Shown: one piece after another, positions 1-64,000 of the stretch
Layout of the letters: the number at the start of each line of letters is the position of its first letter
Numbering within the stretch: the first letter of the stretch is position 1
Source: Poseidonia sp.
GTDB lineage: Archaea; Thermoplasmatota; Poseidoniia; Poseidoniales; Poseidoniaceae
Reading direction: 5' to 3'
Assembly: GCA_016778305.1 (NCBI GenBank)
Contig: JADHPT010000001.1
Location: forward strand, 136,457-200,456
Length of the DNA stretch: 64,000 nucleotides
The notes under the pieces: generated by a model
The model's input: only the letters and a program-made list of their open reading frames with translations
Database searches by the model: none
Told to the model about the DNA's origin: nothing
Translations under genes and position numbers: made by a program

Positions 1-2390
1 CGAGGAAAGCATTGAATGGTTTATTTCTCTTGGACGTAAATTCTTCGAGTAAAATTGACTTTCCTTCAGTAAAGATCGGCTTAGCCTCATCAGGCGTGAT
101 CATGCGCTTGCACATCACGTTCTGCATTCCTCGGAAGGTACACTCTGGGTTGTCACAATTGTAGGCGCTCTTCGTAATTCGGATGGAGCCGTGGTCACAT
201 ACGGGACACGGGCACAATACTTCGTCGTCTTCACTGGTACCTCCACCAGCTCCACCTTTCGTTGTGACCTTGCCATCCTTCGATAGTACAACAGATGTTT
301 CGTATCCCTCTCCTGCTTGAGAGAAGAATCCATGGAGGTCGTCAAGGGAACCATTCGCTATCAACAATGATGCGGTGCTACGGTCAAACCAACGGCCAGA
401 GGTATCTTTCCAGAAGACAAAGGGGCAACCCTTGTTCCGTCCCTCATTATGCTCGCACTGATAGGCCAGAGTGTTTTCCATAATCGCCCCACTGCATGAA
501 GGACATTCACCGAGGCTTGGTTCTTCAAGATACAAGTTGCTTCGATCATGGTCACGAATTCGTTCAACCATTGTTTGAGTTTGTTGGATGATTTTATCCA
601 TGTAGATTTCCATTGGTTCTTCTCCTCGTTGAACAGAGAGGAGTGATGCTTCCATATCACCCGTCAATTCTGGTGAGGTGATCCATTCGACTGGAATGCG
701 GCGGAGTACGTCTATCATGCGTATTCCATGGGGTGATGCGCTGATGGTACCGTTGCGTGATCGTCGAATATAATTACGACTCAACAACTTTTCGATGGTG
801 TCGGCACGGGTTGCTGGCGTCCCCAATCCCTTTTCTTTCATAGCGTCAGCAAGTTCTTCATCATCGATGTGTTTGCCTGCATGTTCCATCAATTGAAGCA
901 AACTTGCTTCTTTAAGTCGATTTTTCGGCTTGCTTTTCTCTTCTGAGAATTCATGAGAATCGAGCGATGTGTCACAAGGGTTGCTGCTGAGGTTGCCCCA
1001 TCCCTCTGGTACTTTGTCCTTCTTTGTAACAACCGCACGCCATCCCGGTACAGCTAAACGTTCAACTTCTTTGATGAATTGATGGCCAGATTTGGTTGTG
1101 GTTCGTTTGGTGACAGTCCATTCGGCTACAGGGTGCCAAGAGGCAAGGAAATTTCTGACGATCATGTCGTACAGTTTAGCGTGGTCGCCTCCAAAATTAC
1201 CGGGAGGTATTTGGCCAGTCGGGACAATGGCATAGTGATCAGAAACTTTTGAATTATTGAAGTTCCTCTTTGCATTTGCCAAACCATCAGATTGTAAACG
1301 TGTGACATGTTCTGAGTAATGTGATTGGCTACCAAGATCGTTCAGTGTTTTGGCAACAGTCTCATGCATGTCTTCGGTAAGATACTTGGAATCGGTACGC
1401 GGGTAGGTTGTTAATTTGAATTTGTCATAGAGATCTTGTGCCACACCCAGCGTTCGTTTTGCAGACCATGACCACATACTGTTCGCCCTTTTCTGTAGGG
1501 TGGTGAGGTCGAAATTGAACGGAGGTTGTTCTTTCTTCGTGCGACTCTTTTCCTCCGTAGAGAATGGACCTTTGTCAGAGAGGGCCGCTTCGATTGTTTC
1601 CTTTTCTCTGACATCCATAATGCGATGCGCCATGTATTCAGGGCGCTCTTGGTCGTCTTTGTGACCTGTTCGCTCCCACCGAGCAGTCCAAAGAGCACCA
1701 TCTGCGGAGAAGGTTCCGTTGAGTTGCCAGTAGGGAACTGGGATGTGAGAAAGCACTTCGATTTCATGATCAACAACCAAAGCGAGTGTAGCAGTTTGAA
1801 CGCGTCCCAAAGAGTTGGCTGAACGATCTCGGTTTTGTGGTAGTCGGGTTGCAACTCGGGAACCATTCATGCCGATGATCCAATCTGCTCTTGATCGAGA
1901 GTATGCTGCATCACTTAGCGCCTGATATGTGGCGCCTGGTTGGCGGTTTTCGTATGCGTGTAGCATTGCATCATAGGTCATGGATTGCATCCACATTCGT
2001 GTCGTCGGTGTCTTTACCTTGGAGTGGGCAACGATGGTCCTGAAAATGAGTTCCCCTTCACGTGCAGCATCGCATGCATTGACGATTTCTGTAGTGGCCT
2101 TGTCTTTGAGTAGCTTCATGATCGCAGACAATTGTTTTTTTGCTCTGCCGCCCTTTGCTTTGTATTGAAAAGAATCGGGAATGTAGGGGAGTCGGTCGAT
2201 GGTATTAGGCCAATTTTTGAACTCTTTATCATAGTCGTCCATGTATTGGAGTTCAAGTAAATGTCCAATAGCCCACGTGATAATAATGTCCTCACTGAAC
2301 CAATGTGTATCCTTCTTTGTTGATATGCCAAGGACATTGGCAAGGTCTTCGGCAACACTTGGTTTCTCAGCGATGATGACGATAGACATG
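1..2390 (-). CDS. topA: DNA topoisomerase type IA (topoisomerase I/III), 3' end truncated by window edge
   Basis: Absent from the ORF track because there is no stop inside the window. Manual translation of the minus strand from ATG 2388-2390 stays open to position 1 (>790 codons). Motifs: N-terminal TOPRIM MSIVIIAEKPSVAEDLA; GRVQTATLALVVDHEIE; SAKRTLGVAQDLYDKFKLTTYPRTDS; KGLGTPATRADTIEKL; C-terminal Cys4 zinc-ribbon repeats. Confidence 0.85.
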
Positions 2391-2492
2391 TGAGTAAGGG
2401 CCGCCGACGACTCTACTTGAACCCTCCTTTGATTCTGCGATGAATGTGTTCGTTCGCTTAAATTGTATTCCTATTTGCGGTATATTCAACCT

Positions 2493-2918
2493 TCAAGAGG
2501 TATAACGAAGTCTATTTTTTGCTTCATCCCATGGTTCTTCTGAAGCAGGTCCGCCGCAGCCTAAGCAACCAGGGTAGCCTGCTTCTAGCAACTCTTTGAG
2601 TGTCAACCAAACCGTTGCCCAGGCCTTCGAAGCTTCCAAAGGGATCCAAAGGACGTCAGCAGGAGGTTCTTCTAAGCCTACGCGCATGATTTCTTCCCAT
2701 TTGTTGTTGTAAGTTTGACGCACGACCATGACATCGACATCATGAAACATTAATTCTGGAAAGTCCAATCGAGCGGGGAGTTTATCACTCATCATTCGTA
2801 ATAAATTCACGTGGTCTTCCTCAAAATTAGGAGGTGAAATCAATTGAATACCTTCTTCGGTTAAGATGCGCCTTGAAAATTCTCGAACGGCTGGCCATTT
2901 AGGGTCCGTGAGGCGCAT
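2493..2918 (-). CDS. hypothetical protein with C-terminal GCLGCGG motif
   Basis: 141-aa ORF in good coding context between topA and pyrD. No family recognised. Confidence 0.4.
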   Translation of the reverse strand: MRLTDPKWPAVREFSRRILTEEGIQLISPPNFEEDHVNLLRMMSDKLPARLDFPELMFHDVDVMVVRQTYNNKWEEIMRVGLEEPPADVLWIPLEASKAWATVWLTLKELLEAGYPGCLGCGGPASEEPWDEAKNRLRYTS

Positions 2919-2933
2919 GATTAAGCCTATACC

Positions 2934-4100
2934 ATGACAAGTTTTGAAGGCTGGCGTTCACGAGACAGCTCCATGGGCGTATTGTATCGTTGGTTGGTTC
3001 GTCCTCTCTTGCGGTTCCAGGATTCAGAAAAAGCCCATCTGCGTAGTCTACGTCTTCTTCGACTCGCTACAGCCCTCCCTCTGGGCGGTACTGTGTTGAA
3101 ATTACTCTATCATCCACGTCACAATGTGCCCGTTGATTTGTTCGGTCATACCTACAAGAATCCATTTGGCCTCGCCGCTGGCATGGATAAAAACGGTATT
3201 GCTTTGCGTGGTTGGGAACGCATTGGCTTGGGTTTCATCGAGATTGGTGGAGTCACACAACACGAACAAGAGGGAAATTCGAAACCGCGTATGTTTCGAG
3301 CAAATCAGTCCCTCGCTCTTGTGAACCGAATGGGATTCAATAACGAGGGTTCCGAAAAGATACGTCGCCGTCTTGATTCACATTTCAAGCGCCACGGTCG
3401 TCCAACTGTACCCCTTTGGGTCAATATCGGCAAATCCAAAATCACGCCGTTGGATACAGCACACGAAGATTACGCAGCTACGGTATTGGCTCTGTGGTCG
3501 TTCACAGATGTCTTTGTGATCAACGTTTCTTCTCCGAATACACCGAATTTACGAGAATTACAAAACGACGATGGATTGGTACGAATTCTTGATGCTTGCT
3601 GCGAGGTTAATCGACAACAAGCGAAGGAAAATGGAACTCAACCCAAACCTCTATTGGTCAAAGTGGCTCCGGATTTGACCAACGAACAACTCGTTCATAT
3701 CGCATTGACGGCCAAGAAGAACCATGCAGACGGTATTGTCGTTTCAAATACGACCATTGAACGACCTGAAGCCTATCATAAACAGGACGCCAAGGCATTT
3801 TCTCAGACCGGTGGATTGAGTGGTCAGCCGCTCAAACAACGTTCAACAGAGATGATAAGCCAGGTGCGACAAAGCGTCGGGAATGATTGGCCCATTGTCG
3901 GGGTTGGTGGAATCTCCTCTCCACAAGACGCCTTCGAAAAAATCAAAGCTGGTGCAACCCTTTTACAGGCATACAGTGCTTTTGTTTTTGAAGGACCCTC
4001 TCTCTCAAAGGCAATCGTCCACGGCCTCAAAGATTCATTGGATAATGAAGACTTTCTCTCTCTTCAATCCGCAGTGGGTGCAGATGAACAACCAAAGTGA
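2934..4100 (+). CDS. pyrD: dihydroorotate dehydrogenase, class 2 (quinone-dependent)
   Basis: Motifs FGLAAGMDKNG, GFIEIGGVT, NRMGFNNEG, VINVSSPNTPNLR, LLVKVAPDL, VVSNTT, GGLSG, GVGGISS, AGATLLQAY. N-terminal basic/hydrophobic extension typical of membrane-associated class 2 enzymes. Start could be the internal Met at 2973. Confidence 0.9.
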   Translation: MTSFEGWRSRDSSMGVLYRWLVRPLLRFQDSEKAHLRSLRLLRLATALPLGGTVLKLLYHPRHNVPVDLFGHTYKNPFGLAAGMDKNGIALRGWERIGLGFIEIGGVTQHEQEGNSKPRMFRANQSLALVNRMGFNNEGSEKIRRRLDSHFKRHGRPTVPLWVNIGKSKITPLDTAHEDYAATVLALWSFTDVFVINVSSPNTPNLRELQNDDGLVRILDACCEVNRQQAKENGTQPKPLLVKVAPDLTNEQLVHIALTAKKNHADGIVVSNTTIERPEAYHKQDAKAFSQTGGLSGQPLKQRSTEMISQVRQSVGNDWPIVGVGGISSPQDAFEKIKAGATLLQAYSAFVFEGPSLSKAIVHGLKDSLDNEDFLSLQSAVGADEQPK

Positions 4101-4126
4101 GAGGTTGTTAAGGGAAGGCTACGTGG

Positions 4127-4531
4127 TTGGTAATAATGTGGGCACGGCGGACAAGGATTCTGGTGATTGGCGCCATCGTCACGCTTGGACTCATGGCTAC
4201 GCTTCTTCTTCAGGCACCTGTTCCAACCACAACCGTTGATGAATTAATGACTTCACCCGAAACTCACATCGATGACGAAGTGGCCGTTCGTGGACAGGTA
4301 CTTGATGGAAGCATCGATAATGGAACCATGACCTTTGTACTCGAAGGTGAAATGTCAACTCTTGCCATACGATTTACCGATGCCTCAGTTTCCAACGGTC
4401 TTGATGATAACCGTACCGTATATGCTGAGGGAGTGCTGTTGTATGAAGATGGGGATTACATTTTGGACGCGTCAGTGATCAAAACATCTTGCCCGTCCAA
4501 ATACGAAGAAGAAGCCAATACGGAAGGCTGA
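4127..4531 (+). CDS. ccmE: cytochrome c maturation heme chaperone CcmE, archaeal CxxxY variant
   Basis: 134 aa with a single N-terminal TM helix and an OB-fold-like core. Alignable to CcmE (VAVRGQVLDGS vs VRLGGLVMPGS; ILDASVIKTSCPSKYEEE vs ILAKEVLAKHDENYTPPE). Cys replaces the heme-binding His (C-P-S-K-Y). Confidence 0.6.
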   Translation: MVIMWARRTRILVIGAIVTLGLMATLLLQAPVPTTTVDELMTSPETHIDDEVAVRGQVLDGSIDNGTMTFVLEGEMSTLAIRFTDASVSNGLDDNRTVYAEGVLLYEDGDYILDASVIKTSCPSKYEEEANTEG

Positions 4532-4548
4532 CTTGTCCCCTCGCTGAG

Positions 4549-4558
4549 TTCATATAGG
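4549..4558 (+). promoter_or_regulatory. putative TATA-like box (TTCATATAGG) about 30 nt upstream of the SRP RNA 5' end
   Basis: AT-rich TATA-like element at the distance expected for an archaeal promoter. Sequence-only inference. Confidence 0.3.
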
Positions 4559-4584
4559 CTGAAGCATCGCCGTCATATGGGATA

Positions 4585-4880
4585 GGTGGGGAGCTCGGCG
4601 TACCCTGTACCTCAAATCGTCGTTATGGTGGACTGAACGCCTTGGGGCGGCGAAAGCGGCCATTAGGTTCCCGTAGGCGGACGTTGATGTCTCGCCCCCA
4701 CATGACTCGGGTGTCATGAACTGTATCCGGAAGGAGACAGGGAGTGAATAACCGGGGGACTAGGTCAGGCCGGGAACGGAGCAGCCCTACCTGGGGCCAT
4801 GGGTGCTGTGGGGTGTCGGGATGGAGGATGCTTGCGGATTTGGCTTGATGGTACGAGCGTCCACCCTTGGCTCTCCCACC
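4585..4880 (+). ncRNA. signal recognition particle RNA (7S / SRP RNA)
   Basis: 296-nt stretch with no credible ORF. Contains the helix-8 signature GGUCAGGCCGGGAACGGAGCAGCC (GGAA tetraloop closed by C-G, AGCAGCC SRP54-binding loop). 5' GGUGGGGAGC pairs with 3' GCUC(U)CCCACC to form the terminal helix. Length matches archaeal 7S RNA. Confidence 0.7.
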
Positions 4881-5374
4881 TAAATGTCAAAAACAACATC
4901 TGCGAACCATCCAGGGCCATCAAACGAAGGTACATCCTGCCACTGGCTAGCTATTGTTTCCCCCTTTCTAACTTCAGCAACACGAAGTTCGTGGGTCGTA
5001 ACGGCCTTAATCTCAATTTCCCTTTTGACGGTATTGCCGTTAATCCATTGAACATGCGCTACCAATACGAGACCATGTTCAGTTTCCTCAACACGGACCA
5101 ATGAATCGACCAACCATTCTTGGTGTACTTCATTTCGGTACAATACTTCCTCAATCCATGCGATGAAGAGAAATGACCGATCAAAAGGAGCATGTTGGCT
5201 TGTCACCCGCCACTCTCCACTGTGCCTCACCTCAGTTTTGATATCTTCATAACTTTCAGAACTCATCAAATAATTTTGAACTCCGTGGGCAGCTTCTACA
5301 AAGAGACCGTCAAAGCTTGACGCAAATACGCGAAGACCAACATCGGCGGTGGTGGGCCAAAGCCATGAACTCAC
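4880..5374 (-). CDS. archease
   Basis: 164 aa. N-terminal TTADVGLRVF (cf. HTADIGIR) and C-terminal ADVVFDI (cf. AEVIFDI) archease signatures. Confidence 0.8.
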   Translation of the reverse strand: MSSWLWPTTADVGLRVFASSFDGLFVEAAHGVQNYLMSSESYEDIKTEVRHSGEWRVTSQHAPFDRSFLFIAWIEEVLYRNEVHQEWLVDSLVRVEETEHGLVLVAHVQWINGNTVKREIEIKAVTTHELRVAEVRKGETIASQWQDVPSFDGPGWFADVVFDI

Positions 5375-5383
5375 ATCCCCACC

Positions 5384-6445
5384 TCATCGCTTGGAAACTT
5401 GTAAATTCCATACATGTTCCCCAATGCGGTGAATGAGGTCTTCACGGCTCAAAACAAATGAGTCTGTCTGTTTTGCACCTAAGATGCATTCGCATGCGGC
5501 ATTGGCGAGTAGAGCAGTAGATTGGACGTCCAATCCGCGCGAGAGTGAAAATGCAATCGCAACAGCTGCAGCATCAATAAGCCCTATCATCTGCCGAAGG
5601 TCCAGTAGGCCACACGGTGCGTGAACTGTATCTTCGTTTTTTGAGTAAATTGTGACGCCCGCTTCACCAGATAGAACGACAAGGTGACTCCAATTATATT
5701 GAATAAGCAACTTCTCAGCGGCCTCTGCACCCGTTGCAGCACCTATTCGTCGTCGCATCAACTCCAAACCTTGGGATTGGAATAAAATCCAATCGACGCC
5801 TTCGGTACGATGCAGTCCAGTGAGTTTTGGATCTGCAATCACTGGTATGCCTCGAGTTTTTGCCTCTTGGAATAGTTGTTCAGAGCCTGTATCGGTGACG
5901 ACTCCTTGGCCATAGTCGGATGCTATCAATGCTGCAGCATCATCGAGGTTCCTGATCGCTTGTTCATACAGTGAGATTGAAGCCTCTGCGGGAACTGGGT
6001 TATCGTCCTCAATATCCCATCGCAGTAACAGTTGTTCTTCTCTGATGAGACTTTCTCTTGACGCCAGCATCCGTGTTTTAACAGTGGTCGTGCGGTCCTC
6101 AACGATGGCAATACCGTGCGTCGTTACACCTTCTGATTCAAGTGACTCTATGATGCTCAATCCAGCAGCATCATCGCCTACCACTCCAAAGAGAAGGCTC
6201 TTCATGCCCATCGAATTCAGACCCCTCGCAACGTGTGCAGCGGCACCTACATCCTCTTCACGAGAAGTTTCTCGAAGAACGGGAACGGGCGCCCTTGAGT
6301 TCAAGTTGATGGCATAACCGTGGATATAACAGTCCATCATGACATCGCCAATCAGTACGATTTTTGCTGGTTCATGCGAACGTAGGTGTTGCTTTAAATC
6401 CGATAGAATATCATGCAGGTTGGCTTCTTCATCTGTCATTCCCAT
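5384..6445 (-). CDS. PfkB/ribokinase-family sugar kinase, HldE/RfaE domain-I-like (heptose-7-phosphate kinase-like)
   Basis: 353 aa. N-terminal KIVLIGDVMMDCYIHG...RAPVPV matches the HldE kinase-domain signature. Ribokinase-fold C-terminal region present. No adenylyltransferase domain. Confidence 0.75.
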   Translation of the reverse strand: MGMTDEEANLHDILSDLKQHLRSHEPAKIVLIGDVMMDCYIHGYAINLNSRAPVPVLRETSREEDVGAAAHVARGLNSMGMKSLLFGVVGDDAAGLSIIESLESEGVTTHGIAIVEDRTTTVKTRMLASRESLIREEQLLLRWDIEDDNPVPAEASISLYEQAIRNLDDAAALIASDYGQGVVTDTGSEQLFQEAKTRGIPVIADPKLTGLHRTEGVDWILFQSQGLELMRRRIGAATGAEAAEKLLIQYNWSHLVVLSGEAGVTIYSKNEDTVHAPCGLLDLRQMIGLIDAAAVAIAFSLSRGLDVQSTALLANAACECILGAKQTDSFVLSREDLIHRIGEHVWNLQVSKR

Positions 6446-6450
6446 ATACG

Positions 6451-7506
6451 TTACCTCCTCTCATCCTTGATCGCTAAATCCTGCATGATTTGGGCGTGTT
6501 CGACCTCGGAAATGTTCAATTGTTGACGTAATGTTCTCAAAATTGCATGCTCATCAACCGTGATAATTTGGTCTTGCATTGCAGTTTTTACTGCTGCAAA
6601 ATAGGTATCATAATGCTCAGAAACAAGGGGCTGATCTCGTGCTTTGTCAAGGAGTTCTTGATGTTTGATCTGGTCGATTCCAAAAGCGATTCGAAATGTT
6701 TCCAGCAGGTCTACCTCCTCTTGTACAATTTCTCCATCGTCAAGCGCTTGCATGATCATGTCAAAGTAAACTTCCTCAGGTGGTGGTATCTTCAGTGATT
6801 TTCTCGCATCGTTTGAGAGTCTTCTTGCCCGTTCAGGGTGCATGCCAAGAAACTCAACAACTTCGTTGAGAAGGGATTGCTCATCCCGAGTGATTTTACC
6901 ATCTTCCCATGCCCTCGCAAACATACGTCGGACAAGTTCTTCTCCATATTGAGCGTCAAGTGATGCCATTCCTTCGGGATTCGAAAGAGGTGAGATCAAA
7001 GCACTATCGTGGTATTCAAGCCCTTCATCAAGATGTGATAGGAGTTCTAAAATTGGCTGGGGAGATTGCCAAAGGCTGCCGAGCAAAACCTTCGTTCCAT
7101 TATGAGTGATCTTCATTTTGAAAAACCGTTCTTTGAGGCCTATTGCATGCTTCGTACCTTTCTCGGTGAGGGTGTAAACTCGTTTTCTTTGTTTGCCGCC
7201 GGGAATATGCCGTTGTGCGACATCGATGAGCTGGCTTGATTCCATTCGCTTAAGCGTTCTCGGAATGTGCTTTCTTTGGACGTGTACTGCTGCTGAGATG
7301 CCTGCTTGAGTGAGGATGGCAGGTGCTTCCCAACCTCCACTGGGCAATTGTTGGTTAAACAAATGCAGCAAGGTTCGCTCTTCCGTGGTGAGTGTGCCGA
7401 GGTATCCGTCCACCATCCCTTTCTCCTCGTTAAGATGCAGTCTGCGATAGCACATAGGGCAATCGGTTTCGTGCGACGGAATCAAATGAATGAAATCCTT
7501 GGTCAA
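6451..7506 (-). CDS. winged-helix DNA-binding protein fused to two TerB/DjlA_N-like domains
   Basis: N-terminal wHTH (RHIPGGKQRKRVYTLTEKG). Two TerB-like repeats (KITRDEQSLLNEVVEFLGMHPERARRL; IITVDEHAILRTLRQQLNISEVEHAQIM). Confidence 0.6.
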   Translation of the reverse strand: MTKDFIHLIPSHETDCPMCYRRLHLNEEKGMVDGYLGTLTTEERTLLHLFNQQLPSGGWEAPAILTQAGISAAVHVQRKHIPRTLKRMESSQLIDVAQRHIPGGKQRKRVYTLTEKGTKHAIGLKERFFKMKITHNGTKVLLGSLWQSPQPILELLSHLDEGLEYHDSALISPLSNPEGMASLDAQYGEELVRRMFARAWEDGKITRDEQSLLNEVVEFLGMHPERARRLSNDARKSLKIPPPEEVYFDMIMQALDDGEIVQEEVDLLETFRIAFGIDQIKHQELLDKARDQPLVSEHYDTYFAAVKTAMQDQIITVDEHAILRTLRQQLNISEVEHAQIMQDLAIKDERR

Positions 7507-7509
7507 GCC

Positions 7510-8601
7510 ATGACGGGTCGACAGCGTAACTACACGCCTCGGATCCGATCGACTCGTCCGTTAGGAGGTCCTCGCACCCCTAATGCGCCTCCTGCGGCTC
7601 AACTTCCTGAACCTGTTTTACGGGATGACCTCTGGTATCTCCCACCACCGCTCTCGCAGAGATTGCATGAGAAGAGTGCACTGGGCAAACGAGCAAAAGA
7701 CGGTGGTATCTTGCTTACTCCTGAAGAAGTTCTGTTCTGCCATTGGTATCGCCATGTTCCCCTCGCCAACCCAGAAGCCTGGCTTGAGAGAGAAATGGTT
7801 CGTGATCCTGGATTGGAAGCAAAAGTGATCGCCATGGACGTTTTGAGGAACGGAGGTGAACGTGTTGTTCCAATGGACCACCTCACTGATCGCTTTCCAA
7901 CAATCTCAAATCATACGTGGGCCATACGCTTTGAACGTCATGAATCCTGGAGACAACACGGTGGATTCAGTCAAATCCGAGTTCAACGGACGCATGATGA
8001 AGTGAACTGGGAGGAATTGAACCAGTGGGTACAAAGCGTTCTTGAGAACAACCACATCCCTGAGCTTTGTGTTATCGATGACGAACTGGATGCTACAGTG
8101 TACAACCTGTCGCATGAACAACCGCACGGAGACCAGGTTCTGCTTAGCGATTTATCAGCGGAATTATACACGGATCTTGAATCCTTAATTTCACGGTCTG
8201 TTTCGGTTGAGAATGGGATGTTTGTCTCAGATGTTTCATCTTGGCCTTTGCCTGCTATCGGAATTGAGCATTTTTCTGGGCGCTTCCTTCGAAATGAGGA
8301 ACATGAGTACTTACGGAGCCTCACTAACGGTGAACAAGCAGACAACCTCTATGCCTATCTGGCAAGTCAGCGTCTCCTTCTGCGACCGGGTTTCAAATTC
8401 GGATGTCTATGGAGGGCATATGAGACCGGTATTAGCGTTGAACATGCACCCTGGTTGATTCAACCGGTCAATGAGGCTGCCAAGAATTGGGAAGGTATTT
8501 GCCTTGCCGTTCGATTGGCTGAGGGTGTCAACAAACGTTGGTTATGCGCCAGTGAATTTGAAGGGAAATGGACCTTTCTCAACATTCAGCGTTCAGGTTA
8601 A
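7510..8601 (+). CDS. endA: tRNA-splicing endonuclease, duplicated (two-unit) form
   Basis: ORF track 7306..8601 overlaps the divergent upstream gene; the conserved part begins at ATG 7510. C-terminal catalytic signature RPGFKFGCLWRAYETG...HAPWLI (cf. GFKFG.DF.VY...HS.YLV). N-terminal unit LTPEEVLFCHWY. Two repeat units. Confidence 0.75.
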   Translation: MTGRQRNYTPRIRSTRPLGGPRTPNAPPAAQLPEPVLRDDLWYLPPPLSQRLHEKSALGKRAKDGGILLTPEEVLFCHWYRHVPLANPEAWLEREMVRDPGLEAKVIAMDVLRNGGERVVPMDHLTDRFPTISNHTWAIRFERHESWRQHGGFSQIRVQRTHDEVNWEELNQWVQSVLENNHIPELCVIDDELDATVYNLSHEQPHGDQVLLSDLSAELYTDLESLISRSVSVENGMFVSDVSSWPLPAIGIEHFSGRFLRNEEHEYLRSLTNGEQADNLYAYLASQRLLLRPGFKFGCLWRAYETGISVEHAPWLIQPVNEAAKNWEGICLAVRLAEGVNKRWLCASEFEGKWTFLNIQRSG

Positions 8602-10686
8602 CGTCTCATCAATAACTCGTCCCCACGGGTCGAGTTCTTCGCTGATTTGACTTGCTTCTCCTTGTTCCTCTGGCATCGCATCTTTCTCAACGATTGTTCC
8701 TTTATGTTGAGGTGTCTGAAACGTCATTGCAGCGAAATACAGAGTGAGGGTGAACATGAGGAGTGCAATGATTCGTCCCGGCGTTCTGTAGGTTGCTAAG
8801 AATTCATCATCCTCACTATCTGCTCTTAATTCGACATTGATAATCCACTGCTGTCCTTCTTCAGTGTGCAGTTCAATATGGCCTTGTACGATCATATTAT
8901 CAACCAATAATCCAGTTGGCTCAATCGTGAGTACATAGGTACTGTTTTCTCCAATTGTCACGGATGGCGGGCCGCTTGCGACGCGGGACAAGGCGCCGTC
9001 AATGTGTACGGAAAGGCGCTGTGTATTTGCTCCTAATGATTCAATCGGGATTTCCAACAAGGTATTTGATACAACATTGATGCGGCTGGAATAATCAGCC
9101 CCAATCGGAATTCGATTTAACGTATGAACCGTGTATTCAATGTTGAATATATCTTGCTCACAAAGAATGTTTCCCGTAAGTACAGCAATGGAGTTAGGCG
9201 TGCCTTGGGAACTAAAGTTAAGATGATAAAATCCGCTTTGATGATTCATCAGACCAACTGATCTTCCATCACTGGACGAGAGTTCTGAAGAACATGTCGT
9301 TGTTATCGGTATGCCAGTGCTGATGGTACCGCTAGGGAGGATGGTTGCAACGTGGTCAGGTAGATCGAATTCTACATTTGGGGAGCAATTAGCGGATGTG
9401 AATTCAACCGTTGTTTCGTTTCCGATGAGCACATTCGCTGTCCAGGGTACAAGGAGCCCGTCATGCGTGCGAATCTCAATACCGCTTGCACCAAAATAAC
9501 TCCCATTTGTGAAAACATCTGATGCTTCACCTTGATTTGCCCCAGATAGCATGTCCTGTCGACCGTCTGCCTCAATCACCATGAGCCAAGGAAGGTTTGG
9601 ATTGGAGTTGACTTCATTATTGTCGATATTGCCTACGCTTTGATCTTGATAGGTCACCAAGATACCGTGACCGGGGAGCCGACTATCATATCCAACGTCG
9701 GTTCGTAATTCAACAAAGACGGCTTCATCATCGGCAAGAGGGATTCGTAATATTTCTCCCCCCTCACTCGTCCCCTCCATCGTGATGGTTGGGCCCAAAC
9801 AGGGCTCAGCGGTACCAACAGGCCATGTGAGGTCCAACTCTTTGATTCGTGGACTCTCGATCAATTCCATGCTTGCACCCGTAGGCAAAGCTGGCCAGCG
9901 ACCTGCCCCGTTCCAATTTCCACTCGCCATTATATCCCAGTCGCCAAGACCTTTCCAAGATTGGAATGATGTCTCATCATGAACTGGATACAAATCAACA
10001 GCACCCATTTGATGCATCATTTCGTGAAGGATCGTGCCGACACCACTCGATCCAGTTTGCAAACTCGCCATGGTATAGTGATTGGCTACCATAGAATCTG
10101 CTACGGATATCGGTTCTTCAAAATGGGTGAAATGACTCCAGATACGTTCAGTGCGTGATGGATTCTCTTCCTGCCCCTTTGCCGAATGCAATAACAACAG
10201 ACGATCAACTTCACCATTGCTATCCAAATCAAAAGTTGACCAGTCAACATCATCTTTGATTGCATCAACGACGTATGTTGCCAATTGATTGGGTAAGAAA
10301 TCACCCTTGGCATTGGTGTCCCGTGCATTGTTATCCTCCCCATAGAATGCTAGATTCGATGACGCTCTTACAACTTCCTGGTGAACAAGAACCTCAAATT
10401 GAGTCGTTCCTCCAGAGAGTTGGTCGAGATATTCTGAAGCACTTTGGGTGACGAGATTCTCAGCTTCTTCAACACCCCATGCCTCAGTTGAGGGGTAATC
10501 AGGGAAATCAACCACAACGACCAACCAAGTTTCATTCGTTTGTAGGCCGAGTAAATCGGAGTGGTCTTCGTTAGCCGTTACCACTTGTTGAACGATCCAA
10601 TCCTCAACGGTTTCATCGTTGACCCATGCCCACAGTCCAGAACAAAGAAAAAGAAGCGAAAGGAAGAGTGTCACCAACCGCTTCAT
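8593..10686 (-). CDS. secreted M6 (InhA-like) zinc metalloprotease with C-terminal membrane anchor
   Basis: Signal peptide MKRLVTLFLSLLFLCSG with a possible lipobox. Zinc motif HEMMHQMGAVD (HExxHxxGxxD). C-terminal hydrophobic segment IIALLMFTLTLYFAAMTF with an acidic tail. Confidence 0.75.
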   Translation of the reverse strand: MKRLVTLFLSLLFLCSGLWAWVNDETVEDWIVQQVVTANEDHSDLLGLQTNETWLVVVVDFPDYPSTEAWGVEEAENLVTQSASEYLDQLSGGTTQFEVLVHQEVVRASSNLAFYGEDNNARDTNAKGDFLPNQLATYVVDAIKDDVDWSTFDLDSNGEVDRLLLLHSAKGQEENPSRTERIWSHFTHFEEPISVADSMVANHYTMASLQTGSSGVGTILHEMMHQMGAVDLYPVHDETSFQSWKGLGDWDIMASGNWNGAGRWPALPTGASMELIESPRIKELDLTWPVGTAEPCLGPTITMEGTSEGGEILRIPLADDEAVFVELRTDVGYDSRLPGHGILVTYQDQSVGNIDNNEVNSNPNLPWLMVIEADGRQDMLSGANQGEASDVFTNGSYFGASGIEIRTHDGLLVPWTANVLIGNETTVEFTSANCSPNVEFDLPDHVATILPSGTISTGIPITTTCSSELSSSDGRSVGLMNHQSGFYHLNFSSQGTPNSIAVLTGNILCEQDIFNIEYTVHTLNRIPIGADYSSRINVVSNTLLEIPIESLGANTQRLSVHIDGALSRVASGPPSVTIGENSTYVLTIEPTGLLVDNMIVQGHIELHTEEGQQWIINVELRADSEDDEFLATYRTPGRIIALLMFTLTLYFAAMTFQTPQHKGTIVEKDAMPEEQGEASQISEELDPWGRVIDETLT

Positions 10687-10724
10687 GCGTCATCCTAGTC
10701 CTTTGAGCGTTTGAAACTTCGTTG

Positions 10725-12071
10725 TTATTGCATAGAAAACGCTTTGATTCCATACTCCCCTTGGATGACTCGTTCAATCTCTGTGTAGTCGCTCATATCT
10801 TGCGGCAAACGGAGCACCAGTGTGTCTTGATTAACATAATTCCAACGTGTATCTCCGGTCGGCATAATAGCATAGTTTTGGGGAAGTGTTTCCTGTTCTT
10901 CAAGAAGGTCACGTAGCCGAAAAGGTATGCTCGCATGGTCAAAGGGGTCGTTCATTTGAAGCAGAGCTAGTTGTACTTCGAATGATGTTTCTTGGTTGGA
11001 CATGACTCGATGATTCTGTAAAGCCATGAGATTCAATCCGTGCAAGGTGGCATCCAGCCGCTGAAAATTATTTTTGAACTGTACAGGGCAAGGTGTTCCA
11101 TCGCATCCTGTAATCACAGCATCCGTGATGTTTTCATTGATGAGGTGACCTATCACTGCATTTCTATCACGTTTATTCTGACAAATATTGCTGGTTCGTA
11201 CGGTCGAATACCCCGGAAAAGGAGTAAACCCATGATGATCATTTGCTCCCGAGCAGGAACAATCTAAGATGGCAACTTTCCTTCGCCTTCCTTCAGAATC
11301 GAAACGAGGTGATGCCCGGCCATAGGTGTCTATTTGTTTTGAAAACCATTGAAGCCCCACTACCTCGCCACCGGTCCAAAAGAGAATTAAAACGGGCAAA
11401 ATGGCTGATTGCATTTGATCGGGAATTGATAAAACCAAGAGCATTGATCCCATTCCATAGATTCTGAACCGCCACAGATCTGAAGAATCCTGATGAAGGA
11501 TACCCATGATTCCAAGGATCACAAGAGAACTCCAAGCGATGAAGAAAATCAACAATATCCAAAGTGTCGATAGGAGGATCACTAACAGTTCTACAGCACT
11601 GTATTGCGCCTCAAGCCCAACTGCTATGTGATTGGCGTGACCCTTTGCGTAAATGATCGGAAATACTTCCAACACCAATAAGCCTGCAAGGAAGATGGTA
11701 AAGAGAACAGAACTCCATGTCCAACGACGTAGTGCATTGAATTCTGCCGGGAGCAAGCCAGGTTTGGCAAATTGATGCATCTGGTATAAGAGGAGCGGAA
11801 GGCATGAAAAAATGCCCAGGAGAATTGAAGCCATCCATCGTACGACACTCCATTGCGCAGGTTCGTAGATGTTCAAGCATGATTCTGAACAAGGTTGTAA
11901 ATGCCCCATAAGGCTTGCGAGTGTCGAATCAATCATTGTATACCATGTGAAGGACATCAAGCAAATACTGATGAACAATATCGTTGTACGTAATGTCAGT
12001 TCATCAAGATGGCTTTGAAGGGAGGCATCGCTGTCCGATTCAAGAAGAACCGACATCGTTGAACATCTCAC
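10725..12071 (-). CDS. tatC: Sec-independent translocase TatC fused to a ~200-aa C-terminal Cys-containing soluble domain
   Basis: First ~250 aa are a six-TM TatC: HLDELTLRTTILFISI (cf. HLEELRKRL) and YQMHQFAKPGLLPAEF (cf. FxxPGLyxxE). C-terminal domain ILDCSCSGANDHHG...ICQNK...ITGCDGTPCP is of unknown function. Confidence 0.7.
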   Translation of the reverse strand: MRCSTMSVLLESDSDASLQSHLDELTLRTTILFISICLMSFTWYTMIDSTLASLMGHLQPCSESCLNIYEPAQWSVVRWMASILLGIFSCLPLLLYQMHQFAKPGLLPAEFNALRRWTWSSVLFTIFLAGLLVLEVFPIIYAKGHANHIAVGLEAQYSAVELLVILLSTLWILLIFFIAWSSLVILGIMGILHQDSSDLWRFRIYGMGSMLLVLSIPDQMQSAILPVLILFWTGGEVVGLQWFSKQIDTYGRASPRFDSEGRRRKVAILDCSCSGANDHHGFTPFPGYSTVRTSNICQNKRDRNAVIGHLINENITDAVITGCDGTPCPVQFKNNFQRLDATLHGLNLMALQNHRVMSNQETSFEVQLALLQMNDPFDHASIPFRLRDLLEEQETLPQNYAIMPTGDTRWNYVNQDTLVLRLPQDMSDYTEIERVIQGEYGIKAFSMQ

Positions 12072-13099
12072 AGGAGATCGGTGTATTGCTGTGGGGCTCT
12101 AGCTTGAACAATGGTTCGATAGACGCCATAGATTGCCCAGAGTGTGAGCATACCAGCGACCAGAGCATACCCCCAAGGTTGTCCATCGTCAACAAGATAT
12201 GCAAAGAGAACTGCTAGTCCAGCCGCTAATGCTCCGCGTCGCAATCCCTGCGGTATCGCTAGACTCTTGTCAAGGTGTGGTGGGCCACCTCCAAATTTGC
12301 GTTCATAGAATTCTCCCTGTATGACTGCTGCAACGATGATAAGTGATAATGTAGCCCAGTAGTAGAGGTTTCCGTTGGTGAAGAAGTCATCAGCAATGCC
12401 CTCTTGTCGTTCGGCCTCAAGTGCCTCAGGGTCTTCTACAGCTACGAAGAGTGCATCATAGTCTCCAACGCTGATCGTTCTCATTGAGACGTCTTCGTTG
12501 GTTGCTATTTCGGTCGCACCGGGTTCACTGATGGTGAAGGCGAGAATATTCCACTTATCGCCTTCATCGAAGTTTCCGTTCCCGTTAACTGCGTTTCCAA
12601 CGAGTTGGAAATTCACGGGGCCTGCATCTTCTGCGGGAGCAGTCCACTGGATAACCCAGTCATTACCAGGTTCGCTTTGAGACAGTGCACCGGGCTCTTC
12701 TGACATAACTTGACTGCCTTCTCCAGCAGTGAATGTACCGGATCCGTAGTCGTAAATCACGAAGCCTCCAATTTCGTTGGAAGCATGTTGAAGCTTGATG
12801 GTCATTTCATAGGTTTCGCTTAGATTGTACGCCCTCGGGACATTGGAGATGGAAACGACCACTTCAGTTGATGGAGCTCCTCCACCGTGGCACGTACACC
12901 CAGTATCAACAATGTCTTTTCCTCCGTTATCCCATGGCGGTCCGTTGGGGTTTCCAAGCGCTGGAGCAACCAGCATCAGGGCGAACAAGAGGATGAGAGT
13001 GACGAATCGTGTGTTGCGTTGCATGTACTCACCTGTTATTTGCACTTGGCCTCTCTCTTTGAATGTTGCTTCATCACCGTGGTTAGAAACACCGTTCAT
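12068..13099 (-). CDS. hypothetical secreted, membrane-anchored protein (TGCTCHGGG motif, 3 C-terminal TM helices)
   Basis: Probable real start at internal Met 13024 (MQRNTRFVTLILLFALMLVAPALG signal peptide). Extracellular beta-rich domain. Three predicted C-terminal TM helices. Confidence 0.5.
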   Translation of the reverse strand: MNGVSNHGDEATFKERGQVQITGEYMQRNTRFVTLILLFALMLVAPALGNPNGPPWDNGGKDIVDTGCTCHGGGAPSTEVVVSISNVPRAYNLSETYEMTIKLQHASNEIGGFVIYDYGSGTFTAGEGSQVMSEEPGALSQSEPGNDWVIQWTAPAEDAGPVNFQLVGNAVNGNGNFDEGDKWNILAFTISEPGATEIATNEDVSMRTISVGDYDALFVAVEDPEALEAERQEGIADDFFTNGNLYYWATLSLIIVAAVIQGEFYERKFGGGPPHLDKSLAIPQGLRRGALAAGLAVLFAYLVDDGQPWGYALVAGMLTLWAIYGVYRTIVQARAPQQYTDLL

Positions 13100-14517
13100 A
13101 TTTCCTTGATGGCATTGTTCAGGCCGGTCATCATCGCCTTACCATCTCCGAACAACATCATGGTCTTATCCATGTAGAAGAGGTCATTGTCAACACCTGC
13201 GTAACCCACGGAAAGTGAGCGCTTGATGATGACAACTGTGCGTGCAGCATCTGCATCAATGATGGGCATACCGGCCAACGGTCCTTCCCCACTTCGAGCT
13301 GCTGGATTGGTCGTATCGTTAGCACCGATGATCACAGCCACATCACACTCAGGGAATTCTGGATTGATTTCATCCATTTCAATGAGTTGCTCGTAGGGGA
13401 CATTGGCTTCAGCCAAGAGGACATTCATGTGTCCAGGCATGCGGCCAGCTACCGGATGAATCGCATACTTCACTTCGGTACCGAATTTCTCAGCGATGAG
13501 GTCAGCAAATTCCTTCACTTGGTGCTGGCATTGTGAAACAGCCATTCCGTAACCTGGTACGATGATAACTTTCTGAGCGCCATCAACCATCATAGCGACT
13601 TCATCGGCGTCTGAACCTACTTTCGTACGTGTCAACTGAGCCTTTTCTCCGCTTCCACCAAAGGACTTGAAGAGAACATCTGGCAAGGTTCGGTTCATTG
13701 CTTTGCACATAATGAACGTCAAAATCAATCCCGATGCACCTACGAGTGAACCTGCCACGATGAGAACCGAGTTTCCGATGATAAATCCAGTGAATGCTGC
13801 GGCGATACCTGAAAGGGAATTGAGAAGTGAAACAACTACGGGCATATCTGCTCCACCAATTGGAAGAACCAAAACAATTCCAAGTATACAAGAAATTGCG
13901 ATAATCGCCCAGAGGTAGTCTGTATTTCGTGGGTCATCAATACTTAGGTAGATGAGTGCAAATACGGACAGAATCAATAGGACCTTGACAGGATTGAGCC
14001 ATGTCGGACCCCAGGTTGGTGTTTTAATCCACTTTCCAAAGACCGAAATTCCACCTTTGAGTTTGAACATTGCAAGAATCGATCCTGTAAGCGTCATCCA
14101 TCCCACAAGAGCAGAAAGGCCTGCAGCTACCATAATTACCTGAATGTTAAGGCCGGTTGGGAGAACAAGATCAGTGTTTTCGATATACTTCCATGATTCG
14201 GACAACGCCACCAATGCAGATGCGGCTCCACCAAATCCGTTGAACAACGCAACGAGTTCTGGCATTCCTGTCATTTCAACACGAACAGCCATAATGATTC
14301 CAATGACTGAACCAACGACAAGTCCTGCGATAATGAGGGTCCACTGGGCTCCACCATCCGACTGTATTTTGACGACTGTAGTAAGGACTGCAACGAGCAT
14401 ACCGAGTGCCCCGTATTGATTTCCAAGAGGAGCGGTTCTCGGATGCCCGAGTTTTTTCAAACCGAAGATAAAGAGGGCAGCGGACAGCAGGTAGCCAATA
14501 GGAATCCATTCTTCCAT
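13096..14517 (-). CDS. pntB: NAD(P) transhydrogenase subunit beta
   Basis: Multi-TM N-terminal half. C-terminal NADP(H) domain GYGMAVSQCQHQV...IHPVAGRMPGHMNVLLAEA. Start set at the internal ATG (MEEWIPIG) to avoid overlap with pntA part 2. Confidence 0.9.
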   Translation of the reverse strand: MEEWIPIGYLLSAALFIFGLKKLGHPRTAPLGNQYGALGMLVAVLTTVVKIQSDGGAQWTLIIAGLVVGSVIGIIMAVRVEMTGMPELVALFNGFGGAASALVALSESWKYIENTDLVLPTGLNIQVIMVAAGLSALVGWMTLTGSILAMFKLKGGISVFGKWIKTPTWGPTWLNPVKVLLILSVFALIYLSIDDPRNTDYLWAIIAISCILGIVLVLPIGGADMPVVVSLLNSLSGIAAAFTGFIIGNSVLIVAGSLVGASGLILTFIMCKAMNRTLPDVLFKSFGGSGEKAQLTRTKVGSDADEVAMMVDGAQKVIIVPGYGMAVSQCQHQVKEFADLIAEKFGTEVKYAIHPVAGRMPGHMNVLLAEANVPYEQLIEMDEINPEFPECDVAVIIGANDTTNPAARSGEGPLAGMPIIDADAARTVVIIKRSLSVGYAGVDNDLFYMDKTMMLFGDGKAMMTGLNNAIKEI

Positions 14518-14518
14518 C

Positions 14519-14830
14519 TCAAGCCCTCCTTTTCTTTCCTGCAATCATATTGAGCATACGATTTGTGACGGCGAAACCACCTACGACGTTGATCATTGCG
14601 AGGACAATTGCAACAAATGCTAGGATTCCGGAGAGGAGTGTTTGGTCTCCATCAAAGGCCACATTGGCTGCAAATAAGGCTCCAACCACGCTGATTCCAG
14701 AAATGGCGTTTGCACCGCTCATGAGAGGCGTGTGGAGCGTGGCTGGCACTTTGGTGATCAACTCAAAACCAAGGAAAATTGCGAGCATAAAGAGCGTTAA
14801 GTTAGCGATTAAGGAAGCTTCTGTTATCAT
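14519..14830 (-). CDS. pntA: NAD(P) transhydrogenase subunit alpha part 2 (membrane component)
   Basis: 103 aa with three TM helices. Position and size typical of PntAB in the split pntAA-pntAB-pntB arrangement. Confidence 0.85.
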   Translation of the reverse strand: MITEASLIANLTLFMLAIFLGFELITKVPATLHTPLMSGANAISGISVVGALFAANVAFDGDQTLLSGILAFVAIVLAMINVVGGFAVTNRMLNMIAGKKRRA

Positions 14831-15990
14831 TCAACCACCCCTGCGAGTCGTGTTTGTTTAGGATGCATTTTTCCGTCTTTACAGATGAGAACGCCTCCCA
14901 TGCCGTTGACATAAAAGTCCGAGCCTTCAGGTGCCCCGACCAAAATATCATCATCGTCTGAAATGACGACTTCGTGTTCTTTCACCAGTGAGGCGAAGAA
15001 TGTTGTAAGATTGTTGGAATAAAGCATACTAGCGGTGTTTGCAAGTGTTCCAGGGAGGTTCGAGGTACCAACGATGATGACCCCGTTTTCCGTCGTCATG
15101 ACTTCTCCTTGTACGGTGTCCTCGCAATTTCCACCCACATCTGCATTCATGTCAACAACAACGGCACCCGACTTGAAGGTCGCCACGGCCGATGAAGGCA
15201 CCGTTATAGGAGCGGGACGGCCAAAGATTCGAGCCGTTGTGACGATGATGTCAGCGTCGGCTGCTACACCACAAACCGTATCATTGACTTTCTGAATGAA
15301 TTCAGGGGTCAGTGGTTTGGCGTAACCAGACTCATCTTCAAAATCATCCATTCCGTCGACTTCTATGAAGCGTCCTCCAACAGATTCAATTTGTTCAGCG
15401 GCAGATTTACGAACGTCTGAAGCGTACACCACTGCTCCCAATCGTTTGGCTGTTGCAATGGCTTGGAGGCCTGCGACACCGCTGCCCATGATGACAACTT
15501 TTGCAGGGCGAATGGTTCCAGCAGATGTCGTCATCATTGGTATGCCTCTCGGAACGTGTGCGGCACCAAGAAGAACTGCTTTGTAACCAGCTAAATTGTC
15601 TTGGCTGGAGTTCACGTCCATTGATTGTGCACGGGAAAGGCGGCGAGGGATCATGTCCATGGATAGAAGTGTAATCTTAGCATCCATACACGCTTTCACG
15701 TATTCCGGATGGCGAAACGGGTCTGAGACACAAGCAAGGTTCGTTCCCTCTGCGATTCCTTTGACTCCCGGGAATTGAATCGCTACGATATTTTGGCAGG
15801 TCAATGCTTCCTTACGGCTTACGATTTTAGCGCCTGCGGCTTCATAATCTTCATCATTATAATTCGCTGCAAGACCTGCTCCAGCCTCGACACATACCTC
15901 AAATCCGGCTCGAGATAATTTTTTCATGCTCGATGGGACAATGCCAACACGTGTTTCACCCTCAGGCTCTTTGGGAACACCAAGTTTCAT
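14827..15990 (-). CDS. pntA: NAD(P) transhydrogenase subunit alpha part 1 (AlaDH/PNT domains)
   Basis: 387 aa with AlaDH/PNT N and C domains. Rossmann GSGVAGLQAI. ATGA overlap with the downstream pntA part 2. Confidence 0.9.
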   Translation of the reverse strand: MKLGVPKEPEGETRVGIVPSSMKKLSRAGFEVCVEAGAGLAANYNDEDYEAAGAKIVSRKEALTCQNIVAIQFPGVKGIAEGTNLACVSDPFRHPEYVKACMDAKITLLSMDMIPRRLSRAQSMDVNSSQDNLAGYKAVLLGAAHVPRGIPMMTTSAGTIRPAKVVIMGSGVAGLQAIATAKRLGAVVYASDVRKSAAEQIESVGGRFIEVDGMDDFEDESGYAKPLTPEFIQKVNDTVCGVAADADIIVTTARIFGRPAPITVPSSAVATFKSGAVVVDMNADVGGNCEDTVQGEVMTTENGVIIVGTSNLPGTLANTASMLYSNNLTTFFASLVKEHEVVISDDDDILVGAPEGSDFYVNGMGGVLICKDGKMHPKQTRLAGVVE

Positions 15991-16170
15991 GATTTCAACC
16001 TACCAGACTGACCCACCTCTGAGGTAGGTACAAATTGCCCACCTAAAGGAGGTTTTTAGATACCTCGCTTTGGGATGATGGCTTGCTTCACGCCAATGTT
16101 CATTCTCAGCGGGAATATATTGGAACAATTCTTGGAACTATTCACACCATTGTGCTTATGGACTGTGGCC

Positions 16171-16178
16171 GAATCGTT
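16171..16178 (+). promoter_or_regulatory. putative TATA box (TTATTTTT) 22-29 nt upstream of mdh ATG (possible leaderless transcript)
   Basis: AT-rich element in the 200-nt divergent intergenic region between pntAA and mdh. Confidence 0.3.
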
Positions 16179-16199
16179 ATTTTTGAAAGGGTGTTAAGC

Positions 16200-17138
16200 A
16201 TGGCGAACGGACGACGAAAAATTGCAGTAATTGGAGCAGGAAATGTTGGTGCCACATGTGCTTTTGTCCTTGCCCAGATGAATGTAGCTGACATCGTTCT
16301 TCTCGATATCTACGAAGGATTCGCCAAAGGGAAAGCGTTGGATATGTCTCAAAATGCTAATGTCCTCAACTACGACGGGCGAATCACAGGTACAGCCGAT
16401 TACAATGACATTGCAGGAGCAGAAGTTGTGGTCGTCACGTCTGGATTCCCACGTCAACCCGGTATGACGCGAGAAGATTTGATCGGAAAGAACGCTGACA
16501 TCGTGTCACAAGTTGGTCAAGGAATTCGAGAACATGCTCCCGATAGCGTGGTCATCGTCGTGACAAATCCCCTCGATTTGATGACCTATCACATGCAGAA
16601 AGTTACAGGTTTCCCTGCTGAGCGCGTAATTGGTCAAGCCGGCGTCCTCGACAGCGCGCGAATGGCTCACTTTATCGCTCTCGAACTCGGTTGTGCTGAA
16701 GAAGATGTATCACCGATGGTTCTTGGCGGTCACGGTGACACCATGGTCCCGCTTCCTCGATATACGACCGTCGGTGGGATCCCAATCACACAATTGATGG
16801 ATAGCGATCGTATTGAGGCCATCAGCGCTCGAACGGCCAGTGGTGGAGGAGAGATTGTAAAATTGCTTGAACGTGGTTCAGCATTCTATGCCCCAGGTTC
16901 CGCAGCGGCTGTTATGGCGGAATCAGTTCTCAACGATCGGAAGCGAATGCTTCCTGCGTCTTGTCTTCTCTCTGGTCAATACGGACTCGACGACGTGTAC
17001 ATTGGCGTTCCGTGTATCATTGGTGCCTCTGGAGTAGAGCGCACCTTTGAGTTGGAGCTCACCGAGGCGGAATTGTCCTCTCTGCAGGGCTCGGGTAACT
17101 TCTACAAGACTCAGTTGAGTGAACTTTTGGGCTATTGA
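16200..17138 (+). CDS. mdh: malate dehydrogenase (LDH-like family)
   Basis: Start at ATG 16200 (MANGRRKIAVIGAGNVGA). Motifs TSGFPRQPGMTREDL, VTNPLD, GGHGDTMVPL. Confidence 0.9.
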   Translation: MANGRRKIAVIGAGNVGATCAFVLAQMNVADIVLLDIYEGFAKGKALDMSQNANVLNYDGRITGTADYNDIAGAEVVVVTSGFPRQPGMTREDLIGKNADIVSQVGQGIREHAPDSVVIVVTNPLDLMTYHMQKVTGFPAERVIGQAGVLDSARMAHFIALELGCAEEDVSPMVLGGHGDTMVPLPRYTTVGGIPITQLMDSDRIEAISARTASGGGEIVKLLERGSAFYAPGSAAAVMAESVLNDRKRMLPASCLLSGQYGLDDVYIGVPCIIGASGVERTFELELTEAELSSLQGSGNFYKTQLSELLGY

Positions 17139-17779
17139 GTTCGCTCGATACAGAGGCTCTCATGAGCCCCCGTTGTCGTTGCATTATTTGCCGGGTTTGA
17201 TCTTCGAACCAAGGTTTTTCCCTGTCGACCACGACTCCGCATTCTCGTAAGAATCTCTTGACCAATGTAGCATCCTTTGTTCGGATGAACAAGATCCTCC
17301 AAACCACATGCATAAGGGTGAACATTCGGTGTAATTTCGGCCCCGTGATAGGGGATCATGTTGACAATTCTGAATTCATCCCATTCTGCTTTGTCCCAGG
17401 AGCCTTGGATTTCGTATTTCTTTGGGATAATTGCCATCGGGCCCATGAAACTGTTCAAACGTGTAGATCCATCTGGAAGTTCTTCGGGCACCGGTCCAAC
17501 AAATACATCGTTGTTCGGACTGATGTCGCGTATTGTAATCGCTCGTTCCAGAATCCTGGGCTTGAGATGGTTTATCACGTCGCTTTTGAAGGGTTGGTAT
17601 CCAATAATGGCTACATTTGTGCCGACTGGAAGAATTTCGCAAACGTCAATGATCTTAGCATTTGCACGGGTGAAAATGGTTGAACATTGACCTGCTACGT
17701 GATTTGTGGACAATCCATCAATAAAATCGAGAATGGATTCTCCTTCAAGTAGGAGAATGTATGCATCGTGTTGGAACAT
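17132..17779 (-). CDS. YgfZ/GcvT-fold folate-binding protein (Fe-S cluster maintenance family)
   Basis: C-terminal KGCYIGQEILTRMRSRG (KGCYxGQE signature). Start moved to ATG 17779 to avoid a 35-nt overlap with iscA. Confidence 0.6.
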   Translation of the reverse strand: MFQHDAYILLLEGESILDFIDGLSTNHVAGQCSTIFTRANAKIIDVCEILPVGTNVAIIGYQPFKSDVINHLKPRILERAITIRDISPNNDVFVGPVPEELPDGSTRLNSFMGPMAIIPKKYEIQGSWDKAEWDEFRIVNMIPYHGAEITPNVHPYACGLEDLVHPNKGCYIGQEILTRMRSRGRQGKTLVRRSNPANNATTTGAHESLCIERTQ

Positions 17780-17792
17780 GAATGTCTTCCCA

Positions 17793-18173
17793 TTATGCGA
17801 AAGATTCTCCACAACCGCACGAGGCACTTGCGTTTGGATTGCTTATCTTGAAGCCACCACCCATCAATCGGTCAACATAATCAATTTCAATGCCGTCAAG
17901 CAGGTGGCTGGATGCACGGGGAACCAAAACACGATATCCCTTGATGTTCAATTCTTGGCATGGTGTTTCTGTTGATTCTACAATTTGCAGGTCATACATG
18001 TAACCTGAGCATCCTCCACTCAAAACGCCGACGAGAAGAGCGTGGCTTCGATCGTCACCGAAGGCTTCTGAGAGCATGTCAGTCGCTTTGTCTGTCATGG
18101 TCAAATTGACATCAACTTCATCAGGAACATTCAGTTCAATGGTCGGAGTAGTCTCACAAGTCCCGCAGTCCAT
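17793..18173 (-). CDS. iscA: iron-sulfur cluster insertion protein, HesB/IscA/ErpA family
   Basis: 126 aa. C-terminal SCGCGESF signature plus an upstream conserved Cys. Confidence 0.85.
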   Translation of the reverse strand: MDCGTCETTPTIELNVPDEVDVNLTMTDKATDMLSEAFGDDRSHALLVGVLSGGCSGYMYDLQIVESTETPCQELNIKGYRVLVPRASSHLLDGIEIDYVDRLMGGGFKISNPNASASCGCGESFA

Positions 18174-18248
18174 GGTACATCCAACCGCTCACCGTTCTTG
18201 AACTTGACTTGTAGCAGTGAAAACTGAATGGTGTTTGAACCACGTTGT

Positions 18249-20573
18249 TTACTTCCGCTTTCGTTTCTTTTCAATAGCCTTCTGAAGGATTCTGCAACGG
18301 CGGATTTGATCCTTCGCACGCTTCTGTGCATCTGTATCCAATCCACGTGGCATTGCCTGTTCGAAGCACTTGATGGCGTCGTTATAGCGTTCCATCTCCG
18401 CATAGGCTGTGCCCATGTTGTACAGAGTTTCACCACGAACTTCTGTAGGTTTGATCAACATGGCTTGGTGGTAGGCTTCTACACACTTCGGATATTGTTC
18501 GAGGAAATAGTACGCATTGCCTCGATTGTTGAGGATACGGATGATCATATCGTCGTCACCTGCAAAGGCTGGAAGGGCTTTATCAAAGCAGGAGAGAGCT
18601 TCTTTGTATTTCTTATCGTCAATTAGTTGTACGCCTTGATTAAACCAAGCAACATCTTGGTTTGAGATAGCCTTCGATTGTGTTGTTTGTGGCGTTGTCC
18701 TCGCAACTGTTTGCGCAGCATCCAATGCAGCTTTCGCCAGGTCCACTTCCACATTTTCAACAGGCAAGACAGCAACTGCTTTCGGTTCAACGGGAGTCAT
18801 CAAGAGGTTGCTTTCTGGTGTGGAAGGAGCTGCCAAGATCTCTTGATCCTCCATAGGATCGGGCGTTGCAGGGGTCAGCAGTGCATTGTAATCTTGTTGT
18901 ACCATTTCGGCTATGGGTTCTGCAGTTTCTTGGACGGCTTCGGGTTCAATAGGTGTTGCTGGTTGAGGTTCTACACCTCCTGAAAGTGTGCGAGCCTTTG
19001 CATGACATTTCTGAGCTGTCTCAAGATCTCCGGCTTGTTCAAGTGCACGAGCAAGGCCGTGCCAGTATTCTGCATGTTGCCCGTCTGATTGTATCAGCGA
19101 CTTCCAATGCAAAACTGCATCACCATGTTGGAGACTTAATGACAAAGCCAAACCCTTTCTCGGTGAGTTTTCAACCCCGAGGTGTGTGAGGGCCTCTTTC
19201 GCCATATCGGGCCCTGCGGGTAGTGTAGGAGGAAGTCCACTGACTTGATCGAGAACATCACTTTCGCCTTGTGCAAGTTGAAGCAACATGTCAATAAATT
19301 CGTTTTTTACGGTGTGGTTGCCATCAATTTGCAACAGTTGGCGTGAACTTGCGAGGAAGCTCTCGATGAATCCATACTCGCGAGATAGAGCGTTAAGTTT
19401 CTCAGCAGATTTGAGATACGTTGCGTCTGCGTCCAAAGATTTCTGGTACGAATTCATGGCTTCATTCATCATAGAGTTGCGTTGTTGAATTGAACCCAAA
19501 TTAAACCAACCAGGTGCGTGTGTGGGCTCAAGGTTCTGTGCGTGTGTCATCGCTGCTATGGCGTGATTATCCAATTCAAGACGAGCCATTGCCCCTCCTG
19601 CAATTCTCCAAGCCCCTGAGTTGGTTGCTCCAATTGTCTTCAAATAAGGCTTGAGCATGCTCAATGCCTGCTTAGGCTCGCCATCTTTGAGCAATTGAGT
19701 AGCTTGTTCAACCAGTGATTCAATATCGGGCTCAGCAACCGCTTCTGATACAGGTTCTGGTGCTTCAACAACCGGTTGAGGCTCCTGAATTGCAACCACC
19801 TCTTTCATCGCTTCTTGTTGTGCAACGACAACTTCTGCTGCACTTTCCAATTCTTCAACCGTCAAACTATCATCGTCATCGTGATCGTGGTGGACGGCTT
19901 CCTGCAGTAAGTCTTGTGGATTTTCAATTCCAGCTGCTTCAGCAACCTCTGTTACAACATCCATGTCAACTTCTTGGACAACTTCAATGGACGGTTTCAT
20001 CGCTTCCATGGGAACGGATAGTCCGCTGTTCTTGGATCGGTCCTTGAGGTCGACCAATGCGGGGTGACCAGGGAAAAACTTGAGTGCCTTTTCTGCCATC
20101 TCATATGCACCTTCAAGATCCCCAATCCGTTCCAAAAGAATGGCCATGTTGGCTGTAGCTGGAGCGTGATTTTCATTGAGGTCGAGGCATATTTGGAAAG
20201 ATTGCCGGGCCCCTCGAGCGTCTTGTTGTGCTTCGAGAAGTACACCGCGATTGAACCAAGCCATATCGCATGATGGATCCAATGCAATCGCTTTGTTGAA
20301 TGCAGCTAAGGCACCTTTAATTTCATCTCTGCGAGAGCGCTCTTCACCAACATTGAGGAGAATCTGGACCATCTCTTCAGTATCTTCAACATCCTCTATT
20401 TCAGGAATGATATTGCTTGGTGTCGCCTTGACGATCTCCTCTGGTTCTTCAATAGAATCAGGTTCGTTTTGAACAGCATCAATGGCCGCATCAACGGCAG
20501 TTAGATCTTCCTCAGTAATCTCGTCCAACGGTATTTCAGAGGCATCTTGATTCGACGTTTCATCCCCAACCAT
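18249..20573 (-). CDS. acidic TPR-repeat protein
   Basis: 774 aa. TPR-like repeats at both ends (AWFNRGVLLEAQQD...; AWFNQGVQLIDDKKYKEAL...YNMGTAYAEMERYNDAIKCFEQA). Long D/E-rich linker and a basic KRKRK tail. Confidence 0.7.
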   Translation of the reverse strand: MVGDETSNQDASEIPLDEITEEDLTAVDAAIDAVQNEPDSIEEPEEIVKATPSNIIPEIEDVEDTEEMVQILLNVGEERSRRDEIKGALAAFNKAIALDPSCDMAWFNRGVLLEAQQDARGARQSFQICLDLNENHAPATANMAILLERIGDLEGAYEMAEKALKFFPGHPALVDLKDRSKNSGLSVPMEAMKPSIEVVQEVDMDVVTEVAEAAGIENPQDLLQEAVHHDHDDDDSLTVEELESAAEVVVAQQEAMKEVVAIQEPQPVVEAPEPVSEAVAEPDIESLVEQATQLLKDGEPKQALSMLKPYLKTIGATNSGAWRIAGGAMARLELDNHAIAAMTHAQNLEPTHAPGWFNLGSIQQRNSMMNEAMNSYQKSLDADATYLKSAEKLNALSREYGFIESFLASSRQLLQIDGNHTVKNEFIDMLLQLAQGESDVLDQVSGLPPTLPAGPDMAKEALTHLGVENSPRKGLALSLSLQHGDAVLHWKSLIQSDGQHAEYWHGLARALEQAGDLETAQKCHAKARTLSGGVEPQPATPIEPEAVQETAEPIAEMVQQDYNALLTPATPDPMEDQEILAAPSTPESNLLMTPVEPKAVAVLPVENVEVDLAKAALDAAQTVARTTPQTTQSKAISNQDVAWFNQGVQLIDDKKYKEALSCFDKALPAFAGDDDMIIRILNNRGNAYYFLEQYPKCVEAYHQAMLIKPTEVRGETLYNMGTAYAEMERYNDAIKCFEQAMPRGLDTDAQKRAKDQIRRCRILQKAIEKKRKRK

Positions 20574-20692
20574 TGAATCACCGCGGTCCTACCACTGTGG
20601 TTGCGTGCATAAGCCTTGCTTCTTTTTGCTTTAACATCAAAGCCTACATTCAAAGAGTACGTTGATTTGCACGAGGTATGACAGTCAAGAAG

Positions 20693-21223
20693 ATGAAAGT
20701 CCTAGGGCTATCTGGCGAATATCGAAGAACATCCAAATCTGGTATGCTTATCGCTCGGGCATTGGCACTTGCAGAAGAACAAGGTGCTGATATTATGTTT
20801 TGGGATCTTGCTGAAAAACCTCTCCCATTGGTGGGAGAAGATGGATGTTGGAATCATCCAAACGTGCAGGAGTTTCAGAATCTTCTCCTTGAAACTGATG
20901 CTTTTTTGGTTGCTTCTCCCGAATATCACGGGACCATGTCTGGCGTCATGAAGAACACATTCGATTGGATGTATGACAAACACGTTGGAGGAAAGGTCTT
21001 CGGATTGATGTCAACATTGGGTGGTGTTACCAATTCAAATACACTCAATCACATGCGCATCACCCTTCGTTGGTTACATGCATGGCCGGTTCCTGAACAA
21101 TTGGCAGTCGGATACGTCAAGGAGGCCTTCAATGAGCAAGGACTTCTTAACGATGAGGGGCTTCAGTTGCGACTCAATGCATTGGTTAGATCAGTTTTAG
21201 AAGCCTCTGAAAAACTACGGTGA
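20693..21223 (+). CDS. NAD(P)H-dependent FMN reductase (flavodoxin-like fold)
   Basis: MKVLGLSGEYRRTSKSG...LVASPEYHGTMSGVMKN pattern of the NADPH-dependent FMN reductase family. Confidence 0.7.
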   Translation: MKVLGLSGEYRRTSKSGMLIARALALAEEQGADIMFWDLAEKPLPLVGEDGCWNHPNVQEFQNLLLETDAFLVASPEYHGTMSGVMKNTFDWMYDKHVGGKVFGLMSTLGGVTNSNTLNHMRITLRWLHAWPVPEQLAVGYVKEAFNEQGLLNDEGLQLRLNALVRSVLEASEKLR

Positions 21224-21975
21224 AGGGCGATATCATGGAGGCCGAAAAGCCGCGCTTCACTGACCAGTGGGGGGCCCAATACTGTCTTGTTGAACCCGGC
21301 GAGTTCTTGATGGGAACCAAAAGGGGTTCGCCGAGAGAGTCTCCACAACACCTCGTCAAGATATCAGAGCCATTTTTTCTCGGTGAACGCCCAGTTACCC
21401 AGGCTCAATGGACCGATTTAATGGATTCGAATCCCTCAACATTCCAAGAAGGTTGGAGCGCAGGCCTCAGACCTGTGGAATCTATTTCAATGGATGAAAT
21501 CCATCTGTTCCTCCAACGATTAAACGACAGGGAACAGGGAACTGAACGTTTGGGCGTTGTAGGAAGTTGGAGATTACCTTCTGAGTCCGAGTGGGAATAT
21601 GCTGCAAAAGCAGGGACTTCTGGGCGGTGGTGGTTCGGTGACCGGGACACAGAGCTCGATGAATACGGTTGGCATGCAGGGAATTCAGGTGGGTCTACTC
21701 GCGAAGTTGGCTTGAAGAAAGCCAACCCTTGGGGATTTCATGACATGAATGGTTTGATCAATGAGTGGTGCGCTGACGTCTGGGTTCCCAATTTTAACAC
21801 ACCACGGACACAACGACCACATAATGATGCAACAGAACGATATGTTGTGAAAGGTGGGTCATGGTTTACTGAAAGCGATTCGACACGCAGCGCTGCTAGA
21901 TCCTTTGCAGAGCGATCTAAGAAAAGCGACGGCCTTGGGTTGCGACTCGTTTGGGACCCAACCGATATGGCCTGA
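21220..21975 (+). CDS. FGE-sulfatase/SUMF1-like domain protein, apparently non-catalytic
   Basis: RLPSESEWEYAAKAG, WHAGNSGGSTREVG, NPWGFHDMNGLINEWC. The paired C-terminal cysteines of true formylglycine-generating enzyme are absent. Confidence 0.75.
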   Translation: MKGDIMEAEKPRFTDQWGAQYCLVEPGEFLMGTKRGSPRESPQHLVKISEPFFLGERPVTQAQWTDLMDSNPSTFQEGWSAGLRPVESISMDEIHLFLQRLNDREQGTERLGVVGSWRLPSESEWEYAAKAGTSGRWWFGDRDTELDEYGWHAGNSGGSTREVGLKKANPWGFHDMNGLINEWCADVWVPNFNTPRTQRPHNDATERYVVKGGSWFTESDSTRSAARSFAERSKKSDGLGLRLVWDPTDMA

Positions 21976-21979
21976 TGAG

Positions 21980-22342
21980 ATGATTGAAATGACCCTACGA
22001 ATTTACCACTACAAGCGATGCTCAAAATCAAGGCAAGCATTATCGTTTCTCGAGTCAATTGGCGAAGTTTCTGTTATCGATTATCACCTTCATCCACCTC
22101 AACGAGAAGAACTCGAAGATTTGATGCAACGTTCTATTCACCCGCCTCATGAATTTATTCGACTGAACAACGAAATTCCACTTGATTCAAATTCAAGTCA
22201 GGACGCCATCATTGAATATCTCACGATCCATCCTCGCGTACTTCAACGTCCACTTGTCGACGATGGAAGTGCAGTTGTTATCGGTCGCCCATTGGAAAAC
22301 CTTCAGCATCTTCCAGCCCTCTCAAGGCATTTCCCCAGATAG
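21980..22342 (+). CDS. ArsC/Spx-family thioredoxin-fold protein
   Basis: Start ATG 21980 (MIEMTLRIYHYKRCSKSRQALSFLE), CxxS motif. C-terminal PLVDDGSAVVIGRP. Confidence 0.7.
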   Translation: MIEMTLRIYHYKRCSKSRQALSFLESIGEVSVIDYHLHPPQREELEDLMQRSIHPPHEFIRLNNEIPLDSNSSQDAIIEYLTIHPRVLQRPLVDDGSAVVIGRPLENLQHLPALSRHFPR

Positions 22343-22825
22343 TGGGGTGACATCGTACACGTGCCCTTCCTTGAGGATGCTTAATTGCTGATTATTTGGT
22401 ATGAGGCCTGGCCGAACGGACCACCTGCCATCAAGAGGTTCTTCCAGCATCAGGATAAGTTGGTGGTATTGAAGCAAGCCCAATGCTTGGGCAGTTCGTG
22501 CAACTACGGGGGATATATCTTCTTGAAATACATCGTTCATGATTTGACATACTTCTGCGAAGGTACGGCTACCATCGCATAATTCCCACAACATGCTGTT
22601 CATTGTGTCCAAAGGACGACGTAATTCCTTTGGCGCACGTAGTATTCGTGCCATAAATTTCTCAAATCTTTTGAATTTCTTTTCAATGCGTATCGTGATA
22701 GTTCTGCCGCTGACACCTCGAACTTGAGGGTCTTTACCAACATCTCCGTGACGAGCCCACCAAACGGGTAAACGGCAAGGATATTGATCTGCGAAGTTAT
22801 GGTCTTGGAGTCCTGATATCTCCAT
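22322..22825 (-). CDS. PqqD-like (RiPP-recognition-element-type) domain protein
   Basis: 167 aa. Central LDTMNSMLWELCDGSRTFAEVCQIMNDVFQEDISPVVARTAQALGLLQYHQLI fits the PqqD/RRE pattern. N- and C-terminal extensions of unknown function. Confidence 0.5.
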   Translation of the reverse strand: MEISGLQDHNFADQYPCRLPVWWARHGDVGKDPQVRGVSGRTITIRIEKKFKRFEKFMARILRAPKELRRPLDTMNSMLWELCDGSRTFAEVCQIMNDVFQEDISPVVARTAQALGLLQYHQLILMLEEPLDGRWSVRPGLIPNNQQLSILKEGHVYDVTPLSGEMP

Positions 22826-22830
22826 TTATT

Positions 22831-23025
22831 TCACCTCAAAACTCCATCCATGTCCATGTCAAGAGTGTTAGCATGGCCGCAGTGCCGACTAAGGCGGTGG
22901 TGCGCGTCGCCTGAAGCCGCTGCGTGAAATTGCGGAGGTACCACGTCAACACCCCGCATATGGCAACAATAACCCACAAGACATACCATGCAGGTGGATA
23001 AGGTGACACAGAAGGGCCTGTTCAC
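22831..23025 (-). CDS. small Cys/His-rich ORF (64 aa), possibly a real peptide
   Basis: FCVTLSTCMVCLVGYCCHMRG...HHRLSRHCGH. Its ATG overlaps the stop of the giant upstream gene (ATGA) and it ends 5 nt before the PqqD-like gene. Could be spurious. Confidence 0.3.
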   Translation of the reverse strand: MNRPFCVTLSTCMVCLVGYCCHMRGVDVVPPQFHAAASGDAHHRLSRHCGHANTLDMDMDGVLR

Positions 23026-26000
23026 AATGTGCCATCAAGATATTGTTGTCCGTAATAGGTCCACTGTTCTTCTGTCCAACCTGCTGGTAAGCCGCTCGCA
23101 GGTAATGGCGGGCCCGTTGGTGCGATTTCGACAGGTACCGTCGGAGCATTGATGGCTTCCTCAACGGGTTGATCTGCTGCAATAGTGGATACGTTGTTTC
23201 GGTCGCTGGTTGGAGGTCCTGAAATCGGTGCGACTTCTTTATGATATTCATTCCCTTCAAATCCGAGTTCTTCGTCTCGATTTCGGGTGCCTCGTAGCAT
23301 GAATACGAGGAGTGCGACAAATGCAATGCCTCCGATGCTCCCGCCTACCATCACAACGGAACCAAACGAATCATCTTCCGGTGGTTGTTCAAAGGATAAC
23401 ATCACCACCTGAGTAGATCTCAGTTCACCATCATCTGACGCAACGACAAACCTCACTTCTCCATCTAGCGGTCCGTTGAGATTGAGAACCTCGCAGCGAT
23501 TTTGGTTAAATTGTGGCGTTATGTGCCCTGGTGTGGCTTCAAATTGAATGCCTGTAGAATTGATCAGGCGTTTATCGCATGTAACCTGCCAACCCTCATC
23601 TGCAGATGCTGTGAGCGTGTACTGTTCTGTCATGGTTGAGGAGGAAGTATGATTCACCCAGATACTTGCCGCTGTGCCGTAATCTACGATGCCAGGGATG
23701 GATGGTGCTGCGGTCATCACCATGCTGCGTTGTTGGTCAAGAAGAATCATTGATTCGTCCATTAAGATGATTGGTAAATTTTCTTCATCAACGACACCAA
23801 TGACATCAAACCGAATGACGAATTGTGTGTTGAGGGGTGTGTCAGCAGGCACGATGACTTCAACTCGTAGTGTCACATTCGAACTAGCCGGAATGATGAG
23901 TTCGACTTCTGAACCCATTTCTTTTTGTCCCCCATCGATGGTGAAGAATGAAATGAGGCCAACTGTAGGAGGTGAAGAGGATAAGGTGGCCACTACAGAG
24001 AGACGGTTTTCTACCGCATTACCATCATTGAACAAAACAGTTTCAGCATAAAACATCCCATTCGCCATCGTTGAACCACTGTTTGATGAATGTCCGAGTG
24101 AAGGTTGCCGGACTGCGCCAGTGGCTGCCAACACTTCGACGCTGTTATCAGTCGGGTTGGAATCGATTCCCTCAGTCATGATGACTGCCTCGATATTGAT
24201 GTTGTGCAATTCGCCGGCGGCTTCCGTCATCGGAAGCATAACCCACAGGGTTACGTTACTGATGTGCATGAGGTCGTACGAGACACTCAGATCAATTGGA
24301 CCTGTGTGTTCTTCATTTTCAATTGTGAGCCACCAAGTCCATGTTTCTGGTAAATCAATTGGATTGATTCCAACTTGCGTTGGGCCGTTTCCTTTGTTTT
24401 CAACAATTAATTGTATTGCGTTTGGGATGCTAGGCGTTAGTTTCGTCGGAGCCTCTCCAATGGAAAGAGCAACATCGTGCGTGGTGCTAACACGCATCCG
24501 GTCAAAGGAATCACCTTCTACAGTCATGAAACTGCGTTGAGATTCAATGACTGGTTTAATCGTGGGGCCACGATCATTAGCGATTGCATTGTGAGGGACA
24601 TCGATAACGATTTCAAATGTGGTTGACATCCCTGAATTGAGGACTGCGTCAGGCCGAGTCGGTTGATGAACAACCCACTGACCCGCATCTTCTACCAAAA
24701 CGCTCATCGCAAAAATATCTTGTCGGGTCGCATTATTCCATATCATATATTCAAGGACGATGGATTCTCCAGCATCGACAAAATACCAATCAGAATCTAT
24801 GTCTGAAATGAGCATCACTGATGCATCGCTTATCATTGATGCAGATATTGGTATATCTGCGGATGCTACCCGACTCGTATCGTTTTGAGAACGAAGCGTG
24901 AATTCAACATCAACAATCGTATCAGGTGCAGCAGTTTCTGGAACTGTCATGGTCATCAGCACGTTGAAAACATCATCTGGCCTCAACAATACCGATGATG
25001 GTTGTGACCAAGCGAGACCGACAGACCAACCACTGGGTAGAGAAGAAGTATCAATATCCACATCAAATACATCGGTGGCATCTCCTTGATTGGTGATGCC
25101 GACCTCAAAGGTGCAGGTGTATGATGGTGGGCAACTTGGACGGACACTCGGGGGAAGGATGACGGGGATTCTGTCAGCCATCACAAGGAATTGGACGGGC
25201 ACAACGGTTGAAATGCTCGAGTATTGCATGGAACGAATTGAAACACTCATTTGTTGGAACCCGATGCTAGCGTTGGCATCTGGTTTAATCATGATTTGAA
25301 ACGGAGTAGGGGTTCCGGGAATCGTCATCAGCCCCTCCAATGGGTCGAGACTTGTCCCGGATGGACGTGCATAATAGGCATCCCACCCAGTAGGCAACCC
25401 GATCATCTCAGGAATGAAAAATTCTGAGATATTACCGGTATTCAAGATCTCGATATTGATGCTTCCCCATTCACCAGGTATTGCACCATTTGTCCCCGTC
25501 CCTTGGGCAGACACATTGTAATCTGTCATACGCACCTTCTGATCATATAAAATGACGATTTCATCAATGTAGAATCCAATGTCGGTGCCACTTGCGTCTG
25601 AGGTAAACTCAAATTTGAATTGGCTGGATGAATGGAAGAGGTCCGCTGCTACAGGGAGAAGTGGGGAGGTTGCACCTTTGTTGTTGAAGCTGAATGTATT
25701 CCAATTAGCACCGTCCGTAAAATCTTGGTCAACGGTTCCTGAAATAGTTCCTATTTCTGACCAAGCACCGAAAACGTTGATTCCATAAACCGTTAATTTA
25801 TCATTGGCGAGTGTGCTCCCAGTGTAATAAAATGAAAGTCCATTGGTTCGCAGTGGATTGCTGATAGCATCCGATAAATCCATGACAGGTGTTGTCATTA
25901 TGGACAGTGCATTGTTATTGTAGGTCGACAATTGACCGTTTCCTGCATGGCAGCTGCGACCCTTCGAAATTGATGTATCAGTACTAAGTGTCCAACCTGA

Positions 26001-26594
26001 GCCAAGAGTCCATTGTGTCGTTGCATCGCAATTGAAGTATTCATAGCCAACGGCAAAACCTTGCGACATTGCATCATTGCTTGGTACATCATCGGATATC
26101 GTTGATGTCGCACGCATGACCAAGGTATGGTTTCCCGAATACGTTGGAATGATAACAAGGTTGGCTGTATTGCTTGATCCGGGGGAAAGTGATGCCATTT
26201 GGACGGTCGTATTAACGAATTCAAAATAGGTATACTCATTGTGGAGCAATAGGACATTCACATCGATGACTCCCGATGAAGCCGTACCAATATTTTCAAC
26301 TGTCACGGTTAAGGATGTGGACACGTTGACCATTGAATCGATGACGTAGAGTTCTGCGGGACGATTAAAACCCAAAATTGGATGATTGGATGAAAACATT
26401 CTGTAATTGTCTTCATCCGTGCTTGTTGTATAGGATACTGAGACGTCGATGACACGTACGTCAACACCCGTTGGGTTGCTTGGACTCAATAGCGGCGAAG
26501 CCTTTTCGAGCCAACTCACATTCGAAAGAGGCGAACCCAGCATAATGAGGGCAAGGATAAGAGGTACGATTCTCCGCATGTTGACCATAAACAC
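23022..26594 (-). CDS. giant Ser/Thr/Asn-rich surface (S-layer/adhesin-like) glycoprotein with C-terminal TM anchor
   Basis: 1190 aa. Signal peptide MRRIVPLILALIMLGSPLS. Many N-x-S/T sequons and beta-rich repeats. Single C-terminal TM helix and a 90-aa cytoplasmic tail ending PAGWTEEQWTYYGQQYLDGTL. Confidence 0.8.
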   Translation of the reverse strand: MFMVNMRRIVPLILALIMLGSPLSNVSWLEKASPLLSPSNPTGVDVRVIDVSVSYTTSTDEDNYRMFSSNHPILGFNRPAELYVIDSMVNVSTSLTVTVENIGTASSGVIDVNVLLLHNEYTYFEFVNTTVQMASLSPGSSNTANLVIIPTYSGNHTLVMRATSTISDDVPSNDAMSQGFAVGYEYFNCDATTQWTLGSGWTLSTDTSISKGRSCHAGNGQLSTYNNNALSIMTTPVMDLSDAISNPLRTNGLSFYYTGSTLANDKLTVYGINVFGAWSEIGTISGTVDQDFTDGANWNTFSFNNKGATSPLLPVAADLFHSSSQFKFEFTSDASGTDIGFYIDEIVILYDQKVRMTDYNVSAQGTGTNGAIPGEWGSINIEILNTGNISEFFIPEMIGLPTGWDAYYARPSGTSLDPLEGLMTIPGTPTPFQIMIKPDANASIGFQQMSVSIRSMQYSSISTVVPVQFLVMADRIPVILPPSVRPSCPPSYTCTFEVGITNQGDATDVFDVDIDTSSLPSGWSVGLAWSQPSSVLLRPDDVFNVLMTMTVPETAAPDTIVDVEFTLRSQNDTSRVASADIPISASMISDASVMLISDIDSDWYFVDAGESIVLEYMIWNNATRQDIFAMSVLVEDAGQWVVHQPTRPDAVLNSGMSTTFEIVIDVPHNAIANDRGPTIKPVIESQRSFMTVEGDSFDRMRVSTTHDVALSIGEAPTKLTPSIPNAIQLIVENKGNGPTQVGINPIDLPETWTWWLTIENEEHTGPIDLSVSYDLMHISNVTLWVMLPMTEAAGELHNINIEAVIMTEGIDSNPTDNSVEVLAATGAVRQPSLGHSSNSGSTMANGMFYAETVLFNDGNAVENRLSVVATLSSSPPTVGLISFFTIDGGQKEMGSEVELIIPASSNVTLRVEVIVPADTPLNTQFVIRFDVIGVVDEENLPIILMDESMILLDQQRSMVMTAAPSIPGIVDYGTAASIWVNHTSSSTMTEQYTLTASADEGWQVTCDKRLINSTGIQFEATPGHITPQFNQNRCEVLNLNGPLDGEVRFVVASDDGELRSTQVVMLSFEQPPEDDSFGSVVMVGGSIGGIAFVALLVFMLRGTRNRDEELGFEGNEYHKEVAPISGPPTSDRNNVSTIAADQPVEEAINAPTVPVEIAPTGPPLPASGLPAGWTEEQWTYYGQQYLDGTL

Positions 26595-26627
26595 GGATGA
26601 CTGTCAATATATATGAGAGCAATGGCT

Positions 26628-27581
26628 TCATTCCTCGGAGAGGTCTTCAATCGGAATCGATTCGGGTGGGGGTGTATTCGTGATGCCAGATTCAAGTTCG
26701 GTTTGGGCAAGTGCTAATTTGGCTTCCGTCTTCTTCTCTTTCGCCCGAGCTGCAAAGTATACCGTGAACGAGGGGATTAATACCATCGAGAAGCACCCAA
26801 CGACTGCCGCAAGGGCCCAAAGAAATTCAGTAGCAGCATCAACTGAAAACACCTCAACGCTGGAGAAGGCTTCGTTAACGGTCACCGCTGTTATGACCGG
26901 TTGGGTTGTTCGATTCCCTTGTTCAATGATTTCAATACGCAGGATCGATGGAGAATGTGTGTATTCAATCAAGGCACGTGATTTTTCTTCTGCCTCAACG
27001 ATGTCTTGTGCGAATACCGAACCGTTTGAGCGCCGTGCGGGATCAACCGACGTGAGTGCATAGAATTCAATGCGTTCTCCCTCTGGGCTGCTCCGTTCGT
27101 GGGAACTGTTATAGTAGCACAAATCTGCACAAGAGAATCCCTCTTCCAACGGGTCCTCCAAGTCATAGGTCGAACCCAATAATTCATGGCTGTAGAGTTT
27201 GGCGATACTCGTTACTCGCAACAGAGCCCCATCAGACAAATCTGAAGCGGTTACATTGACCCATGTCAGGTTGGTCCCGTCAGCGAAAACTTGCCATGCC
27301 CATGTCGTAGTATTGGTGTCTTGGTCGTAACTGCGTTCAATATCTTCGTCTGCTTGGGATGCATCGTAATCGTTGGCCGTTGCCTCTGTTTGATAGATGT
27401 AGACGGAGGGAGAGACGGTTGCACCGTAGACGGCATATGAGAGCATGAAAATAAGCGTTAACGACAACCCGATAAGGGTTCGAAGCAAATTTGGGTTCTG
27501 TGCCAATGCCTTCTTCATCAGGCTTACCAGCAGGAGGGTGTTCATCAAGGCTTGTATATTGAACCTTGAAATGGACTCCAT
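26628..27581 (-). CDS. hypothetical bitopic membrane protein (N-terminal signal-anchor, C-terminal TM, acidic tail)
   Basis: 317 aa, immediately upstream of the giant surface protein on the same strand. No family recognised. Confidence 0.5.
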   Translation of the reverse strand: MESISRFNIQALMNTLLLVSLMKKALAQNPNLLRTLIGLSLTLIFMLSYAVYGATVSPSVYIYQTEATANDYDASQADEDIERSYDQDTNTTTWAWQVFADGTNLTWVNVTASDLSDGALLRVTSIAKLYSHELLGSTYDLEDPLEEGFSCADLCYYNSSHERSSPEGERIEFYALTSVDPARRSNGSVFAQDIVEAEEKSRALIEYTHSPSILRIEIIEQGNRTTQPVITAVTVNEAFSSVEVFSVDAATEFLWALAAVVGCFSMVLIPSFTVYFAARAKEKKTEAKLALAQTELESGITNTPPPESIPIEDLSEE

Positions 27582-27658
27582 GAGCCAATTTGTTGGATAG
27601 GTTGACCCGTTCTTTTCATATAGGGGCGGACGGTCGCAATGTTGCTTGGTGCTTCGCT

Positions 27659-28150
27659 ATGACGACGGTCTATGACATACCTGCTGAAATTTTCAACCCC
27701 GCCCTAGCCCTTGCTATGGCTGAACAAGACGCTATTTCCATGCCCGATTGGGCACAATATGTCAAGACCGCAGTGGACCGAGAACGCCCTCCTGCTCAGG
27801 AAGATTGGTGGTTCCAGCGAACTGCTGCAATCCTCCGTAAGCTTGCCCGCAATGGACCAACCGGTGTGACCACCCTCGCCCAAAGCTTCGGCGGCAAGAA
27901 AGATAACGGCGTCGGACCAAACACACCTGGCGTTGCTTCGAGGCACATCATCCGCACTGCTCTTCAACAACTCGAAGAAGCAGGATTGGTCGAAAAAGTA
28001 CCTACCAAAGTCGTAGAAGGTGAAGATGGACCTGTACAACTTTACGCCGGCCGCCGTATCACATCGACTGGTCAAAAACTCGTTGACAACACTGCGCATT
28101 CCGTGCGTGATGTTGCTGAGGCTCAATATCCCGGCCTCTCCAAGTATTGA
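27659..28150 (+). CDS. rps19e: ribosomal protein S19e
   Basis: MTTVYDIPAE start. KERPPAQEDWWFQRTAAILRKL, GPTGV, LQQLEEAGLVEK. Confidence 0.9.
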   Translation: MTTVYDIPAEIFNPALALAMAEQDAISMPDWAQYVKTAVDRERPPAQEDWWFQRTAAILRKLARNGPTGVTTLAQSFGGKKDNGVGPNTPGVASRHIIRTALQQLEEAGLVEKVPTKVVEGEDGPVQLYAGRRITSTGQKLVDNTAHSVRDVAEAQYPGLSKY

Positions 28151-28176
28151 TTCAGGGAGTTGGTGAGGTGACGACA

Positions 28177-28536
28177 ATGGCAGCAAATCAGGATGATGAA
28201 CTGGCTGCCATCCGTGCTCAACGCCTACAGCAAATGCAAGATCAACTCCAAGAGCAAGCAATGCAACAAATGCAAGCAGAAGAAGTAGCTCACGCAGAAG
28301 CACAATCTGCTGCTCAAATCGATGCAATACTCCGACAAGCACTTTCTTCAGATGCTCGTGCTCGCATTACTCGCATTTCAATGGTTGAACCTCAACGTGC
28401 TCAGGCACTGAAGGAAACCCTCGCACTCATGCATCAAAATGGCCAATTGAACACGCCCATGGACGATGCTTCCCTCAAGCAATGGCTTGTATCCCAATCC
28501 AAGAGCCGCAGCAATGCGTCCATCAGGAGAATCTGA
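28177..28536 (+). CDS. DNA-binding protein, PDCD5/TFAR19 family
   Basis: Q/E-rich N-terminal helix, then [37 protein letters not shown]. Conserved position between S19e and L39e in archaea. Confidence 0.7.
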
Positions 28537-28549
28537 GAAGGTGCTCGAA

Positions 28550-28705
28550 ATGTCAAAGAATAAGCCAGCAGCAAAGAAAATCCGCCTCATGAAGGTTGGA
28601 AAGCAAAACAGGCGTGTCCCAGTTTGGGTCATGCTAAAGACCGACCGAAATACAGTGTCCCACCCTAAGCGACACCAGTGGAGACGCAGTAAACTCCAAC
28701 GATGA
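28550..28705 (+). CDS. rpl39e: ribosomal protein L39e
   Basis: [51 protein letters not shown], 51 aa. Confidence 0.9.
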
Positions 28706-28716
28706 GGTGATGAAGT

Positions 28717-28992
28717 ATGGCACGACCAAATGAATCTGAATTGATTGTCCCACTGCGCAATGCGTGGAACATTACCCGCTACAAGCGTGCGCCACGAGCC
28801 ATGCAAATTATCCGCGAACAAGTGATCCGTCACCTCAAAGTTCGTGAGGATGAAGAAGTCTACATTGATCAAGAAGTCAATGAACATATTTGGAAGCGAG
28901 GCATTGAAAACCCTCCGCGTAAGGTCCGTTTGTTGGTGACTCGCCACGATGAACCTGACATCCCTATTGAAGTCAAATTGATGAAGGAGTGA
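28717..28992 (+). CDS. rpl31e: ribosomal protein L31e
   Basis: [32 protein letters not shown]...[27 protein letters not shown]. Confidence 0.9.
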
Positions 28993-28997
28993 AAAAA

Positions 28998-29189
28998 ATG
29001 GGAAATATTCGACCAAGTTTTATCAAAATTCGTGCTATTCGCCTTTGTGAAGAGCACGGTGAAAAATTCACTGAAGACTTTGACCACAACAAATTGATGG
29101 TTAGCGAGCTTACTGATGTAAGTTCCAAGAAACTCCGTAACTGGATTGCAGGATACGTCACTCGTTACCGCCAACGCCGAACCGATTGA
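28998..29189 (+). CDS. rps17e: ribosomal protein S17e
   Basis: [61 protein letters not shown]-like motif just upstream. Confidence 0.9.
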
Positions 29190-29199
29190 AGGTGAGTGA

Positions 29200-29433
29200 T
29201 TGCCGGTTCGGGTCAATTGGGACCGCATGCCGGTAAGCGTTCATGGCGATGATCGAGAGATTTTGGAAGCACTCATCCGCTATCTTCGTCAACAACACAA
29301 TGTGCGGAAACGCTCCATTGTTATGGATGATCGAGAAGATGGTGGTTTCCTGTTTTTTCTCTACCAAGTATGCGATCCTCGTTGGATTGCAGAATTTTTG
29401 AATCAGCTAGGTGGGGGTCAATCAAATGGGTGA
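29200..29433 (+). CDS. hypothetical small protein (77 aa)
   Basis: ORF overlapping the start of the next gene by 23 nt. No family recognised. Confidence 0.3.
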   Translation: MPVRVNWDRMPVSVHGDDREILEALIRYLRQQHNVRKRSIVMDDREDGGFLFFLYQVCDPRWIAEFLNQLGGGQSNG

Positions 29434-30250
29434 ACGCCAATCAATACCCCTTCCCACGGGCTCCTTTGAACTCACAGTTGTGCTTGTTGGTGTGAGCCAT
29501 CCAGGTAATTTGGGTGCGATATGCCGCTGCATGCTTAATTATGGCTTTTCAGATTTACGATTGGTCAATCCAAACTGTGGGGTAGATGACGGTGATACCA
29601 TCGCCCGAGCTAAACATGCTGCATCGGTTCTTCAACAAGCATCAATTCACGAAAGTATCGGTGAAGCCACACTCGATTGTTCAGTAGTCATGGGTACTTC
29701 AGGAAAACGTGAGGTGGGGGACAAAACCTTGTTTCGTCATTTCGTTTATCCTTGGGAAATGGTTGAACGCCTCGAAAACACGAATCAAAAAGCTGCAATT
29801 GTATTTGGTGAAGAAGGAAAGGGCCTATCAACAGAAGATCTTGCCAATTGCGATTTTTTGGTGACCTTGCCTACATGGGAAGGCTACCCTATTGCTAATC
29901 TCAGTCACGCAGTCAATGCAGTCCTCTATGAAGTTCAGCGTCATCGTATCCACACCTCATTGGGCCAGGATGCTGGTTTACCCGTTGTCGTTCCGCTCGA
30001 GCGCCTCATGAATCCAGAATTGAGGTCAACGCTCATGAAAGCGATTGAACAATATTCACAATCCCTCTCATGGCAGGAGGAACGGAAATTTTCATTTCAA
30101 CAGACCCTGAAGCGGACACTTTCACGTAGCATGCCCACAGATGACGAAGCAACACGGTTGATTGGTGGTTTGGTAGAAGGAACGACCGCCATGCAATTCA
30201 GTTCAAACAATCCTGAATGGAAAAAACACCATCGAAGAAAGTTGAACTGA
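29411..30250 (+). CDS. SPOUT (SpoU/TrmH) RNA 2'-O-methyltransferase, TrmJ-like
   Basis: TVVLVGVSHPGNLGAICRCMLNYGFSDLRLVNP matches the TrmJ-type N-terminus. C-terminal extension. Start may be the internal Met at 29426. Confidence 0.7.
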   Translation: MGVNQMGERQSIPLPTGSFELTVVLVGVSHPGNLGAICRCMLNYGFSDLRLVNPNCGVDDGDTIARAKHAASVLQQASIHESIGEATLDCSVVMGTSGKREVGDKTLFRHFVYPWEMVERLENTNQKAAIVFGEEGKGLSTEDLANCDFLVTLPTWEGYPIANLSHAVNAVLYEVQRHRIHTSLGQDAGLPVVVPLERLMNPELRSTLMKAIEQYSQSLSWQEERKFSFQQTLKRTLSRSMPTDDEATRLIGGLVEGTTAMQFSSNNPEWKKHHRRKLN

Positions 30251-30700
30251 TCAAGGTCGCCATGTCGCCATGGATTTAGGAGTTTCACGGCAGTGCATTG
30301 CTACGAGTTGCAAGCGGTTGCCATATGCAGTCTGGATATGCGGTTGAACTTGCTCGAAGGCCCATTTTGCAAGGTTCTCGGCAGTGGGTATGAAGGGGAC
30401 AATCACGGTTCTGTGCCCGTCTCCCATTGCTGCGCAAGCTTTCTTTGCTTCCTCATCCCCTTCATAGAGGACAAATGCATGGTCGATGATATCGTGGACG
30501 TAGGTTGTAAGGACACGACTGATATCTGAGAAATCCATTAACATCCCCTCTTCGGATACACCTGATTCTGTTACAATATCGCCCTCAATTTCTGCCTCAA
30601 ATCGATATCTATGGCCGTGAAGGTGCTTGCATTTTGACTTGTGGTTCGGCACACGATGGCCAGTATCAGTTTCTACATATCGTTTGATAATTGTCGTCAT
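30251..30700 (-). CDS. queD: 6-carboxy-5,6,7,8-tetrahydropterin synthase
   Basis: QueD/PTPS fold with CxxxHGH zinc motif (KCKHLHGH). Confidence 0.85.
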
Positions 30701-31860
30701 GATTCATCACTCCATTCTTCGAAATCCAGAGATGCAGAGTTAATGCAATAGCGCTCTCCGCCGTATTGTTTAGGGCCGTCATTAAACACATGACCGAGGT
30801 GAGCATCGCATTGGTTACAACGGACTTCAACTCGGAGCATACCGTGAGTTCTATCCTCCAATCGTTTGATATTGGCTTCGTTGTGTTCGCTGTGGAATGA
30901 TGGCCATCCACATCCAGAATCAAATTTCATCGTAGAGCTGAAGAGGAGCGTTTTGCAACAAATGCAGAAATAATCTCCTCCTCTTTTTTCATCCCAATAT
31001 TGGCCAGTAAATGCATGTTCTGTGCCTTGTTCACGCGTCACATGATATTGTAAGGGTGTTAATCGTTCCCGGTAATCAGCATCTTTGTGCTTGTGCTCAA
31101 TGGCCAAAGCATTCTCAAGGACTTCGTTCCAGGGCTTGATATATTCAATTGGATCCATACGACCAATGGCGTGAAAGGCCAAGATTCGCTCAACATCTGA
31201 ACCTGTTTCACCGTGACTGCGTCCTAACTCATCGGGGTCGTATGAGGTAATCGTTCGACGAAATACTTCATCAAAATCAAGGTTCAAAACCTTCACTGAA
31301 TTCATGGCGTCCTTCAAGATGCCAATCTTATCATCATCGAGATATGGCAATTCAAATGAAATACGTTCACTGCCCCAATTTCCAATCGCAAATGCATGCT
31401 CAATAGCACGATAGAATTCGGGCCGGCAATCAGGATAAATGGCGTGATCCCCGCTGTGAACACCAAGGGCAACAACAGCGTCGCTGTTGTTATTTTTGGA
31501 TCGTGAAAGCGCTGTCCCATAGAGAAGGGATGCAAATACAGCATTGCGATTTGGGACGACCGTGGCCTTCATGGTCTCCTCCTCATAGTGGCCTTTGGGT
31601 ATTTCGTCACCACTTGAAAGTAAATCACTCGAAAACAGTGCAGTTGCGGAACGCAAGTCGATAATGTGGTGCTGAACTTCAATGGAATGACTACGAAGAT
31701 ACTCAATGAGTGATGTGGCTCGTTCAAGTTCGATCTTGTGTTTTTGACCATAGTCAAAACTGAGGCAGGTTACCTTCATATTACGAGCAAGCAAATTCAA
31801 CAACAGTGAGGTTGAATCCATCCCACCACTCAACGCCATTACTGCAAACATCACAATCAT
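30697..31860 (-). CDS. queC: 7-cyano-7-deazaguanine synthase QueC fused to methionine-R-sulfoxide reductase MsrB
   Basis: N-terminal PP-loop ATPase ([16 protein letters not shown], ~235 aa) that lacks the C-terminal Cys4 zinc site. C-terminal MsrB/SelR domain ([12 protein letters not shown]; CICC and CNQC zinc pairs; catalytic RYCINSASL). Start set at ATG 31860, 2 nt after the queE stop. Confidence 0.8.
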
Positions 31861-31862
31861 TC

Positions 31863-32522
31863 CTACAAAATTCCCATCCACTTATGCGTCTGTAATGACA
31901 GCCTCCATTCCGGATGCTCCTTAACCACCTGTTCGGTTATTGCAAACAAGGCTCCGTTTTCTTCAACACTTTGCTGATCGTCGTAACAGGGTTGTAAAAA
32001 CCAATGATCAAACCCATTTCGTAACTCGTCATACATCTCCAATGGCTGGCCAACGTATACGCATTTGAGTTCATCACCGATTCGTTGGCGAATCGAAACG
32101 TTTGGATACATCTGATCCTTTGGTGAGACACATATCCAATCAATCAATTCCTCAGGTATAGCAATCGTTCCGTTGGTCTCAACCGACAGATGGTAACCCC
32201 TTCTTTTGAGGAGTCGCGCAAGTGGCCACAAATCATTCAGCATCGGCTCTCCGCCAGTGAAAATGACATTTTTTGTGTTGTATTTCAGGACCTCTCCAAG
32301 AACGTCAATAGCCGGCATAACTTCGTATTCATCGAAATTCGTATCGCACCATTCACATCGTAGATTGCAGGCACCAAATCGAATGAATACATGGGGGATT
32401 CCTGCTCTGTAACCCTCACCCTGTACCGAATGGAAAATTTCCACGATATTGTAGTCCATTGCGAGGTCCTCGGCTTTGTCGCCGACCTCATCTCCAGCGC
32501 GGTTACAATCTACTGGCTCCAT
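31863..32522 (-). CDS. queE: 7-carboxy-7-deazaguanine synthase (radical SAM)
   Basis: [26 protein letters not shown]. Confidence 0.85.
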
Positions 32523-32530
32523 TCAATCCC

Positions 32531-33106
32531 TCACAGGACGGGTTGTTGGATGAGTTGCATGAGTTCTGCTCGAGCCTCTTGCCGTTCAAAGAAGACGCCC
32601 CGCATTGCGGATGTTGTCATGATTGCTTGTTGTTTAGCAACACCACGGCATTGCATGCATCCGTGAGATGCCTCGATAATAACGGCAGTACCCAACGGTT
32701 CAAGTTCACGTTCAATGTCATCCGCAATATGCTTCGTAATGCGCTCTTGATTCTGCAGACGTCTTGCATGAAGTTCAAGAATACGAGCTAGTTTGCTAAT
32801 GCCCGCGATACGGTCAACCGGGATGTATGCAATATGTGCTCGACCACGGAAGGGTTGGAGATGGTGTTCACACGTGGATGTGAATTCAATATTTCTTAAC
32901 AAAACAATCCCATCATAACCTTCAGCGTTGAAGGTTGCCTCCAATATTTCTTTTGAATCCATACTGTATCCAGCAAAGATTTCATTCCATGAATCCACAA
33001 CACGTTCTGGTGTTCGCATGAGACCCTCACGGGAGACGTTCTCTTTGCCTTCAATGTACTCAAGAAGTATTTCAACGGCCTTCATTGCATCTGATTTCGT
33101 AGTCAT
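32531..33106 (-). CDS. folE: GTP cyclohydrolase I
   Basis: STCEHHLQPFRGRAHIAYIP, ISKLARI, HGCMQCRGV. Confidence 0.85.
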   Translation of the reverse strand: MTTKSDAMKAVEILLEYIEGKENVSREGLMRTPERVVDSWNEIFAGYSMDSKEILEATFNAEGYDGIVLLRNIEFTSTCEHHLQPFRGRAHIAYIPVDRIAGISKLARILELHARRLQNQERITKHIADDIERELEPLGTAVIIEASHGCMQCRGVAKQQAIMTTSAMRGVFFERQEARAELMQLIQQPVL

Positions 33107-33115
33107 GCTATCACT

Positions 33116-33340
33116 TCATCGTCCGTGCCTAGCATCGATTTCATCCAGTTGATCCAACAATTTACGGCACGCTGTTCGGACAGCATCCGCCAAACTGACA
33201 AATTTCTTGTCATCTCCTACATGGTTGCGTAGGTCCTCAACCAATTCGGCGGGCATGTCCAACGAAATCTTAGGCACGTCCTTGCCACAAATCTGCCATG
33301 TATAAATATTCCTAAGGTATTCACAGAGTATTATTCCCAT
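33116..33340 (-). CDS. ribbon-helix-helix (CopG/Arc-like) DNA-binding protein
   Basis: 74 aa. Predicted beta-strand KISLDMP followed by two helices. First gene of the minus-strand folE-queE-queC-queD operon. Confidence 0.5.
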   Translation of the reverse strand: MGIILCEYLRNIYTWQICGKDVPKISLDMPAELVEDLRNHVGDDKKFVSLADAVRTACRKLLDQLDEIDARHGR

Positions 33341-33360
33341 TCAAGGTAAAGCGTAGTACA

Positions 33361-34911
33361 GTGACGATTTTGAGGCCAATGTTCAAAGGAGTCCTTGACG
33401 GACATCACACCATGCAAAGCACGACCGTAAGTGACGCCTTGGCATCTTTGAAGGAAATTCGTGCTCACATGGGTGACATCACCACTCCTGGATTGAGTGA
33501 TGATGAGATTCTATTTTTCCTTGATATTGATCCAAAACTCTCCGTGGCAATTGCAGATGGATTTGAACGGTTCCAAGTATTGTATGCAGAATTTGGTAAG
33601 CACTACATCGGCCAACCTGAAGATGGCTTGATCCATGATCTTCAATCTGGATTTGTTAATTTCTACAATCCAGATACAGTGAATCCATACGTCGCCATTG
33701 CAGCGCGAGGCCCGTGGGTCATTACTTCGCATGGAGCGGTCGTTCATGATAACGGCGGTTACGGTATGCTCGGTGCGGGTCATGGACCCCAGGAGATCAT
33801 TGACACCATGTCCGATAATTGGGTCATGGCGAACGTGATGACTGCATCATTTTCACAAAAGAGATTGGAGGATCGACTTCGCAGAGAATTAGGTCACACC
33901 CACGGTCATTGCCCATTCGACAAATTCATTTGTATGAATAGTGGTTCTGAATCGGTTACAGTCAGTTTGAGAATTGCAGACGTGAATGCTAAATTGATGA
34001 CTCAAACTGGTGGCCGATACGAGGGTCATGCAATCAAAATAATGGCCATTGAACAAGGATTTCACGGACGAACAGATCGTCCTGCTCAAATGTCGCATTC
34101 CTGTAAAGGCAAGTACGATGCGCACCTCGCTAGTTTCCAAAATCGTGACAACCTGATTTTAATTCCTGCAAATGATATCGACGCTATGCATGCCGCCTAT
34201 GACAAAGCGGAGGCAGAAGGAGTCTTCATTGAATTACTCGCCATTGAACCCGTGCAGGGAGAAGGCAACCCGGGTCAATGCGTTACGCGTGAGTTCTATG
34301 ATGCTGCACGCCAACGTACGCTCGATCATGGAAGCCTTCTTCTCGTCGACTCTATTCAAGCAGGAATTCGGGGCCAAGGAACATTGTCTGTCATTGATTA
34401 TGACGGGTTTTCCGATTGTATTGCTCCCGACCTAGAAACTTGGTCCAAAGCCATGAATGCAGGGCAATATCCGCTATCTGTTCTTGGAATGAACGAGCGA
34501 GCTTCGTCGCTCTACGTGACTGGTATCTATGGCAATACAATGACAACCAACCCCCGAGCGCTTGAAACTGCTGTTGCAGTCCTTGACCGAATTACGCCCG
34601 CTTTGCGTCAAAATATTCGAGACCGCGGAGATGAATTTGTTGCTAAACTCATTGAATTGCAAGCGGAATTCCCAGAAGTCATTACCAAGGTTCAGGGTAC
34701 TGGTCTTCTTTGCAGTGCTGAATTGGAACCAACTGCATTCCCTGTCGTCGGACAACATGCGGTTGAACCGTGGTGTAGGAAACGCGGCCTAGGAGTCATC
34801 CATGGGGGTAAAAACGCCCTTCGGTTTACTCCACATTTTAATATCACAAGCGAAGAAATCGAACTCATCGTTAAGATCGTTCGTGAAAGTTTGATTGCAT
34901 TTGGGGCTTAA
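33361..34911 (+). CDS. class III pyridoxal-phosphate-dependent aminotransferase with ~100-aa N-terminal extension
   Basis: GGYGMLGAGHGP, FICMNSGSESV, LLLVDSIQAGIRGQG (cf. DEVQTGFGRTG). True start may be an internal Met. Confidence 0.8.
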   Translation: MTILRPMFKGVLDGHHTMQSTTVSDALASLKEIRAHMGDITTPGLSDDEILFFLDIDPKLSVAIADGFERFQVLYAEFGKHYIGQPEDGLIHDLQSGFVNFYNPDTVNPYVAIAARGPWVITSHGAVVHDNGGYGMLGAGHGPQEIIDTMSDNWVMANVMTASFSQKRLEDRLRRELGHTHGHCPFDKFICMNSGSESVTVSLRIADVNAKLMTQTGGRYEGHAIKIMAIEQGFHGRTDRPAQMSHSCKGKYDAHLASFQNRDNLILIPANDIDAMHAAYDKAEAEGVFIELLAIEPVQGEGNPGQCVTREFYDAARQRTLDHGSLLLVDSIQAGIRGQGTLSVIDYDGFSDCIAPDLETWSKAMNAGQYPLSVLGMNERASSLYVTGIYGNTMTTNPRALETAVAVLDRITPALRQNIRDRGDEFVAKLIELQAEFPEVITKVQGTGLLCSAELEPTAFPVVGQHAVEPWCRKRGLGVIHGGKNALRFTPHFNITSEEIELIVKIVRESLIAFGA

Positions 34912-36131
34912 GACAGACTCGTTACGATATCTTCTCGCCTAAACTGCCTCGCCGCGTAGAGTGCAGCACCCAGCGCATAAATGGTTGAACTCAACAACCA
35001 AATGACAATATGCGAGACGACAATTCGATTCATGAGAAGTTCTCTCAGCGCTAGCAACACATTCACAACAGGAATTGCGAACCAAAAGGATTCGATTCCA
35101 TCAAGGTTAATCACCTGCGTGAACAAAGCTGGGAAGAGGATCAATAGCAATGCAGGACCTAGGATTGAACCCGCCTCTTTGACACTGTGCGATCGCATAG
35201 CCAACGCTAATTCAAAGGCCACTACCATGATGGCAAAGAGCAACACTGCAAGGATGAGCAGAACGAGTGCCGTGAATGATATAGCCGGTGCAGAAATCAA
35301 GTCTGAAGATGCAAGATAGCCAATGGCAAAGAGGAGTCCAGCGACTTGGAGGAGCACCCCGACACCTGTGATTGTAGCAACGGCCAACCATTTTCCGAAT
35401 AGCAATTCCATTCGGCTACAAGGGAGTCCCAAAAGTGCCTCAAGGGTCCCACGTTCACGTTCGCCTGCTGTCATGTCAATAGAGGGTTGGATTGCTGATG
35501 AAAAGGTCCATACTGCTAAGACCAAAGGTATGAACAAGGAGAGAGCCATTCCTGCTTGTTCTCCCTGGGTGGCAACGTCGCTTTCTGTGAAATCACCATT
35601 CCACTGGAGCGGGTCGAGGGTTTCGTTTGGATCTAGACCGGCTGCAACGATACGGCGCTCAGTTTCATTTTGTTCCCATTGCGAAAGTACAGTGAACGTC
35701 CGAGTTCTAGCCTCTTGACTTTGTTCTGATGTTGACATGTAGAGAATTGAATATTCAAGGACGGTCCCGTTACCCCTGAGACGCACGATGCTATCAACGG
35801 TAGAATTTCTCAATCGTTGTTCATCAATTCCCGGTGTCGACAAAAAATCATGATCAGCTAACGGTTCATAGGTGATGTTAATATTGGATTCGTTGAATAA
35901 AAGACCGAGTTCATTTGGCAAATCATTGGATTGTACAATCACTTCGACGACGACGTTCTCCATTTCAGCCGCTTCTGATGCAAGCAGGAGTGGAAATAAG
36001 ATGAACAGAAGCGGGAACATGAGTAATGGGATGACAAGGATGGCCACAATCGTTCTCCAATCCCGAACAAACTCAACCAATTCCTTTTTGGCAATGGTGC
36101 CGATACGACGGGCAGCATTACTCATCCTCAA
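34908..36131 (-). CDS. ABC-2 type transporter permease
   Basis: 407 aa. N-terminal TM, large extracytoplasmic loop, five C-terminal TM helices. 14-nt overlap with the upstream ATPase gene. Confidence 0.8.
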   Translation of the reverse strand: MRMSNAARRIGTIAKKELVEFVRDWRTIVAILVIPLLMFPLLFILFPLLLASEAAEMENVVVEVIVQSNDLPNELGLLFNESNINITYEPLADHDFLSTPGIDEQRLRNSTVDSIVRLRGNGTVLEYSILYMSTSEQSQEARTRTFTVLSQWEQNETERRIVAAGLDPNETLDPLQWNGDFTESDVATQGEQAGMALSLFIPLVLAVWTFSSAIQPSIDMTAGERERGTLEALLGLPCSRMELLFGKWLAVATITGVGVLLQVAGLLFAIGYLASSDLISAPAISFTALVLLILAVLLFAIMVVAFELALAMRSHSVKEAGSILGPALLLILFPALFTQVINLDGIESFWFAIPVVNVLLALRELLMNRIVVSHIVIWLLSSTIYALGAALYAARQFRREDIVTSLS

Positions 36132-36972
36132 TCACCTCTGATGGTACTGCGGGAGTGAACAATCCTCTCCACCATGTTGCCCATTTCGACAGGGGTTTCG
36201 AATCCTCTGTTCGTATCCTTGCCTGATCGTGCGTGAGTGCTACGTAAGCATCTTCGAGGCGATTGGTTCCAGTTTGTTCCATTAACTCCTGTGGGGTTCC
36301 ATCGGCCCTCACATCTCCATTGTGTATGATCACAATTCGGTTACAAACTTGTTCCGCTTCTGCGAGTTGATGTGTGGAATAAACAACCGTCCCACCTTGG
36401 TTCCCTAAATCTTGTACGAGTTGACGAACCGTTCTTGCACTCGTTACATCGAGGCCAGCCGTTGGTTCATCGAGGAGGAGTACCCGAGGAGCATGTGCCA
36501 ATGCTCGTAACAGTGCGGTTTTTTGGCGCATTCCACGAGAAAATCCTTTGGTATGGCGCCCTAATGAATCTGACATTCCCAGGTGGGTTGCAAAAAATGA
36601 CGTCCGCTTCCAAGCCTCCTCATCACTTACGCCATACAGGCGACTATGGTATCGGATATTTTCCCATGCCGTTAAGCGCGAATACAAGCCTGTGCTTTCG
36701 GGAACTACTCCGAGATATTGCCTGCTCTCAGATACCGGTGAGCCATTACCGAGTGTAATCGAACCTGAGGATGGCCTGTAAACGCCAGATAAAAGTCGCA
36801 AAAGCGTTGTTTTCCCAGCACCATTTGAACCGACCAATCCGATGATTTCACCTTCATAAATATCGAGAGACACACTTGATAATGCCTCGATTTCACCGAA
36901 AGACTTCGTTACATTTCGCACGCTGAGCAAGGATTCCCCCATCGGGAAATCAACTCGCTCGTCCTGATTCAA
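36118..36972 (-). CDS. ABC transporter ATP-binding protein
   Basis: Walker A GSNGAGKT, signature LSGGMRQ-like FSRGMRQK, Walker B LLLDEPTAGLD, H-loop. Confidence 0.9.
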   Translation of the reverse strand: MNQDERVDFPMGESLLSVRNVTKSFGEIEALSSVSLDIYEGEIIGLVGSNGAGKTTLLRLLSGVYRPSSGSITLGNGSPVSESRQYLGVVPESTGLYSRLTAWENIRYHSRLYGVSDEEAWKRTSFFATHLGMSDSLGRHTKGFSRGMRQKTALLRALAHAPRVLLLDEPTAGLDVTSARTVRQLVQDLGNQGGTVVYSTHQLAEAEQVCNRIVIIHNGDVRADGTPQELMEQTGTNRLEDAYVALTHDQARIRTEDSKPLSKWATWWRGLFTPAVPSEVIEDE

Positions 36973-37261
36973 CAGCCCGATTGAGCCCAGGGTGCTTGTG
37001 TTCTATACGCTGTGCACGCTGGAGTGTTGAACGAAGATGCTCTTGAATTTCGGATTGTGAGACGCCCATATCAATCATGTTCGCAACCATCTCAATCGCA
37101 CCTTGAATAGCACCAGCGTCAAGATAGGCCTCGTTGGAGATGGACCGTTGCAATCGTAACTGTTCCAATCGACCTGACAAAAAATTCACTTCCCTTTTGA
37201 GGCGAGGGGCATCGATATGCGGGAGTGCAAGAAGTTGGTCAACACAGGTCCTCATGGTCAT
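36950..37261 (-). CDS. hypothetical small protein upstream of ABC exporter operon
   Basis: 103-aa ORF overlapping the ATPase start by 22 nt. No family recognised. Confidence 0.3.
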   Translation of the reverse strand: MTMRTCVDQLLALPHIDAPRLKREVNFLSGRLEQLRLQRSISNEAYLDAGAIQGAIEMVANMIDMGVSQSEIQEHLRSTLQRAQRIEHKHPGLNRAVESGRAS

Positions 37262-37295
37262 CCAACTCGCCGAGGCCGATTATAGGCATTATGTT

Positions 37296-37745
37296 CTATG
37301 TCCTTGATGAACGCTGGGACAATTCCACCAAAACTCCACCCGTGGAACGAGGATGGACAAAGGCAATCATGTGGCCACCTGCGCCTTTACGCGGTTCTTC
37401 GTCAATGAGTTTGATACCGTGTTGCTTCAAATAATCCAATAATCCTGGCAGATTTGAAACACTCAGACAGAGTTGCTGGATACCAGGGCCCCTTTTGTCC
37501 AGAAATTTCCCAATCGGAGTATCTTCACCAGTTGGTTCAAGCAACTCAATGTTGGGAGGATGACTATCGGATTGAGATTGATTTGTAGCAAAAAAACGTG
37601 TCACAACACCCTGATCATCTACACGTTCATCGGCTTCACCTTGTTTCAGACCTAATAAGGTCCAAAAACGACTGCCTTCATCTAAATCTCGCGTTGCTAT
37701 ACCAATGTGATCAATATAAATCGGTCCAAAATCCATCAACATCAC
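37296..37745 (-). CDS. mce: methylmalonyl-CoA epimerase (VOC/glyoxalase fold)
   Basis: IDHIGIATRDLDEG, IELLEP, GPGIQQLCLSV, GGVLVEL. Confidence 0.8.
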   Translation of the reverse strand: MMLMDFGPIYIDHIGIATRDLDEGSRFWTLLGLKQGEADERVDDQGVVTRFFATNQSQSDSHPPNIELLEPTGEDTPIGKFLDKRGPGIQQLCLSVSNLPGLLDYLKQHGIKLIDEEPRKGAGGHMIAFVHPRSTGGVLVELSQRSSRT

Positions 37746-39329
37746 CTAAAACCCACTTGGTGCCATGTAGGTGCCAAAATCATCCTTCATCACATTCATG
37801 ATTTCACCCAACGTGCATCGCGCTCGAACCGCGTCAATAACGTGTGGAAAGAGATTCTCATCATTAGCAATTCCATTTTTTAGATTGATTAAGCATAAAT
37901 CAGCAGTATGTTGGTCACGAGTTAATCGCAGCTGGGAGAGTTTTGCTGCCTGTTCCTCTCCAATTTTCGGATTAATTTGTGTTACGGGTATGGTTTGCAA
38001 CTCATCCATAACACCATGATTTACACCGACAATATTCCTCTTATTTTGCTCGATTTCATTCATGTAGCGATATGCTGTCTGGTGAATCTCGTGTTGCTGC
38101 CAGCCTTGTTCAATGGCAGCCATCGCTCCACCTTTCATTTCGACTGTTTCTATCAATTCCTTTGCTTGTTGATAAATTTCTTTGGTCAGGTGTTCAACAT
38201 GCCAGGATCCACCTATGGGGTCAACAACGTCAGCAGCACCTGACTCTTCAGCAATAATCTGTTGCGTTCTCAATGCAACGGTGGCTGATGCTTCGGTTGG
38301 CAAACCCAATGCTTCATCGTATGAATTTGTATGAAGACTCTGAGTACCTCCAATGACAGCGGCGAGCGCTTGAATCGTTACTCTAGCGATGTTGTTGAGC
38401 GGTTGTTGCGCAGTAAGACTCACTCCTGCAACTTGCGTGTGGAACCTCAGCATGGATGATTTCGGATTCCTTGGATTGTACCGCTCTTGTATGAGGTCGT
38501 ACCAAAGTGTTCGGGCTGCTCTGAATTTCGCAATTTCCTCAAAGAAGTCGTTATGGCAATTAAAAAAGAAGGACAAACGAGGTGCAAAATCATCGATGTG
38601 AAGGCCGGATTCGATGGCTGCATCAACATAAGCCAGTGCATTTGAAAGGGTGAATGCTAGTTCTTGAACAGCTGTAGATCCTGCTTCACGAATGTGGTAT
38701 CCCGATATTGAAATTGTATTCCACTTCGGGACGTTCTCCGCGCAATACTCGAAAATGTCAGTAATGAGTCTCATACTTGGCTTAGGTGGAAAAACGTAGG
38801 TTCCTCGGGCGATGTACTCTTTGAGGATGTCGTTTTGAATGGTTCCTTTGAGTTGATCCATTGACGCTCCTTGTTCTTCCGCAGCAACGATGTACATGGC
38901 CAACAAGATCATGGCAGGCGAATTGATGGTCATTGAACTACTGACTTTATCCAATGGTATCCCATCATAGAGTTCTTTCATATCCTCTACCGAAGATATT
39001 GACACGCCTACTTTACCAACCTCTCCGAATGAGAGTTCGTCGTCAGCATCCATGCCAAGTTGTGTCGGCAGATCAAAGGCTACCGAGAGACCCATTTGAC
39101 CCCGTTCAAGGAGCAACTTGAATCGTTCATTTGTTTCTTTTGCGCTCGAAAAACCAGCGTATTGGCGCATGGTCCATAGACGAGATCGATACATCGTTTC
39201 GTGAATACCTCTCGTATATGGTGGAGACCCTGCATCCGAAAGCCGAGAGGTATTCTCTGCTGCTTTACCGGTTAGTGGAAGTGGTAAGCCACTCAAGGAA
39301 TCCCATGTATCCTTGCGCAAGTCGCCCAT
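37746..39329 (-). CDS. methylmalonyl-CoA mutase, large (substrate-binding) subunit, split archaeal type
   Basis: YTRGIHETMYRSRLWTMRQYAGF, GLSVAFDLPTQLGMD. No B12-binding domain in this ORF. Confidence 0.9.
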   Translation of the reverse strand: MGDLRKDTWDSLSGLPLPLTGKAAENTSRLSDAGSPPYTRGIHETMYRSRLWTMRQYAGFSSAKETNERFKLLLERGQMGLSVAFDLPTQLGMDADDELSFGEVGKVGVSISSVEDMKELYDGIPLDKVSSSMTINSPAMILLAMYIVAAEEQGASMDQLKGTIQNDILKEYIARGTYVFPPKPSMRLITDIFEYCAENVPKWNTISISGYHIREAGSTAVQELAFTLSNALAYVDAAIESGLHIDDFAPRLSFFFNCHNDFFEEIAKFRAARTLWYDLIQERYNPRNPKSSMLRFHTQVAGVSLTAQQPLNNIARVTIQALAAVIGGTQSLHTNSYDEALGLPTEASATVALRTQQIIAEESGAADVVDPIGGSWHVEHLTKEIYQQAKELIETVEMKGGAMAAIEQGWQQHEIHQTAYRYMNEIEQNKRNIVGVNHGVMDELQTIPVTQINPKIGEEQAAKLSQLRLTRDQHTADLCLINLKNGIANDENLFPHVIDAVRARCTLGEIMNVMKDDFGTYMAPSGF

Positions 39330-39373
39330 GATTCATCACAGGTAAAGGCACTTCATCAAGACTCGCTTTGAAC

Positions 39374-39886
39374 TCAGTGGTGGTGACCACCTGGGCCATG
39401 TGCATGACCGTGGGAGAGTTCTTCTTCTGATGCAGCACGTAGCTCAACGACTTCAACAGAAAAGGTGAGCGATTTTCCGGAAAGTGCGTGGTTGAAATCA
39501 GCTGTAACCGTTTCATCGGTTAACTCGGTCACAGTGAATGGCGAAGGTCCGTGTGGCATTTGGGCGACGAGTTGCATGCCGACTTCCAAAGGAGATTGTT
39601 CTTCAAGTTGTGCAAAATTATCACGAGGAATCTGCAATACTGCTTCATCATCGCGTTCACCATATGCACGTTCAGCGGTAAGGGTAAACTCACGGCGTTC
39701 TCCAACCTTTGCACCCATCATCTCCTCTTCAAAACCAGGAATCATTTGCTTGTGACCAACCAAGAAAGTCAACGGATCTCGACCTTCACTTGAATCAAAT
39801 ACCTCTCCCGAGTCGGGCAATGTACCCGTATAGTGGACGCTTGCTACTGAATTTTCTGATATTGTATTGTCTGTCATTATGTTCAT
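39374..39886 (-). CDS. FKBP-type peptidyl-prolyl isomerase, SlyD-like with His-rich tail
   Basis: FKBP core VHYTGTLPDSGEVFDSS with an inserted flap. C-terminal HGHAHGPGGHHH. Confidence 0.85.
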   Translation of the reverse strand: MNIMTDNTISENSVASVHYTGTLPDSGEVFDSSEGRDPLTFLVGHKQMIPGFEEEMMGAKVGERREFTLTAERAYGERDDEAVLQIPRDNFAQLEEQSPLEVGMQLVAQMPHGPSPFTVTELTDETVTADFNHALSGKSLTFSVEVVELRAASEEELSHGHAHGPGGHHH

Positions 39887-40728
39887 CTCCTTGTTGTCAT
39901 TTTTTTGACGAGGACTCGAAGGGAATCTGCAACCTCTGAGGGCAGAACCAGTTCCGCTTCTTTTTGTTCAATAAATGTCAGGGATTCTTCGATGCTGACA
40001 CGTTCACCCTTCGCCCAGATTTGGCCGAGTACGTTTGATCGGTGTTCCTCTGGTACCTCGGGGTTGTCTAAAATATCCCGTGCTGCATATTTGTACTCCA
40101 GGTATTTTTGACGGTTCAGACGTTTTTCTTGCTTCTGTCGCCCGCCTCCTTTCTTATCGAAGCGTCGACGACCATGTCGCCTATTGTCTGGTTTGACAAC
40201 CACCGTTTCGATTTGTTTGAAGATATTCTTGACCTTGTTTGGCGCGTGAGTGGCGATGGTGACGGCATCGTCATCCATCTGTAAAGTCTCCAACTCAGTT
40301 TCGTCTGTTTCAATCGCTTCAACTGCTTGTTCTACAACTTCTACAGGTGTAATTCCAGTAGGCTGCGCTGAAGGTGCAGCTTTCTTGAGTGCTTCTGATT
40401 TTCTACGTAATTCGGCTAATCGGTCTTCACGACTTTGGTTAGCGGGCTTGGTCGGATTATCAGTTCGTGTTGGTTGCTTGGGCAGTGCAGCGGGTTGAAT
40501 TTCTGGTGCTACAACATCCCCTTTCTGGACAAGTTTCTCAATGGCTTCTCGCTGTTTTCGTTCAAGATCAGCCTTGATGTTCGGCTTTTCTTCTACTACT
40601 TCAGGGACAGGGGCAGGTCGTCGGGTGGTTTGACGTTCTCGTTCGTCACGACGTCGTCGTGCTTGCTGAGACGCATCTTTAGCGAAGGGATTGAATTCCT
40701 CTTTGCGGCCCCGACGTCTTTCGATTGG
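39883..40728 (-). CDS. K/R/E-rich protein of unknown function downstream of kae1; start codon undetermined
   Basis: Frame is open from stop 40729-40731 to stop 39883 (282 codons). No ATG/GTG/TTG occurs in the first ~145 codons (first TTG at 40293, first ATG at 40278). N-terminal half RRRGRKEEF...RRRRDERERQ. C-terminal half YLEYKYAARDILDNPEVPEEHRSNVLGQIWAKGERVSIEESL. Confidence 0.45.
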   Translation of the reverse strand, partial: PIERRRGRKEEFNPFAKDASQQARRRRDERERQTTRRPAPVPEVVEEKPNIKADLERKQREAIEKLVQKGDVVAPEIQPAALPKQPTRTDNPTKPANQSREDRLAELRRKSEALKKAAPSAQPTGITPVEVVEQAVEAIETDETELETLQMDDDAVTIATHAPNKVKNIFKQIETVVVKPDNRRHGRRRFDKKGGGRQKQEKRLNRQKYLEYKYAARDILDNPEVPEEHRSNVLGQIWAKGERVSIEESLTFIEQKEAELVLPSEVADSLRVLVKKMTTRR

Positions 40729-40787
40729 CTATTCCCCCAATTGACTGTGTCGGCCCACCCATTAAAACCGTATGGGATTGATTTGAC

Positions 40788-41795
40788 TCAAGACCATACA
40801 ATAGGTGTTTGGTCAGTTCGCAAATATTGGTCAATGGCACTTTCATCAAGTGCCGTGGTCCTCTTTTGTAATTCCAACCATCCCAAAAGTCCGATCATGG
40901 TTCCGTTGTCGATGCAGTACATCCGTGGAGGTGCATGTGAAGTCCCCTCACGATCGCTTGCCATGAGATTGCACATCTCTCGCATACGGTTGTTGCAGGC
41001 AACACCGCCTCCAAGCAATAACTCAGATTTGCCAGTATGAGCCATGGCTCGTTCTGCCACCTCGACACAAGATGCGAAGGCATGTTCTTGAAGTGACCAA
41101 CAAACTGCATTGAGTGGAGCACCGTTGTCAATGAGTCGTTGTGCCGCAGTAAGCAATCCTGAAAATGCGAGGTCCATGCCACGAACGGCATAAGGGAGTT
41201 GCAGACCTTCCATCGTTGGTGTGGGGTTTTCCGATAGATATTCTGCGGCCAATTGCTCAATCTTAGGTCCTCCTGGGAATGGTATGCCCTGGTTTCGAGC
41301 GAATTTATCCAACATATTTCCAATCCCGATATCAAGTGTCTCTCCAAGAACCCTGTATCTCCCGTTCAACCGCGCTATGACTTGTGTATTCCCACCCGAC
41401 ACATAGAGAAGGACTGGGTCATCACAACCGCATTGTTGTCGGCCGATTTCTATGTGTGCAACACAGTGATTAACGCCGATAAGCGGTACGTCCATTTTGG
41501 TAGCAAGACCCCGCGCAATCGCTGCACCCACACGCAGGCAAGGGCCCAAGCCTGGACCTTGCGAATACGCTACCGCTCCAATGTCGGACGGTGATATCGA
41601 ATGCATTTCCATGGCCTTTGTAAAGAGCATTGAGGCCACATCTTTGTGATGATCTGCGGCTTCCCGTGGATGGATACCACCTTTGTCAGGCCGTAGCGTA
41701 TCTGACGCTGCAGGATACGGTATGCCTTCACCATCTACGAGGCCAAAGGAAAGGGTATGCGCAGTTGTTTCGATACCGAGGGTCCAAGTTCCCAT
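40788..41795 (-). CDS. kae1: tRNA N6-adenosine threonylcarbamoyltransferase Kae1
   Basis: VNHCVAHIEIG (His-His metal site), GPGLGPCLRVG, LGGGVACN. Confidence 0.9.
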   Translation of the reverse strand: MGTWTLGIETTAHTLSFGLVDGEGIPYPAASDTLRPDKGGIHPREAADHHKDVASMLFTKAMEMHSISPSDIGAVAYSQGPGLGPCLRVGAAIARGLATKMDVPLIGVNHCVAHIEIGRQQCGCDDPVLLYVSGGNTQVIARLNGRYRVLGETLDIGIGNMLDKFARNQGIPFPGGPKIEQLAAEYLSENPTPTMEGLQLPYAVRGMDLAFSGLLTAAQRLIDNGAPLNAVCWSLQEHAFASCVEVAERAMAHTGKSELLLGGGVACNNRMREMCNLMASDREGTSHAPPRMYCIDNGTMIGLLGWLELQKRTTALDESAIDQYLRTDQTPIVWS

Positions 41796-41846
41796 GGTAT
41801 TCCCAAAAAGCCATTGTTCTTCAACCCTCTTCGGTAAGCAAGGTCT

Positions 41847-43088
41847 GTGCGGACCCTCTTATTGAATTGCGGACCCATGGTTCATTTCTCAACCTCCGGA
41901 ACAACTTCACGCCCCTCCATTGAGAATTCAGTTTATCCAGTTGGAAAGGGAATTATAATAGAAGGTGATAAAATAATCACTATTGGTGATTCAGAAGACC
42001 TGGAATTCGAATATGGAAACGACTCCGATCATCTCGTCATTGATGCAGAAGGGGGAGCAATTATTCCCGGGCTCATTGATTGCCACAGTCACCTCTTGTG
42101 GTCTGGCGACCGTTCTCAAGAAGTACGATGGAGGTTGGAAGGCAAAACGTACCGTGACATCAGCACTATGGGCGGGGGCATCCAATCAACGGTGGATGCA
42201 ACTCGGTCTTCTTCGAAAGGTGAACTTCACAAAGAAGGATATGTCCGTCTCAGAGCGGCTTTACGTTCAGGAACGACTCACATGGAAGTCAAGAGCGGAT
42301 ACGGACTTGATACAAAAACCGAGTTGGACCTCCTTGAAGTATCATCAATACTTAGTTCAGATGAAAACTTACCAACTCTGGATCCAACGTGGATGGGAGC
42401 TCATGACACGCCAAAGGAAATGACTCATGAAGCCTACATTGATTCCTTGATTCATGAGCAATTGCCGGCGATTGTAGACCAAGGGATTGCACGTTCTGCT
42501 GATGTATTTTGTGAGCCAGGTTGGTTCAGCGTTGAAGAAAGCGAGGACATTCTGAAAGCATCTCGTACAGCTGGTCTCAATCTTCGCATGCACATTGATG
42601 AATTCGAAGAATCTGGCGGCGGCCAGTTGGCAGCAGAACTCAAGGTTCAAACAGCAGATCATGCATATCACACATCTCTCGATACGCGATTGAACATGAA
42701 AGAGGCTGGAGTCATGACCGGTTTCTTACCCGGGACTCCGTATGCGATGGGTGACCCCTGGCCTAATATGTCAGAAGTACATGAATACGGCATACCTTAC
42801 ACACTCGCTACAGATTTCAACCCGAATTGCCAAACACTCAGTCTCCCCTTCATGGCATCACTCATGGTCCAGAGGTGCAGAGTTCAGCCCCTTGACGTGC
42901 TCGCTGCTATGACGGTCAATGCAGCGAAGAGTTCGCCACACACGAATGGAGATCATGGAATTATTCAAGAAGGTGCAATTGCAAACATCAATATTCTTGA
43001 CAGTCCGAACTGGGAGTCATTCTCACTCAAACCCAGCCATACGCCCTTTAGAGCTACCATATTGAATGGGAAGTTCATGACACATTGA
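41847..43088 (+). CDS. hutI: imidazolonepropionase
   Basis: Amidohydrolase fold. IPGLIDCHSHLLWSGDR, GTTHMEVKSGYGLD, RMHIDEF. Confidence 0.85.
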   Translation: MRTLLLNCGPMVHFSTSGTTSRPSIENSVYPVGKGIIIEGDKIITIGDSEDLEFEYGNDSDHLVIDAEGGAIIPGLIDCHSHLLWSGDRSQEVRWRLEGKTYRDISTMGGGIQSTVDATRSSSKGELHKEGYVRLRAALRSGTTHMEVKSGYGLDTKTELDLLEVSSILSSDENLPTLDPTWMGAHDTPKEMTHEAYIDSLIHEQLPAIVDQGIARSADVFCEPGWFSVEESEDILKASRTAGLNLRMHIDEFEESGGGQLAAELKVQTADHAYHTSLDTRLNMKEAGVMTGFLPGTPYAMGDPWPNMSEVHEYGIPYTLATDFNPNCQTLSLPFMASLMVQRCRVQPLDVLAAMTVNAAKSSPHTNGDHGIIQEGAIANINILDSPNWESFSLKPSHTPFRATILNGKFMTH

Positions 43089-43166
43089 ATATCTCTCAAC
43101 TATTCTTTTAGATTTAGGTACAGTAATTGGCTTGCAGAAATTAATTAAGTGATTCTCATGGTTTGG

Positions 43167-43475
43167 ATGGAAACGATTGTTTGTTCGGGGAAAAAAGGAA
43201 GCGATGCTCGGTTACGCAGAATGATCAAAGCAAGACTCGAATACAAACGTCGTCAAGATGGTTGTATTGGTGCATGGATTGGACGTGGAGCTGAAGACGG
43301 TACGTTGCTCCTCGTTCAATCTGCTTTCACATCGGCCCAGGCTTGGAAGAGAATCTCTTCAGAGATCAAAGAAACTCTAGACGCCCAAGATGGTGGAATT
43401 GAGACTTTGCTCTTGGGGCCGCCACTGGTTGGGATCTTTGAAATCGATGAGACAGACTTTTCCATTCTCGATTAA
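43167..43475 (+). CDS. small alpha+beta protein, weak ABM/Dabb-like pattern
   Basis: ~100 aa. Assignment tentative. Confidence 0.35.
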   Translation: METIVCSGKKGSDARLRRMIKARLEYKRRQDGCIGAWIGRGAEDGTLLLVQSAFTSAQAWKRISSEIKETLDAQDGGIETLLLGPPLVGIFEIDETDFSILD

Positions 43476-43740
43476 TCACAATCGGCCAACATTCCATGGC
43501 ACATAATGTCGCATAATGTGAGTTATGCGTCATTGACCGCTCATCGATTATTTCCAATAGATCTGGAATTTAGTAAAATGGCTCGCAGTATGCCTTTTAT
43601 TCCCAGATGACATCACTCGCCATGCAACAAATCCTAATTTTCACCCTCCAACCCCCTACTTTTCGTAGGAAAGTGTGTATTTTTTCAACAAAGGGAGGGA
43701 AGTATTCAAATCACAAATCATTCAGGCGAAATTGAGTATC

Positions 43741-43893
43741 ATGACTGCAATCGAAGGCTATTGCCTCAAGTGTAAAACATACGGCCCCATCCGCGACGGA
43801 AAAAAAATCGTGATGAAGAACGGTCGGACGAGAATGGCAGGATTTTGCTCACAGAAGGGATGTTCGGGTAAGATCTCAAAAATCATCAGCTAA
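43741..43893 (+). CDS. small zinc-ribbon protein (~50 aa)
   Basis: MTAIEGYCLKCKTYGPIRDGKKIVMKNGRTRMAGFCSQKGCSGKISKI. Two Cys pairs flank a basic hairpin. Resembles a widespread ~50-aa zinc-ribbon family (name recalled from memory only). Confidence 0.5.
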   Translation: MTAIEGYCLKCKTYGPIRDGKKIVMKNGRTRMAGFCSQKGCSGKISKIIS

Positions 43894-43919
43894 TTCCAAC
43901 ACCGTCTGCACCGAATTGG

Positions 43920-43927
43920 TTTAATAC
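43920..43927 (+). promoter_or_regulatory. putative TATA box (TTTAATAC) ~27-33 nt upstream of tRNA-Val
   Basis: Position and composition fit an archaeal tRNA promoter. Confidence 0.4.
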
Positions 43928-43952
43928 AATCCTTCGGTGGCAAGAACACCTA

Positions 43953-44029
43953 GGGCTCGTGGTCTAGGGGTTTATGACGTTGCCTTGACATGGCAAAGAT
44001 CGAGAGTTCGATTCTCTCCGAGCCCACCA
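43953..44029 (+). tRNA. tRNA-Val (anticodon GAC), intronless, genomically encoded CCA
   Basis: Hand-folded cloverleaf. Acceptor GGGCUCG/CGAGCCC. D-arm with GG. Anticodon stem UUGCC/GGCAA with loop UUGACAU. T-arm GAGAG-UUCGAUU-CUCUC. Discriminator A then CCA. Confidence 0.9.
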
Positions 44030-44093
44030 GTGAATAGTATCTAGTCGTTCAGGGTAGGATTGGTAAATTAATTCTCTTTGAAATATTAATTAA

Positions 44094-44453
44094 TTAATCT
44101 TCATCATGGATGATTTCAACTTCCAATGAATCAGATGGTTCGATGAGCGCCACAGGTTCATCATCATCTTCAAACGAAAAGTCAGTAGAACCGCCTTCCC
44201 ACGATTTCACATCATCTGATTCTTCAAACGATTCCTCTGGCAATACTGCCCCTGGACCAAGAGAGTAAATGCTCGGGTCGAGGGGTTCTTTTTCTTCCAC
44301 AAGTGGGCTCGCAGGAGCTTCACGTTCCTCCATAATCGATCCTGCATGGAAGGTGCCACATTCGTGACACCTGTAGGTTCCTTTACGATCCAAACAGCCA
44401 CATACAGGGCATGTTGTCAATCCAGCGTAGGCATCAATCGGGTCTGAATCCAT
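44094..44453 (-). CDS. zinc-ribbon protein with acidic C-terminal tail
   Basis: 119 aa. N-terminal CPVCGCLDRKGTYRCHECGT zinc ribbon. D/E-rich tail. 4-nt gap to the upstream paralogous gene. Confidence 0.55.
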   Translation of the reverse strand: MDSDPIDAYAGLTTCPVCGCLDRKGTYRCHECGTFHAGSIMEEREAPASPLVEEKEPLDPSIYSLGPGAVLPEESFEESDDVKSWEGGSTDFSFEDDDEPVALIEPSDSLEVEIIHDED

Positions 44454-44457
44454 GCGC

Positions 44458-46263
44458 TCACTCTATGAACATGTCATCTTGATATCCGGTGACCAGGTCT
44501 CCAGTACCATCTTCTTCAATGGTCACAGTACCCTCGTCGTCATCAAATTCGATAATCGTACCAAAGACTTCCTCATCATCAAAGAGTAGTCCGACATGGG
44601 ATCCGATGTCAATCTCATCGTCTTCATCATCATCTTCTGAATCCTCTTGATCATCCTCGGATTCTTCTACATCCTCTTCCTCGTAATCTTCATGATCCTC
44701 TTCGTGTTCTTCGCCATCATCGGGATCGTCGCTTTCTTCTTCCTCAACCCCTGATTGGGTTGCATCGGCTCTGTCATCCTCAACTTCCTTCATAGCTTTG
44801 GCACGCGCTCGCCATGATGGTGCTTTGATGAGGTGCAAGAACAGCGAGGAAATCATTCCCATTACAGAGAGGAGGATGAACAAAATACCATCCCAATAAA
44901 ATCCCTTGGGCATTGATGATGAATCGCCTGCGAATGGAGTGAGGGAATTGTCGCATCCACCTTCTTGATATTTCACATCACAAGGGTACGGATCGCCTTC
45001 TGCAATGTCAAATGGTGGGACAACATTGTTCGGTTCATAGAAGACTGTACCACCACTTCCATCAACTGGCCCTATGAGTCCATTGACAAGAAGAATGGCG
45101 ATCGCAATCCCGAAGGCGGTGTGCAGAATTGGCCAAACAATATCGTTCCATTGTTTGGACATCATTCGCTTTTGCATCGGGGTAGGAAATGGCTCCTCAA
45201 TTATTGATTCAACTTCATCATCCATTTCTTCGATAGCGCCAATGAATTCGGTAATGTCAATCATTCCATCATTATCGGAATCGATTTGTTCGATCAAGGC
45301 TTCAATATCTTCCCCATCAAATTCACCTTCGTAGTCATTTGTTAGGGAGGAGCGCAGTTCTTCCATTGAAACCTGGCGGTTACCGTCTTTGTCGAGATCG
45401 TTGAACATACGTTGGGCCGAAATATCATGCTCTTCCATGAGGGCGACAAGGGCATGCAGTGGACTTTCAACATCGATATTTTCGTCGCTGTCTTCATCAA
45501 GATCAAAATCTTCCTCATCCATTTCGGCCTGTGTTGCACCTTCATCGGAGTCGTCCAGGTCTTCTGAAGAATGATGTACTTCATCTGATTCGGAAGTGTG
45601 ATCCTCTTGCGACTCAGGGGCTTCGTGTTTGAGTACAACTTCCTCTTCGGAGTCTTCCGCCACTTCCTCAAGTTCTTCATCGGATTCAGCCTCCTCTTCG
45701 TCCATGTCCGCTACAATATGCTCATCAGAATGAGCATCATGATGATCTGTGTCTCCGTGAAGAATTGTTTCAAACTCATCGAGGTCGATTACCCCGTTAT
45801 CATCAGCATCAATCTCCTTGACAAGTCTGTCAACTTGAGAAGGTGGTAAATCAGCGAGGTTGAGGCTCAACAAACCTGCCTTTAACTCCGATGCATCGAT
45901 CATGCCATCAGAATTCGTATCGAATTTCTGAAATAATTTTCGAATTTGAACGCCGGTATCATGCACCCATTTTCGCAGGATATCAACCACATCGTCTGCA
46001 ACGAATACGACATCACACTCAGGACATCGGGTGGAATCAAGAGGGACTAACGCATTGCAAGCTCCACATTCCCCAAGAGCTTCTTCTGATACGCCTGAAA
46101 ATTGAGTGTTACACTCCGGACATTCTGTAGAATCCAGGGGTATCAATGCTCGACACGAACCACATTCCGCCATGGGAATACTATTTTTTCCCTCGTCACT
46201 CATCTTTCCACCGATTCCATGGAGGGCGTCTCCAATTATAATGCTTGATGGGATTTTTATCAT
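44458..46263 (-). CDS. double zinc-ribbon, four-EF-hand, two-TM highly acidic membrane protein
   Basis: 601 aa. Two zinc ribbons (ECGSCRALIPLDSTECPEC; ECGACNALVPLDSTRCPEC). Four canonical EF-hand loops (DTNSDGMIDASE, DADDNGVIDLDE, DKDGNRQVSMEE, DSDNDGMIDITE). Two TM helices flank a Cys-containing loop. Long D/E tracts. Confidence 0.7.
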   Translation of the reverse strand: MIKIPSSIIIGDALHGIGGKMSDEGKNSIPMAECGSCRALIPLDSTECPECNTQFSGVSEEALGECGACNALVPLDSTRCPECDVVFVADDVVDILRKWVHDTGVQIRKLFQKFDTNSDGMIDASELKAGLLSLNLADLPPSQVDRLVKEIDADDNGVIDLDEFETILHGDTDHHDAHSDEHIVADMDEEEAESDEELEEVAEDSEEEVVLKHEAPESQEDHTSESDEVHHSSEDLDDSDEGATQAEMDEEDFDLDEDSDENIDVESPLHALVALMEEHDISAQRMFNDLDKDGNRQVSMEELRSSLTNDYEGEFDGEDIEALIEQIDSDNDGMIDITEFIGAIEEMDDEVESIIEEPFPTPMQKRMMSKQWNDIVWPILHTAFGIAIAILLVNGLIGPVDGSGGTVFYEPNNVVPPFDIAEGDPYPCDVKYQEGGCDNSLTPFAGDSSSMPKGFYWDGILFILLSVMGMISSLFLHLIKAPSWRARAKAMKEVEDDRADATQSGVEEEESDDPDDGEEHEEDHEDYEEEDVEESEDDQEDSEDDDEDDEIDIGSHVGLLFDDEEVFGTIIEFDDDEGTVTIEEDGTGDLVTGYQDDMFIE

Positions 46264-46321
46264 TTTCTTGGATTAATTCCTTAGAACAGTTCCTCTTGGG
46301 TTTGACAAGGGGGTCCTCATC

Positions 46322-47182
46322 ATGCTGGGTTTGTATACGCTTGAACATGTGTCACATGATGCCACCTATTCTTGGTTTGAAGCAGCAACAGAGACTGTTG
46401 ATGTCAACCGAATATGCATCAGTAGGCTGCCACTACGAGCGCTCTTGCGCCATGTATCACCTTCTGGCACCCGTTGTTTTTGGCTCAGTGACCATCAGGG
46501 GCCAGCATCCATTCCACCTACTTGCGACGAAGTGGAATCCCGATTGAACAAAGAATTCGATGCAATACCCTCCTTTGTTCTCCTTGAGGGTTTGGACTGG
46601 ATCTTGAATAACGATGGTGAGGAAACGGTGCTGCAATTCCTACAACGTCTTGATCAACGGTGCCGTAGCGGCAACCATGTCGTCGTTTTTCCCGTTGATC
46701 CTTTGGTCTTTTCATCACGCTTTTGGTCTCGACTTCATTCAATAGCGCCCATGTTGCAAGGGCATCATGGATACGACGAAACGGACAATATCCCGTCTGT
46801 GACATCCAACTATGAGCCCGACTTGCCAGACACCACTCAACCAAAAGAGCAGGAACGAACGTTGGTACAATTGGTCGAGTTGCCGCGACGCGGATTTAAC
46901 AAAACCATTCTTTCAAAACGTATGCTTCAATGGAAAAGGATGGGCATTGATATTTCTGATTTGGAGCCTGCAATGGCGACTGAAGACATGGACAAAGCCC
47001 ATGGGATTTATTCCGAGGTTGAATCATTGGTTAAGGTTGCAGTCGATTTATGTCGCCTCGTTGACGCGAGCCGAGATAAATTAACCGTTACAGAGCGAGA
47101 GATCATGACATTCAAAATCATGCAACTTTCTTCCGTCAGTGAGGTAAAACAGCGACTAGAAGAAATCCTCGCCACGAGATAG
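46322..47182 (+). CDS. DUF835-like domain protein
   Basis: TRCFWLSDHQGPASIPPTCDEVESRLNKEFDAIPSFVLLEGLDWILNNDGEETVLQFLQRLDQRCRSGNHVVVFPVDPLVF fits the archaeal DUF835 pattern (family name recalled from memory). Confidence 0.5.
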   Translation: MLGLYTLEHVSHDATYSWFEAATETVDVNRICISRLPLRALLRHVSPSGTRCFWLSDHQGPASIPPTCDEVESRLNKEFDAIPSFVLLEGLDWILNNDGEETVLQFLQRLDQRCRSGNHVVVFPVDPLVFSSRFWSRLHSIAPMLQGHHGYDETDNIPSVTSNYEPDLPDTTQPKEQERTLVQLVELPRRGFNKTILSKRMLQWKRMGIDISDLEPAMATEDMDKAHGIYSEVESLVKVAVDLCRLVDASRDKLTVTEREIMTFKIMQLSSVSEVKQRLEEILATR

Positions 47183-48724
47183 TAGGCCATGTTCTGCTTC
47201 CAAGCGTGCAAGCCATCCTCCATCTTGCAATTGACTGCTGAGCTCAATGAGGTCATTGGAAGTTGAGCGGTCTCCCCTTAGGGGTTCCACGATGGTTCGA
47301 ACGAGTCCTTTGAAGCCATGGACGTGTGGTGCAGGGTTCAATTCTTCGTGCTCGAGGGCTTCGCAAGAAATCAAAGCCTCACAGGCGAGGATTTCAGCAA
47401 GATGCTGAGTTGATTCCAATAAATTCCATGCTGATGTAGCACCCATGCTGACGTGATCTTCCTGGCCAGCAGAGGTTGAGGTAGAGAACGCTGTCCGTGG
47501 GCCAGCTCTTCCATGTAATTCAGATAATGATGCTCCCGCCACATACTGTACAATCATGAGTCCCGACTCCAAACCTGAATTATGAGTTAAAAAGGCGGGC
47601 AAATCACTACGTGCAGGATCCAGCATTTGGTCCATCCTTCGCTCAGAAATAGATCCGAGTTCAAACAGTCCAAGCGTCATTGAATCGCAAACCATGGCTA
47701 CAATTTCACCGTGGAAATTGCCCTGTGAAAGCACTTCATGTGAACCAGGTTGTGAAGGGTTAGGGAATATGAGGGGATTGTCCGTAGCACTGTTGATTTC
47801 AATTCGAATCATTTCGTCTAGACGACGGTAGGCCTCCCAAACAGCACCGTGAACTTGAGGAGCGCAGCGAAATGAATAGGGGTCCTGCACTTTATCACAA
47901 TCCGTATGACTGGCCATGATGGGTGAGTTGGCGAGAAGCGTATTGAGTCGTTGGGCTATCGTTCGTTGACCGGGGTGCGGCCTGGCATTATGCACGAGCG
48001 GGTTTGCCGGTGTTAAACTGCATTTCCTAGCCTCCATCGACGTTGCTAGGATTACATCTGCCAAGACAAGAAGTTCACCTAATGCTTGGTGTGCAAGAAT
48101 TGCAAATGAACACATTTGACTTGTACCATTGATGAGGGACAGTCCGTCCTTAGCCGTGAGCGAAACGGGGAGTATTTCATGTTGCTCAAGTACATCATTT
48201 GTTGGTAGCCTCTCACCATTCAAGAGAACTTCTCCTTCCCCAATGAGTGTTAATGCGAGGTGTGACAGCGGAGCAAGATCACCACTGGCCCCCAGACTCC
48301 CAATACGCGGGACAAAGGGGTGAATTCCGATGTTGAGGTAGGTGACGAGTTGGTTGATACAATCGGGATGGATGCCTGAGTGCCCTTTGCACAAGGAATT
48401 CAATCTGATTACCATCATGCATCGAACGGCTTCAACACTCATCGCTGGACCTATTGCAGTGGCGTGAGATCGGATAAGATTCAATTGCAAGAGAGCAAGA
48501 TCGTCTTGGGAAATACGTTCGTGTACCAGAGCGCCAAAACCAGTATTAATGCCATAGACGGTTTCATTTTCATCCAAAATCCGGTCTACTACGGCGCGTG
48601 CTGCATGAATTTTTGGCCAAGCATCTTGTGATACTTGAACGGTAGCGTGAAACCGTGCAACCATCATAATTTCAGCGGGTGTCAGTGTTTCACCATCGAG
48701 GTGTATTGTGAGGGGATCGTTCAT
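47156..48724 (-). CDS. hutH: histidine ammonia-lyase
   Basis: MIO-forming GSLGASGDLAPLSH. ~520 aa aromatic amino acid lyase fold. Confidence 0.9.
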   Translation of the reverse strand: MNDPLTIHLDGETLTPAEIMMVARFHATVQVSQDAWPKIHAARAVVDRILDENETVYGINTGFGALVHERISQDDLALLQLNLIRSHATAIGPAMSVEAVRCMMVIRLNSLCKGHSGIHPDCINQLVTYLNIGIHPFVPRIGSLGASGDLAPLSHLALTLIGEGEVLLNGERLPTNDVLEQHEILPVSLTAKDGLSLINGTSQMCSFAILAHQALGELLVLADVILATSMEARKCSLTPANPLVHNARPHPGQRTIAQRLNTLLANSPIMASHTDCDKVQDPYSFRCAPQVHGAVWEAYRRLDEMIRIEINSATDNPLIFPNPSQPGSHEVLSQGNFHGEIVAMVCDSMTLGLFELGSISERRMDQMLDPARSDLPAFLTHNSGLESGLMIVQYVAGASLSELHGRAGPRTAFSTSTSAGQEDHVSMGATSAWNLLESTQHLAEILACEALISCEALEHEELNPAPHVHGFKGLVRTIVEPLRGDRSTSNDLIELSSQLQDGGWLARLEAEHGLLSRGEDFF

Positions 48725-50811
48725 TCTATCACCTCTCGCATTCTCATAAGCAAGCCGGCATCCACACGGTGAGGGGTTGTGACCGTCAGGAGAGGTTCGT
48801 GTTCCATTGCACGTTGAATAGCGGCCTCGGCACCTTCATTGCGAGCCCATGCCCTACGAGCAACGCCATTGTTCACATCCCAATGCAACATGGACTGCAA
48901 CCTTCGTTCAGCCTCTGGAGAGCCATCCAATAGAAGGCCAAATCCACCGTTAATGACTTCGCCCCATCCGACCCCCCCACCATTGTGAATGCTGACCCAT
49001 GTGGCACCTCTGAAGGCGTCACCAATCACGTTGTGTATGGCCATATCTGCGGTGAACATCGACCCGTCACGAATGTTTGCAGTTTCACGATATGGGCTAT
49101 CCGTTCCTGAAACATCGTGATGATCTCTGCCGAGTACAACTGGGCCCTCAATTTCGCCAGATGCAATTGCTCGGTTCATAGCTAGTGCAATTTCCCGACG
49201 ACCAATGTCGTCTGCATACAGGATACGGGCTTGACTCCCGACAACCAGGTTATTTTCACCTGCCTGCTCAATCCAGCGTATGTTGTCAAGAATTTGTTGT
49301 CGGACATCTATGGGTGCTTTGGCGAGCATTGAGTGGAGGACTCTCGCTGCAATTTCATCTGTCTTTTTCAAATCTGATTCCTTCCCGCTCGCACATACCC
49401 ATCGATACGGTCCAAATCCATAGTCAAAGCAAAGCGGACCCATGATGTCCTCGACATAGGAAGGATATCGGAAACTACCATCTTCTTCAATCACATCGGC
49501 ACCTGCTCGTGATGCCTCGAGCAAAAATGCATTGCCGTAATCCCAAAAATACATGCCTCTGTGTGACATCATGTTGATTGCATCTGCATGCCTGCGTAGC
49601 GTGGCTTGAACTTCAGTTACGAATCGTTCTGGTTCGTTCACCATCATATTCGTACTTTCTTCATAGGTGAAATCTGCGGGATAGTATCCGCCTTGGTAGG
49701 GATTGTGCAGGCTCGTCTGATCACTTCCCAAATCTACGCGAACCTCTCTCTCAACACATCGTTCCCATAATTCGACGATGTTTCCAACATAGCCGATTGA
49801 AATGGGTCTCATTTCCTCGGCAGCGGCGACCATTTGGTCAATCGCATCGTCCATGGAGTCGGTGACGGTTGTAAGCCAACCTTGCTGGTGACGTTTTTCG
49901 GCAGCATGGCGGTTGGTTTCGGCAATGATACAAGCGGCACCAGCAATCGTGGCAGCTTTTGCTTGGGCGCCCGACATGCCTCCCAAACCACTCGTTACAA
50001 ACGTCACGCCATTCAATGAAGAATCATCGTTCAATCCGAGGTGCATACGTGCGGCATTGAGCAATGTGATGGTTGTGCCGTGAACGATTCCCTGCGGGCC
50101 AATGTACATGTAGGATCCAGCAGTCATTTGACCGTATTGTGACACTCCAAGAGCATTCATGCGTTCATAATCATCTTGACGAGAATAATTGGGGATTACC
50201 ATCCCGTTGGTCACGACGACTCTTGGTGCACTGGCAGATGAAGGAAACAATCCAAGGGGGTGACCAGAGTACATGACCAAGGTTTGTTGGTCAGTCATCT
50301 TAGAGAGATATTGCATCACCAATCGGTACTGCGCCCAATTTTGGAATACTGAGCCGTTGCCGCCATAGGTAATGAGTTCGTCAGGAAATTGGGCGACAGC
50401 GGGGTCAAGATTGTTTTGAATCATCAGCATAATTGCGGCTGCCTGTGGTGTCGTAGCGGGATAGTGGTCGAGAGGGTGGGCTTTCATAGGATATTGATCT
50501 GGCTTGAACCTACGCATAATAATGCGACCATAGGTGTTGAGTTCATCAAGAAATTCAGGCATGAGTGTTTCGTGATGCGCCGGCACAAAGTATCGAAGAG
50601 CATTTTGCAAAGCCAATACCTTTTCATCAGCAGATAAAATTTGACGTCGATTGGGTGCATGGTCTACATCGGTATCGATTGCTTTGCGGGGTGGCAATTC
50701 ATCAGGGATTCCCTCCGCAATGTACTGGCGAAATACCTCAATTGAGTCCACCATGGTTGAGCGAGAATGAAGGATGTCCTTGAGCCTTGTTCCCGCTACC
50801 GCACAAATCAC
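48721..50811 (-). CDS. hutU: urocanate hydratase, long form with ~120-aa N-terminal extension
   Basis: GNGSVFQNW, YGQMTAGSYMYIGPQGIVHGT, GLGGMSGAQ. 4-nt overlap with hutH. Confidence 0.9.
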   Translation of the reverse strand: MICAVAGTRLKDILHSRSTMVDSIEVFRQYIAEGIPDELPPRKAIDTDVDHAPNRRQILSADEKVLALQNALRYFVPAHHETLMPEFLDELNTYGRIIMRRFKPDQYPMKAHPLDHYPATTPQAAAIMLMIQNNLDPAVAQFPDELITYGGNGSVFQNWAQYRLVMQYLSKMTDQQTLVMYSGHPLGLFPSSASAPRVVVTNGMVIPNYSRQDDYERMNALGVSQYGQMTAGSYMYIGPQGIVHGTTITLLNAARMHLGLNDDSSLNGVTFVTSGLGGMSGAQAKAATIAGAACIIAETNRHAAEKRHQQGWLTTVTDSMDDAIDQMVAAAEEMRPISIGYVGNIVELWERCVEREVRVDLGSDQTSLHNPYQGGYYPADFTYEESTNMMVNEPERFVTEVQATLRRHADAINMMSHRGMYFWDYGNAFLLEASRAGADVIEEDGSFRYPSYVEDIMGPLCFDYGFGPYRWVCASGKESDLKKTDEIAARVLHSMLAKAPIDVRQQILDNIRWIEQAGENNLVVGSQARILYADDIGRREIALAMNRAIASGEIEGPVVLGRDHHDVSGTDSPYRETANIRDGSMFTADMAIHNVIGDAFRGATWVSIHNGGGVGWGEVINGGFGLLLDGSPEAERRLQSMLHWDVNNGVARRAWARNEGAEAAIQRAMEHEPLLTVTTPHRVDAGLLMRMREVIE

Positions 50812-50859
50812 CCCTACACAATGTCAAAAAAGGCGGGTGCTTACGACTAACTGATAGCG

Positions 50860-52749
50860 ATGGGGGAAGAGGCAATACTCGAAGCGGACCTCGTCGAAGC
50901 ACCATCATCTGTCGCTACGAGAGAATTCAATCTCGTCCTAGGTGCAACCGTAGCCCTGTCGCTTGTGTTCCTATTCCTATCTGCGGTATTCGGTGACGCC
51001 TTTATTGAATTCATGAACACTGAGGATGAAGGTGTTGGTGTTCGCGTCCCCGTGTGGGAACGGTACAACATGCCCTATGAGGTAGATGGTGATTTTGGAA
51101 TTGCATTGGAAACTGGACCCTATGAAATCATGCCGACCGACAATGAGTGGAATTCGACACATTATTTCGTAGAATATGAATTGCCTCTTAGTGAGGGCGG
51201 CGCTGCCCCAGACGGGCTTATTTCCTTGGCTGTTTGGCGTCCAATCGTAGAAGAAGGCGTTCTTGTTCCTGTCATTGCTGAAATTGGCCCCTATTTCCAA
51301 GAACCTAGCGTTCAAACACCTACCATAGAAGTTCCAGGAGCATGGCTGGGGCAGATGATCATTGACCAAATTCTACCCCATGGATTTGCATTTGCACAAA
51401 TCTCGGTCTCCGGTACTGGACGGTCGAATCACTGCATGGACCTCATGGGTAATGCAGAGCAATTGGGAAATGATGCCGCCGTTCGATGGTTGGGTGAGCA
51501 ATCATGGTCTAATGGCGCCGTAGCACTGATTGGAAAATCATATGACGGCAGTACCCCTTGGCAAGCGGCTATGTTCGGTTCAGAACACGACTATCTGAAA
51601 ACAATCGTCCCAATTTCTGGACTCATTGGCGTCAAGGAATTGATGTGGCGAAACGGGTCTTCAGAGGCGAGAGCACCCATCATGCACAACGGCGTATACG
51701 GCTCATATGGTTTGGATGGAGATGAAGAAGACTATCAAAATTTATGTCCAGATTATATCGTAGGTCCAGCAACCGGCGTTGGTGCATGGGCTTGGGGAGG
51801 AGAAGCTGCAGGTTCATACTGGTCCGAACGCTATTTCCTAGACCGCGTTTTGGATAACTACCAAGGGAGCGTTTATCTCATCCAGGGAATGCATGATTGG
51901 AATGTAGACCCCCATATGGCGGTTCCAACCATGAACATGCTCATCGATGCCGGTATTGAGGCTAAAGGTTTGTTCGGCCAGTGGGATCACGATTATCCTG
52001 ACCGACCAGTTCAACTTGACGATCGCTCCGAATTGGGTGGCCGCGGTGGTGAAGCCTTCCCACAGATGGTTCGTTATGATTGGATGCAAGACTTACTCGA
52101 GTGGTTTGATTATTACCTACGTGACGTTGGAGAACAACCTGGTCAATGGATTGAGATTCAATCAAACCAAGGGTCATGGAGACTCGAAGACCGCTACCCG
52201 CCTGAGGACGTTAGCGTCCTTAGCATGGCGCTGGGCACCGAACTTACAACATCTGGCGGCACAACCGTGCTACCAGATGCATCAACAGGCCCCGTATGGC
52301 AAAGTGAACCGTTGAATGAAACGATCTATATCGCAGGAACACCAAGACTCCACGTTGATGTAACAACGGCTACACTCGGTGGGCAACTGTATGCTCTGCT
52401 CGAAGAATGCAGCATTGATAACGAATGCATACACGTTGGACATGCGATTATGGATTTAAGATATCACGCCGGAGGAGACGAGGTCCAAACATGGGCTCCA
52501 GTCGTTGAAACCATCAATGCTAAAATGGAGTTCTTCCCTCTTGATGCAGAGATCGAATCGGGGAATTTCCTGCAAGTGAGTCTTCTATCTACTGGTGAAG
52601 ACTATCTCCCAGCCAGTACCTCATCCGTCGTTTTCATTCAAGAAGGTGCCACCTCTACATTACAACTCGACACCTTTGACCCCACCGAGCGACGGTACTT
52701 TGAACCACCATCTTGTCAGCACGAGCGGTGCATTCAAGCTGGTGCATGA
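50860..52749 (+). CDS. membrane-anchored X-Pro dipeptidyl-peptidase / CocE-NonD (S15) family hydrolase
   Basis: N-terminal signal anchor. Nucleophile motif GKSYDG (GxSYxG). ~630 aa alpha/beta hydrolase plus C-terminal beta domain. Confidence 0.7.
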   Translation: MGEEAILEADLVEAPSSVATREFNLVLGATVALSLVFLFLSAVFGDAFIEFMNTEDEGVGVRVPVWERYNMPYEVDGDFGIALETGPYEIMPTDNEWNSTHYFVEYELPLSEGGAAPDGLISLAVWRPIVEEGVLVPVIAEIGPYFQEPSVQTPTIEVPGAWLGQMIIDQILPHGFAFAQISVSGTGRSNHCMDLMGNAEQLGNDAAVRWLGEQSWSNGAVALIGKSYDGSTPWQAAMFGSEHDYLKTIVPISGLIGVKELMWRNGSSEARAPIMHNGVYGSYGLDGDEEDYQNLCPDYIVGPATGVGAWAWGGEAAGSYWSERYFLDRVLDNYQGSVYLIQGMHDWNVDPHMAVPTMNMLIDAGIEAKGLFGQWDHDYPDRPVQLDDRSELGGRGGEAFPQMVRYDWMQDLLEWFDYYLRDVGEQPGQWIEIQSNQGSWRLEDRYPPEDVSVLSMALGTELTTSGGTTVLPDASTGPVWQSEPLNETIYIAGTPRLHVDVTTATLGGQLYALLEECSIDNECIHVGHAIMDLRYHAGGDEVQTWAPVVETINAKMEFFPLDAEIESGNFLQVSLLSTGEDYLPASTSSVVFIQEGATSTLQLDTFDPTERRYFEPPSCQHERCIQAGA

Positions 52750-53993
52750 TGATAGGGTTCATCACCAGCATCCCACAATGAAAATACAAGGCCTGACAAA
52801 ATCATCACAGATGAGAACAAGAGTATTCCTCCACCAATACCTAATTCTGTATTTTCCATGAGGTATCCCGCTAAACTCGTAGAACACGAGAATGCTACGG
52901 ATAAAATCAGCATATCTGTTGAAAAGACTCGCCCGCGAACTTCGTCCTCCACCCATCGTTGGACCATGATGGTCGAGAGAACCCAATTCGCACCACTCGC
53001 ACTGTGTGCCAAGACGATCAAAACAACGGTCAACCATAATGAACCATCCAATGTCAATCCTACAAGGCCGTAAAATAAACCAGATAGTGCAATGAGTTGG
53101 CCAATAAGTACTGGCCATTTTGCTTCATTCGTGAAAACATTGCGGGCGATAATCGGTCCTAGACCCGTCCCCAGGCCACGAGCGAAAAAGAAAAGCCCGA
53201 ATCCAAATGCGGCGCCAAATCCTTGTACGTCTGCACCCATCAGTACGAGATATACCCCCGCAAGTCCACCGCCGGCAATATTCCACGATGCTTTAGCGAA
53301 CACAATACGGAAGAGGCGTGGTTCTCCTCGAATTCTACTCCATCCTCGCTTCATATTGCTTATTGCGGTGGAAAACCATGGACCTTTCATTGAAGGATCT
53401 ATTTTTTGAGGGATTTTGAGCGTTATCAAGAAGAGCGTCCCGATGAGAAAGGTGAATGAATCTATGATGAAGGCTGCATCAGTGCCCCAAAGGGAAACCA
53501 CAACGCCACCGAGCATAGCACCTATGCACAAAGCAGTAGACCAGGAAGCAGCATCAAGTGCATTGGCGGTAGCCAAGTCCTCTTTGGTAACTAGATTAGG
53601 TAATGCGGCACGTTCTGCAGTCATATACACGCCATGGAGGACCATCATGAGGCCAGAGAGGCCAATCATCCATACGATGTCGTTGGCATCATTGACCATG
53701 AGGAAACACAGAGCGAGTACCATTTGTGCAAGGTTTGAAACGATCATCAAGGACTTCCGATTGTATCGATCAGCCATTAACCCAATGAAGGGTTGTAGGA
53801 CTGCAAAACCTGCCATGCGAACTGTAAACAAAACGCCTAAGAGGAACTCACTATCCGTATATTCGAGAATAAGGAAGAACAATGCGATGGTATTGAACCA
53901 CTCGCCCATCATCGAGATAACAGCAGCAATCCAAAGTTGGCGGAACTCTTTGTTATCGCGAACTAGGGCTCTGTAGGAACGTCCTTCCATCAC
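52734..53993 (-). CDS. MFS transporter
   Basis: 419 aa, about 12 TM helices. MFS motif region GLMADRYNRK. Confidence 0.85.
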   Translation of the reverse strand: MMEGRSYRALVRDNKEFRQLWIAAVISMMGEWFNTIALFFLILEYTDSEFLLGVLFTVRMAGFAVLQPFIGLMADRYNRKSLMIVSNLAQMVLALCFLMVNDANDIVWMIGLSGLMMVLHGVYMTAERAALPNLVTKEDLATANALDAASWSTALCIGAMLGGVVVSLWGTDAAFIIDSFTFLIGTLFLITLKIPQKIDPSMKGPWFSTAISNMKRGWSRIRGEPRLFRIVFAKASWNIAGGGLAGVYLVLMGADVQGFGAAFGFGLFFFARGLGTGLGPIIARNVFTNEAKWPVLIGQLIALSGLFYGLVGLTLDGSLWLTVVLIVLAHSASGANWVLSTIMVQRWVEDEVRGRVFSTDMLILSVAFSCSTSLAGYLMENTELGIGGGILLFSSVMILSGLVFSLWDAGDEPYHHAPA

Positions 53994-56299
53994 TCTTCCT
54001 CCACGCCGTTATGGACAGGAGAGGATCTGAGTGTGCATACAATCCACTTCGAAGTGGGCGTGTTTGACACATCTGCAGTGGACTTGAGCGGTACTAAACT
54101 ATTCGCCTCTGGGAAATATGCTGCTAAATTACCTTTTGGAATTTCATATGGCACCAAAAGCCATGATGCTGATTCTCTTGTTTCTCCGTTAAAATGGCTG
54201 GTGATGTCTACCTTCGTTCTCGATTTCCAACCTCGAGCCACCATGTCATCTGCATTCATGAACAGAACTCGTCTGTGACCGTGTACCCCACGGTAACGGT
54301 CATGCAATCCATAGATTGTTGTATTGTATTGATCATGGCTGCGTAGTGTCATAAGGACGAATTGATCCTCGCCTACGGATACGTCTGGTAATTGATGTGT
54401 TGTAAAATTTGCAAAACCATCATGTGTGTTGAACGTGCGATCGTCACGAGGCGGGTTTGGTAAGGAGAAACCATTTTCATTTCGTACACGACGGTTATAA
54501 TCTGTAAATCCATGAAGCGACGCCTCCATTAAATCTCTAATTGAATCATAATTTGAACAAAGATCATTCCATGGAAGGTGTTGCAAGCCCAACGTTTGCT
54601 CTGCCAAGGTTGACACAATCCATGGTTCACTTCGCAACATTGGTGAGGCAGGTTGAAGTGTCCCTTTGGAGCGGTGGACAATTCCCATGGAATTCTCGAC
54701 AGTTACAAATTGAGCCTCTCCGTCCTGCACATCAAGTTCAGTTCTACCTAAACATGGCAATATCAATGCTTCCTTCCCCGTTACTAAATGGGAACGATTT
54801 AACTTTGTCGAAACTTGAATCGTCAGGTCAATATTCGCAATGGCTTTGGCAGTAAAATCAGTGTCTGGTGTGGCAGACAAGAAATTGCCACCCATGCAAA
54901 AGAAAACATCAACCTGTCCGTCTGCCATGGCCTCAATAGATTGCACAACGTCATATCCGTGTTCCTTTGGAATGTCGAAACCAAGTCCCTTTTCCATCCG
55001 GTCAATGAAGGACTCCGATGGCGCTTCCCAAATACCGACTGTACGATCGCCCTGTACATTTGAATGGCCTCGAACTGGACAAAAACCAGCACCCTCCCGT
55101 CCAACATGCCCGCCTAATAAGAGTAAATTTACAACTTCTTGTATGACCGATACACCATTTTTGTGTTGTGTCAACCCCATGGCCCAACAGGCTATAGTGG
55201 CGTTGGATGAAGCTAACATCTCTGCTGCATCCTGAATGGACTGCCGGGGAATCCCAGAATCGTTTACGATTTGATCCCATGTCGTGTTGAGCGCTGCATC
55301 TTTCATCGATTGGAATCCGGACGTGTATTCATTGACGAACGCGTGGTCGACAGCACTGAGTTCTAATTGCAATTTGATGAGACCTTTGAGGAGGGCAGCA
55401 TCACCTCCTATGCGAACTGGCAGGTGGATATCGGCGAGTTGTGTAGAGGTTAGATCCATTTTCATGTAATCTTGAGGGTGTTTGAATCGGGAAAGCCCGG
55501 CTTCTGGTAACGGGTTTATGTGAATGATTCGTGCGCCCTTTTTCTTTGCATCCCTTAGAGCAGTTAACATTCGGGGGTGATTCGTTCCTGGATTTTGACC
55601 TATGACCATGATGACATTTGCATGATTAAAATCTTCCAATGTCACCGTTCCTTTTCCGATTCCAATGGTTTGACCTAAACCCTTCCCGCTGCTCTCGTGA
55701 CACATGTTTGAACAATCAGGAAGATTGTTGGTCCCATAGGCGCGTATGAAGGCTTGGTAGAGGAAAGCGGCCTCATTACTGGTCCGTCCTGAGGTGTAAA
55801 AGACTGCTCTGTTAGCCGAGGGCAACGATTTCAAAGCACCAGATATTTTCTCAAATGCACCCTCCCAAGAAATCGGTTTGTAATGTGATTCACCCGGGGC
55901 GAGGTGCATAGGTTGGGCTAAACGACCTTTCCGATTGAGTTCATAATCACTCAATTCTGCGAGGGCTTGGATGCTGTGATGTGAAAAGAAGGAGGCGTTC
56001 ACATGGGCTTTCATAGCCTCGTCAGCGACGGCTTTTGCACCGTTTTCACAAAATTCAAACGTTGTTCTGTGTTCTGGGTCGGGCCATGCACACCCAGGGC
56101 AATCAAAACCCTCTTGTTGATTGACGGTAACCAAGGTTTTGACAGTCTTCGTAACGCCCATTTTCGTCATGCCGTGATAGGCTGAAGAGAGGGCGGCAGG
56201 GATACCTGCCGCCTTCTTCTTTGGTTTCTTCAATCTTAATTTGGCTCTATCTGGTGGTGTAGTTGCCCTCGGAGATTTTCTCATAGTAACAACTTCCAA
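53990..56299 (-). CDS. molybdopterin oxidoreductase, YdeP/FdhF-like (formate dehydrogenase alpha-like)
   Basis: N-terminal Cys cluster (CPGCAWPD...C). Molybdopterin dinucleotide-binding domains. Cys rather than Sec at the active-site position. Immediately downstream of fdhD. Confidence 0.8.
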   Translation of the reverse strand: MEVVTMRKSPRATTPPDRAKLRLKKPKKKAAGIPAALSSAYHGMTKMGVTKTVKTLVTVNQQEGFDCPGCAWPDPEHRTTFEFCENGAKAVADEAMKAHVNASFFSHHSIQALAELSDYELNRKGRLAQPMHLAPGESHYKPISWEGAFEKISGALKSLPSANRAVFYTSGRTSNEAAFLYQAFIRAYGTNNLPDCSNMCHESSGKGLGQTIGIGKGTVTLEDFNHANVIMVIGQNPGTNHPRMLTALRDAKKKGARIIHINPLPEAGLSRFKHPQDYMKMDLTSTQLADIHLPVRIGGDAALLKGLIKLQLELSAVDHAFVNEYTSGFQSMKDAALNTTWDQIVNDSGIPRQSIQDAAEMLASSNATIACWAMGLTQHKNGVSVIQEVVNLLLLGGHVGREGAGFCPVRGHSNVQGDRTVGIWEAPSESFIDRMEKGLGFDIPKEHGYDVVQSIEAMADGQVDVFFCMGGNFLSATPDTDFTAKAIANIDLTIQVSTKLNRSHLVTGKEALILPCLGRTELDVQDGEAQFVTVENSMGIVHRSKGTLQPASPMLRSEPWIVSTLAEQTLGLQHLPWNDLCSNYDSIRDLMEASLHGFTDYNRRVRNENGFSLPNPPRDDRTFNTHDGFANFTTHQLPDVSVGEDQFVLMTLRSHDQYNTTIYGLHDRYRGVHGHRRVLFMNADDMVARGWKSRTKVDITSHFNGETRESASWLLVPYEIPKGNLAAYFPEANSLVPLKSTADVSNTPTSKWIVCTLRSSPVHNGVEEE

Positions 56300-56323
56300 T
56301 TTTGGTGGGAAGGGTGGACCTTC

Positions 56324-57127
56324 TCAATCCTTTGGTTTGAATCGACCTTCTTGACGGCCATATACGACTGCTTTTTCATCGCGGGCAAAGGTGATTAACG
56401 TCATGTTTGTCAATCGAGCTGTTTTGATTGCTAAATCAGATGCAGCCCCAATCGATGCTATGAACGGAATATTCATTCTCGCTGCCTTGGCTACGATATC
56501 CCAGCCACAACGACCCGAAAGGAACAGCAAAGAAGGCCGGGGAGCGTCATCCAAGGCAAGCACCTTTCCAAGTACTTTGTCAACAGCATTGTGCCTCCCA
56601 ATATCTTCGCAAATTTCGTCAAGCGTCATCATCCTTCCAACCTTGTATGAAATTGCGGCTGCGTGCATACCACCTGTCGCTGTAAATCCATGCTGGCCAT
56701 CGCGCATACCGAAGAGCGATTCAAGCACCAATTCCATTGTGACCTTTCGTTGCGGATCATCCACACGAGGAATGTCAGCGATAAGTGATGAAAGTTGTTC
56801 ATGGTCACATGCACTGCAAGATGTTGTAACAAACCCTTCTCGAAGTATTTTAGGCTTGAATGAGGGGATCGTAGCGTGAAGCTCGATTGCTCCATCCGTT
56901 CTCTTCTCCACATATTCATGGATACGTCCTGTGAGGATGCAATCGTATTCCGTGGCGAGGTGGCCGCGGTAGAGGTTCTCTAGATCCTGATCGGAGGCTA
57001 AGAGGGAGGTTATTTTTTGTTCATTCACATGGATTGAGATGAGCGATTCATTAGCAACTAGCTCGAGTTCTGATGTCCATTTACCTGATGTCCAGCGATG
57101 TGATGGAACCGTTCCGTATCCACTCAA
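56324..57127 (-). CDS. fdhD: formate dehydrogenase accessory sulfurtransferase FdhD
   Basis: GRHNAVDKVLG signature. Cys loop TTSCSACD. Confidence 0.85.
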   Translation of the reverse strand: MSGYGTVPSHRWTSGKWTSELELVANESLISIHVNEQKITSLLASDQDLENLYRGHLATEYDCILTGRIHEYVEKRTDGAIELHATIPSFKPKILREGFVTTSCSACDHEQLSSLIADIPRVDDPQRKVTMELVLESLFGMRDGQHGFTATGGMHAAAISYKVGRMMTLDEICEDIGRHNAVDKVLGKVLALDDAPRPSLLFLSGRCGWDIVAKAARMNIPFIASIGAASDLAIKTARLTNMTLITFARDEKAVVYGRQEGRFKPKD

Positions 57128-57717
57128 GAATCATCAGCCCCGATGGCATCACGATCGATGTCAAAAAATTCAAATTGAATGTTCACCAATTCTTCACTGG
57201 ACGTTGCTGTGGCATAGGCATCAAGTGGCTCTTGATTGAGTTCAAAGAATCTAGACCCCCATCTAAAGGCACCCAGGGTTTCTCTGGCTTGCTCCTCCCT
57301 GCCAATCATGTAGAGAGCAGCAGCAAGAGCCTCAGCAGTTGTTAGACGCCCAGGTTTCCCCCAATTAACTGGATTTGCTGCCAATAAGAGCGGCAGCATA
57401 CGTGGTTGAAGGCGGGTTCTTTTCATGACCGTTTGAACGCTGTTTTCGATTTGCGCCCAACTGCAATCCAACCCCACCAACGATCCGTGTTCAACAGTCA
57501 ATAGGTGGTGATCTTCAGGGCCTAAGACCTTGCCACAAAGGGGTTCAAGGATGATGCCTTTGCGAGGCAGTGTCCGCAAATTTTTGTGAAGTTTCACATC
57601 ACCGCGTTTACTGGAAAGGACAGCCGTATTCTTTTTTGGATCGTCCTGCGCAAGCCAAATAGCGTGAACCGAAATGGGATCCAATCCATCACCTCGTATC
57701 GTTGAGATAATCGCCAA
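57124..57717 (-). CDS. tsr3: 16S rRNA aminocarboxypropyltransferase Tsr3 (DUF367)
   Basis: DPKKNTAV, LDCSWAQ, RMLPLLLAANPVNWGKPGRLTTAEALAAALYMIG, FRWGSRFFELNQEPLDAY. Confidence 0.75.
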   Translation of the reverse strand: MAIISTIRGDGLDPISVHAIWLAQDDPKKNTAVLSSKRGDVKLHKNLRTLPRKGIILEPLCGKVLGPEDHHLLTVEHGSLVGLDCSWAQIENSVQTVMKRTRLQPRMLPLLLAANPVNWGKPGRLTTAEALAAALYMIGREEQARETLGAFRWGSRFFELNQEPLDAYATATSSEELVNIQFEFFDIDRDAIGADDS

Positions 57718-58180
57718 ATGTCATCCCTCGAGATGGTCCAGACCTCACTTGCCGGGTTTCATTTGGACTATGTTCCAGCATTAATTTGATTGACAGGGTT
57801 CGCTCAAATTTGCGAATGACCGAGTCGGTTGGACGTTTCCCGTTTTCAGCAGCTTTGATGATGTTCGCAGTTTCTGCCATTCGTTTTGCTAATTGCTGTT
57901 GAGACCAATTTCGCTCTTTACGTGCAGTCACAATGCGTTGTGAAAAATCTTCTGCGAGATCTTTTTCAGAACGCGTCATGATGTTATTCTTTCTTGGTCG
58001 AGACATCGGGCGATTCGTGCTCTGTCTCGCTTGAACCAACCCAGGAGCCTCTGATTTGGGCATGAGGTTCATACGGTCAATGCATTTGGTGCAGGCGGAG
58101 ACTTCTGTTTTCCCAGTACGGACGTTGCGAACACCAACTTTCACTGCACCACACAACTCACATTCACCCATAACACTCAA
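57689..58180 (-). CDS. mbf1: multiprotein bridging factor 1 (zinc ribbon + HTH XRE)
   Basis: CELCG...CTKC zinc ribbon. HTH WSQQQLAKRMAETANIIKAAENG. Confidence 0.8.
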   Translation of the reverse strand: MSVMGECELCGAVKVGVRNVRTGKTEVSACTKCIDRMNLMPKSEAPGLVQARQSTNRPMSRPRKNNIMTRSEKDLAEDFSQRIVTARKERNWSQQQLAKRMAETANIIKAAENGKRPTDSVIRKFERTLSIKLMLEHSPNETRQVRSGPSRGMTFGDYLNDTR

Positions 58181-58310
58181 TGACTGGGGACTGTCTTTGA
58201 ACCCTTTGATTGTTCACTCACAATAACAATGAAGCAATGAGTTCATAGATGGTAGACGTTTGGTAATCTTGATTGCTATGGGGACTGAGGTCGGACGTAA
58301 CGATACTGGC

Positions 58311-59498
58311 ATGCCTAATTCATCAGATGATGACCTCAAAGAGTTGGAAGAAGCATATGCAAAGTTACGAGACGATTCTCAACAACTCATCAATGAACGA
58401 ACAACACTTGAGGCGGAAATTAGGACCTTGAGGAAAAAGGTTGAGCGCCTTGATGAAAATGTCAACCTCCTCAAAATGCCCCCGTTGATTATTGGGCATC
58501 TACAAGATGTTCTCGACCATGAGCGAGCGATTGTTCGTTCTTCAAACGGAACTGTTTTCCAAGTTTCCTTAAATCAACGACTTGACCCTGACCGCTTGAA
58601 GCCTGGCACGCGTGTCGCACTCAACCAGGACAGCTTATCGGTTATTGAAATCCTCCATGAAGCGTGGGATCCAATGGTCAGTGGTGCTGAGATGACGGAT
58701 AAACCAACCATCTCATACGAAGATGTAGCTGGGTTGGACGAACAAGTAGAATCCGTTCGTGAAGCCATTGAATTACCTCTGTTGAAACCAGAACTCTTCG
58801 AAAAAGTCGGGATTGTACCTCCAAAAGGTGTACTCCTGGTTGGCCCACCCGGCTGCGGCAAAACACTCTTGGCGAAAGCGGTCGCGAATCATACCGATGC
58901 AACATTCATCCGAATGGTAGGTAGTGAACTTGCTCAGAAATACATCGGCGAAGGTGGTAGGATGGTACGAGAACTCTTTTCATTGGCAAAAGAAAAATCT
59001 CCCAGCGTTATCTTCCTTGACGAAATCGATGCCATAGGTGCAAAGCGACTGGATGGCTCCACAAGTGGAGATCGAGAAGTACAACGAACACTCATGCAAC
59101 TTTTGGCAGAACTCGACGGATTTGATGCACTGCAGGATGTGAAGATTATCGCTGCAACCAACAGACCCGATATACTTGATGATGCATTGCTGCGACCGGG
59201 TAGGTTTGACCGTATCATTGAAATCCCCATTCCTGATGATGAATCCCGTAAATCAATACTCAACGTTCATCTCAAATCAATGAATACGAAAAAAATCAAC
59301 GTTCAACGCATTGTCGAACGTACAAAGGGATACTCTGGTGCAGAACTCAAAGCAACATGCGTTGAATCAGGTATGATTGCCATCCGCGCCGGTAGATATA
59401 CAGTGACTCAAAATGATGTATTGGAAGCAGTGACACGCCTCGATAAGAAGCGAAGCCAAGGTACGAGTTTGCGGTCCCCCGAAGCTCTCTATTCTTGA
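58311..59498 (+). CDS. pan: proteasome-activating nucleotidase PAN
   Basis: Coiled-coil N-terminus. Walker A GPPGCGKT. AAA+ second region of homology. Start at ATG 58311. Confidence 0.9.
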   Translation: MPNSSDDDLKELEEAYAKLRDDSQQLINERTTLEAEIRTLRKKVERLDENVNLLKMPPLIIGHLQDVLDHERAIVRSSNGTVFQVSLNQRLDPDRLKPGTRVALNQDSLSVIEILHEAWDPMVSGAEMTDKPTISYEDVAGLDEQVESVREAIELPLLKPELFEKVGIVPPKGVLLVGPPGCGKTLLAKAVANHTDATFIRMVGSELAQKYIGEGGRMVRELFSLAKEKSPSVIFLDEIDAIGAKRLDGSTSGDREVQRTLMQLLAELDGFDALQDVKIIAATNRPDILDDALLRPGRFDRIIEIPIPDDESRKSILNVHLKSMNTKKINVQRIVERTKGYSGAELKATCVESGMIAIRAGRYTVTQNDVLEAVTRLDKKRSQGTSLRSPEALYS

Positions 59499-59544
59499 CT
59501 GCGTATAAAGAACATTCAAAGGCTGCTTCCGATGCAACGGAACT

Positions 59545-60591
59545 ATGATGAGTCCTTTAGTTGAGTGCGTGCCAAACATTTCCGAAGGTCGCGATTTAGA
59601 GAAAATAGACAAAATTGTCAATTCAGTTCGCCAAATTGACGGATGCACGGTGCTCGGAGTTGAACCAGACCACGATTACAACCGAACCGTCATCACCTTC
59701 GCAGGTGCTCCAGGACCTGTATTAGAAGGGGCAGTAGCACTGATCCTCAAAAGCATCGAGCTTCTTGACATGCGCGAACATAAGGGCGAGCATCCACGTT
59801 TGGGAGTTGTTGATGTATGTCCCTTCATCCCCTTAAACGATATGACCATGGATGAGGCTGCTGACCTCGCAAGGGCTGCAGTCGATAAAGTCGCTAACGT
59901 CGCACACGTCCCATTATTTCTCTACGGGGCGGCAGCATCCCACAAGGATCGTTACCTGCTCTCCACATTGAGAAAGGGGGAATATGAAGGCCTTGAAGCA
60001 CGGTTGACGGGAAATGAAAGCACCCATCAAAAAACAACACGTATGCCGGATGCCGGTACAAGTGAATGGACGGAAGTTGTTTCCAAATCAGGTGGCATCA
60101 CCATTGGTGCTCGATCTATACTGGTAGCCTACAATGTTAATATCGGTGAATCAGATGCGAGCGTTGCCAAAAAAATAGCCTCCATTGTTCGTAGCAGTGG
60201 GCGGCTTCTCAAATCAGAGGCAGGTGTTCGGATTCGGACAAGTGGAATGCTTCCGATGGTACAAGGAATGGGAGTCCCCTTAGAGGAATTAGGTATCAGT
60301 CAAGTTTCCATGAATCTTAGGGATGTAGAGCAGTGCCCGTTGCATTTGGCATTTATGGCATGCAAGAGTATCGCAAGCGATCATGGTGTAGAGGTAGTAG
60401 GTAGTGAAATCGTAGGCCTCGTACCACTGAGTGCAGTACTACAAACGGGAGCATTCTTTTCACCACAGGAAACAGATGAGGAAAAACTGGTTCAGGCAGC
60501 GGTGCAAGGACTTGGCCTGAATGAGCATCATGACTTTGATCCTAAAACAGGAATCATAGAATGGGCCCTCGCTGCTGAGGTGGTTCAATGA
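59545..60591 (+). CDS. glutamate formimidoyltransferase (FtcD N-terminal-type domain)
   Basis: CVPNISEGR, NRTVITFAG, HPRLGVVDVCPF. Confidence 0.85.
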   Translation: MMSPLVECVPNISEGRDLEKIDKIVNSVRQIDGCTVLGVEPDHDYNRTVITFAGAPGPVLEGAVALILKSIELLDMREHKGEHPRLGVVDVCPFIPLNDMTMDEAADLARAAVDKVANVAHVPLFLYGAAASHKDRYLLSTLRKGEYEGLEARLTGNESTHQKTTRMPDAGTSEWTEVVSKSGGITIGARSILVAYNVNIGESDASVAKKIASIVRSSGRLLKSEAGVRIRTSGMLPMVQGMGVPLEELGISQVSMNLRDVEQCPLHLAFMACKSIASDHGVEVVGSEIVGLVPLSAVLQTGAFFSPQETDEEKLVQAAVQGLGLNEHHDFDPKTGIIEWALAAEVVQ

Positions 60592-61217
60592 ATTGGATGG
60601 ACATGACCTTGCGTGAGTATCAAGCCGCACTTGCATCATCATCCCCAACACCCGGTGGTGGGACTGCTGCTGCCATTGCCCTAGGCCAAGCCTCAGCCTT
60701 GTCAATCATGGTGTGTGACCTCACATTAGGACGGGAGAAATGGAAAGAAGGTTGGAGTCATGCAGAAAGTACACAACTCCTTGCAATACCGATGTTGAAT
60801 CGAAGTGGCGAACTAGCACAGGCAGATAGCGATGCCTTTGACGATGTGGTGGCAAGTTTTCGTTTGCCAAAAGAATCAGATGATGAAAAGAACGCTCGCA
60901 AGAACGCGATCCGAGATACGACCCTTCGCGCTGCAGAAGTGCCCTTTGAAACCGCCCAACATGCCATGAATCTGTTAGTGAAATTACCTTCTCTTGCTAA
61001 ATATGGTAATGCAAATGCGGTCACGGATGTAGGTGTTGCTAGCCTCCTTGCTAGTGCAGCTGCCAAAGGTGCCCTGTTCAATGTAGAAATTAATCTTCAA
61101 TCGTTACCAGAGAACATGGGTATGGAACTACGCCAACAATTACCCGCTATGAAAGAGAGGATACGGACCTCTGCCAGAGAAGTAATGGATGAAGTCCGAC
61201 TTCGAATGGAAGATTAA
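60588..61217 (+). CDS. formimidoyltetrahydrofolate cyclodeaminase (FtcD C-terminal-type domain)
   Basis: PTPGGGTAAAIALGQASALSIMVCDLTLGREKW. 4-nt overlap with the preceding formimidoyltransferase gene. Confidence 0.8.
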   Translation: MNWMDMTLREYQAALASSSPTPGGGTAAAIALGQASALSIMVCDLTLGREKWKEGWSHAESTQLLAIPMLNRSGELAQADSDAFDDVVASFRLPKESDDEKNARKNAIRDTTLRAAEVPFETAQHAMNLLVKLPSLAKYGNANAVTDVGVASLLASAAAKGALFNVEINLQSLPENMGMELRQQLPAMKERIRTSAREVMDEVRLRMED

Positions 61218-63496
61218 CGAACTTCGGAACCCGTTTCAATGTCTCCATCAACTGTAATGAGTTTGACATTTCCTTTGCCGTCATCCGCTGCAAGCATCAT
61301 CCCCTCTGAGAGAACACCACGGAGGGCTCTGGGCTTCAAATTGGCTACAAATACAACGGATTTCCCAACCATCTCTTCGGGTGAATAATATTGCTTGAGT
61401 CCTGCACAGATGGTGCGAGGCTTATCAGTGCCGTCATCGAGCGTCACGACGTATAATTTGTCAGCATTCGGATGGTCTGCAACTTCTCTGATATGGCCCG
61501 TTCTTAATTCAACCTTCGTGAAGGTTTCAAATTCAAGATACGTTATTCCCTCTATCTCTTCTTTCATCTTTTTCACTTCTTTCTTTTTTCCACCTTTAAC
61601 GCCGTGGACTTGCGATGATTCGCCGGTAGTGTGCTCAACAAGTTCTTCTTCAATTGCTAATATTTCTGCCAGATCGAGTCGTGCGAACAGTGGTTTTGCC
61701 GCACCAGGAATCCAAGTTAGAGGCGCATTCCAATCAACGGCATCGCTCCATAGGCAATCTTCTACCAAGCCGTCGCAACCGAGCATATCCCACAGACGTT
61801 GGGAGCTTGTGGGGAGGAATGGCTGAGTAGTAACGGCTAAAAATCGGGAAATTCTCCAGCAAAATGCCAATGTTGCAAGACTTTCCTCATGACCTTCTTG
61901 AGGTGTTTTGAGGTGTTTCCATGGTGCAGCTGTTTGAAGAATTTGATTTCCATATTGTGCAACATTCATCACCGATCGAAGTGCTTCTTTGTACCTGTGA
62001 CGTTGTAGTGAGGATGTAATCTCGTCCATAATTGTTTCAATACGAAGGCGATGCTGCTCAAGTGATGGATGATCCTTGTGTGATTCAAATGGCGATTCGC
62101 CGTTCGTGGGCTCAGGTAATTTAGCACCCAGTGTTAAGACTCGATGGACAAAATTGCCGTATGCCGCAATTAACTCGGAGTTTACTTTCTCTACAAAATC
62201 AGGCCAATTAAAATCTGTGTCATGATTTTCAGGCATGTTGATGCTGAGATAATATCGAAGTGTATCGGGGTCGTAGCGTTCAAGGAATGATGGTAGCCAC
62301 ACTGCATGCTTCCTTGATTTTGAAAACTGACCTCCTGATAGCATCAAGTATTCCATTGCGGGCACGTTGGCTTCGAGTGCATAATCTCCGGGGCCAGGTA
62401 ATGATATTGGGTCTTGGGCTGTCTTTCCATTGTTGACATGATTAAGCCCCATGAGAATCGCTGGCCAAATCACTGTGTGAAACGGGATGTTATCCTTGCC
62501 GAGGAAGTAGAGGTGTCGAGGTTCTTTCCCGTCTTGAGATATGGTCCACCAATCTTGCCATGCCATTGACCCCTTTGGATGGCCTCCTGCATGCAATTGA
62601 GACCAGATTTGTGAACACGTTGAATATCCCTGTACTGCTTCAAACCAAACGTAGATGCATTTTCCACTCCAACTCTCGCCGGCCATGGGGACGGGTATTC
62701 CCCAGCTCAGGTCGCGGGTCACCGCACGTGGGCGGAGTCCCATGTCAAGCCATTGTTTTGTCATGGCACGCACATTTGCTTTCCAAACAGGGTGTCTATG
62801 TTTGGCATGTTCCTCTAAAGCTTCTTGGAAGAGGTCCAGTCGATAGAAGAGGTGTTCTGTTTCGCGAATTTCTACCTTGAATGTAGGGTTCATTTTGGAA
62901 ATTGGACTCTTGAGTTCTACTGATTCATAGGTTGCACCGCAAGCATCACACTGATCTCCGCGTGCTCCGTCTTCACTGCATGCGGGGCATGTTCCCTCGA
63001 CATAACGGTCAGGGAGGAATCTCCCTGAACCGTCTGGATTGATTTCGTAATATTGTTCCATGGTTTTGCGAAGGAAGAAGTCAGCCTCCTCAAGGGCAGT
63101 AAAATTAGCTTGAACCATGTCTTTGTGCGCTGGATCTGACGTACGATTGAAGAGTGCTCCTCCATATTCAGGACCCCTCTTGTCTACATTCGTCGCCCAT
63201 GCACATCCTAGTTTGAGAAGAGCTGCCAGGTTCATTTCGTGGTACTCATCAACAACTGCTTGAGGTGAGATTCCATGTTGTTCCGCTGTAACGGTGATTG
63301 GCGTACCGTGTTCATCAGACCCAGACACCATTAACACGCGATTCCCTAGCGCTCGCTCAAATCGGAATTGTATGTCGGGTGGCAGATAACATCCCGCAAC
63401 ATGGCCGAGATGCAGTGGACCGTTAGCATAGGGCCATGCGACGCAAATGAGGACGTGTTCATCAGACAATACGGTCCCCTCGCTTCCCCCAGCCAC
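61214..63496 (-). CDS. metG: methionyl-tRNA synthetase with C-terminal tRNA-binding domain
   Basis: HLGH (ANGPLHLGHVAG). KMSKS-type QFSKSRK. Zinc knuckle CPACSEDGARGDQCDACG. C-terminal EMAP/Trbp111-like OB domain. Confidence 0.9.
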   Translation of the reverse strand: MAGGSEGTVLSDEHVLICVAWPYANGPLHLGHVAGCYLPPDIQFRFERALGNRVLMVSGSDEHGTPITVTAEQHGISPQAVVDEYHEMNLAALLKLGCAWATNVDKRGPEYGGALFNRTSDPAHKDMVQANFTALEEADFFLRKTMEQYYEINPDGSGRFLPDRYVEGTCPACSEDGARGDQCDACGATYESVELKSPISKMNPTFKVEIRETEHLFYRLDLFQEALEEHAKHRHPVWKANVRAMTKQWLDMGLRPRAVTRDLSWGIPVPMAGESWSGKCIYVWFEAVQGYSTCSQIWSQLHAGGHPKGSMAWQDWWTISQDGKEPRHLYFLGKDNIPFHTVIWPAILMGLNHVNNGKTAQDPISLPGPGDYALEANVPAMEYLMLSGGQFSKSRKHAVWLPSFLERYDPDTLRYYLSINMPENHDTDFNWPDFVEKVNSELIAAYGNFVHRVLTLGAKLPEPTNGESPFESHKDHPSLEQHRLRIETIMDEITSSLQRHRYKEALRSVMNVAQYGNQILQTAAPWKHLKTPQEGHEESLATLAFCWRISRFLAVTTQPFLPTSSQRLWDMLGCDGLVEDCLWSDAVDWNAPLTWIPGAAKPLFARLDLAEILAIEEELVEHTTGESSQVHGVKGGKKKEVKKMKEEIEGITYLEFETFTKVELRTGHIREVADHPNADKLYVVTLDDGTDKPRTICAGLKQYYSPEEMVGKSVVFVANLKPRALRGVLSEGMMLAADDGKGNVKLITVDGDIETGSEVR

Positions 63497-63622
63497 CTCC
63501 GCTTCTTGAGGTTCACCCTCTGAAAGAGGTGAATAAGGGATTTTAAATCGTGCGTCATTTTGAAGAACCCTTCTCGCGTGGATGGTATTACACCCGCAAG
63601 GTCAGGGGCCCCTCGAGATCCA

Positions 63623-64000
63623 TGAATTATTCAACAATGGCAGCGGTCGTAACCGCATCAGACACAACGGGTGGAGGCGATGTAGGTCTCCTCGTATTCT
63701 ACATTTCGCTAGCACTTGGAGTATCATTCATTTGTTCGATTCTCGAAGCAGTCGTTCTTTCTACACCGCAAACTCACGTAAGTTTATTGCTGAAAGACGG
63801 GAAAAAGACCGGTGCAATGTGGGAGCATCTCAAAGATGATGATTCAGTTCGGCCCTTGACGGCAATTCTCACGCTCAATACGGTCGCCCACACCATGGGT
63901 GCGGCGGGGGTAGGTTCGCAAGTACAACGTATCTGGGGAGATGAGGTCCTCACCCTTGCATCATTTATCCTCACCTTGGCAGTCCTCTTCCTCTCTGAAA
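63623..64000 (+). CDS. CNNM/CorC-type (DUF21-CBS) transporter, 5' part only (runs off window)
   Basis: ATG 63623, open to the window end. DUF21 signature LEAVVLSTPQTHVSLLLKDGKKTG...ILTLNTVAHTMGAAGVG. Confidence 0.65.

Follow-up and report, generated by a model that had tools for sequence, protein, structure and literature searches.

A conserved archaeal gene pair predicted to encode a membrane hairpin microprotein and a PqqD/RRE-fold protein

RRE domains bind a short extended peptide as an added strand beside β3 and α3, a mode of binding established for TbiB1, TfuB1, NisB, LynD, and PqqD, and a small ORF directly upstream occupies the classical position of a RiPP precursor. The fold is a hallmark of RiPP pathways, and genome mining for RiPPs of any class uses RRE domains as beacons (PMC7470986; PMC12710340). 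The described proteins closest in structure to the one studied here are the leader-bound lasso B1 proteins TbiB1 and TfuB1 (PDB 5V1U and 6JX3). Lasso systems also contain a B2 protease and an Asn-synthetase-like cyclase, and lasso precursors have a YxxPxL...T leader layout. GeoRSP (TIGR04302) and ScmD (TIGR04248) proteins are likewise small, discrete PqqD-family proteins that serve non-PQQ systems, and those systems contain radical-SAM/SPASM maturases. The locus described here, in contrast, contains an RRE-fold protein gene with neither a RiPP enzyme nor a classical precursor beside it, and the candidate partner of the RRE-fold protein is a hydrophobic two-segment microprotein, which we call s57.

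The sequence analyzed, 64,000 nucleotides from a Poseidoniales (marine group II) archaeon, is referred to throughout as the window, and the genes of the locus are all encoded on its minus strand. The features on which the analysis rests are as follows.

22322..22825, minus strand: RRE protein gene, 167 aa, product predicted to be cytoplasmic with a PqqD/RRE fold
22826..22838, minus strand: junction between the s57 stop and the RRE start, TGA-GGTGA-AATAA-ATG
22831..23025, minus strand: 64-codon Cys/His-rich ORF with a GTG start, an off-frame reading of the s57 gene and not itself a gene
22836..23009, minus strand: s57 gene, 57 codons, GTG start, product (M)SPYPPAWYVLWVIVAICGVLTWYLRNFTQRLQATRTTALVGTAAMLTLLTWTWMEF
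Basic-loop peptide of s57: WYLRNFTQRLQATRTT
23022..26594, minus strand: giant surface protein gene, 1190 aa
23025..23114, minus strand: C-terminal tail (30 aa) of the giant protein, almost invariant, GPPLPASGLPAGWTEEQWTYYGQQYLDGTL
26628..27581, minus strand: up317, a conserved membrane or secreted protein of ~290-317 aa that opens the co-directional row

The four genes form a co-directional row in the order up317, giant, s57, RRE, with gaps of 33, 12, and 10 nt in the window, and the same row is present in all MGIIa loci with enough flanking sequence. The up317 protein has hydrophobic segments at its N and C terminus and no family match, and, with homologues of ~288 aa, it probably starts downstream of the ATG that is listed for it. 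The row is convergent with genes for FMN reductase, an FGE-sulfatase-domain protein, and an ArsC-like protein, which make up a co-directional row of their own (20678..22342) with the ArsC-like gene last. This ArsC/Spx-family gene (21989..22342, plus strand) overlaps the 3′ end of the RRE gene by 21 nt and is absent from about half of the MGIIa loci. A functional tie to these three genes was considered and rejected, as they are convergent with the row and missing in non-MGII contexts.

Fold and family of the 167-residue protein

The sequence-only reading of the window held that the core of the 167-aa protein fits the PqqD/RRE fold and proposed a profile check against PF05402. By itself, the window protein falls below the threshold of that profile (15.4 bits, E = 0.024, against a cutoff of 23.4 bits), and it is the evidence from its family and its fold that rescues the assignment. 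Among the close homologues, 31 of 35 match PF05402 at E ≤ 0.1, the best at 1.2e-4. A profile search of 1.84 billion representatives returned 312 relatives at E ≤ 1e-3; the distant ones share a core corresponding to profile positions about 43-130, and all 23 that were sampled match PF05402, with a best E-value of 2e-10 and a score of 36.7 bits for P0155. The alignments of the close and the distant family match each other with an hhalign probability of 99.95% (E = 1e-38). Membership in PF05402 thus appears to hold transitively, rather than on a single sequence. The homologues listed for the 167-aa protein (at least 120) are 46-98% identical to it, and their source labels are nearly all Poseidoniales or Thermoplasmatota, with one Deltaproteobacteria metagenome-assembled genome (MAG). 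Relatives occur in 176 species-representative genomes.

The AF2 model of the 167-aa protein (pLDDT 89.8, pTM 0.85) has strands at residues 15-18, 22-26, 42-48, 67-71, and 124-127 and helices at residues 53-62, 74-82, 89-100, and 107-120, and thus contains the three-stranded sheet followed by a three-helix bundle that defines the RRE-type winged helix-turn-helix. In a Foldseek comparison, lasso B1 proteins rank first for this model, weakly. Profile searches of the PDB sequences returned nothing useful with the close family; with the distant family they returned weak matches, with TbiB1 and PqqD at the top. Taken with the family profile matches, the model and the fold comparison bear out the PqqD/RRE assignment, and we consider it very probable that the 167-aa protein has this fold.

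Compared with the rest of the superfamily, the protein carries an inserted helix, an extra N-terminal strand, and a conserved C-terminal extension of 40 aa. The inserted helix (residues 49-64, between β2 and β3) is cationic and family-specific. It is 12-16 residues long and carries a conserved K-x-F-x-R-F-E motif, and no other stretch of the protein is as amphipathic (hydrophobic moment 0.87). An R-R-P-L-D motif at the end of β3 is nearly invariant, with Arg-70, Pro-71, and Asp-73 invariant. The RRE proteins of MGIIa have, in addition, a lineage-specific insertion between β1 and β2. We found no signal peptide in the 167-aa protein and no hydrophobic segment of transmembrane strength. The strand at residues 124-127, which follows α3, could itself occupy the peptide-binding edge in cis.

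No described subfamily accommodates this protein. Against the model for PqqD proper (TIGR03859), the window protein scores 13.9 bits where the cutoff is 46, and no pqq genes (pqqABCE) lie in the neighborhood. The lasso B1 model (NF033536, cutoff 80 bits) does not match the window protein and gives 13-23 bits with its relatives. B2, C, and YxxP-leader neighbors are not found with it either: the pair has no recurrent counterpart of the lasso protease and cyclase, only L093 has, at a distance of ~2 kb, a single gene with an Asn_synthase domain (307 aa), and s57 is a predicted membrane protein that lacks the leader layout of lasso precursors. The GeoRSP and ScmD models match relatives weakly, with 15-27 bits against a cutoff of 100, and the maturases of those systems are not present at this locus. 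Because none of the NCBIfam equivalogs (PQQ, lasso, GeoRSP, ScmD) comes near its cutoff, we conclude, as far as profiles can tell, that the 167-aa protein is a superfamily member outside every described subfamily.

The sequence-only reading had also stated that the window contains no RiPP tailoring enzyme. This stands for the ORFs that were scanned. Pfam scans covered 8 ORFs surrounding the locus and, of the remaining ORFs of the 64-kb window, the 20 largest. They revealed no tailoring enzyme (radical SAM/SPASM, YcaO, LanB/LanM, lasso B2/C, or ATP-grasp) and no match to a PQQ-synthesis or radical-SAM/SPASM family. The 20 largest others are housekeeping and catabolic genes only (DHODH, PfkB, tRNA endonuclease, M6 peptidase, TatC, aminotransferase, ABC-2, methylmalonyl-CoA mutase, Kae1/TsaD, amidohydrolase, EF-hand, HAL, urocanase, S15 peptidase, MFS, molybdopterin oxidoreductase, PAN, and MetRS). 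The only radical-SAM gene of the window lies at 31863..32522. It sits between genes for GTP cyclohydrolase I and QueC/PTPS in a 7-deazaguanine cluster and is, for this reason, taken to be QueE-like. We also noted that the EF-hand protein (601 aa; 44458..46263, minus strand) gives strong matches to EF-hand pairs (E = 5e-22) and that its gene lies near the histidine-utilization genes for HAL (47156..48724) and urocanase (48721..50811). No tailoring enzyme was detected in the Pfam-annotated syntenic locus L001, and none recurs in 11 contexts of relatives (including L083-L089, L092, and L093). The locus thus has an RRE protein and lacks the tailoring enzyme and the leader-core precursor that would make up a RiPP cluster.

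The reading frame upstream of the RRE gene

We next consider which reading frame upstream of the RRE gene is the coding one. The 64-codon Cys/His-rich ORF had been proposed as a translationally coupled gene, and in this explanation its product is a real peptide, either metal-binding or a RiPP precursor, that is handled by the RRE protein. The ORF does exist with the sequence quoted for it, has a 4-nt overlap with the stop of the giant gene, and is separated by 5 nt from the 167-aa ORF downstream, which is also present. However, the overlap, reported as ATGA, is in fact GTGA (plus strand 23022-23025 reads tcac), so that the ORF starts with GTG, and the frame is not maintained in relatives: it contains at least one internal stop in 57 of 81 unique related loci and has a pN/pS of 1.54, compared with 0.29 in the s57 frame. 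In L001, the closest relative (RRE protein 78% identical), GTGA has become GTAA, which destroys the start. The tblastn conservation of the frame is merely what the overlapping frame would give, and Pfam and NCBIfam scans of the 64-aa product returned no family match. Open frame, purifying selection, and conserved start are thus all lacking, and the absence of conservation in relatives is the very finding that the sequence-only reading had named as speaking against its small ORF. Given the stops in most relatives, the lack of coding selection, and the lost start, we conclude from these comparisons that the Cys/His-rich ORF is an off-frame artifact of the s57 gene; a real Cys/His or metal-binding peptide is now extremely improbable. 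The artifact also occurs in two database proteins, P0055 and P0058 (234 aa): in both, the RRE gene has been over-extended upstream through the off-frame sequence of s57, and their N termini display the spurious Cys/His-rich sequence.

The s57 frame behaves as a gene. It aligns over its full length and without gaps in 82 of 82 related loci (49-81% identity), in each case shortly before the RRE gene, and is free of stops in all 81 unique sequences, in which nucleotide diversity by codon position is 0.35/0.22/0.59. Its pN/pS of 0.29, which rests on 118 pairs unsaturated at synonymous sites, compares with 1.12 and 1.54 in the other two frames, and L001 has an uninterrupted copy that is 81% identical. 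s57 thus combines an open frame and a conserved length with purifying selection, and the NCBI annotation calls the 57-aa gene in two Poseidonia assemblies (MAGs). We are accordingly highly confident in the correction of the frame, i.e. that s57 is the real gene and the 64-codon ORF is not. A word-indexed homology search of a collection of 5.8 billion protein clusters returned a single match for s57, and Pfam and NCBIfam scans of the hairpin proteins gave nothing meaningful.

By hydropathy, s57 consists of two hydrophobic segments around a basic loop with a charge of +3, and is predicted to be a hairpin with two transmembrane segments. Because the positive-inside rule places a +3 loop on the inner side, the loop would face the cytoplasm. 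AF2 modeling of s57 alone, with an alignment of 2 sequences (essentially none), gave a single 50-residue helix and no hairpin. We also considered whether an NFT sequon in the loop marks it as extracellular and glycosylated, and rejected this, as no other part of the protein is basic and the sequon is missing from the non-MGII homologues.

In the window, the s57 stop codon ends 10 nt before the RRE start, and a Shine-Dalgarno-like GAGGTGA overlaps that stop codon. Across the MGIIa loci, the spacing between s57 stop and RRE start ranges from -4 to 12 nt, and in 62 of 81 unique loci a Shine-Dalgarno-like motif is found no more than 16 nt from the RRE start. Because the Shine-Dalgarno sequence overlaps the s57 stop, s57 and the RRE gene are likely, judging from their junction, to be translationally coupled.

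The pair in distant archaea and the giant surface protein

Synteny in MGIIa spans more than 15 kb, and much of the Poseidoniales synteny is plain shared ancestry. Adjacency of two genes within Poseidoniaceae is therefore uninformative, and it is from the distant relatives that something can be learned. A 58-aa s57 homologue overlaps the start of the PqqD-like gene in MGIIb (L083 and L087), with an FMN reductase upstream of the pair and no giant protein. In four other archaeal contigs (L084, L086, L088, and L093), an s57 homologue of 56-66 aa directly precedes the PqqD-like gene, and here the neighbors include genes for TBP, Cdc6, Mtr, and diphthamide synthase. The remaining neighbors of the pair are unrelated (OPT transporter, AlaRS, TPR, methanopterin-type radical SAM, and geranylgeranyl reductase). 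The hairpin homologues score E-values of 1e-19 to 1e-25 with the HMM and are found in at least 5 lineages. Common to all of them are neutral or acidic termini, a basic loop with a conserved Thr and a length of 12-14 residues, and the two hydrophobic segments, the first ending in a G-x-x-T-W motif. We noted that a TPR-repeat gene lies within ~3 kb of the pair in most lineages examined. The window copy is at 18249..20573 (minus strand), others are near the pair in L083, L087, L088, L089, and L084, and the one in L088 is immediately upstream and co-directional; this proximity could be chance or a real association.

Several non-MGII relatives further contain, directly 3′ of the PqqD-like gene and often overlapping it, a gene of ~85 aa for a four-cysteine zinc ribbon (CPxCG...YYENALITGYKYHCxDCDY) with a weak DUF7838 match. 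It was found at the following positions.

L086, 6435..6686: zinc ribbon
L089, 2407..2673: zinc ribbon
L085, 8744..9004: zinc ribbon
L092, 5618..5890: zinc ribbon
L093, ~1148..1267: zinc ribbon

No zinc-ribbon gene was found in the window or the MGII loci. One lineage (L085, L089, and L092) has the PqqD-like gene and the zinc ribbon and no adjacent hairpin gene.

The sequence-only reading had pointed to a pairing with the giant surface-protein gene. The 1190-aa gene is present with CARDB/Ig-like matches, and the pairing holds in all 82 MGIIa loci, where the giant stop lies 1-46 nt (mostly 12) before the s57 start in the same direction; it is absent from MGIIb and the other archaea that keep s57 and the RRE gene (L083, L084, L086, L087, L088, and L093). 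Since the giant gene is not beside the pair outside MGIIa, the conserved unit is the hairpin microprotein with the RRE-fold protein, and we hold the conservation of this pairing to be very well founded. Only in the MGIIa loci did we see the surface protein added to this unit.

The giant protein has a signal peptide, CARDB/Ig-like domains (with Ig-like matches to FixG_C and NPCBM_assoc), a C-terminal transmembrane segment, and a cytoplasmic tail of ~90 aa. Within the tail, after a variable linker, the motif GPPLPxxGLPxGWTxEQWxYYGQQYLDGTL is kept in all MGIIa loci, with one copy per locus and none in MGIIb or other loci. It has no Pfam match. The motif is loosely reminiscent of PPLP followed by the first half of a WW domain. 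The tail can be put forward, speculatively, as a candidate cytoplasmic ligand motif.

Possible functions of the pair

The explanation that s57 and the RRE gene are independent and merely adjacent draws on the long synteny of Poseidoniaceae, within which adjacency says little. However, the two genes still overlap or lie at most ~60 nt apart in lineages in which all other neighbors differ, and the Shine-Dalgarno sequence overlaps the s57 stop codon; we therefore regard the absence of a functional link as improbable. About equally improbable is a dispersed RiPP-like pathway, in which the RRE protein would present s57 or another peptide to an enzyme encoded elsewhere in the genome. The fold is the hallmark of such pathways (PMC7470986; PMC12710340), s57 sits directly upstream in the classical precursor position, and leader-bound lasso B1 proteins are the nearest matches in structure. 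On the other side, no tailoring enzyme recurs in the 11 contexts or appears in the 64-kb window, no NCBIfam model of a RiPP chaperone reaches its cutoff, and s57, apparently a core gene of a streamlined lineage, differs from a leader/core precursor in being conserved from end to end, both hydrophobic segments included. Slightly less probable again would be a membrane-tethered regulator, in which the winged helix binds DNA as in CadC/ToxR- or MarR-type proteins, s57 sequesters or activates it, and the zinc ribbon acts as a co-factor in other lineages.

A surface-protein service module is somewhat easier to entertain and still unlikely. Here, the RRE protein would bind the tail of the giant protein, and perhaps that of up317, to aid insertion, sorting, or anchoring, with s57 as the dock. 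The constant position of the giant gene next to s57 in MGIIa, the far better conservation of the tail motif than of the linker preceding it, and the lineage-specific β1-β2 insertion of the MGIIa RRE proteins all point this way. Against it, MGIIb and four other hairpin-bearing archaeal contigs keep the pair with no giant neighbor and no tail motif, which indicates that the association with the surface protein was a single evolutionary event. The sequence-only reading had suggested peptide chaperoning for surface-layer assembly; such a role is possible for the MGIIa loci only.

The reading we prefer, to which we give even odds, is that of a conserved archaeal two-gene module in which a membrane-associated adaptor binds peptides, and not that of a RiPP cluster. 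In this model, s57 would be a membrane hairpin with its basic loop facing the cytoplasm, where the RRE-fold protein is predicted to reside, and the two would form a 1:1 membrane-docked complex. A physical complex is plausible at best, somewhat short of an even chance. s57 would hold the RRE-fold protein at the cytoplasmic face, most likely via the conserved basic loop, and the cationic amphipathic helix (residues 49-64) may help the docking by lying on the membrane surface. The peptide bound by the RRE fold may be the s57 loop itself or another cytoplasm-exposed part of s57. Instead of guiding a RiPP enzyme, the complex would then serve as an adaptor or chaperone that binds peptides. The nearly invariant tail of the giant protein may be a lineage-specific client of it in MGIIa, although we consider this improbable. 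Several points count against the docking model: the s57 loop and the inserted helix are both basic, so that attraction between them is not obvious, the L085/L089/L092 lineage has no adjacent hairpin gene, the strand at residues 124-127 could fill the peptide-binding edge, the AF2 model of s57 alone is one helix, and much of the Poseidoniales synteny reflects shared ancestry.

The 167-aa protein is homologous to PqqD and other RRE proteins and would work in their manner; what appears new here, from the sequences compared, is an orphan RRE family that has a membrane microprotein as its dedicated partner, and we found no description of a microprotein-RRE pair in the searchable literature. The claim of a Cys/His-rich peptide gives way to a widely conserved, unannotated microprotein gene and a putative use of an RRE protein outside RiPP synthesis. 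The 57-aa partner gene is almost always missed by gene callers, and its off-frame sequence contaminates the N termini of some RRE-protein database entries. An archaeal RRE family that is widespread, has no tailoring enzyme, and invariably comes with a membrane microprotein would be a systematic false positive in RRE-based RiPP mining. More broadly, and with a chance of roughly one in three in our estimation, the RRE fold may have been put to use beyond RiPP biosynthesis, as a membrane-docked housekeeping adaptor for peptides with a dedicated 57-aa partner, forming an ancient core module of Poseidoniales and other archaea that sometimes has a zinc-ribbon third subunit and in MGIIa may read the tail of the surface protein. 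The RRE fold would then have gained a further role, in ordinary cell biology, within one of the most abundant marine archaeal groups.

Follow-up and report, generated by a model that had tools for sequence, protein, structure and literature searches.

Why would an enzyme of preQ0 synthesis carry a methionine sulfoxide reductase at its C-terminus? The question is raised by one gene in a 64-kb stretch of a Poseidonia genome (hereafter the window), where a QueC domain devoid of its four zinc-binding cysteines continues into an MsrB domain. The first-pass annotation of this DNA offered two explanations: either MsrB supplies a structural or redox function that QueC has lost, or repair of methionine sulfoxide is co-regulated with synthesis of preQ0.

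The preQ0 operon and its fused gene

The queC-msrB fusion gene occupies positions 30697-31860 of the minus strand and forms a single intact open reading frame of 387 amino acids plus stop. Other possible starts are an upstream GTG (31881), a GTG at 31854 and an ATG at 31851, the last of which agrees with the start of homologous fusion proteins. The gene is part of a tight minus-strand operon, which begins with a 74-aa ORF (33116-33340) and continues with folE (GTP cyclohydrolase I, 32531-33106), queE (radical-SAM 7-carboxy-7-deazaguanine synthase, 31863-32522), the fusion gene and queD (6-carboxytetrahydropterin synthase, 30251-30700); folE, queE and queD are recognized by both Pfam and NCBIfam. 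As first annotated, the fusion is wedged between queE and queD. The stop codon of queE (TAG) is followed by GA and then by the ATG of the fusion, leaving a gap of 2 nt, and the stop codon of the fusion (TGA) shares the 4-nt ATGA with the start of queD. Beyond this gene, tblastn detected neither queC nor msrB in the 64-kb window, in line with the earlier statement that the fusion is the only QueC of this folE-queE-queC-queD operon. Neither tgtA nor arcS was found in the window.

The 74-aa ORF at the operon head holds the same position across Poseidoniales, with tblastn matches in nearly all archaeal loci, and has no sequence match in Pfam or PDB. Judged by its sequence (KISLDMPAELVEDLRNHV...SLADAVRTACRKLL), it looks like a ribbon-helix-helix (rhh) DNA-binding protein and is therefore a candidate regulator of the operon. 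At the other end, a SpoU-family RNA methyltransferase gene (29411-30250, plus strand) is convergent with the operon and is a conserved neighbour in Poseidoniales. The surrounding genes are chromosomal and archaeal, encoding ribosomal proteins, TsaD/Kae1, tRNA-intron endonuclease, proteasome ATPase and MetRS. Elsewhere in the window there are histidine-utilisation genes (41847-43088, 47156-50811 and 59545-60591: aromatic amino-acid (histidine) ammonia-lyase, urocanase, formiminotransferase and amidohydrolase), a 1190-aa ORF without Pfam match (23022-26594, minus strand) and a 601-aa protein with EF-hand calcium-binding domains (44458-46263, minus strand).

The two halves of the protein

The protein matches the Pfam profiles of QueC (PF06508, aa 6-231) and SelR (PF01641, aa 267-381). 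The MsrB half (30718-31062, minus strand) is complete, as had been claimed: the SelR match has an E-value of 2.1e-50 with 170 bits against 24.9, and TIGR00357 gives 174.3 bits against 113.05. It contains both zinc-binding CxxC pairs (C299/C302 and C348/C351), the resolving Cys317 (GCGWPSF) and the catalytic Cys372 (RYCINS). Cysteines 299, 301, 302, 317, 348, 351 and 372 are all invariant in 241 fused homologues. Foldseek superposes this half on 3cez with a TM-score of 0.90 and 56% identity; among the solved MsrBs (3cez, E. coli 6sym) identities are 49-56% and TM-scores 0.86-0.90, and the RYCINS cysteine, the GCGWP cysteine and both CxxC pairs are the same. What differs from an ordinary MsrB is that the domain lacks a separate start and extends the C-terminus of QueC.

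By sequence and fold, the N-terminal half truly belongs to the QueC family. Its Pfam match (E 8.8e-38) reaches 130.3 bits, where the gathering score is 22, while the NCBIfam equivalog TIGR00364 gives 127.9, below its cut-off of 150.3. In the model of the fusion this half has the QueC fold, as its superposition on B. subtilis QueC and on Cap9 shows. The domain proper, a PP-loop ATPase, covers aa 1-243 (31132-31860, minus strand). Its PP-loop, S11-G-G-M-D-S16 (31813-31830, minus strand), a motif that binds the pyrophosphate of ATP (PMC13639016), does not vary among 86 fused and 84 standalone relatives. Equally invariant is the motif Y142-P-D144-C145 (31426-31437, minus strand), aligned by phmmer with Y129 and D131 of B. 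subtilis QueC, which are reported to hold the deazaguanine substrate CDG (PMC13639016). As the two motifs are invariant and conserved homologues number in the hundreds, the QueC half is neither a product of chance nor a pseudogene.

The former zinc-site segment comprises aa 206-222 (31195-31245, minus strand). We aligned the fusion with 150 cluster representatives from an exhaustive HMMER search and with B. subtilis QueC; numerous database homologues with the CCCC site confirm the register of the alignment. The first reading had pointed to the correct cysteine-less stretch, with an exact register that needed to be fixed. In the corrected register the four ligand columns of C-x8-C-x2-C-x2-C are occupied by S206, H216, T219 and D222. 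Many close homologues read T-C-Y followed by S-C-G-K-C-G-S-C-x-E-R, whereas the window protein has T-S-Y and no cysteine; a canonical GVCETDF likewise corresponds to GVHSGDH. Among the 241 fused proteins the first column is serine in 239, the second is S, D, H or N, the third T or S, and the fourth aspartate in all 241. A cysteine occurs in two of the 241, at the first ligand position only. That the second position varies speaks against a new metal site.

Apart from the exchanged ligands and the fused MsrB, the window protein departs from canonical QueC by an additional C-terminal helix. This helix (aa 244-266, DPIEY..W..VL..AL.., 31063-31131, minus strand), delimited from AlphaFold2 secondary structure, joins the two domains. 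In the alignment, standalone cysteine-less QueCs share its WxxVLxxAL core, which extends to about aa 254. When the QueC half is modelled by itself with standalone homologues, it reaches pLDDT 94.6 and pTM 0.92, with pLDDT 93-96 over residues 201-230, the old zinc segment included. We considered a zinc-sparing adaptation and set it aside: FolE keeps its Cys/His zinc-ligand motifs (CEHH, HGCMQC), and MsrB keeps both of its CxxC pairs. QueD belongs to a family of zinc enzymes.

Fused, split and standalone forms

More than 240 distinct fused homologues (representatives of clusters at 90% identity) were found in data from ENA, JGI, NCBI, Logan and Tara, some of them on contigs longer than 1 Mb. All named ones come from Poseidoniales (Marine Group II archaea), under the labels Poseidonia, Poseidoniaceae or Poseidoniales. 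Two database searches each gave 120 fused proteins among the matches listed, with no other type among the best matches. The listed QueC+SelR proteins are 323-405 aa long (nearly all 376-405) and 59-98% identical to the window protein.

A scan of contigs from one genome per species gave at least 591 loci, and the best 80 of them were examined. They include Poseidoniaceae, Thalassarchaeaceae, MGIII, Pirellulaceae and other Planctomycetota, and Neomarinimicrobiota. The archaeal loci share the gene order rhh-folE-queE-queC-[msrB]-queD with the SpoU methyltransferase gene in convergent orientation, and the Poseidoniales loci among the best 80 keep the clustering of queC with folE, queD and queE. 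Within these 80, msrB is fused in a protein of about 376-388 aa in 15 loci and in one of 365-371 aa in another 15. In 17 loci msrB forms a gene by itself, in a frame different from that of queC, and its ATG overlaps the stop codon of queC as ATGA or lies a few nt from it; in nine, msrB is absent and queD directly follows queC. A further 17 loci belong to marine Planctomycetota and Neomarinimicrobiota, with no msrB near queC. In all of these loci (30 fused, 17 split, 9 without msrB and 17 bacterial) QueC is cysteine-less.

There are at least three fusion junctions and two MsrB subtypes among the fused forms. The long form keeps the N-terminal segment of MsrB (Y-R-E-R-L-T-x-L-Q-Y); the 365-aa form misses 14 residues of that segment and contains a different MsrB subtype; in a 371-aa form the short junction goes together with the first subtype. 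Single-cell genomes provide both the fused (AH-273-F07, locus L118) and the split state (locus L137). In a neighbour-joining tree of QueC, which carries no support values, the Poseidoniales sequences make up one clade, with fused, split and msrB-less states intermingled; this clade also takes in a few viral sequences, and the Cys4 forms lie outside. Two loci are peculiar. A contig labelled Phycisphaerae bacterium MED703 (L131) harbors a full Poseidoniales-type operon with a 365-aa fused gene and is probably mis-binned archaeal DNA. In L123 (6001-7074) the queC frame is broken after about 93 aa and a 365-type MsrB follows; the break is probably a sequencing frameshift or a mark of a pseudogene.

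The cysteine-less QueC reaches well beyond the fusion. Standalone proteins of about 260 aa without the cysteines are among the nearest relatives of the QueC half in the exhaustive search. A scan of IMG/VR yielded at least 600 viral stretches, which match the QueC half only. Among the best 80 examined, QueC is cysteine-less in 79, MsrB was found in none, and other preQ0 genes lie near queC in 58. The gene orders differ from those of archaea and the identities are 22-48%; these are therefore independent viral clusters and not mis-binned archaeal DNA. On one 81-kb contig (L004, 6031-15924) folE, queE and a cysteine-less queC stand beside genes of an RFC-like AAA+ ATPase and a family-B DNA polymerase, and its folE has an N-terminal extension of roughly 130 aa. 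This contig resembles viruses of Marine Group II archaea, and the position of its QueC inside the Poseidoniales clade of our rough tree hints at gene exchange between virus and host. A cultured Baltic Flavobacterium phage likewise has a QueC without the cysteines. Mycobacterium phage Rosebush, which has dPreQ0 in its DNA, retains all four cysteines of the CCCC site and is thus uninformative on the cysteine-less form.

A second cysteine-less type of QueC, with S-D-S-S in the ligand columns, is interleaved with Cys4 forms. One viral member (P0132) has Y-P-D-T in place of Y-P-D-C and so, from its sequence, appears to be without that conserved cysteine too. Among relatives of the QueC half, four proteins (P0124, P0126, P0135 and P0138) contain inteins, and their match to QueC is interrupted near query residues 141-146, at Y-P-D-C145, whose conserved cysteine may act there as the extein +1 nucleophile. 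Another relative (P0134) is an HNH-QueC fusion.

Readings of the fusion

We consider it probable that the window protein is a bifunctional QueC-MsrB which arose by merger of adjacent, translationally coupled queC and msrB, and that its halves act independently. What the analysis shows is the identity of the domains, their motifs, their distribution and the order of the genes; the two enzyme activities and the channelling of preQ0 into archaeosine are inferred from what is known of the families and from gene context, and the independence of the domains is likewise inferred. The probable course of events is as follows. Two neighbours in an operon of the type rhh-folE-queE-queC-msrB-queD would have merged into one reading frame within Poseidoniales. 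The N-terminal domain would be a zinc-independent QueC that turns 7-carboxy-7-deazaguanine into preQ0, using ATP and ammonia, presumably for archaeosine synthesis; polar residues (S/x/T/D) occupy the old positions of the zinc cysteines, followed by the clade-specific C-terminal helix. The C-terminal domain is an ordinary 2-Cys zinc MsrB that would reduce Met-R-sulfoxide in proteins with the help of thioredoxin. The sole effect of the fusion would then be to fix 1:1 co-expression of MsrB with a housekeeping operon. Of the two original explanations, co-regulation of methionine-sulfoxide repair with preQ0 synthesis is the one we favour, and it fits the adjacency of queC and msrB conserved across Poseidoniales.

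Several observations speak against this merger of two independent enzymes. Firstly, the zinc motif is described as highly conserved in recent structural work, and in the related protein QatC, where the motif is needed, replacement of the four cysteines by alanine abolished function (PMC13639016), whereas activity of a zinc-free QueC is deduced from genomic context. Secondly, the QueC half stays under the NCBIfam equivalog cut-off. Thirdly, the conserved adjacency in the order together with recurrent fusion at different junctions raises the possibility of selection for physical coupling, and the full-length AlphaFold2 model (pLDDT 90.9, pTM 0.84, from an 86-sequence alignment of fusions) hints at a fixed arrangement of the two domains.

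A rival idea is that MsrB is tethered because both domains work together. MsrB might repair oxidised methionines of the preQ0 enzymes, with Met14 (in the PP-loop) and Met97 as examples; alternatively, it might serve as a thioredoxin-linked redox switch that tunes preQ0/archaeosine synthesis in oxidative, sunlit conditions. This is the strongest competitor of the merger account, and still a rather unlikely one. In its favour, msrB lies between queC and queD in most Poseidoniales operons, the variety of junctions and MsrB subtypes suggests repeated fixation, for which selection rather than neutral merging might be responsible, the full-length model and its connecting helix are confidently predicted, and Met14 and Met97 are invariant. 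Nothing specific was found, however, to back the idea. The two methionines are just as invariant in viral, bacterial and msrB-less archaeal QueCs, and thus do not covary with presence of MsrB. Nine Poseidoniales operons do without msrB, and no viral or bacterial cysteine-less queC has msrB nearby among the best 80 loci of each survey. Moreover, a single indel easily fuses neighbours that overlap as ATGA, and we found no biochemical precedent for such coupling in the literature.

A more far-reaching scenario, to which we assign a low probability, connects both peculiarities of the protein. Zinc-free QueC would have a single origin, possibly in marine viruses whose DNA is modified with deazaguanines, and would then have replaced the canonical zinc enzyme in several lineages of abundant ocean plankton, namely Poseidoniales, marine Planctomycetota and Neomarinimicrobiota. 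In Poseidoniales it would have been joined to MsrB repeatedly, because synthesis of preQ0 and archaeosine would be physically or regulatorily tied to repair of oxidative damage in sunlit surface water.

Might the QueC-like half make something other than preQ0? Other activities are conceivable in this family, such as stopping at the amide (ADG) or conjugating a deazaguanine to protein in the manner of Cap9 of type IV CBASS and QatC of QatABCD. This is very improbable here. The fusion contains the sole queC of a complete operon conserved across the order, and it retains the Tyr and Asp by which B. subtilis QueC and Cap9 hold the deazaguanine moiety (CDG/NDG), where QatC has Thr/Thr. Cap9 and QatC retain the Cys4 zinc motif (PMC13639016), unlike the window QueC, and they act with CD-NTase or QatABD partners, whereas no such partner is near the window QueC. 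PADLOC detected no defence partners among seven proteins of the operon and its neighbourhood; its only match to QueC was weak and partial (47.8 bits). A role of the defence type is therefore unlikely.

The other explanation of the first-pass annotation, that the Cys4 zinc site of MsrB replaces the lost site of QueC structurally or chemically, has in its favour that both features coincide in the window protein and that MsrB comes right after the old zinc segment and one helix. We nevertheless regard it as hardly tenable, as it is already contradicted by the distribution. Cysteine-less QueC with the same C-terminal helix, and no MsrB fused to it, is present in 17 split and nine msrB-less Poseidoniales operons, in 17 bacterial genomes and in 79 viral contigs, and the QueC half modelled alone is confidently predicted across residues 201-230. 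Absence of the zinc site characterizes a large clade of marine and viral QueCs and does not track msrB, so MsrB is not compensating for it. Finally, an assembly or frameshift error joining two genes has a practically negligible probability: fused and split forms do differ only by a change of frame, but the window ORF is intact and the fused state recurs in over 240 distinct sequences from five sources, on contigs above 1 Mb and in a single-cell genome.

In our opinion the widespread zinc-free clade is more notable than the fusion itself. Natural QueCs without the Cys4 site occur in hundreds of marine genomes and viral contigs, usually in complete sets of preQ0 genes, which suggests that zinc is dispensable for QueC chemistry. 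For enzymologists this clade represents a ready-made test case, the site having so far been treated as conserved and, in QatC, essential. Full-text searches of the literature returned no description of a QueC-MsrB fusion or of a cysteine-less QueC, in agreement with the first impression that the architecture is undescribed. A precedent for an additional domain on QueC is Gat-QueC, a glutamine amidotransferase fused to QueC, which is found in deazaguanine gene clusters of archaea and phages (Hutinet et al. 2019, PMC6884629); that paper mentions neither zinc nor cysteine. There the additional domain is N-terminal and belongs to the same pathway (formation of G+), whereas MsrB has no known role in it. 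Known fusions of MsrB (MsrA-MsrB and the Trx-MsrA-MsrB protein PilB; 3e0m, 5fa9, 7e43, 3hcg) also employ it as a module of a multidomain protein. Their partners come from the same repair pathway, in contrast to the nucleobase-biosynthesis enzyme without known redox link that is the partner here. The series of fused, split and absent msrB in a single order offers a clean case of neighbouring genes merging, in which it can be asked whether fusions have functional meaning.

The fusion also affects annotation. The NCBI pipeline names the protein only 'peptide-methionine (R)-S-oxide reductase MsrB', because its QueC half falls short of the TIGR00364 cut-off, and JGI names it only 'QueC'. Under the NCBI name, Poseidoniales genomes can therefore seem to be without QueC.

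Follow-up and report, generated by a model that had tools for sequence, protein, structure and literature searches.

A conserved AUC/AUU codon behind a Shine-Dalgarno-like G-run as the probable translation start of a kae1-linked gene family of Poseidoniaceae

The bacterial genes infC, which codes for initiation factor IF3, and pcnB both open with AUU, an AUH codon that is near-cognate by virtue of a mismatch at its third position. In each case this codon is the sole start, has been kept across many species though a single mutation would give ATG, is paired with a Shine-Dalgarno (SD) element, and misleads gene callers and annotators alike. The weak AUU of infC makes its expression depend on start-codon stringency and underlies its autoregulation (PMC4705826). 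In an archaeal in vitro system from Sulfolobus solfataricus, the 30S-aIF2-Met-tRNAi complex binds an SD-bearing model mRNA with AUU when aIF1 is absent and discriminates against that codon when aIF1 is present (PMC4705826). Ribosome profiling of Haloferax volcanii placed about 30% of the putative alternative initiation sites among the near-cognate codons, these being alternative or minor sites that were set aside as possible false positives (PMC7261190). The non-AUG starts of eukaryotes are reached by scanning, with no SD element, and usually give N-terminal extensions beside an AUG isoform. Conserved non-AUG starts are known in yeast from GRS1 (UUG) and ALA1 (ACG). Yeast lacking t6A, the product of Kae1/Sua5, shows twice as many detected non-AUG initiation events (PMC4717488). 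No description of a conserved AUC or AUU start in archaea, or in Poseidoniales in particular, was found in the literature searched.

Here we describe a gene of Poseidonia, lying directly downstream of kae1 in a 64,000-nucleotide stretch of DNA (the window), whose product, here termed protein X, appears to start at AUC. As judged from sequence, the closest known system to this start is the AUU start of bacterial infC, the likeness lying in the conserved AUH codon and its SD-like element, and the gene appears to share with infC and pcnB an AUH codon as sole start, its retention across species, the pairing with an SD-like element and the confusion of gene callers. It differs from infC in that X is archaeal, with initiation via aIF1, aIF1A and aIF2 rather than IF3, and in that X is no known initiation factor. 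The engagement of AUU by the SD-placed archaeal 30S-aIF2-Met-tRNAi complex of S. solfataricus offers the biochemical basis that the mechanism proposed below needs; there, however, the codon stood in a model mRNA and was rejected in the presence of aIF1, whereas X is a natural gene apparently dependent on such a codon. The H. volcanii data likewise concern initiation outside AUG, GUG and UUG in an archaeon, but the X start, unlike those sites, is the conserved sole start of a family. With GRS1 and ALA1 the family shares the conservation of a near-cognate start, without the scanning and the extended isoforms of the usual eukaryotic case. The yeast t6A effect deserves mention in that the X gene stays beside kae1. 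Given the infC-like layout, and with no earlier description found from archaea or Poseidoniales, we class the X start as a further case of a known phenomenon, non-canonical initiation.

Table 1. Coordinates of the features at the kae1-X locus, numbered along the window
Feature	Position	Strand	Remarks
kae1, archaeal t6A synthase catalytic subunit	40788-41795	(-)	TIGR03722 E 2.1e-129, PF00814; stop TGA 40790-40788; directly upstream of X
TATA-like box GGTTTTAA	40762..40769	(-)	-44..-37 from ATH, fixed spacing; about 74-76 of 77 distinct loci
TTG, apparent upstream start (position -5 codon)	40738..40740	(-)	final G is the first base of GGGGG
GGGGG, Shine-Dalgarno-like	40734..40738	(-)	8 nt upstream of ATC; 80/83 loci
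TAG in the spacer between SD and start	40729..40731	(-)	homologous triplet TTA 29, TCA 19, TAG 12, TAA 2, TGA 2, rest other
ATC, proposed initiation codon	40725-40723	(-)	ATC 59, ATT 22, ATG 2 of 83 loci; no other codon
CDS of protein X	39883..40725	(-)	280 aa + TGA stop; homologues, codon-position 3/1/23 pattern, AF2 model
FKBP/SlyD-type peptidyl-prolyl isomerase gene	39374..39886	(-)	PF00254 E 3.4e-19; directly downstream of X; syntenic in relatives

Past kae1 the minus strand reads GGTTTTAATGGGTGGGCCGACACAGTCAA TTG GGG GAA TAG CCA ATC GAA AGA CGT (Table 1). The frame of protein X (40728..39883) is open for 281 codons between this TAG and the TGA at 39885-39883, and the first in-frame ATG, GTG or TTG after the TAG is TTG 40293, 145 codons in, followed by ATG 40278; counted from the ATC, the nearest such codon downstream lies 144 codons away, and the TAG two codons upstream. 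This start-less run is unique among the ORFs of the window, the runner-up being 43 codons. Two canonical codons, GTG 40758-40756 and TTG 40740-40738, share the long frame upstream of the TAG, which stands as an in-frame stop three codons past the apparent start at the TTG, and an ATG at 40762-40760 is out of frame. The spacer between kae1 and X measures 62 nt in the window, and at the other end of X the first ATG of the FKBP gene overlaps its stop. kae1 precedes X in the same orientation in 82 of 82 related Poseidoniaceae loci, with 56-71 nt separating it from the ATH codon. A fusion with kae1, or readthrough from it, was considered and rejected: the frames differ, and the intervening distance is variable and no multiple of 3. 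Rfam models searched over the window matched SRP RNA and tRNA only, both elsewhere than this locus. TAG terminates 9 of the 55 ORFs of the window and is thus an ordinary stop codon there. A first-pass annotation of this DNA had located the kae1 stop (40788), the TAG, the ATC as second codon of the frame, TTG 40293 and ATG 40278, all of which were verified; the homopolymer that it placed at 40733-40737 actually occupies 40734-40738.

A search of 5.8 billion proteins recovered 933 homologues of X (best E-value 3.5e-113), nearly all of them 282-294 aa long, from Poseidonia and other Poseidoniaceae (Marine Group IIa), and aligned at 100% query coverage. The three closest relatives (76-83% identity) are all annotated as N-terminally truncated proteins of 215-237 aa, which suggested that the start anomaly is common to them. 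The N-terminal 145 codons, whose conservation at the protein level the first-pass annotation had named as a check, are retained as protein at 60-85% identity and over 100% of the length across the homologues. Over the 45 codons that begin with the ATC, the variable columns among members of the window's clade fall on codon positions 1/2/3 as 3/1/23, the protein being nearly invariant; therefore, the region right after the TAG is translated and under purifying selection. Because of this selection from the ATC onward and the conservation of the N-terminal 145 codons, we take the feature to be real rather than a chance open frame, and chance openness, judged unlikely from the window alone, is now countered by full-length homologues. 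The anomaly also recurs base for base in other assemblies: ATG GGG GAA TAG CCA ATC GAA is present in six contigs of different sample origin that share the gene order kae1, X, FKBP, methylmalonyl-CoA mutase, and NTG GGG GAA TAG CCA ATC in two GTDB species-representative genomes (L007, L008) as well as in four more JGI metagenome contigs, one of them a Sanger GOS scaffold. The 14 nt preceding the ATC are invariant within this clade.

For a family-wide comparison, one genome per GTDB species was scanned, giving 80 Poseidoniaceae loci, and the upstream DNA of 83 loci (77 distinct sequences, the window included) was compared after anchoring on the conserved N-terminal motif. The loci have a common layout, consisting of a TATA-like GgTTTTAa (-44..-37), a spacer of fixed length and variable sequence, T(-14), GGGGG (-13..-9), 8 nt, and ATH. 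At this last position ATA is found in 0 of 83 loci, as against 14% of the Ile codons of the window. L079 and L082, the loci with the greatest divergence (~40% identity), carry ATG at the Ile position together with a weaker G-run, and we regard this ATG as their start because in-frame stops lie 4-5 codons upstream of it; more distant long homologues start M-KKRKK.. or M-QRRRRRK.., with the Met directly at the basic stretch. The three-base periodicity of per-site information is absent upstream of the ATH and clear from the ATH onward. The codon separating the stop from the ATH is variable and start-like in none of the loci, and the downstream canonical starts of X differ in position even among close relatives. 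In all of the stop-bearing loci (16/83) a canonical start is absent between the upstream stop and the conserved N-terminus, and the loci without an upstream NTG (19/83) likewise have no canonical start. Hence, we favor the ATH as the start because it is the sole codon able to serve in every lineage, a choice further backed by its invariance, the ATG in the outgroups, the onset of coding constraint and the SD-like G-run at 8 nt. Of the options raised in the first-pass annotation, the alignment of orthologous loci therefore favors the first, namely initiation at the ATC. Elsewhere in the window, the other GGRGG-N6-9-ATY sites that precede long ORFs are each internal to an ordinary gene.

The upstream elements offer further indications of constraint at the level of DNA or RNA rather than protein. 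If read as a codon, the "Gly" triplet in the G-run is GGG in 80 of 83 loci, even though GGG is the rarest Gly codon of the window (13%); this fixation, along with the absence of ATA from the ATH position, points to nucleotide-level constraint on both elements. Other genes of the window have GGAGG or GAGGTGAT 7-9 nt ahead of their starts, a spacing like that of GGGGG and ATC. The TATA-like box is centered at -40.5 from the ATH, inside the kae1-X spacer, and by the usual archaeal promoter geometry its position predicts a transcription start near -14/-13, at the T/G of TGGGGG (~40738); its T-run may instead, or also, be the oligo-T terminator of kae1. The triplet corresponding to the window's TTG is canonical in 64 of 83 loci (TTG 42, ATG 17, GTG 5), and in the other 19 it is CTG (6), ACG (4), GCG (2), TAG (2), or one each of CAG, TCG, NCG, ATT and TGA; we consider that the TTG is probably not the functional start. 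The triplet homologous to the TAG keeps T(-6) and A(-4) at the nucleotide level and is free to vary at its middle base. All three stop codons are represented there, and stops are spread over at least five distinct lineages (the window clade; L010, L012 and L033; L021; L074; L083 and L085), each with sisters bearing a sense codon. We propose that the TAG of the window would lie within the 5' leader and not be decoded. Genome-wide reassignment of TAG, or its use for pyrrolysine, was rejected as a candidate, TAG being an ordinary stop in the window and other lineages having TAA or TGA in its place. Most relatives carry TAACAG, TAACGG, TAACTG or TAAGGA instead of the out-of-frame ATG 40762-40760. 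No conserved RNA structure hiding the G-run was found, the consensus energy being -1.6 kcal/mol, and the Pro codon of the NPF motif varies freely.

Taken together, the comparative evidence makes it likely that translation of X starts at the ATC, guided by the SD-like GGGGG, with the TAG in the 5' leader. Under this proposal, the gene after kae1 would be intact and expressed, and its start would be a near-cognate Ile codon, AUC in the window and AUC or AUU family-wide. A promoter with the TATA-like box would give a transcript with a leader of ~13 nt, starting at or near the GGGGG, and the G-run would pair with the CCUCC of the 16S rRNA 3' end, with one G-U wobble. [quoted passage not shown] Both the TAG and the TTG would be in or ahead of the leader and remain undecoded. 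What is observed directly is the arrangement of the sequence elements and how well it is conserved, together with the ATH as the point where coding constraint sets in and the ATG that the outgroups carry at this position. On a speculative note, the retention of a weak start for so long suggests, by analogy with bacterial infC, low expression or tuning to start-codon stringency (aIF1). Some observations count against the proposal: wherever they have been studied, AUC and AUU have proved very weak starts, aIF1 selects against AUU in vitro (PMC4705826), and an SD element right at the 5' terminus of a transcript, as the short leader entails, is unusual. As an alternative to a promoter of its own, X could be translated from a kae1 read-through transcript, the T-run then serving as the terminator of kae1.

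Several other readings of the locus have to be weighed against initiation at the ATC. Translation might begin at the upstream NTG (TTG 40740-40738; ATG in the closest relatives) and, in lineages with an in-frame stop, pass through it with the help of a suppressor or near-cognate tRNA or of pyrrolysine, to give M-G-E-X-P-I-E-R... The canonical triplets in 64 of 83 loci speak for this and against the AUC, as they are far above the 3/16 expected for NNG, and the same is true of the depletion of stop-creating purines at -5 (14/77); moreover, a C follows the window's TAG, and stops in this context are leaky in termination of the eukaryotic and archaeal type. Given this excess and depletion, some lineages may make use of the upstream NTG, or there may be a contribution from read-through or reinitiation, but a T-G preference at the initiator and the composition of the spacer could account for both biases equally well. 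Against read-through, each of TAG, TAA and TGA is seen at the site in one lineage or another, which speaks against TAG-specific recoding, and the window uses TAG as a normal stop. Furthermore, the 19 loci without a canonical start at the upstream position include two with a stop there, the fixation of GGG at the nucleotide level is unexpected for a mere Gly codon, and no coding periodicity is seen ahead of the ATH. The mixture of stops, the missing upstream start and the missing periodicity are not the pattern of stop-codon recoding, and the invariant ATH and the ATG of L079 and L082 would be left unexplained; we therefore regard this reading as unlikely. In a related scenario, the mini-ORF M-G-E-stop would be translated and the ribosome would reinitiate 3 nt on at the AUC, while lineages without the stop would make a long form from the NTG. 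The short distance between stop and AUC suits such reinitiation, as does the strict retention of ATG GGG GAA TAG CCA ATC in the window's clade (the window itself having TTG). Yet it calls for a single family to use two different mechanisms, fails at loci without an upstream NTG, and has to rely on an NTG that lacks an SD of its own, since the G-run overlaps it, and that lies at or ahead of the predicted transcription start. We hold it to be improbable, and because it keeps AUH as a functional start it amounts to a variant of initiation at the ATC rather than a replacement for it.

The remaining readings do away with the ATH as a start altogether. One is that only a short C-terminal protein of ~131-136 aa is made, from TTG 40293 or ATG 40278, with the upstream 145 codons untranslated. 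Stand-alone C-terminal domains of ~100 aa in other archaea, such as Theionarchaea, are compatible with this, but it is made very unlikely by the family-wide conservation of those 145 codons as protein, by the nearly invariant EEFNPFAKDASQQ with its synonymous changes, and by the shifting positions of the internal starts even among close relatives. The first-pass annotation had also offered a +1 frameshift into the long frame from the short ORF at ATG 40762-40760 (MGGPTQSIGG...). Both the ATG and the ORF are present in the window and its close relatives; however, that ATG is the TAA-TGG junction of the TATA-like box and is absent from most of the family, the frame has no conserved slippery site or conserved peptide, and the shift would have to take place within a stretch whose main frame already shows constraint at the codon level. 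Nor does the locus resemble a prfB-type programmed +1 frameshift, as the frame-3 ATG is not conserved beyond the close clade and there is no conserved shift site, and we thus view frameshifting as highly improbable. Lastly, the homopolymer adjoins the stop, and the window alone would be compatible with an assembly or sequencing error, be it an indel in the G5/C5 run, which was the third of the options raised initially, or a miscalled base creating the TAG; a recently inactivated pseudogene could likewise be imagined. This is exceedingly improbable, given that identical bases are seen in ten independent contigs from different projects, samples and technologies, Sanger GOS included, that GGGGG is retained in 80 of 83 loci, that the same anomaly appears in other genera with other stop codons, and that the ORF is under strong purifying selection.

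Protein X itself has a basic N-terminus (ERRRGRKEEFNPFAKDASQQ) leading into the near-invariant motif, which carries synonymous changes, followed by a middle part in which disordered acidic segments alternate with predicted helices, and by an RGG-like basic patch (RRRGRRRFDKKGGGRQKQ). Its C-terminus is predicted to adopt a four-helix domain (residues 195-278, AF2 pLDDT ~90). When a profile of this domain was searched, a synthetic PPR protein matched with E 2.8e-5 as the sum of three weak repeat matches; X has about one repeat-like hairpin and no Pfam PPR match. The short homologues of X in other archaea do not adjoin kae1, and the genes around them gave no clue to function. Comparisons with the KEOPS subunits (Bud32, Cgi121, Pcc1, Pcc2/Gon7) revealed no sequence or fold similarity, and none was found to known RNA-binding families. 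The earlier suggestion of a basic nucleic-acid-binding neighbor of KEOPS retains its support from the linkage to kae1 in 82 of 82 loci and from the K/R-rich composition, and finds none in similarity to KEOPS subunits or RNA-binding families; we consider such a role plausible.

These observations have a practical corollary. ATG, GTG and TTG are the only starts that gene finders and annotation pipelines for archaea allow, and in consequence genes for X are truncated or extended to a fortuitous upstream NTG; hundreds of database entries for the family would be affected in one way or the other. At the biochemical level, a natural archaeal gene with an apparent sole AUC/AUU start that is deeply conserved provides a natural substrate for studying how archaeal initiation, with its SD pairing, aIF1 and aIF2, treats near-cognate codons.

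As to why such a start was kept, one can conceive, as a long shot and by analogy with infC, of the AUC/AUU as a translational sensor, such that the output of X follows start-codon stringency via the level of aIF1 and/or the t6A37 of the initiator tRNA, and X in turn feeds back. The idea rests on the retention of AUH through the whole history of the Poseidoniaceae in a gene never parted from kae1, and it draws on the fact that t6A37 of the initiator tRNA is made by Kae1 itself and that X is basic and possibly RNA- or ribosome-binding. If true, X would feed back on translation or tRNA modification, as an archaeal counterpart of infC wired to t6A. More generally, infC-type regulation by a weak start may exist in Archaea, here beside the gene for t6A, a modification that affects the fidelity of start selection in eukaryotes. 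The family also draws attention to an abundant, probably RNA-binding protein from one of the commonest archaeal groups of the surface ocean.

Many copies of X, the conserved Poseidoniaceae protein encoded directly downstream of kae1, are called in the protein database as fragments of 72-207 aa or have been assigned arbitrary TTG, ATG or GTG starts upstream (entries P0001, P0004, P0007 and P0259-P0370). The mis-calling appears to be systematic and to stem from the proposed non-canonical start codon of the gene. At the upstream pseudo-start (40738-40740, minus strand) the window stands alone in its clade in having TTG, with ATG being present in all ten of the related contigs (10/10), a difference which is consistent with a triplet free of start-codon selection.

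Features located in the window, with the evidence or context for each
Feature	Position	Strand	Evidence or context
Archaeal SRP RNA	4575-4881	+	Rfam scan, 126.5 bits
tRNA gene	43953-44026	+	Rfam scan
Conserved GGT	40757-40759 (family positions -34..-32)	-	3-5 nt downstream of TATA-like box
First candidate FKBP start	ATG 39886-39884	-	overlaps X stop (ATGA)
Second candidate FKBP start	ATG about 39877-39875	-	9 nt downstream of first ATG

The FKBP/SlyD-like gene immediately downstream of X has two candidate starts (39874-39886, minus strand). The first is directly abutted by an SD-like AAGGAG, leaving zero spacer. The second is probably the true start, because its SD spacing is normal and it agrees with the 167-aa FKBP calls in relatives.

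Beyond the family itself, other archaeal lineages, including Theionarchaea, code for stand-alone proteins of about 100 aa (L087-L090), which combine a short basic tail with the C-terminal four-helix domain of X; these begin at a normal ATG, and their gene neighborhoods vary. An archaeal kae1-X locus typical of Poseidoniaceae was also observed under the label 'Verrucomicrobiales bacterium isolate ARS100' (L027, NZEQ01000052.1), whose contig was probably mis-binned within a Verrucomicrobiales MAG.

Upstream of X, the GGT near the TATA-like box is retained in almost all of the 77 distinct loci, and it might represent a promoter element or a regulator-binding element.

Follow-up and report, generated by a model that had tools for sequence, protein, structure and literature searches.

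We found that two adjacent minus-strand genes in a 64,000-nt stretch of Poseidonia sp. DNA (henceforth the window) form a conserved operon of the Poseidoniales, and that the larger gene encodes a protein of unusual architecture, in which a double zinc ribbon, two pairs of canonical EF-hands, a predicted transmembrane (TM) hairpin, long polyacidic tracts and a small predicted C-terminal beta-barrel are combined. Judging by these features, the pair is plausibly a Ca2+-responsive signalling component, and we tentatively propose, with slightly less than even confidence, that the large protein senses cytoplasmic Ca2+ and serves as a scaffold while tethered to the membrane. As far as we know, archaeal Ca2+ signalling has hardly been documented, canonical calmodulin-like proteins are rare in archaea, and the pair is a rare candidate for calcium sensing in these organisms. 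Marine Group II archaea are uncultured and belong to the most abundant microbes of the surface ocean; intact metal ligands are kept across at least 147 of their species-level genomes.

The longest open reading frame (ORF) of the large gene occupies positions 44458-46263 (minus strand) and encodes 601 aa, with the 119-aa partner gene 4 nt away. Both ORFs had been reported in a preliminary description of the locus, which also listed the two C4 ribbons, four EF-hand loops, two TM helices, a Cys-containing loop and acidic tracts, all of which we recovered. It had called the architecture unrecognised, which fits our finding that the TM-loop-TM module and the C-terminal domain have no Pfam match; the Tudor/SH3-like barrel, the linear motifs of the partner, the DUF835 neighbour and the start at Met21 (see below) were absent from it. 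The true start of the large protein is probably Met21 of this frame (ATG at 46203), which would give a coding sequence of 581 aa at 44458-46203 (minus strand): homologues begin with MSDEE.. or MAECG, the NCBI models are 581 aa long, and Met21 is preceded by a GGTGG Shine-Dalgarno-like motif at 5 nt and a TATA-like TTATAA at ~35 nt. The N-terminus has neither a hydrophobic segment nor a signal peptide. Aspartate and glutamate (D+E) make up 29% of the protein (rising to 45% over residues 171-275 and to 50% over residues 491-601), against a median of 12.8% among window ORFs of at least 200 aa, of which the second-highest reaches 17.2%. Databases name the protein only as an 'EF-hand domain-containing protein'. 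Its best NCBIfam match, the XopAW family of type III effectors (NF041410), is reached through the EF-hand region at 58.2 bits; we rejected membership of this family, as the score is far under the 120-bit cutoff and EF-hands alone are common to both. The AF2 model of the whole protein has a pTM of 0.25 and gives no confident inter-domain arrangement, and tblastn of the window with the loop, barrel and ribbon found no further copy.

The calcium-related features are four 12-residue EF-hand loops (DTNSDGMIDASE, DADDNGVIDLDE, DKDGNRQVSMEE and DSDNDGMIDITE) arranged in two pairs. Pair 1, at residues 104-170 (45754-45954, minus strand; best Pfam EF-hand_7 stretch 106-167; pLDDT 80-87), resembles the N-lobe of calmodulin, and pair 2, at residues 268-355 (45199-45462, minus strand; identified by Pfam EF-hand_1 and loop conservation; pLDDT 83-86), resembles the C-lobe, with conserved loops at residues 291-302 and 328-339. 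By canonical loops we mean paired loops of 12 residues in which positions 1, 3, 5 and 12 supply oxygen ligands, position 6 is Gly and position 8 is hydrophobic; all four loops fit this pattern, loop 3 having Arg for Gly at position 6, as do 16/69 relatives. Profile thresholds, which the preliminary description had named as the test of its loops, were passed by a wide margin and place the protein in the EF-hand superfamily (EF-hand_7, PF13499, 78.5 bits against a cutoff of 30; EF-hand_1, PF00036, 65.9 bits against 25.4, with four matched stretches; EF-hand_6, 63 bits against 25). Across an alignment of 69 members (species-level plus divergent ones), nearly all residues found at loop positions 1, 3, 5 and 12 (D, D/N, D/N and E, respectively) are permitted ligands, and this is true of each of the four loops; in pair 1, positions 1 and 12 are invariant (69/69) and positions 3 and 5 are only D, N or S. 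Four canonical loops arose in none of 20,000 shuffles of this acidic sequence (mean per shuffle 0.19), and no other real gene in the window has such a loop. We infer that these EF-hands bind Ca2+. Some invariant positions, e.g., GLLSLNLADLPPSQ between EF1 and EF2, are neither Ca2+ ligands nor obviously part of the core. Some divergent members (P0298, P0305) have lost pair 2 or keep it in degenerate form.

Comparisons of both sequence profiles and predicted structure point to calmodulin. A PDB profile search matched calmodulin at E 1e-17 to 1e-21, and Foldseek aligned the predicted structure with calmodulin, centrin and troponin C over ~240 columns (best E 4.4e-5); since this alignment exceeds the length of calmodulin, we read it as both EF pairs matching its two lobes. 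The EF region is best read as a 'split calmodulin', i.e., two lobe-like pairs parted by a polyacidic linker. Four canonical loops in two pairs are what it has in common with calmodulin, centrin and troponin C. Calmodulin, however, is a free protein of ~150 aa with its lobes on a short central helix, whereas the large protein (581-601 aa) is membrane-anchored, keeps its lobes apart with a disordered linker (97 aa here, 89-273 aa family-wide), carries zinc ribbons, a TM hairpin and a barrel on the same chain, and is archaeal and found in one lineage only. The likeness to calcium-dependent protein kinases (CDPKs), whose calcium-binding domain (3l19) was among the structural matches, lies in a calmodulin-like module that is covalently tethered to the part it regulates and possibly binds a basic segment of the same chain; unlike CDPKs, the large protein has no kinase or other catalytic domain, and its intramolecular target is hypothesised. 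Among prokaryotic Ca2+ sensors with EF-hands, the one studied in most detail is EfhP (PA4107) of Pseudomonas aeruginosa. This periplasmic protein with two EF-hands and a signal peptide, which has been proposed as a Ca2+ signal transducer, is likewise prokaryotic and cell-envelope associated, with canonical EF-hands (PMC9132961). It nevertheless lacks the zinc ribbon, TM hairpin, acidic tracts and barrel, and the sequence relationship is confined to the EF-hand motif; with four EF-hands that are predicted to be cytoplasmic and no N-terminal hydrophobic segment, the large protein does not resemble an EfhP-like periplasmic sensor.

The double zinc ribbon at residues 31-85 (46009-46173, minus strand) consists of two CxxC-x10-CxxC units (C34/37/48/51 and C66/69/80/83), whose mutual identity of ~64% by manual count indicates a tandem duplication. 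All eight cysteines are invariant in 69/69 family members, and two C4 ribbons occurred in none of 20,000 shuffles of the large protein sequence. Pfam DZR (PF12773) scores 21.8 bits with the full protein, 27.3 bits (exactly the cutoff) with the N-terminus alone and 27.6-33.6 bits in the divergent members P0305, P0317 and P0298; many relatives carry PF12773 in precomputed annotation, and AF2 predicts short beta-hairpins here (pLDDT 60-77). As in DZR proteins, the tandem CxxC...CxxC pair sits at the N-terminus of a membrane protein. We know of no established function for DZR itself, so the match leaves the role of the ribbons unexplained. An analogy with Spt4/Spt5 (the JGI label of the ribbon is 'RPABC4/Spt4') was rejected because the Pfam E-values are weak (Spt4, 0.15; RPAB4, 0.51) and the resemblance of the barrel to KOW is at fold level only.

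The exit helix of EF pair 2 ends ~15 residues ahead of TM1, where the chain enters a predicted membrane hairpin. Hydropathy marks hydrophobic segments at ~375-404 and 455-482, and AF2 predicts helices at 362-367, 370-397 and 453-506. A basic Met/Trp-rich juxtamembrane segment (FPTPMQKRMMSKQW) and TM1 occupy residues 359-397 (45073-45189, minus strand), TM2 and a conserved basic helix (PSWRARAKAMKE) occupy residues 456-501 (44761-44898, minus strand), and the ~55 aa between the TM helices form a predicted extracytoplasmic loop (residues 398-455; 44899-45072, minus strand) with few K/R and two conserved cysteines, C428 (68/69) and C437 (66/69). The loop motifs GPVDGSGG, YxCDxxYQxGxCxNSLTP and SSMPKGFY are also conserved. 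Family-wide, the median number of K+R is 3 on the N flank and 4 on the C flank of the hairpin, versus 0 and 1 on the flanks of the loop; the positive-inside rule puts both arms inside, and the EF-hands therefore in the cytoplasm. The large protein is thus predicted to be a hairpin membrane protein with both ends cytoplasmic, the zinc ribbons, EF-hands and both acidic tracts lying inside and the two-Cys loop alone outside. The preliminary description had left the side of the EF-hands to topology prediction, and this charge distribution weakens its suggestion of an envelope component.

Within the hairpin, several residues are nearly invariant: P360, P378 and N394 (69/69 each) and H381 (64/69) in the TM1 region, and D458 (66/69), G469 (67/69), H477 (57/69), W484 (67/69) and R485 (66/69) in the TM2 region. 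The polar TM residues N394, D458, H381 and H477 suggest that the hairpin may be more than an anchor; a sensor and scaffold model leaves their role unexplained. No Pfam family matched the hairpin. The TM-loop-TM module occurs in duplicate in the unrelated, Poseidoniales-type P0286/P0291 proteins, which have no EF-hands. Divergent members have other loop and TM sequences; the most divergent of them do not conserve the loop but do conserve the zinc ribbon, EF pair 1 and barrel.

Two polyacidic linkers, both disordered by prediction, connect these parts: linker 1 at residues 171-267 (45463-45753, minus strand; pLDDT <35) and linker 2 at residues 502-548 (44620-44760, minus strand; pLDDT 33-40). 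Across the family, linker 1 is 89-273 aa long with a median D+E of 45%, K+R of 3% and a column identity of 0.32, and linker 2 is 31-107 aa long with a median D+E of 63% (K+R of the linkers, 2-3%). The charge of the linkers is conserved and their sequence is free to vary. The C-terminal domain (residues 549-601; 44461-44619, minus strand) is a predicted five-stranded Tudor/SH3-like beta-barrel with a column identity of 0.80 across the family. Its structural matches include Tudor, KOW and PWWP modules at 5-21% identity, a likeness at fold level only. With no Pfam match even at E up to 10, the barrel is not a member of a Tudor/SH3 sequence family by this test. Judged by eye, its sequence also lacks a clear set of four aromatic residues that could cage methyl-lysine or methyl-arginine. 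The barrel surface is extremely acidic, and nucleic-acid binding is therefore unlikely.

The 119-aa partner (44094-44453, minus strand) shows in alignments three short invariant motifs amid otherwise variable sequence: a Zn ribbon at residues 15-36 (44346-44411), DPSIYS at residues 59-64 (44262-44279) and E..F..W.GG.TDF.F at residues 74-94 (44172-44234; all minus strand). The motifs conserved beyond the ribbon read DPxxYSL and W-x-GG-x-TDF-x-F, the C-terminus is a variable acidic tail, and none of 142 partner homologues has a Pfam domain. It had been described as the same zinc-ribbon motif followed by an acidic tail. The CxxC-x10-CxxC spacing and RCPECG knuckle common to the ribbons of both proteins weakly support the first part, but the partner has its own conserved motifs besides. 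A strict copy of the large protein's ribbon was rejected, given that a profile-profile comparison of the two aligned only 20 columns, at a probability of 53% and E 1.4e-4.

The pair is present in all tested marine Group II (Poseidoniales) archaea, and the partner lies directly downstream of the large gene in 79/79 testable loci; the linkage in relatives that the preliminary description had named as a test of its gene pair holds wherever it can be assessed. Of 56 loci, 27 have a gap of 4 nt; no gap exceeds 7 nt, and in some pairs the two genes overlap. Three of the four divergent members keep the partner (the contig of the fourth ends at the stop of the large gene), two of them despite changed downstream synteny. 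The pair is a conserved Poseidoniales operon. An exhaustive profile search with the non-EF half against 1.84 billion proteins returned 110 matches only, and on this sequence evidence the large-protein family (at least 147 species-level genomes) is restricted to the Poseidoniales lineage. For the divergent members P0277, P0298, P0305 and P0317, assignments to MGIIb, MGIII or other Thermoplasmatota are all possible. A literature search for EF-hands in Poseidoniales or Marine Group II found one paper, with a passing remark on Poseidoniales-specific families with calcium-binding domains; in a diel metatranscriptome paper, the EF-hands concerned were algal.

On the other side of the pair, a divergently transcribed gene (46322-47182, plus strand) encodes a 286-aa protein of the Pfam family DUF835 (iKaiC-type; 40.2 bits against a cutoff of 33.1), and DUF835 was found in neighbours of divergent members at 59.8 and 63.0 bits. 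Such a gene adjoins the pair at 73/80 loci and at 2/4 divergent loci, and a search for homologues of the neighbour gave 20 proteins, all Poseidoniales-type. DUF835 is an output domain of archaeal response regulators (PMC5847659), and the neighbour is a possible third component. Because synteny across the order extends over the entire neighbourhood (hutU-hutH-DUF835-pair-...-hutI), DUF835 adjacency alone is weak evidence of a functional link.

Seawater contains ~10 mM Ca2+. In the sensor and scaffold model, a rise in cytoplasmic Ca2+ would cause the EF lobes to bind Ca2+ and open, and the opened lobes would change which short motifs they hold. Candidate targets would be the two invariant aromatic motifs of the 119-aa protein, which would be co-translated with the large one, and, within the large protein itself, the basic Met/Trp-rich helices next to the membrane. 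Further conserved partners may be brought to the membrane by the barrel and the zinc ribbons, with the DUF835 (iKaiC-like) neighbour as a candidate output. Observations against the model include the acidic and aromatic character of the partner motifs, unlike the basic amphipathic helices usually bound by calmodulin, and an EF pair 2 that is not intact in some divergent members. The ~250-aa EF region, the 53-aa barrel and the 119-aa partner are suitable recombinant targets with which to ask whether archaea signal with cytoplasmic Ca2+, culture of the organism being unnecessary.

Several other explanations of the same features can be considered. The ~170 acidic residues, most of them within the two disordered tracts, and the four EF sites could serve as a high-capacity cation buffer at the membrane that soaks up Ca2+ or Mg2+ leaking in from seawater, akin to calsequestrin-type low-affinity buffers, with the partner and barrel only positioning the protein. 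The exceptional D+E content, the linkers with conserved composition and free sequence and length, and a location at the site of ion entry would all suit such a role, which we nevertheless consider unlikely: a buffer needs neither canonical paired EF-hands with invariant non-ligand residues nor invariant zinc ribbons, a highly conserved barrel and a tightly coupled partner with invariant motifs, and one protein species would hardly buffer much unless very abundant. Rather than plain buffering, the invariant non-ligand residues, the always-adjacent partner and its motifs look like signs of a conserved binding partner. Alternatively, the protein may be a structural tether, its outer Cys loop attached to the S-layer or another part of the envelope and its ribbons and barrel holding some structure in the cytoplasm, for instance the nucleoid, the division machinery or part of the cytoskeleton; in that case the EF-hands would be structural Ca2+ sites and the acidic tracts entropic spacers. 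The conserved two-Cys loop, the duplicated TM-loop-TM module in an EF-less protein, the occurrence of the acidic linker and barrel on several membrane anchors and the resemblance of the barrel to Tudor, KOW and PWWP interaction modules are consistent with a tether. It is an unlikely one, however, as conservation of the loop breaks down in the most divergent members while that of the zinc ribbon, EF pair 1 and barrel does not, as EF-hands paired in the manner of calmodulin typically belong to sensors when the cytoplasm is low in Ca2+, and as so acidic a barrel would be unlikely to bind nucleic acid. Even if it were only a buffer or a tether, the protein would still be a well-defined lineage marker of unusual architecture.

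The conserved polar TM residues raise the further idea of a Ca2+-regulated two-TM channel or transporter, in which oligomerised hairpins would form a pore (cf. CorA, MCU, MscL) gated by the lobes, with the acidic tracts concentrating cations at its mouth. N394, D458, H381 and H477, together with the conserved G469 and P378, the short distance from EF pair 2 to TM1 and an N-in/C-in topology with a large cytoplasmic N-domain, as in CorA, speak for a pore, but we found no significant similarity to channel or transporter families (Zip and PFF1_TM were far under their cutoffs), the GMN and DIME motifs are absent from the sequence, the hairpin is without a Pfam match, and divergent members have other sequences in the loop and TM helices, which makes this explanation very unlikely. 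Finally, the topology could be reversed, with the EF-hand arm outside and binding seawater Ca2+ as part of a structural envelope protein. The periplasmic location of the characterised bacterial EfhP (PMC9132961) offers a precedent, and a very acidic domain would suit a Ca2+-binding surface protein. Such an arrangement would require a stretch of ~350 residues of high charge, with both Cys4 zinc ribbons in it, to cross the membrane without a signal peptide or N-terminal hydrophobic segment, against a family-wide excess of positive charge on the N and C flanks and not the loop; apart from the ribbons, the only Cys pair is that of the loop, which fits a disulfide outside, and we regard reversal as highly improbable.

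An autonomous module, the barrel recurs in other membrane proteins and in a protein (P0287) encoded beside an integrase gene, and the acidic-linker-plus-barrel cassette sits on several different membrane anchors. A viral origin, or viral copies, of the barrel was considered and found no support: scans of IMG/VR with the barrel alignment, P0288 and P0287 and tblastn of P0288 against GenBank phages found nothing, and BFVD gave generic small barrels only (E 3e-3 or worse), so the link to mobile elements comes from gene context only. A more speculative extension, which we consider quite unlikely, is that the pair, perhaps with the DUF835 protein, is a self-contained archaeal Ca2+ device, in which a tethered calmodulin-like sensor would act on an ion-conducting or ion-sensing two-helix module using N394, D458, H381 and H477, and whose barrel would have been copied by mobile elements to interfere with it. 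If true, this would be a tethered-calmodulin-gated membrane transducer in abundant surface-ocean archaea. With one of its copies next to an integrase gene, the reused barrel gives a hint of some conserved interaction with the host.

Both ORFs that the preliminary description placed side by side are real genes on the minus strand of the window: a large ORF (44458-46263; 601 aa as the longest ORF) and a small partner ORF (44094-44453; 119 aa), with 4 nt between the stop of the former and the ATG of the latter. The large gene likely starts at Met21 (ATG at 46203), given that homologues begin with MSDEE.. or MAECG, that the NCBI models of the protein are 581 aa long, and that a GGTGG motif and a TTATAA stand 5 nt and about 35 nt upstream of this ATG, respectively. 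In NCBI, Candidatus Poseidonia sp. MAGs encode a protein identical to the 119-aa one, as well as a 581-aa version of the large protein that falls in its 90%-identity cluster, under the names ‘hypothetical protein’ and ‘EF-hand domain-containing protein’, respectively.

Searches against Pfam bore out the four EF-hand loops in two pairs that had been read by eye, as EF-hand_7 scored 78.5 bits (cutoff 30) and EF-hand_1 scored 65.9 bits over four stretches. All four loops fit the canonical pattern, which never happened in 20,000 shuffles (mean 0.19 loops), and no EF loop was found in the other real genes of the 64-kb window. The proposed tandem C4 zinc ribbons were recovered as two units with a common CxxC-x10-CxxC spacing, and their mutual identity of about 64% (own count) points to tandem duplication; DZR scored 21.8 bits on the full protein and 27.3 bits on the isolated N-terminus (cutoff 27.3). 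Hydropathy also gave the two transmembrane (TM) segments expected around a Cys-bearing loop, whose two cysteines are retained in 68/69 and 66/69 family members. The protein is as acidic as first thought, with D+E at 29% compared with a median of 12.8% and a next-highest value of 17.2% among window ORFs of at least 200 aa. Neither its C-terminal barrel (a predicted Tudor/SH3-like, five-stranded domain) nor the TM-loop-TM hairpin matched any Pfam family, even at E-values up to 10.

An AF2 model of the large protein, built on a 45-sequence alignment (mean pLDDT 63.8; pTM 0.25), does not place the domains confidently relative to each other. From N- to C-terminus it comprises the zinc ribbons (residues 31-85; pLDDT 60-77), EF pair 1 (92-169; 80-87), disordered acidic linker 1 (172-265; below 35), EF pair 2 (268-355; 83-86), a short helix (362-367), TM1 (370-397; about 80), the loop between the TM helices (398-452; low to middling), a long helix made of TM2 and a basic extension (453-506; about 80), disordered acidic linker 2 (507-549; 33-40) and the barrel (556-600; 83-91). 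Foldseek matched the model to calmodulin, centrin and troponin C in the PDB (best E 4.4e-5) over about 240 columns, which exceeds the length of calmodulin, and we thus read both EF pairs as matching its two lobes. Calmodulin was also matched by sequence profile at E 1e-17 to 1e-21.

A word-indexed search yielded over 1,666 relatives, and the best 120 were all 575-692 aa long with the same domains. A species-level scan (one genome per GTDB species) identified at least 147 encoding loci, of which 80 were kept; nearly all 80 are labelled Poseidoniales, Poseidoniaceae, Poseidonia, or generically Methanobacteriota/Euryarchaeota. Two short contigs (L045 and L064), assigned to Salipiger bermudensis and Rhodobiaceae MAGs, show the archaeal HutH-DUF835-pair synteny of the other loci and are probably mis-binned Poseidoniales contigs. 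The half of the protein without EF-hands (TM hairpin, linker and barrel), run as an HMMER profile exhaustively against 1.84 billion representatives, returned just 110 matches, meaning that the family is narrow.

In a 69-sequence alignment, the eight Zn cysteines were invariant and EF-loop positions 1, 3, 5 and 12 were almost exclusively occupied by permitted ligand residues. Column identity was 0.83 in the zinc ribbons, 0.80 in the barrel, 0.74 in the first juxtamembrane segment, 0.72 in EF pair 1, 0.53 in EF pair 2, and 0.32 and 0.35 in linkers 1 and 2, respectively. The linkers range from 89 to 273 aa (linker 1) and from 31 to 107 aa (linker 2) with a steady composition (D+E 45% and 63%, respectively; K+R 2-3%), and selection on them acts on charge, not sequence. 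In one clade (within L040-L077, e.g., L043, L049 and L063), the proteins are longer (about 710-760 aa); the EF-loop pattern occurs six to eight times in them, and they apparently have a third EF pair; an EF-like insertion is also seen in linker 1 of P0076, P0116 and P0023.

The suggested linkage of the two genes held in relatives: 79 of 80 loci have a homologue of the 119-aa partner directly downstream of the large gene, and at the remaining locus the contig ends 21 nt past the large gene. Among the 56 loci in which the stop-to-start distance was measured, 27 have a gap of 4 nt, none has a gap above 7 nt, and some pairs overlap. Four far more divergent members (P0277, P0298, P0305 and P0317) are full-length with the same architecture (the second EF pair being reduced in two), and three are followed by a 103-119-aa gene, while the P0317 contig stops at the large-gene stop; at P0305 and P0277 the small gene is retained with a different set of genes beyond it. 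Some database ‘proteins’ (P0323 and P0339), in which the barrel is fused with the beginning of the partner, appear to be artefacts of frameshifts or gene calling at the 1-7 nt junction.

Partner residues C15, P16, C18, C29, E31, C32, F35, D59, Y63, S64, W85 and F92 are invariant between the divergent members and the window, and the alignment thus resolves into a zinc ribbon followed by the motifs DPxxYSL and W-x-GG-x-TDF-x-F amid variable sequence. The partner had been described as a single copy of the same ribbon with an acidic tail. The ribbon stands, but its being a copy of those in the large protein is weakly supported: spacing and RCPECG knuckle are shared, and a profile comparison aligned just 20 columns, at a probability of 53%. 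The description omitted the two further motifs, and the tail is dispensable.

The window is archaeal, judging by its archaeal SRP RNA (4575-4881) and housekeeping genes (MetRS, proteasome-activating AAA ATPase, tRNA-intron endonuclease, TatC and PntB); it also holds a 1,190-aa ORF (23022-26594, minus strand) without any Pfam hit at E ≤ 1e-5. The pair sits within a histidine-utilisation cluster (41847-50811) with a HutI-like amidohydrolase (41847-43088), HutH (47156-48724) and HutU (48721-50811). This arrangement is kept across Poseidoniales, including two of the four divergent members, where formiminotransferase-cyclodeaminase is additionally found upstream (L088). Upstream of the pair and divergent from it is a DUF835 (iKaiC-type) gene (46322-47182, plus strand; 286 aa, 40.2 bits, cutoff 33.1), kept in 73/80 loci and two of the four divergent loci; its C-terminal 145 aa matched no family. 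DUF835 has been described as an inactivated-KaiC output domain of archaeal response regulators (Galperin and colleagues, PMC5847659). This neighbour evolves faster than the EF-hand protein: identity falls to about 38% in comparisons that leave the latter at about 57%. On the other side, tRNA-Val(GAC) (43953-44029, plus strand, opposite to the small gene and 64 nt past its end) and a 72-aa DUF5679-like zinc-finger ORF (43675-43893, plus strand; 26.9 bits, just below the cutoff of 27) are syntenic in most relatives. Synteny extends order-wide over the entire block (hutU-hutH-DUF835, pair, tRNA-Val-DUF5679-ABM-hutI), and DUF835 adjacency by itself therefore says little; the pair differs from the rest of the block in being tightly coupled and deeply retained.

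The best-supported reading of these features is that the large protein is a membrane-tethered, cytoplasm-facing candidate Ca2+ sensor and scaffold, the core of which would be a calmodulin divided by a polyacidic linker, with the operonic partner as its likely ligand or effector. It could instead be a cation buffer. Against this, and in favour of a sensor, canonical EF-hands occur in pairs, residues other than the Ca ligands and the obvious core are conserved too (e.g., the invariant GLLSLNLADLPPSQ between EF1 and EF2), the tightly coupled partner has invariant short motifs, and a neighbouring gene bears a signalling-type domain (DUF835). Counting against a sensor, the acidic, aromatic character of the partner motifs is not that of classic calmodulin targets. 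A structural tether and a Ca2+-regulated two-TM channel are further rivals. The hairpin seems to be more than a greasy anchor, since P378 and N394 never vary and D458, G469, H381 and H477 rarely do; by membership criteria the protein is an EF-hand protein and falls outside known two-TM channels, as well as outside calmodulin proper and EfhP-like sensors, while its barrel falls outside the Tudor sequence families.

The sensor reading places the EF-hands inside the cell, and the family-wide charge distribution predicts the same: median K+R is 3 before TM1 and 4 after TM2, compared with 0 and 1 at the loop flanks. The protein is accordingly predicted to be N-in and C-in, with zinc ribbons, EF-hands, acidic tracts and barrel cytoplasmic and the two-Cys loop as the sole outside part. 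A reversed topology, in which a strongly acidic arm of about 350 residues, two Cys4 zinc sites included, would have to be exported, is disfavoured by the K+R on the outer TM flanks and by hydropathy, which detected no N-terminal hydrophobic segment. An unrelated family of about 610-640 aa (P0286, L085 1541-3460; P0291), with a basic N-terminus and neither EF-hands nor zinc ribbons, carries the TM/two-Cys loop/TM unit twice, suggesting that the hairpin-loop is a module in its own right.

Poseidoniales-specific gene modules have been noted to include families with calcium-binding domains, without further analysis (PMC9258230), and literature searches on EF-hand proteins of Poseidoniales gave nothing beyond this remark. 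The component domains are known, but no earlier description was found of the architecture, which the preliminary description could not place either, of the partner or of the order-wide conservation.

The HMMER profile search also recovered the acidic linker and barrel together from other proteins. P0287 (154 aa; L082 6601-7065, L083 4720-5184, L084 111-575) ends in a copy 76% identical to that of the window and adjoins a tyrosine integrase gene, with a DNA methyltransferase nearby on L082 and HNH endonucleases on L083, which suggests capture by a mobile element. In P0288 (1,361 aa; L081 8001-12086) the barrel lies internally. Behind it is a region with weak similarity to a NinI-like phosphatase (PHROG E 3.8e-4), in which we read a metallophosphatase-like motif. 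The 41-kb contig that encodes P0288 may be viral; in the 20 kb examined, the called genes all share one strand, and known domains are absent from most of them. No barrel copies were found in IMG/VR or GenBank phages. P0283 (124 aa) has a copy 86% identical to the window's, and in P0318, P0293 and P0343, small membrane proteins with anchors of other kinds, the acidic-linker-plus-barrel cassette is C-terminal. The presence of the barrel in such varied proteins points to an autonomous interaction module.
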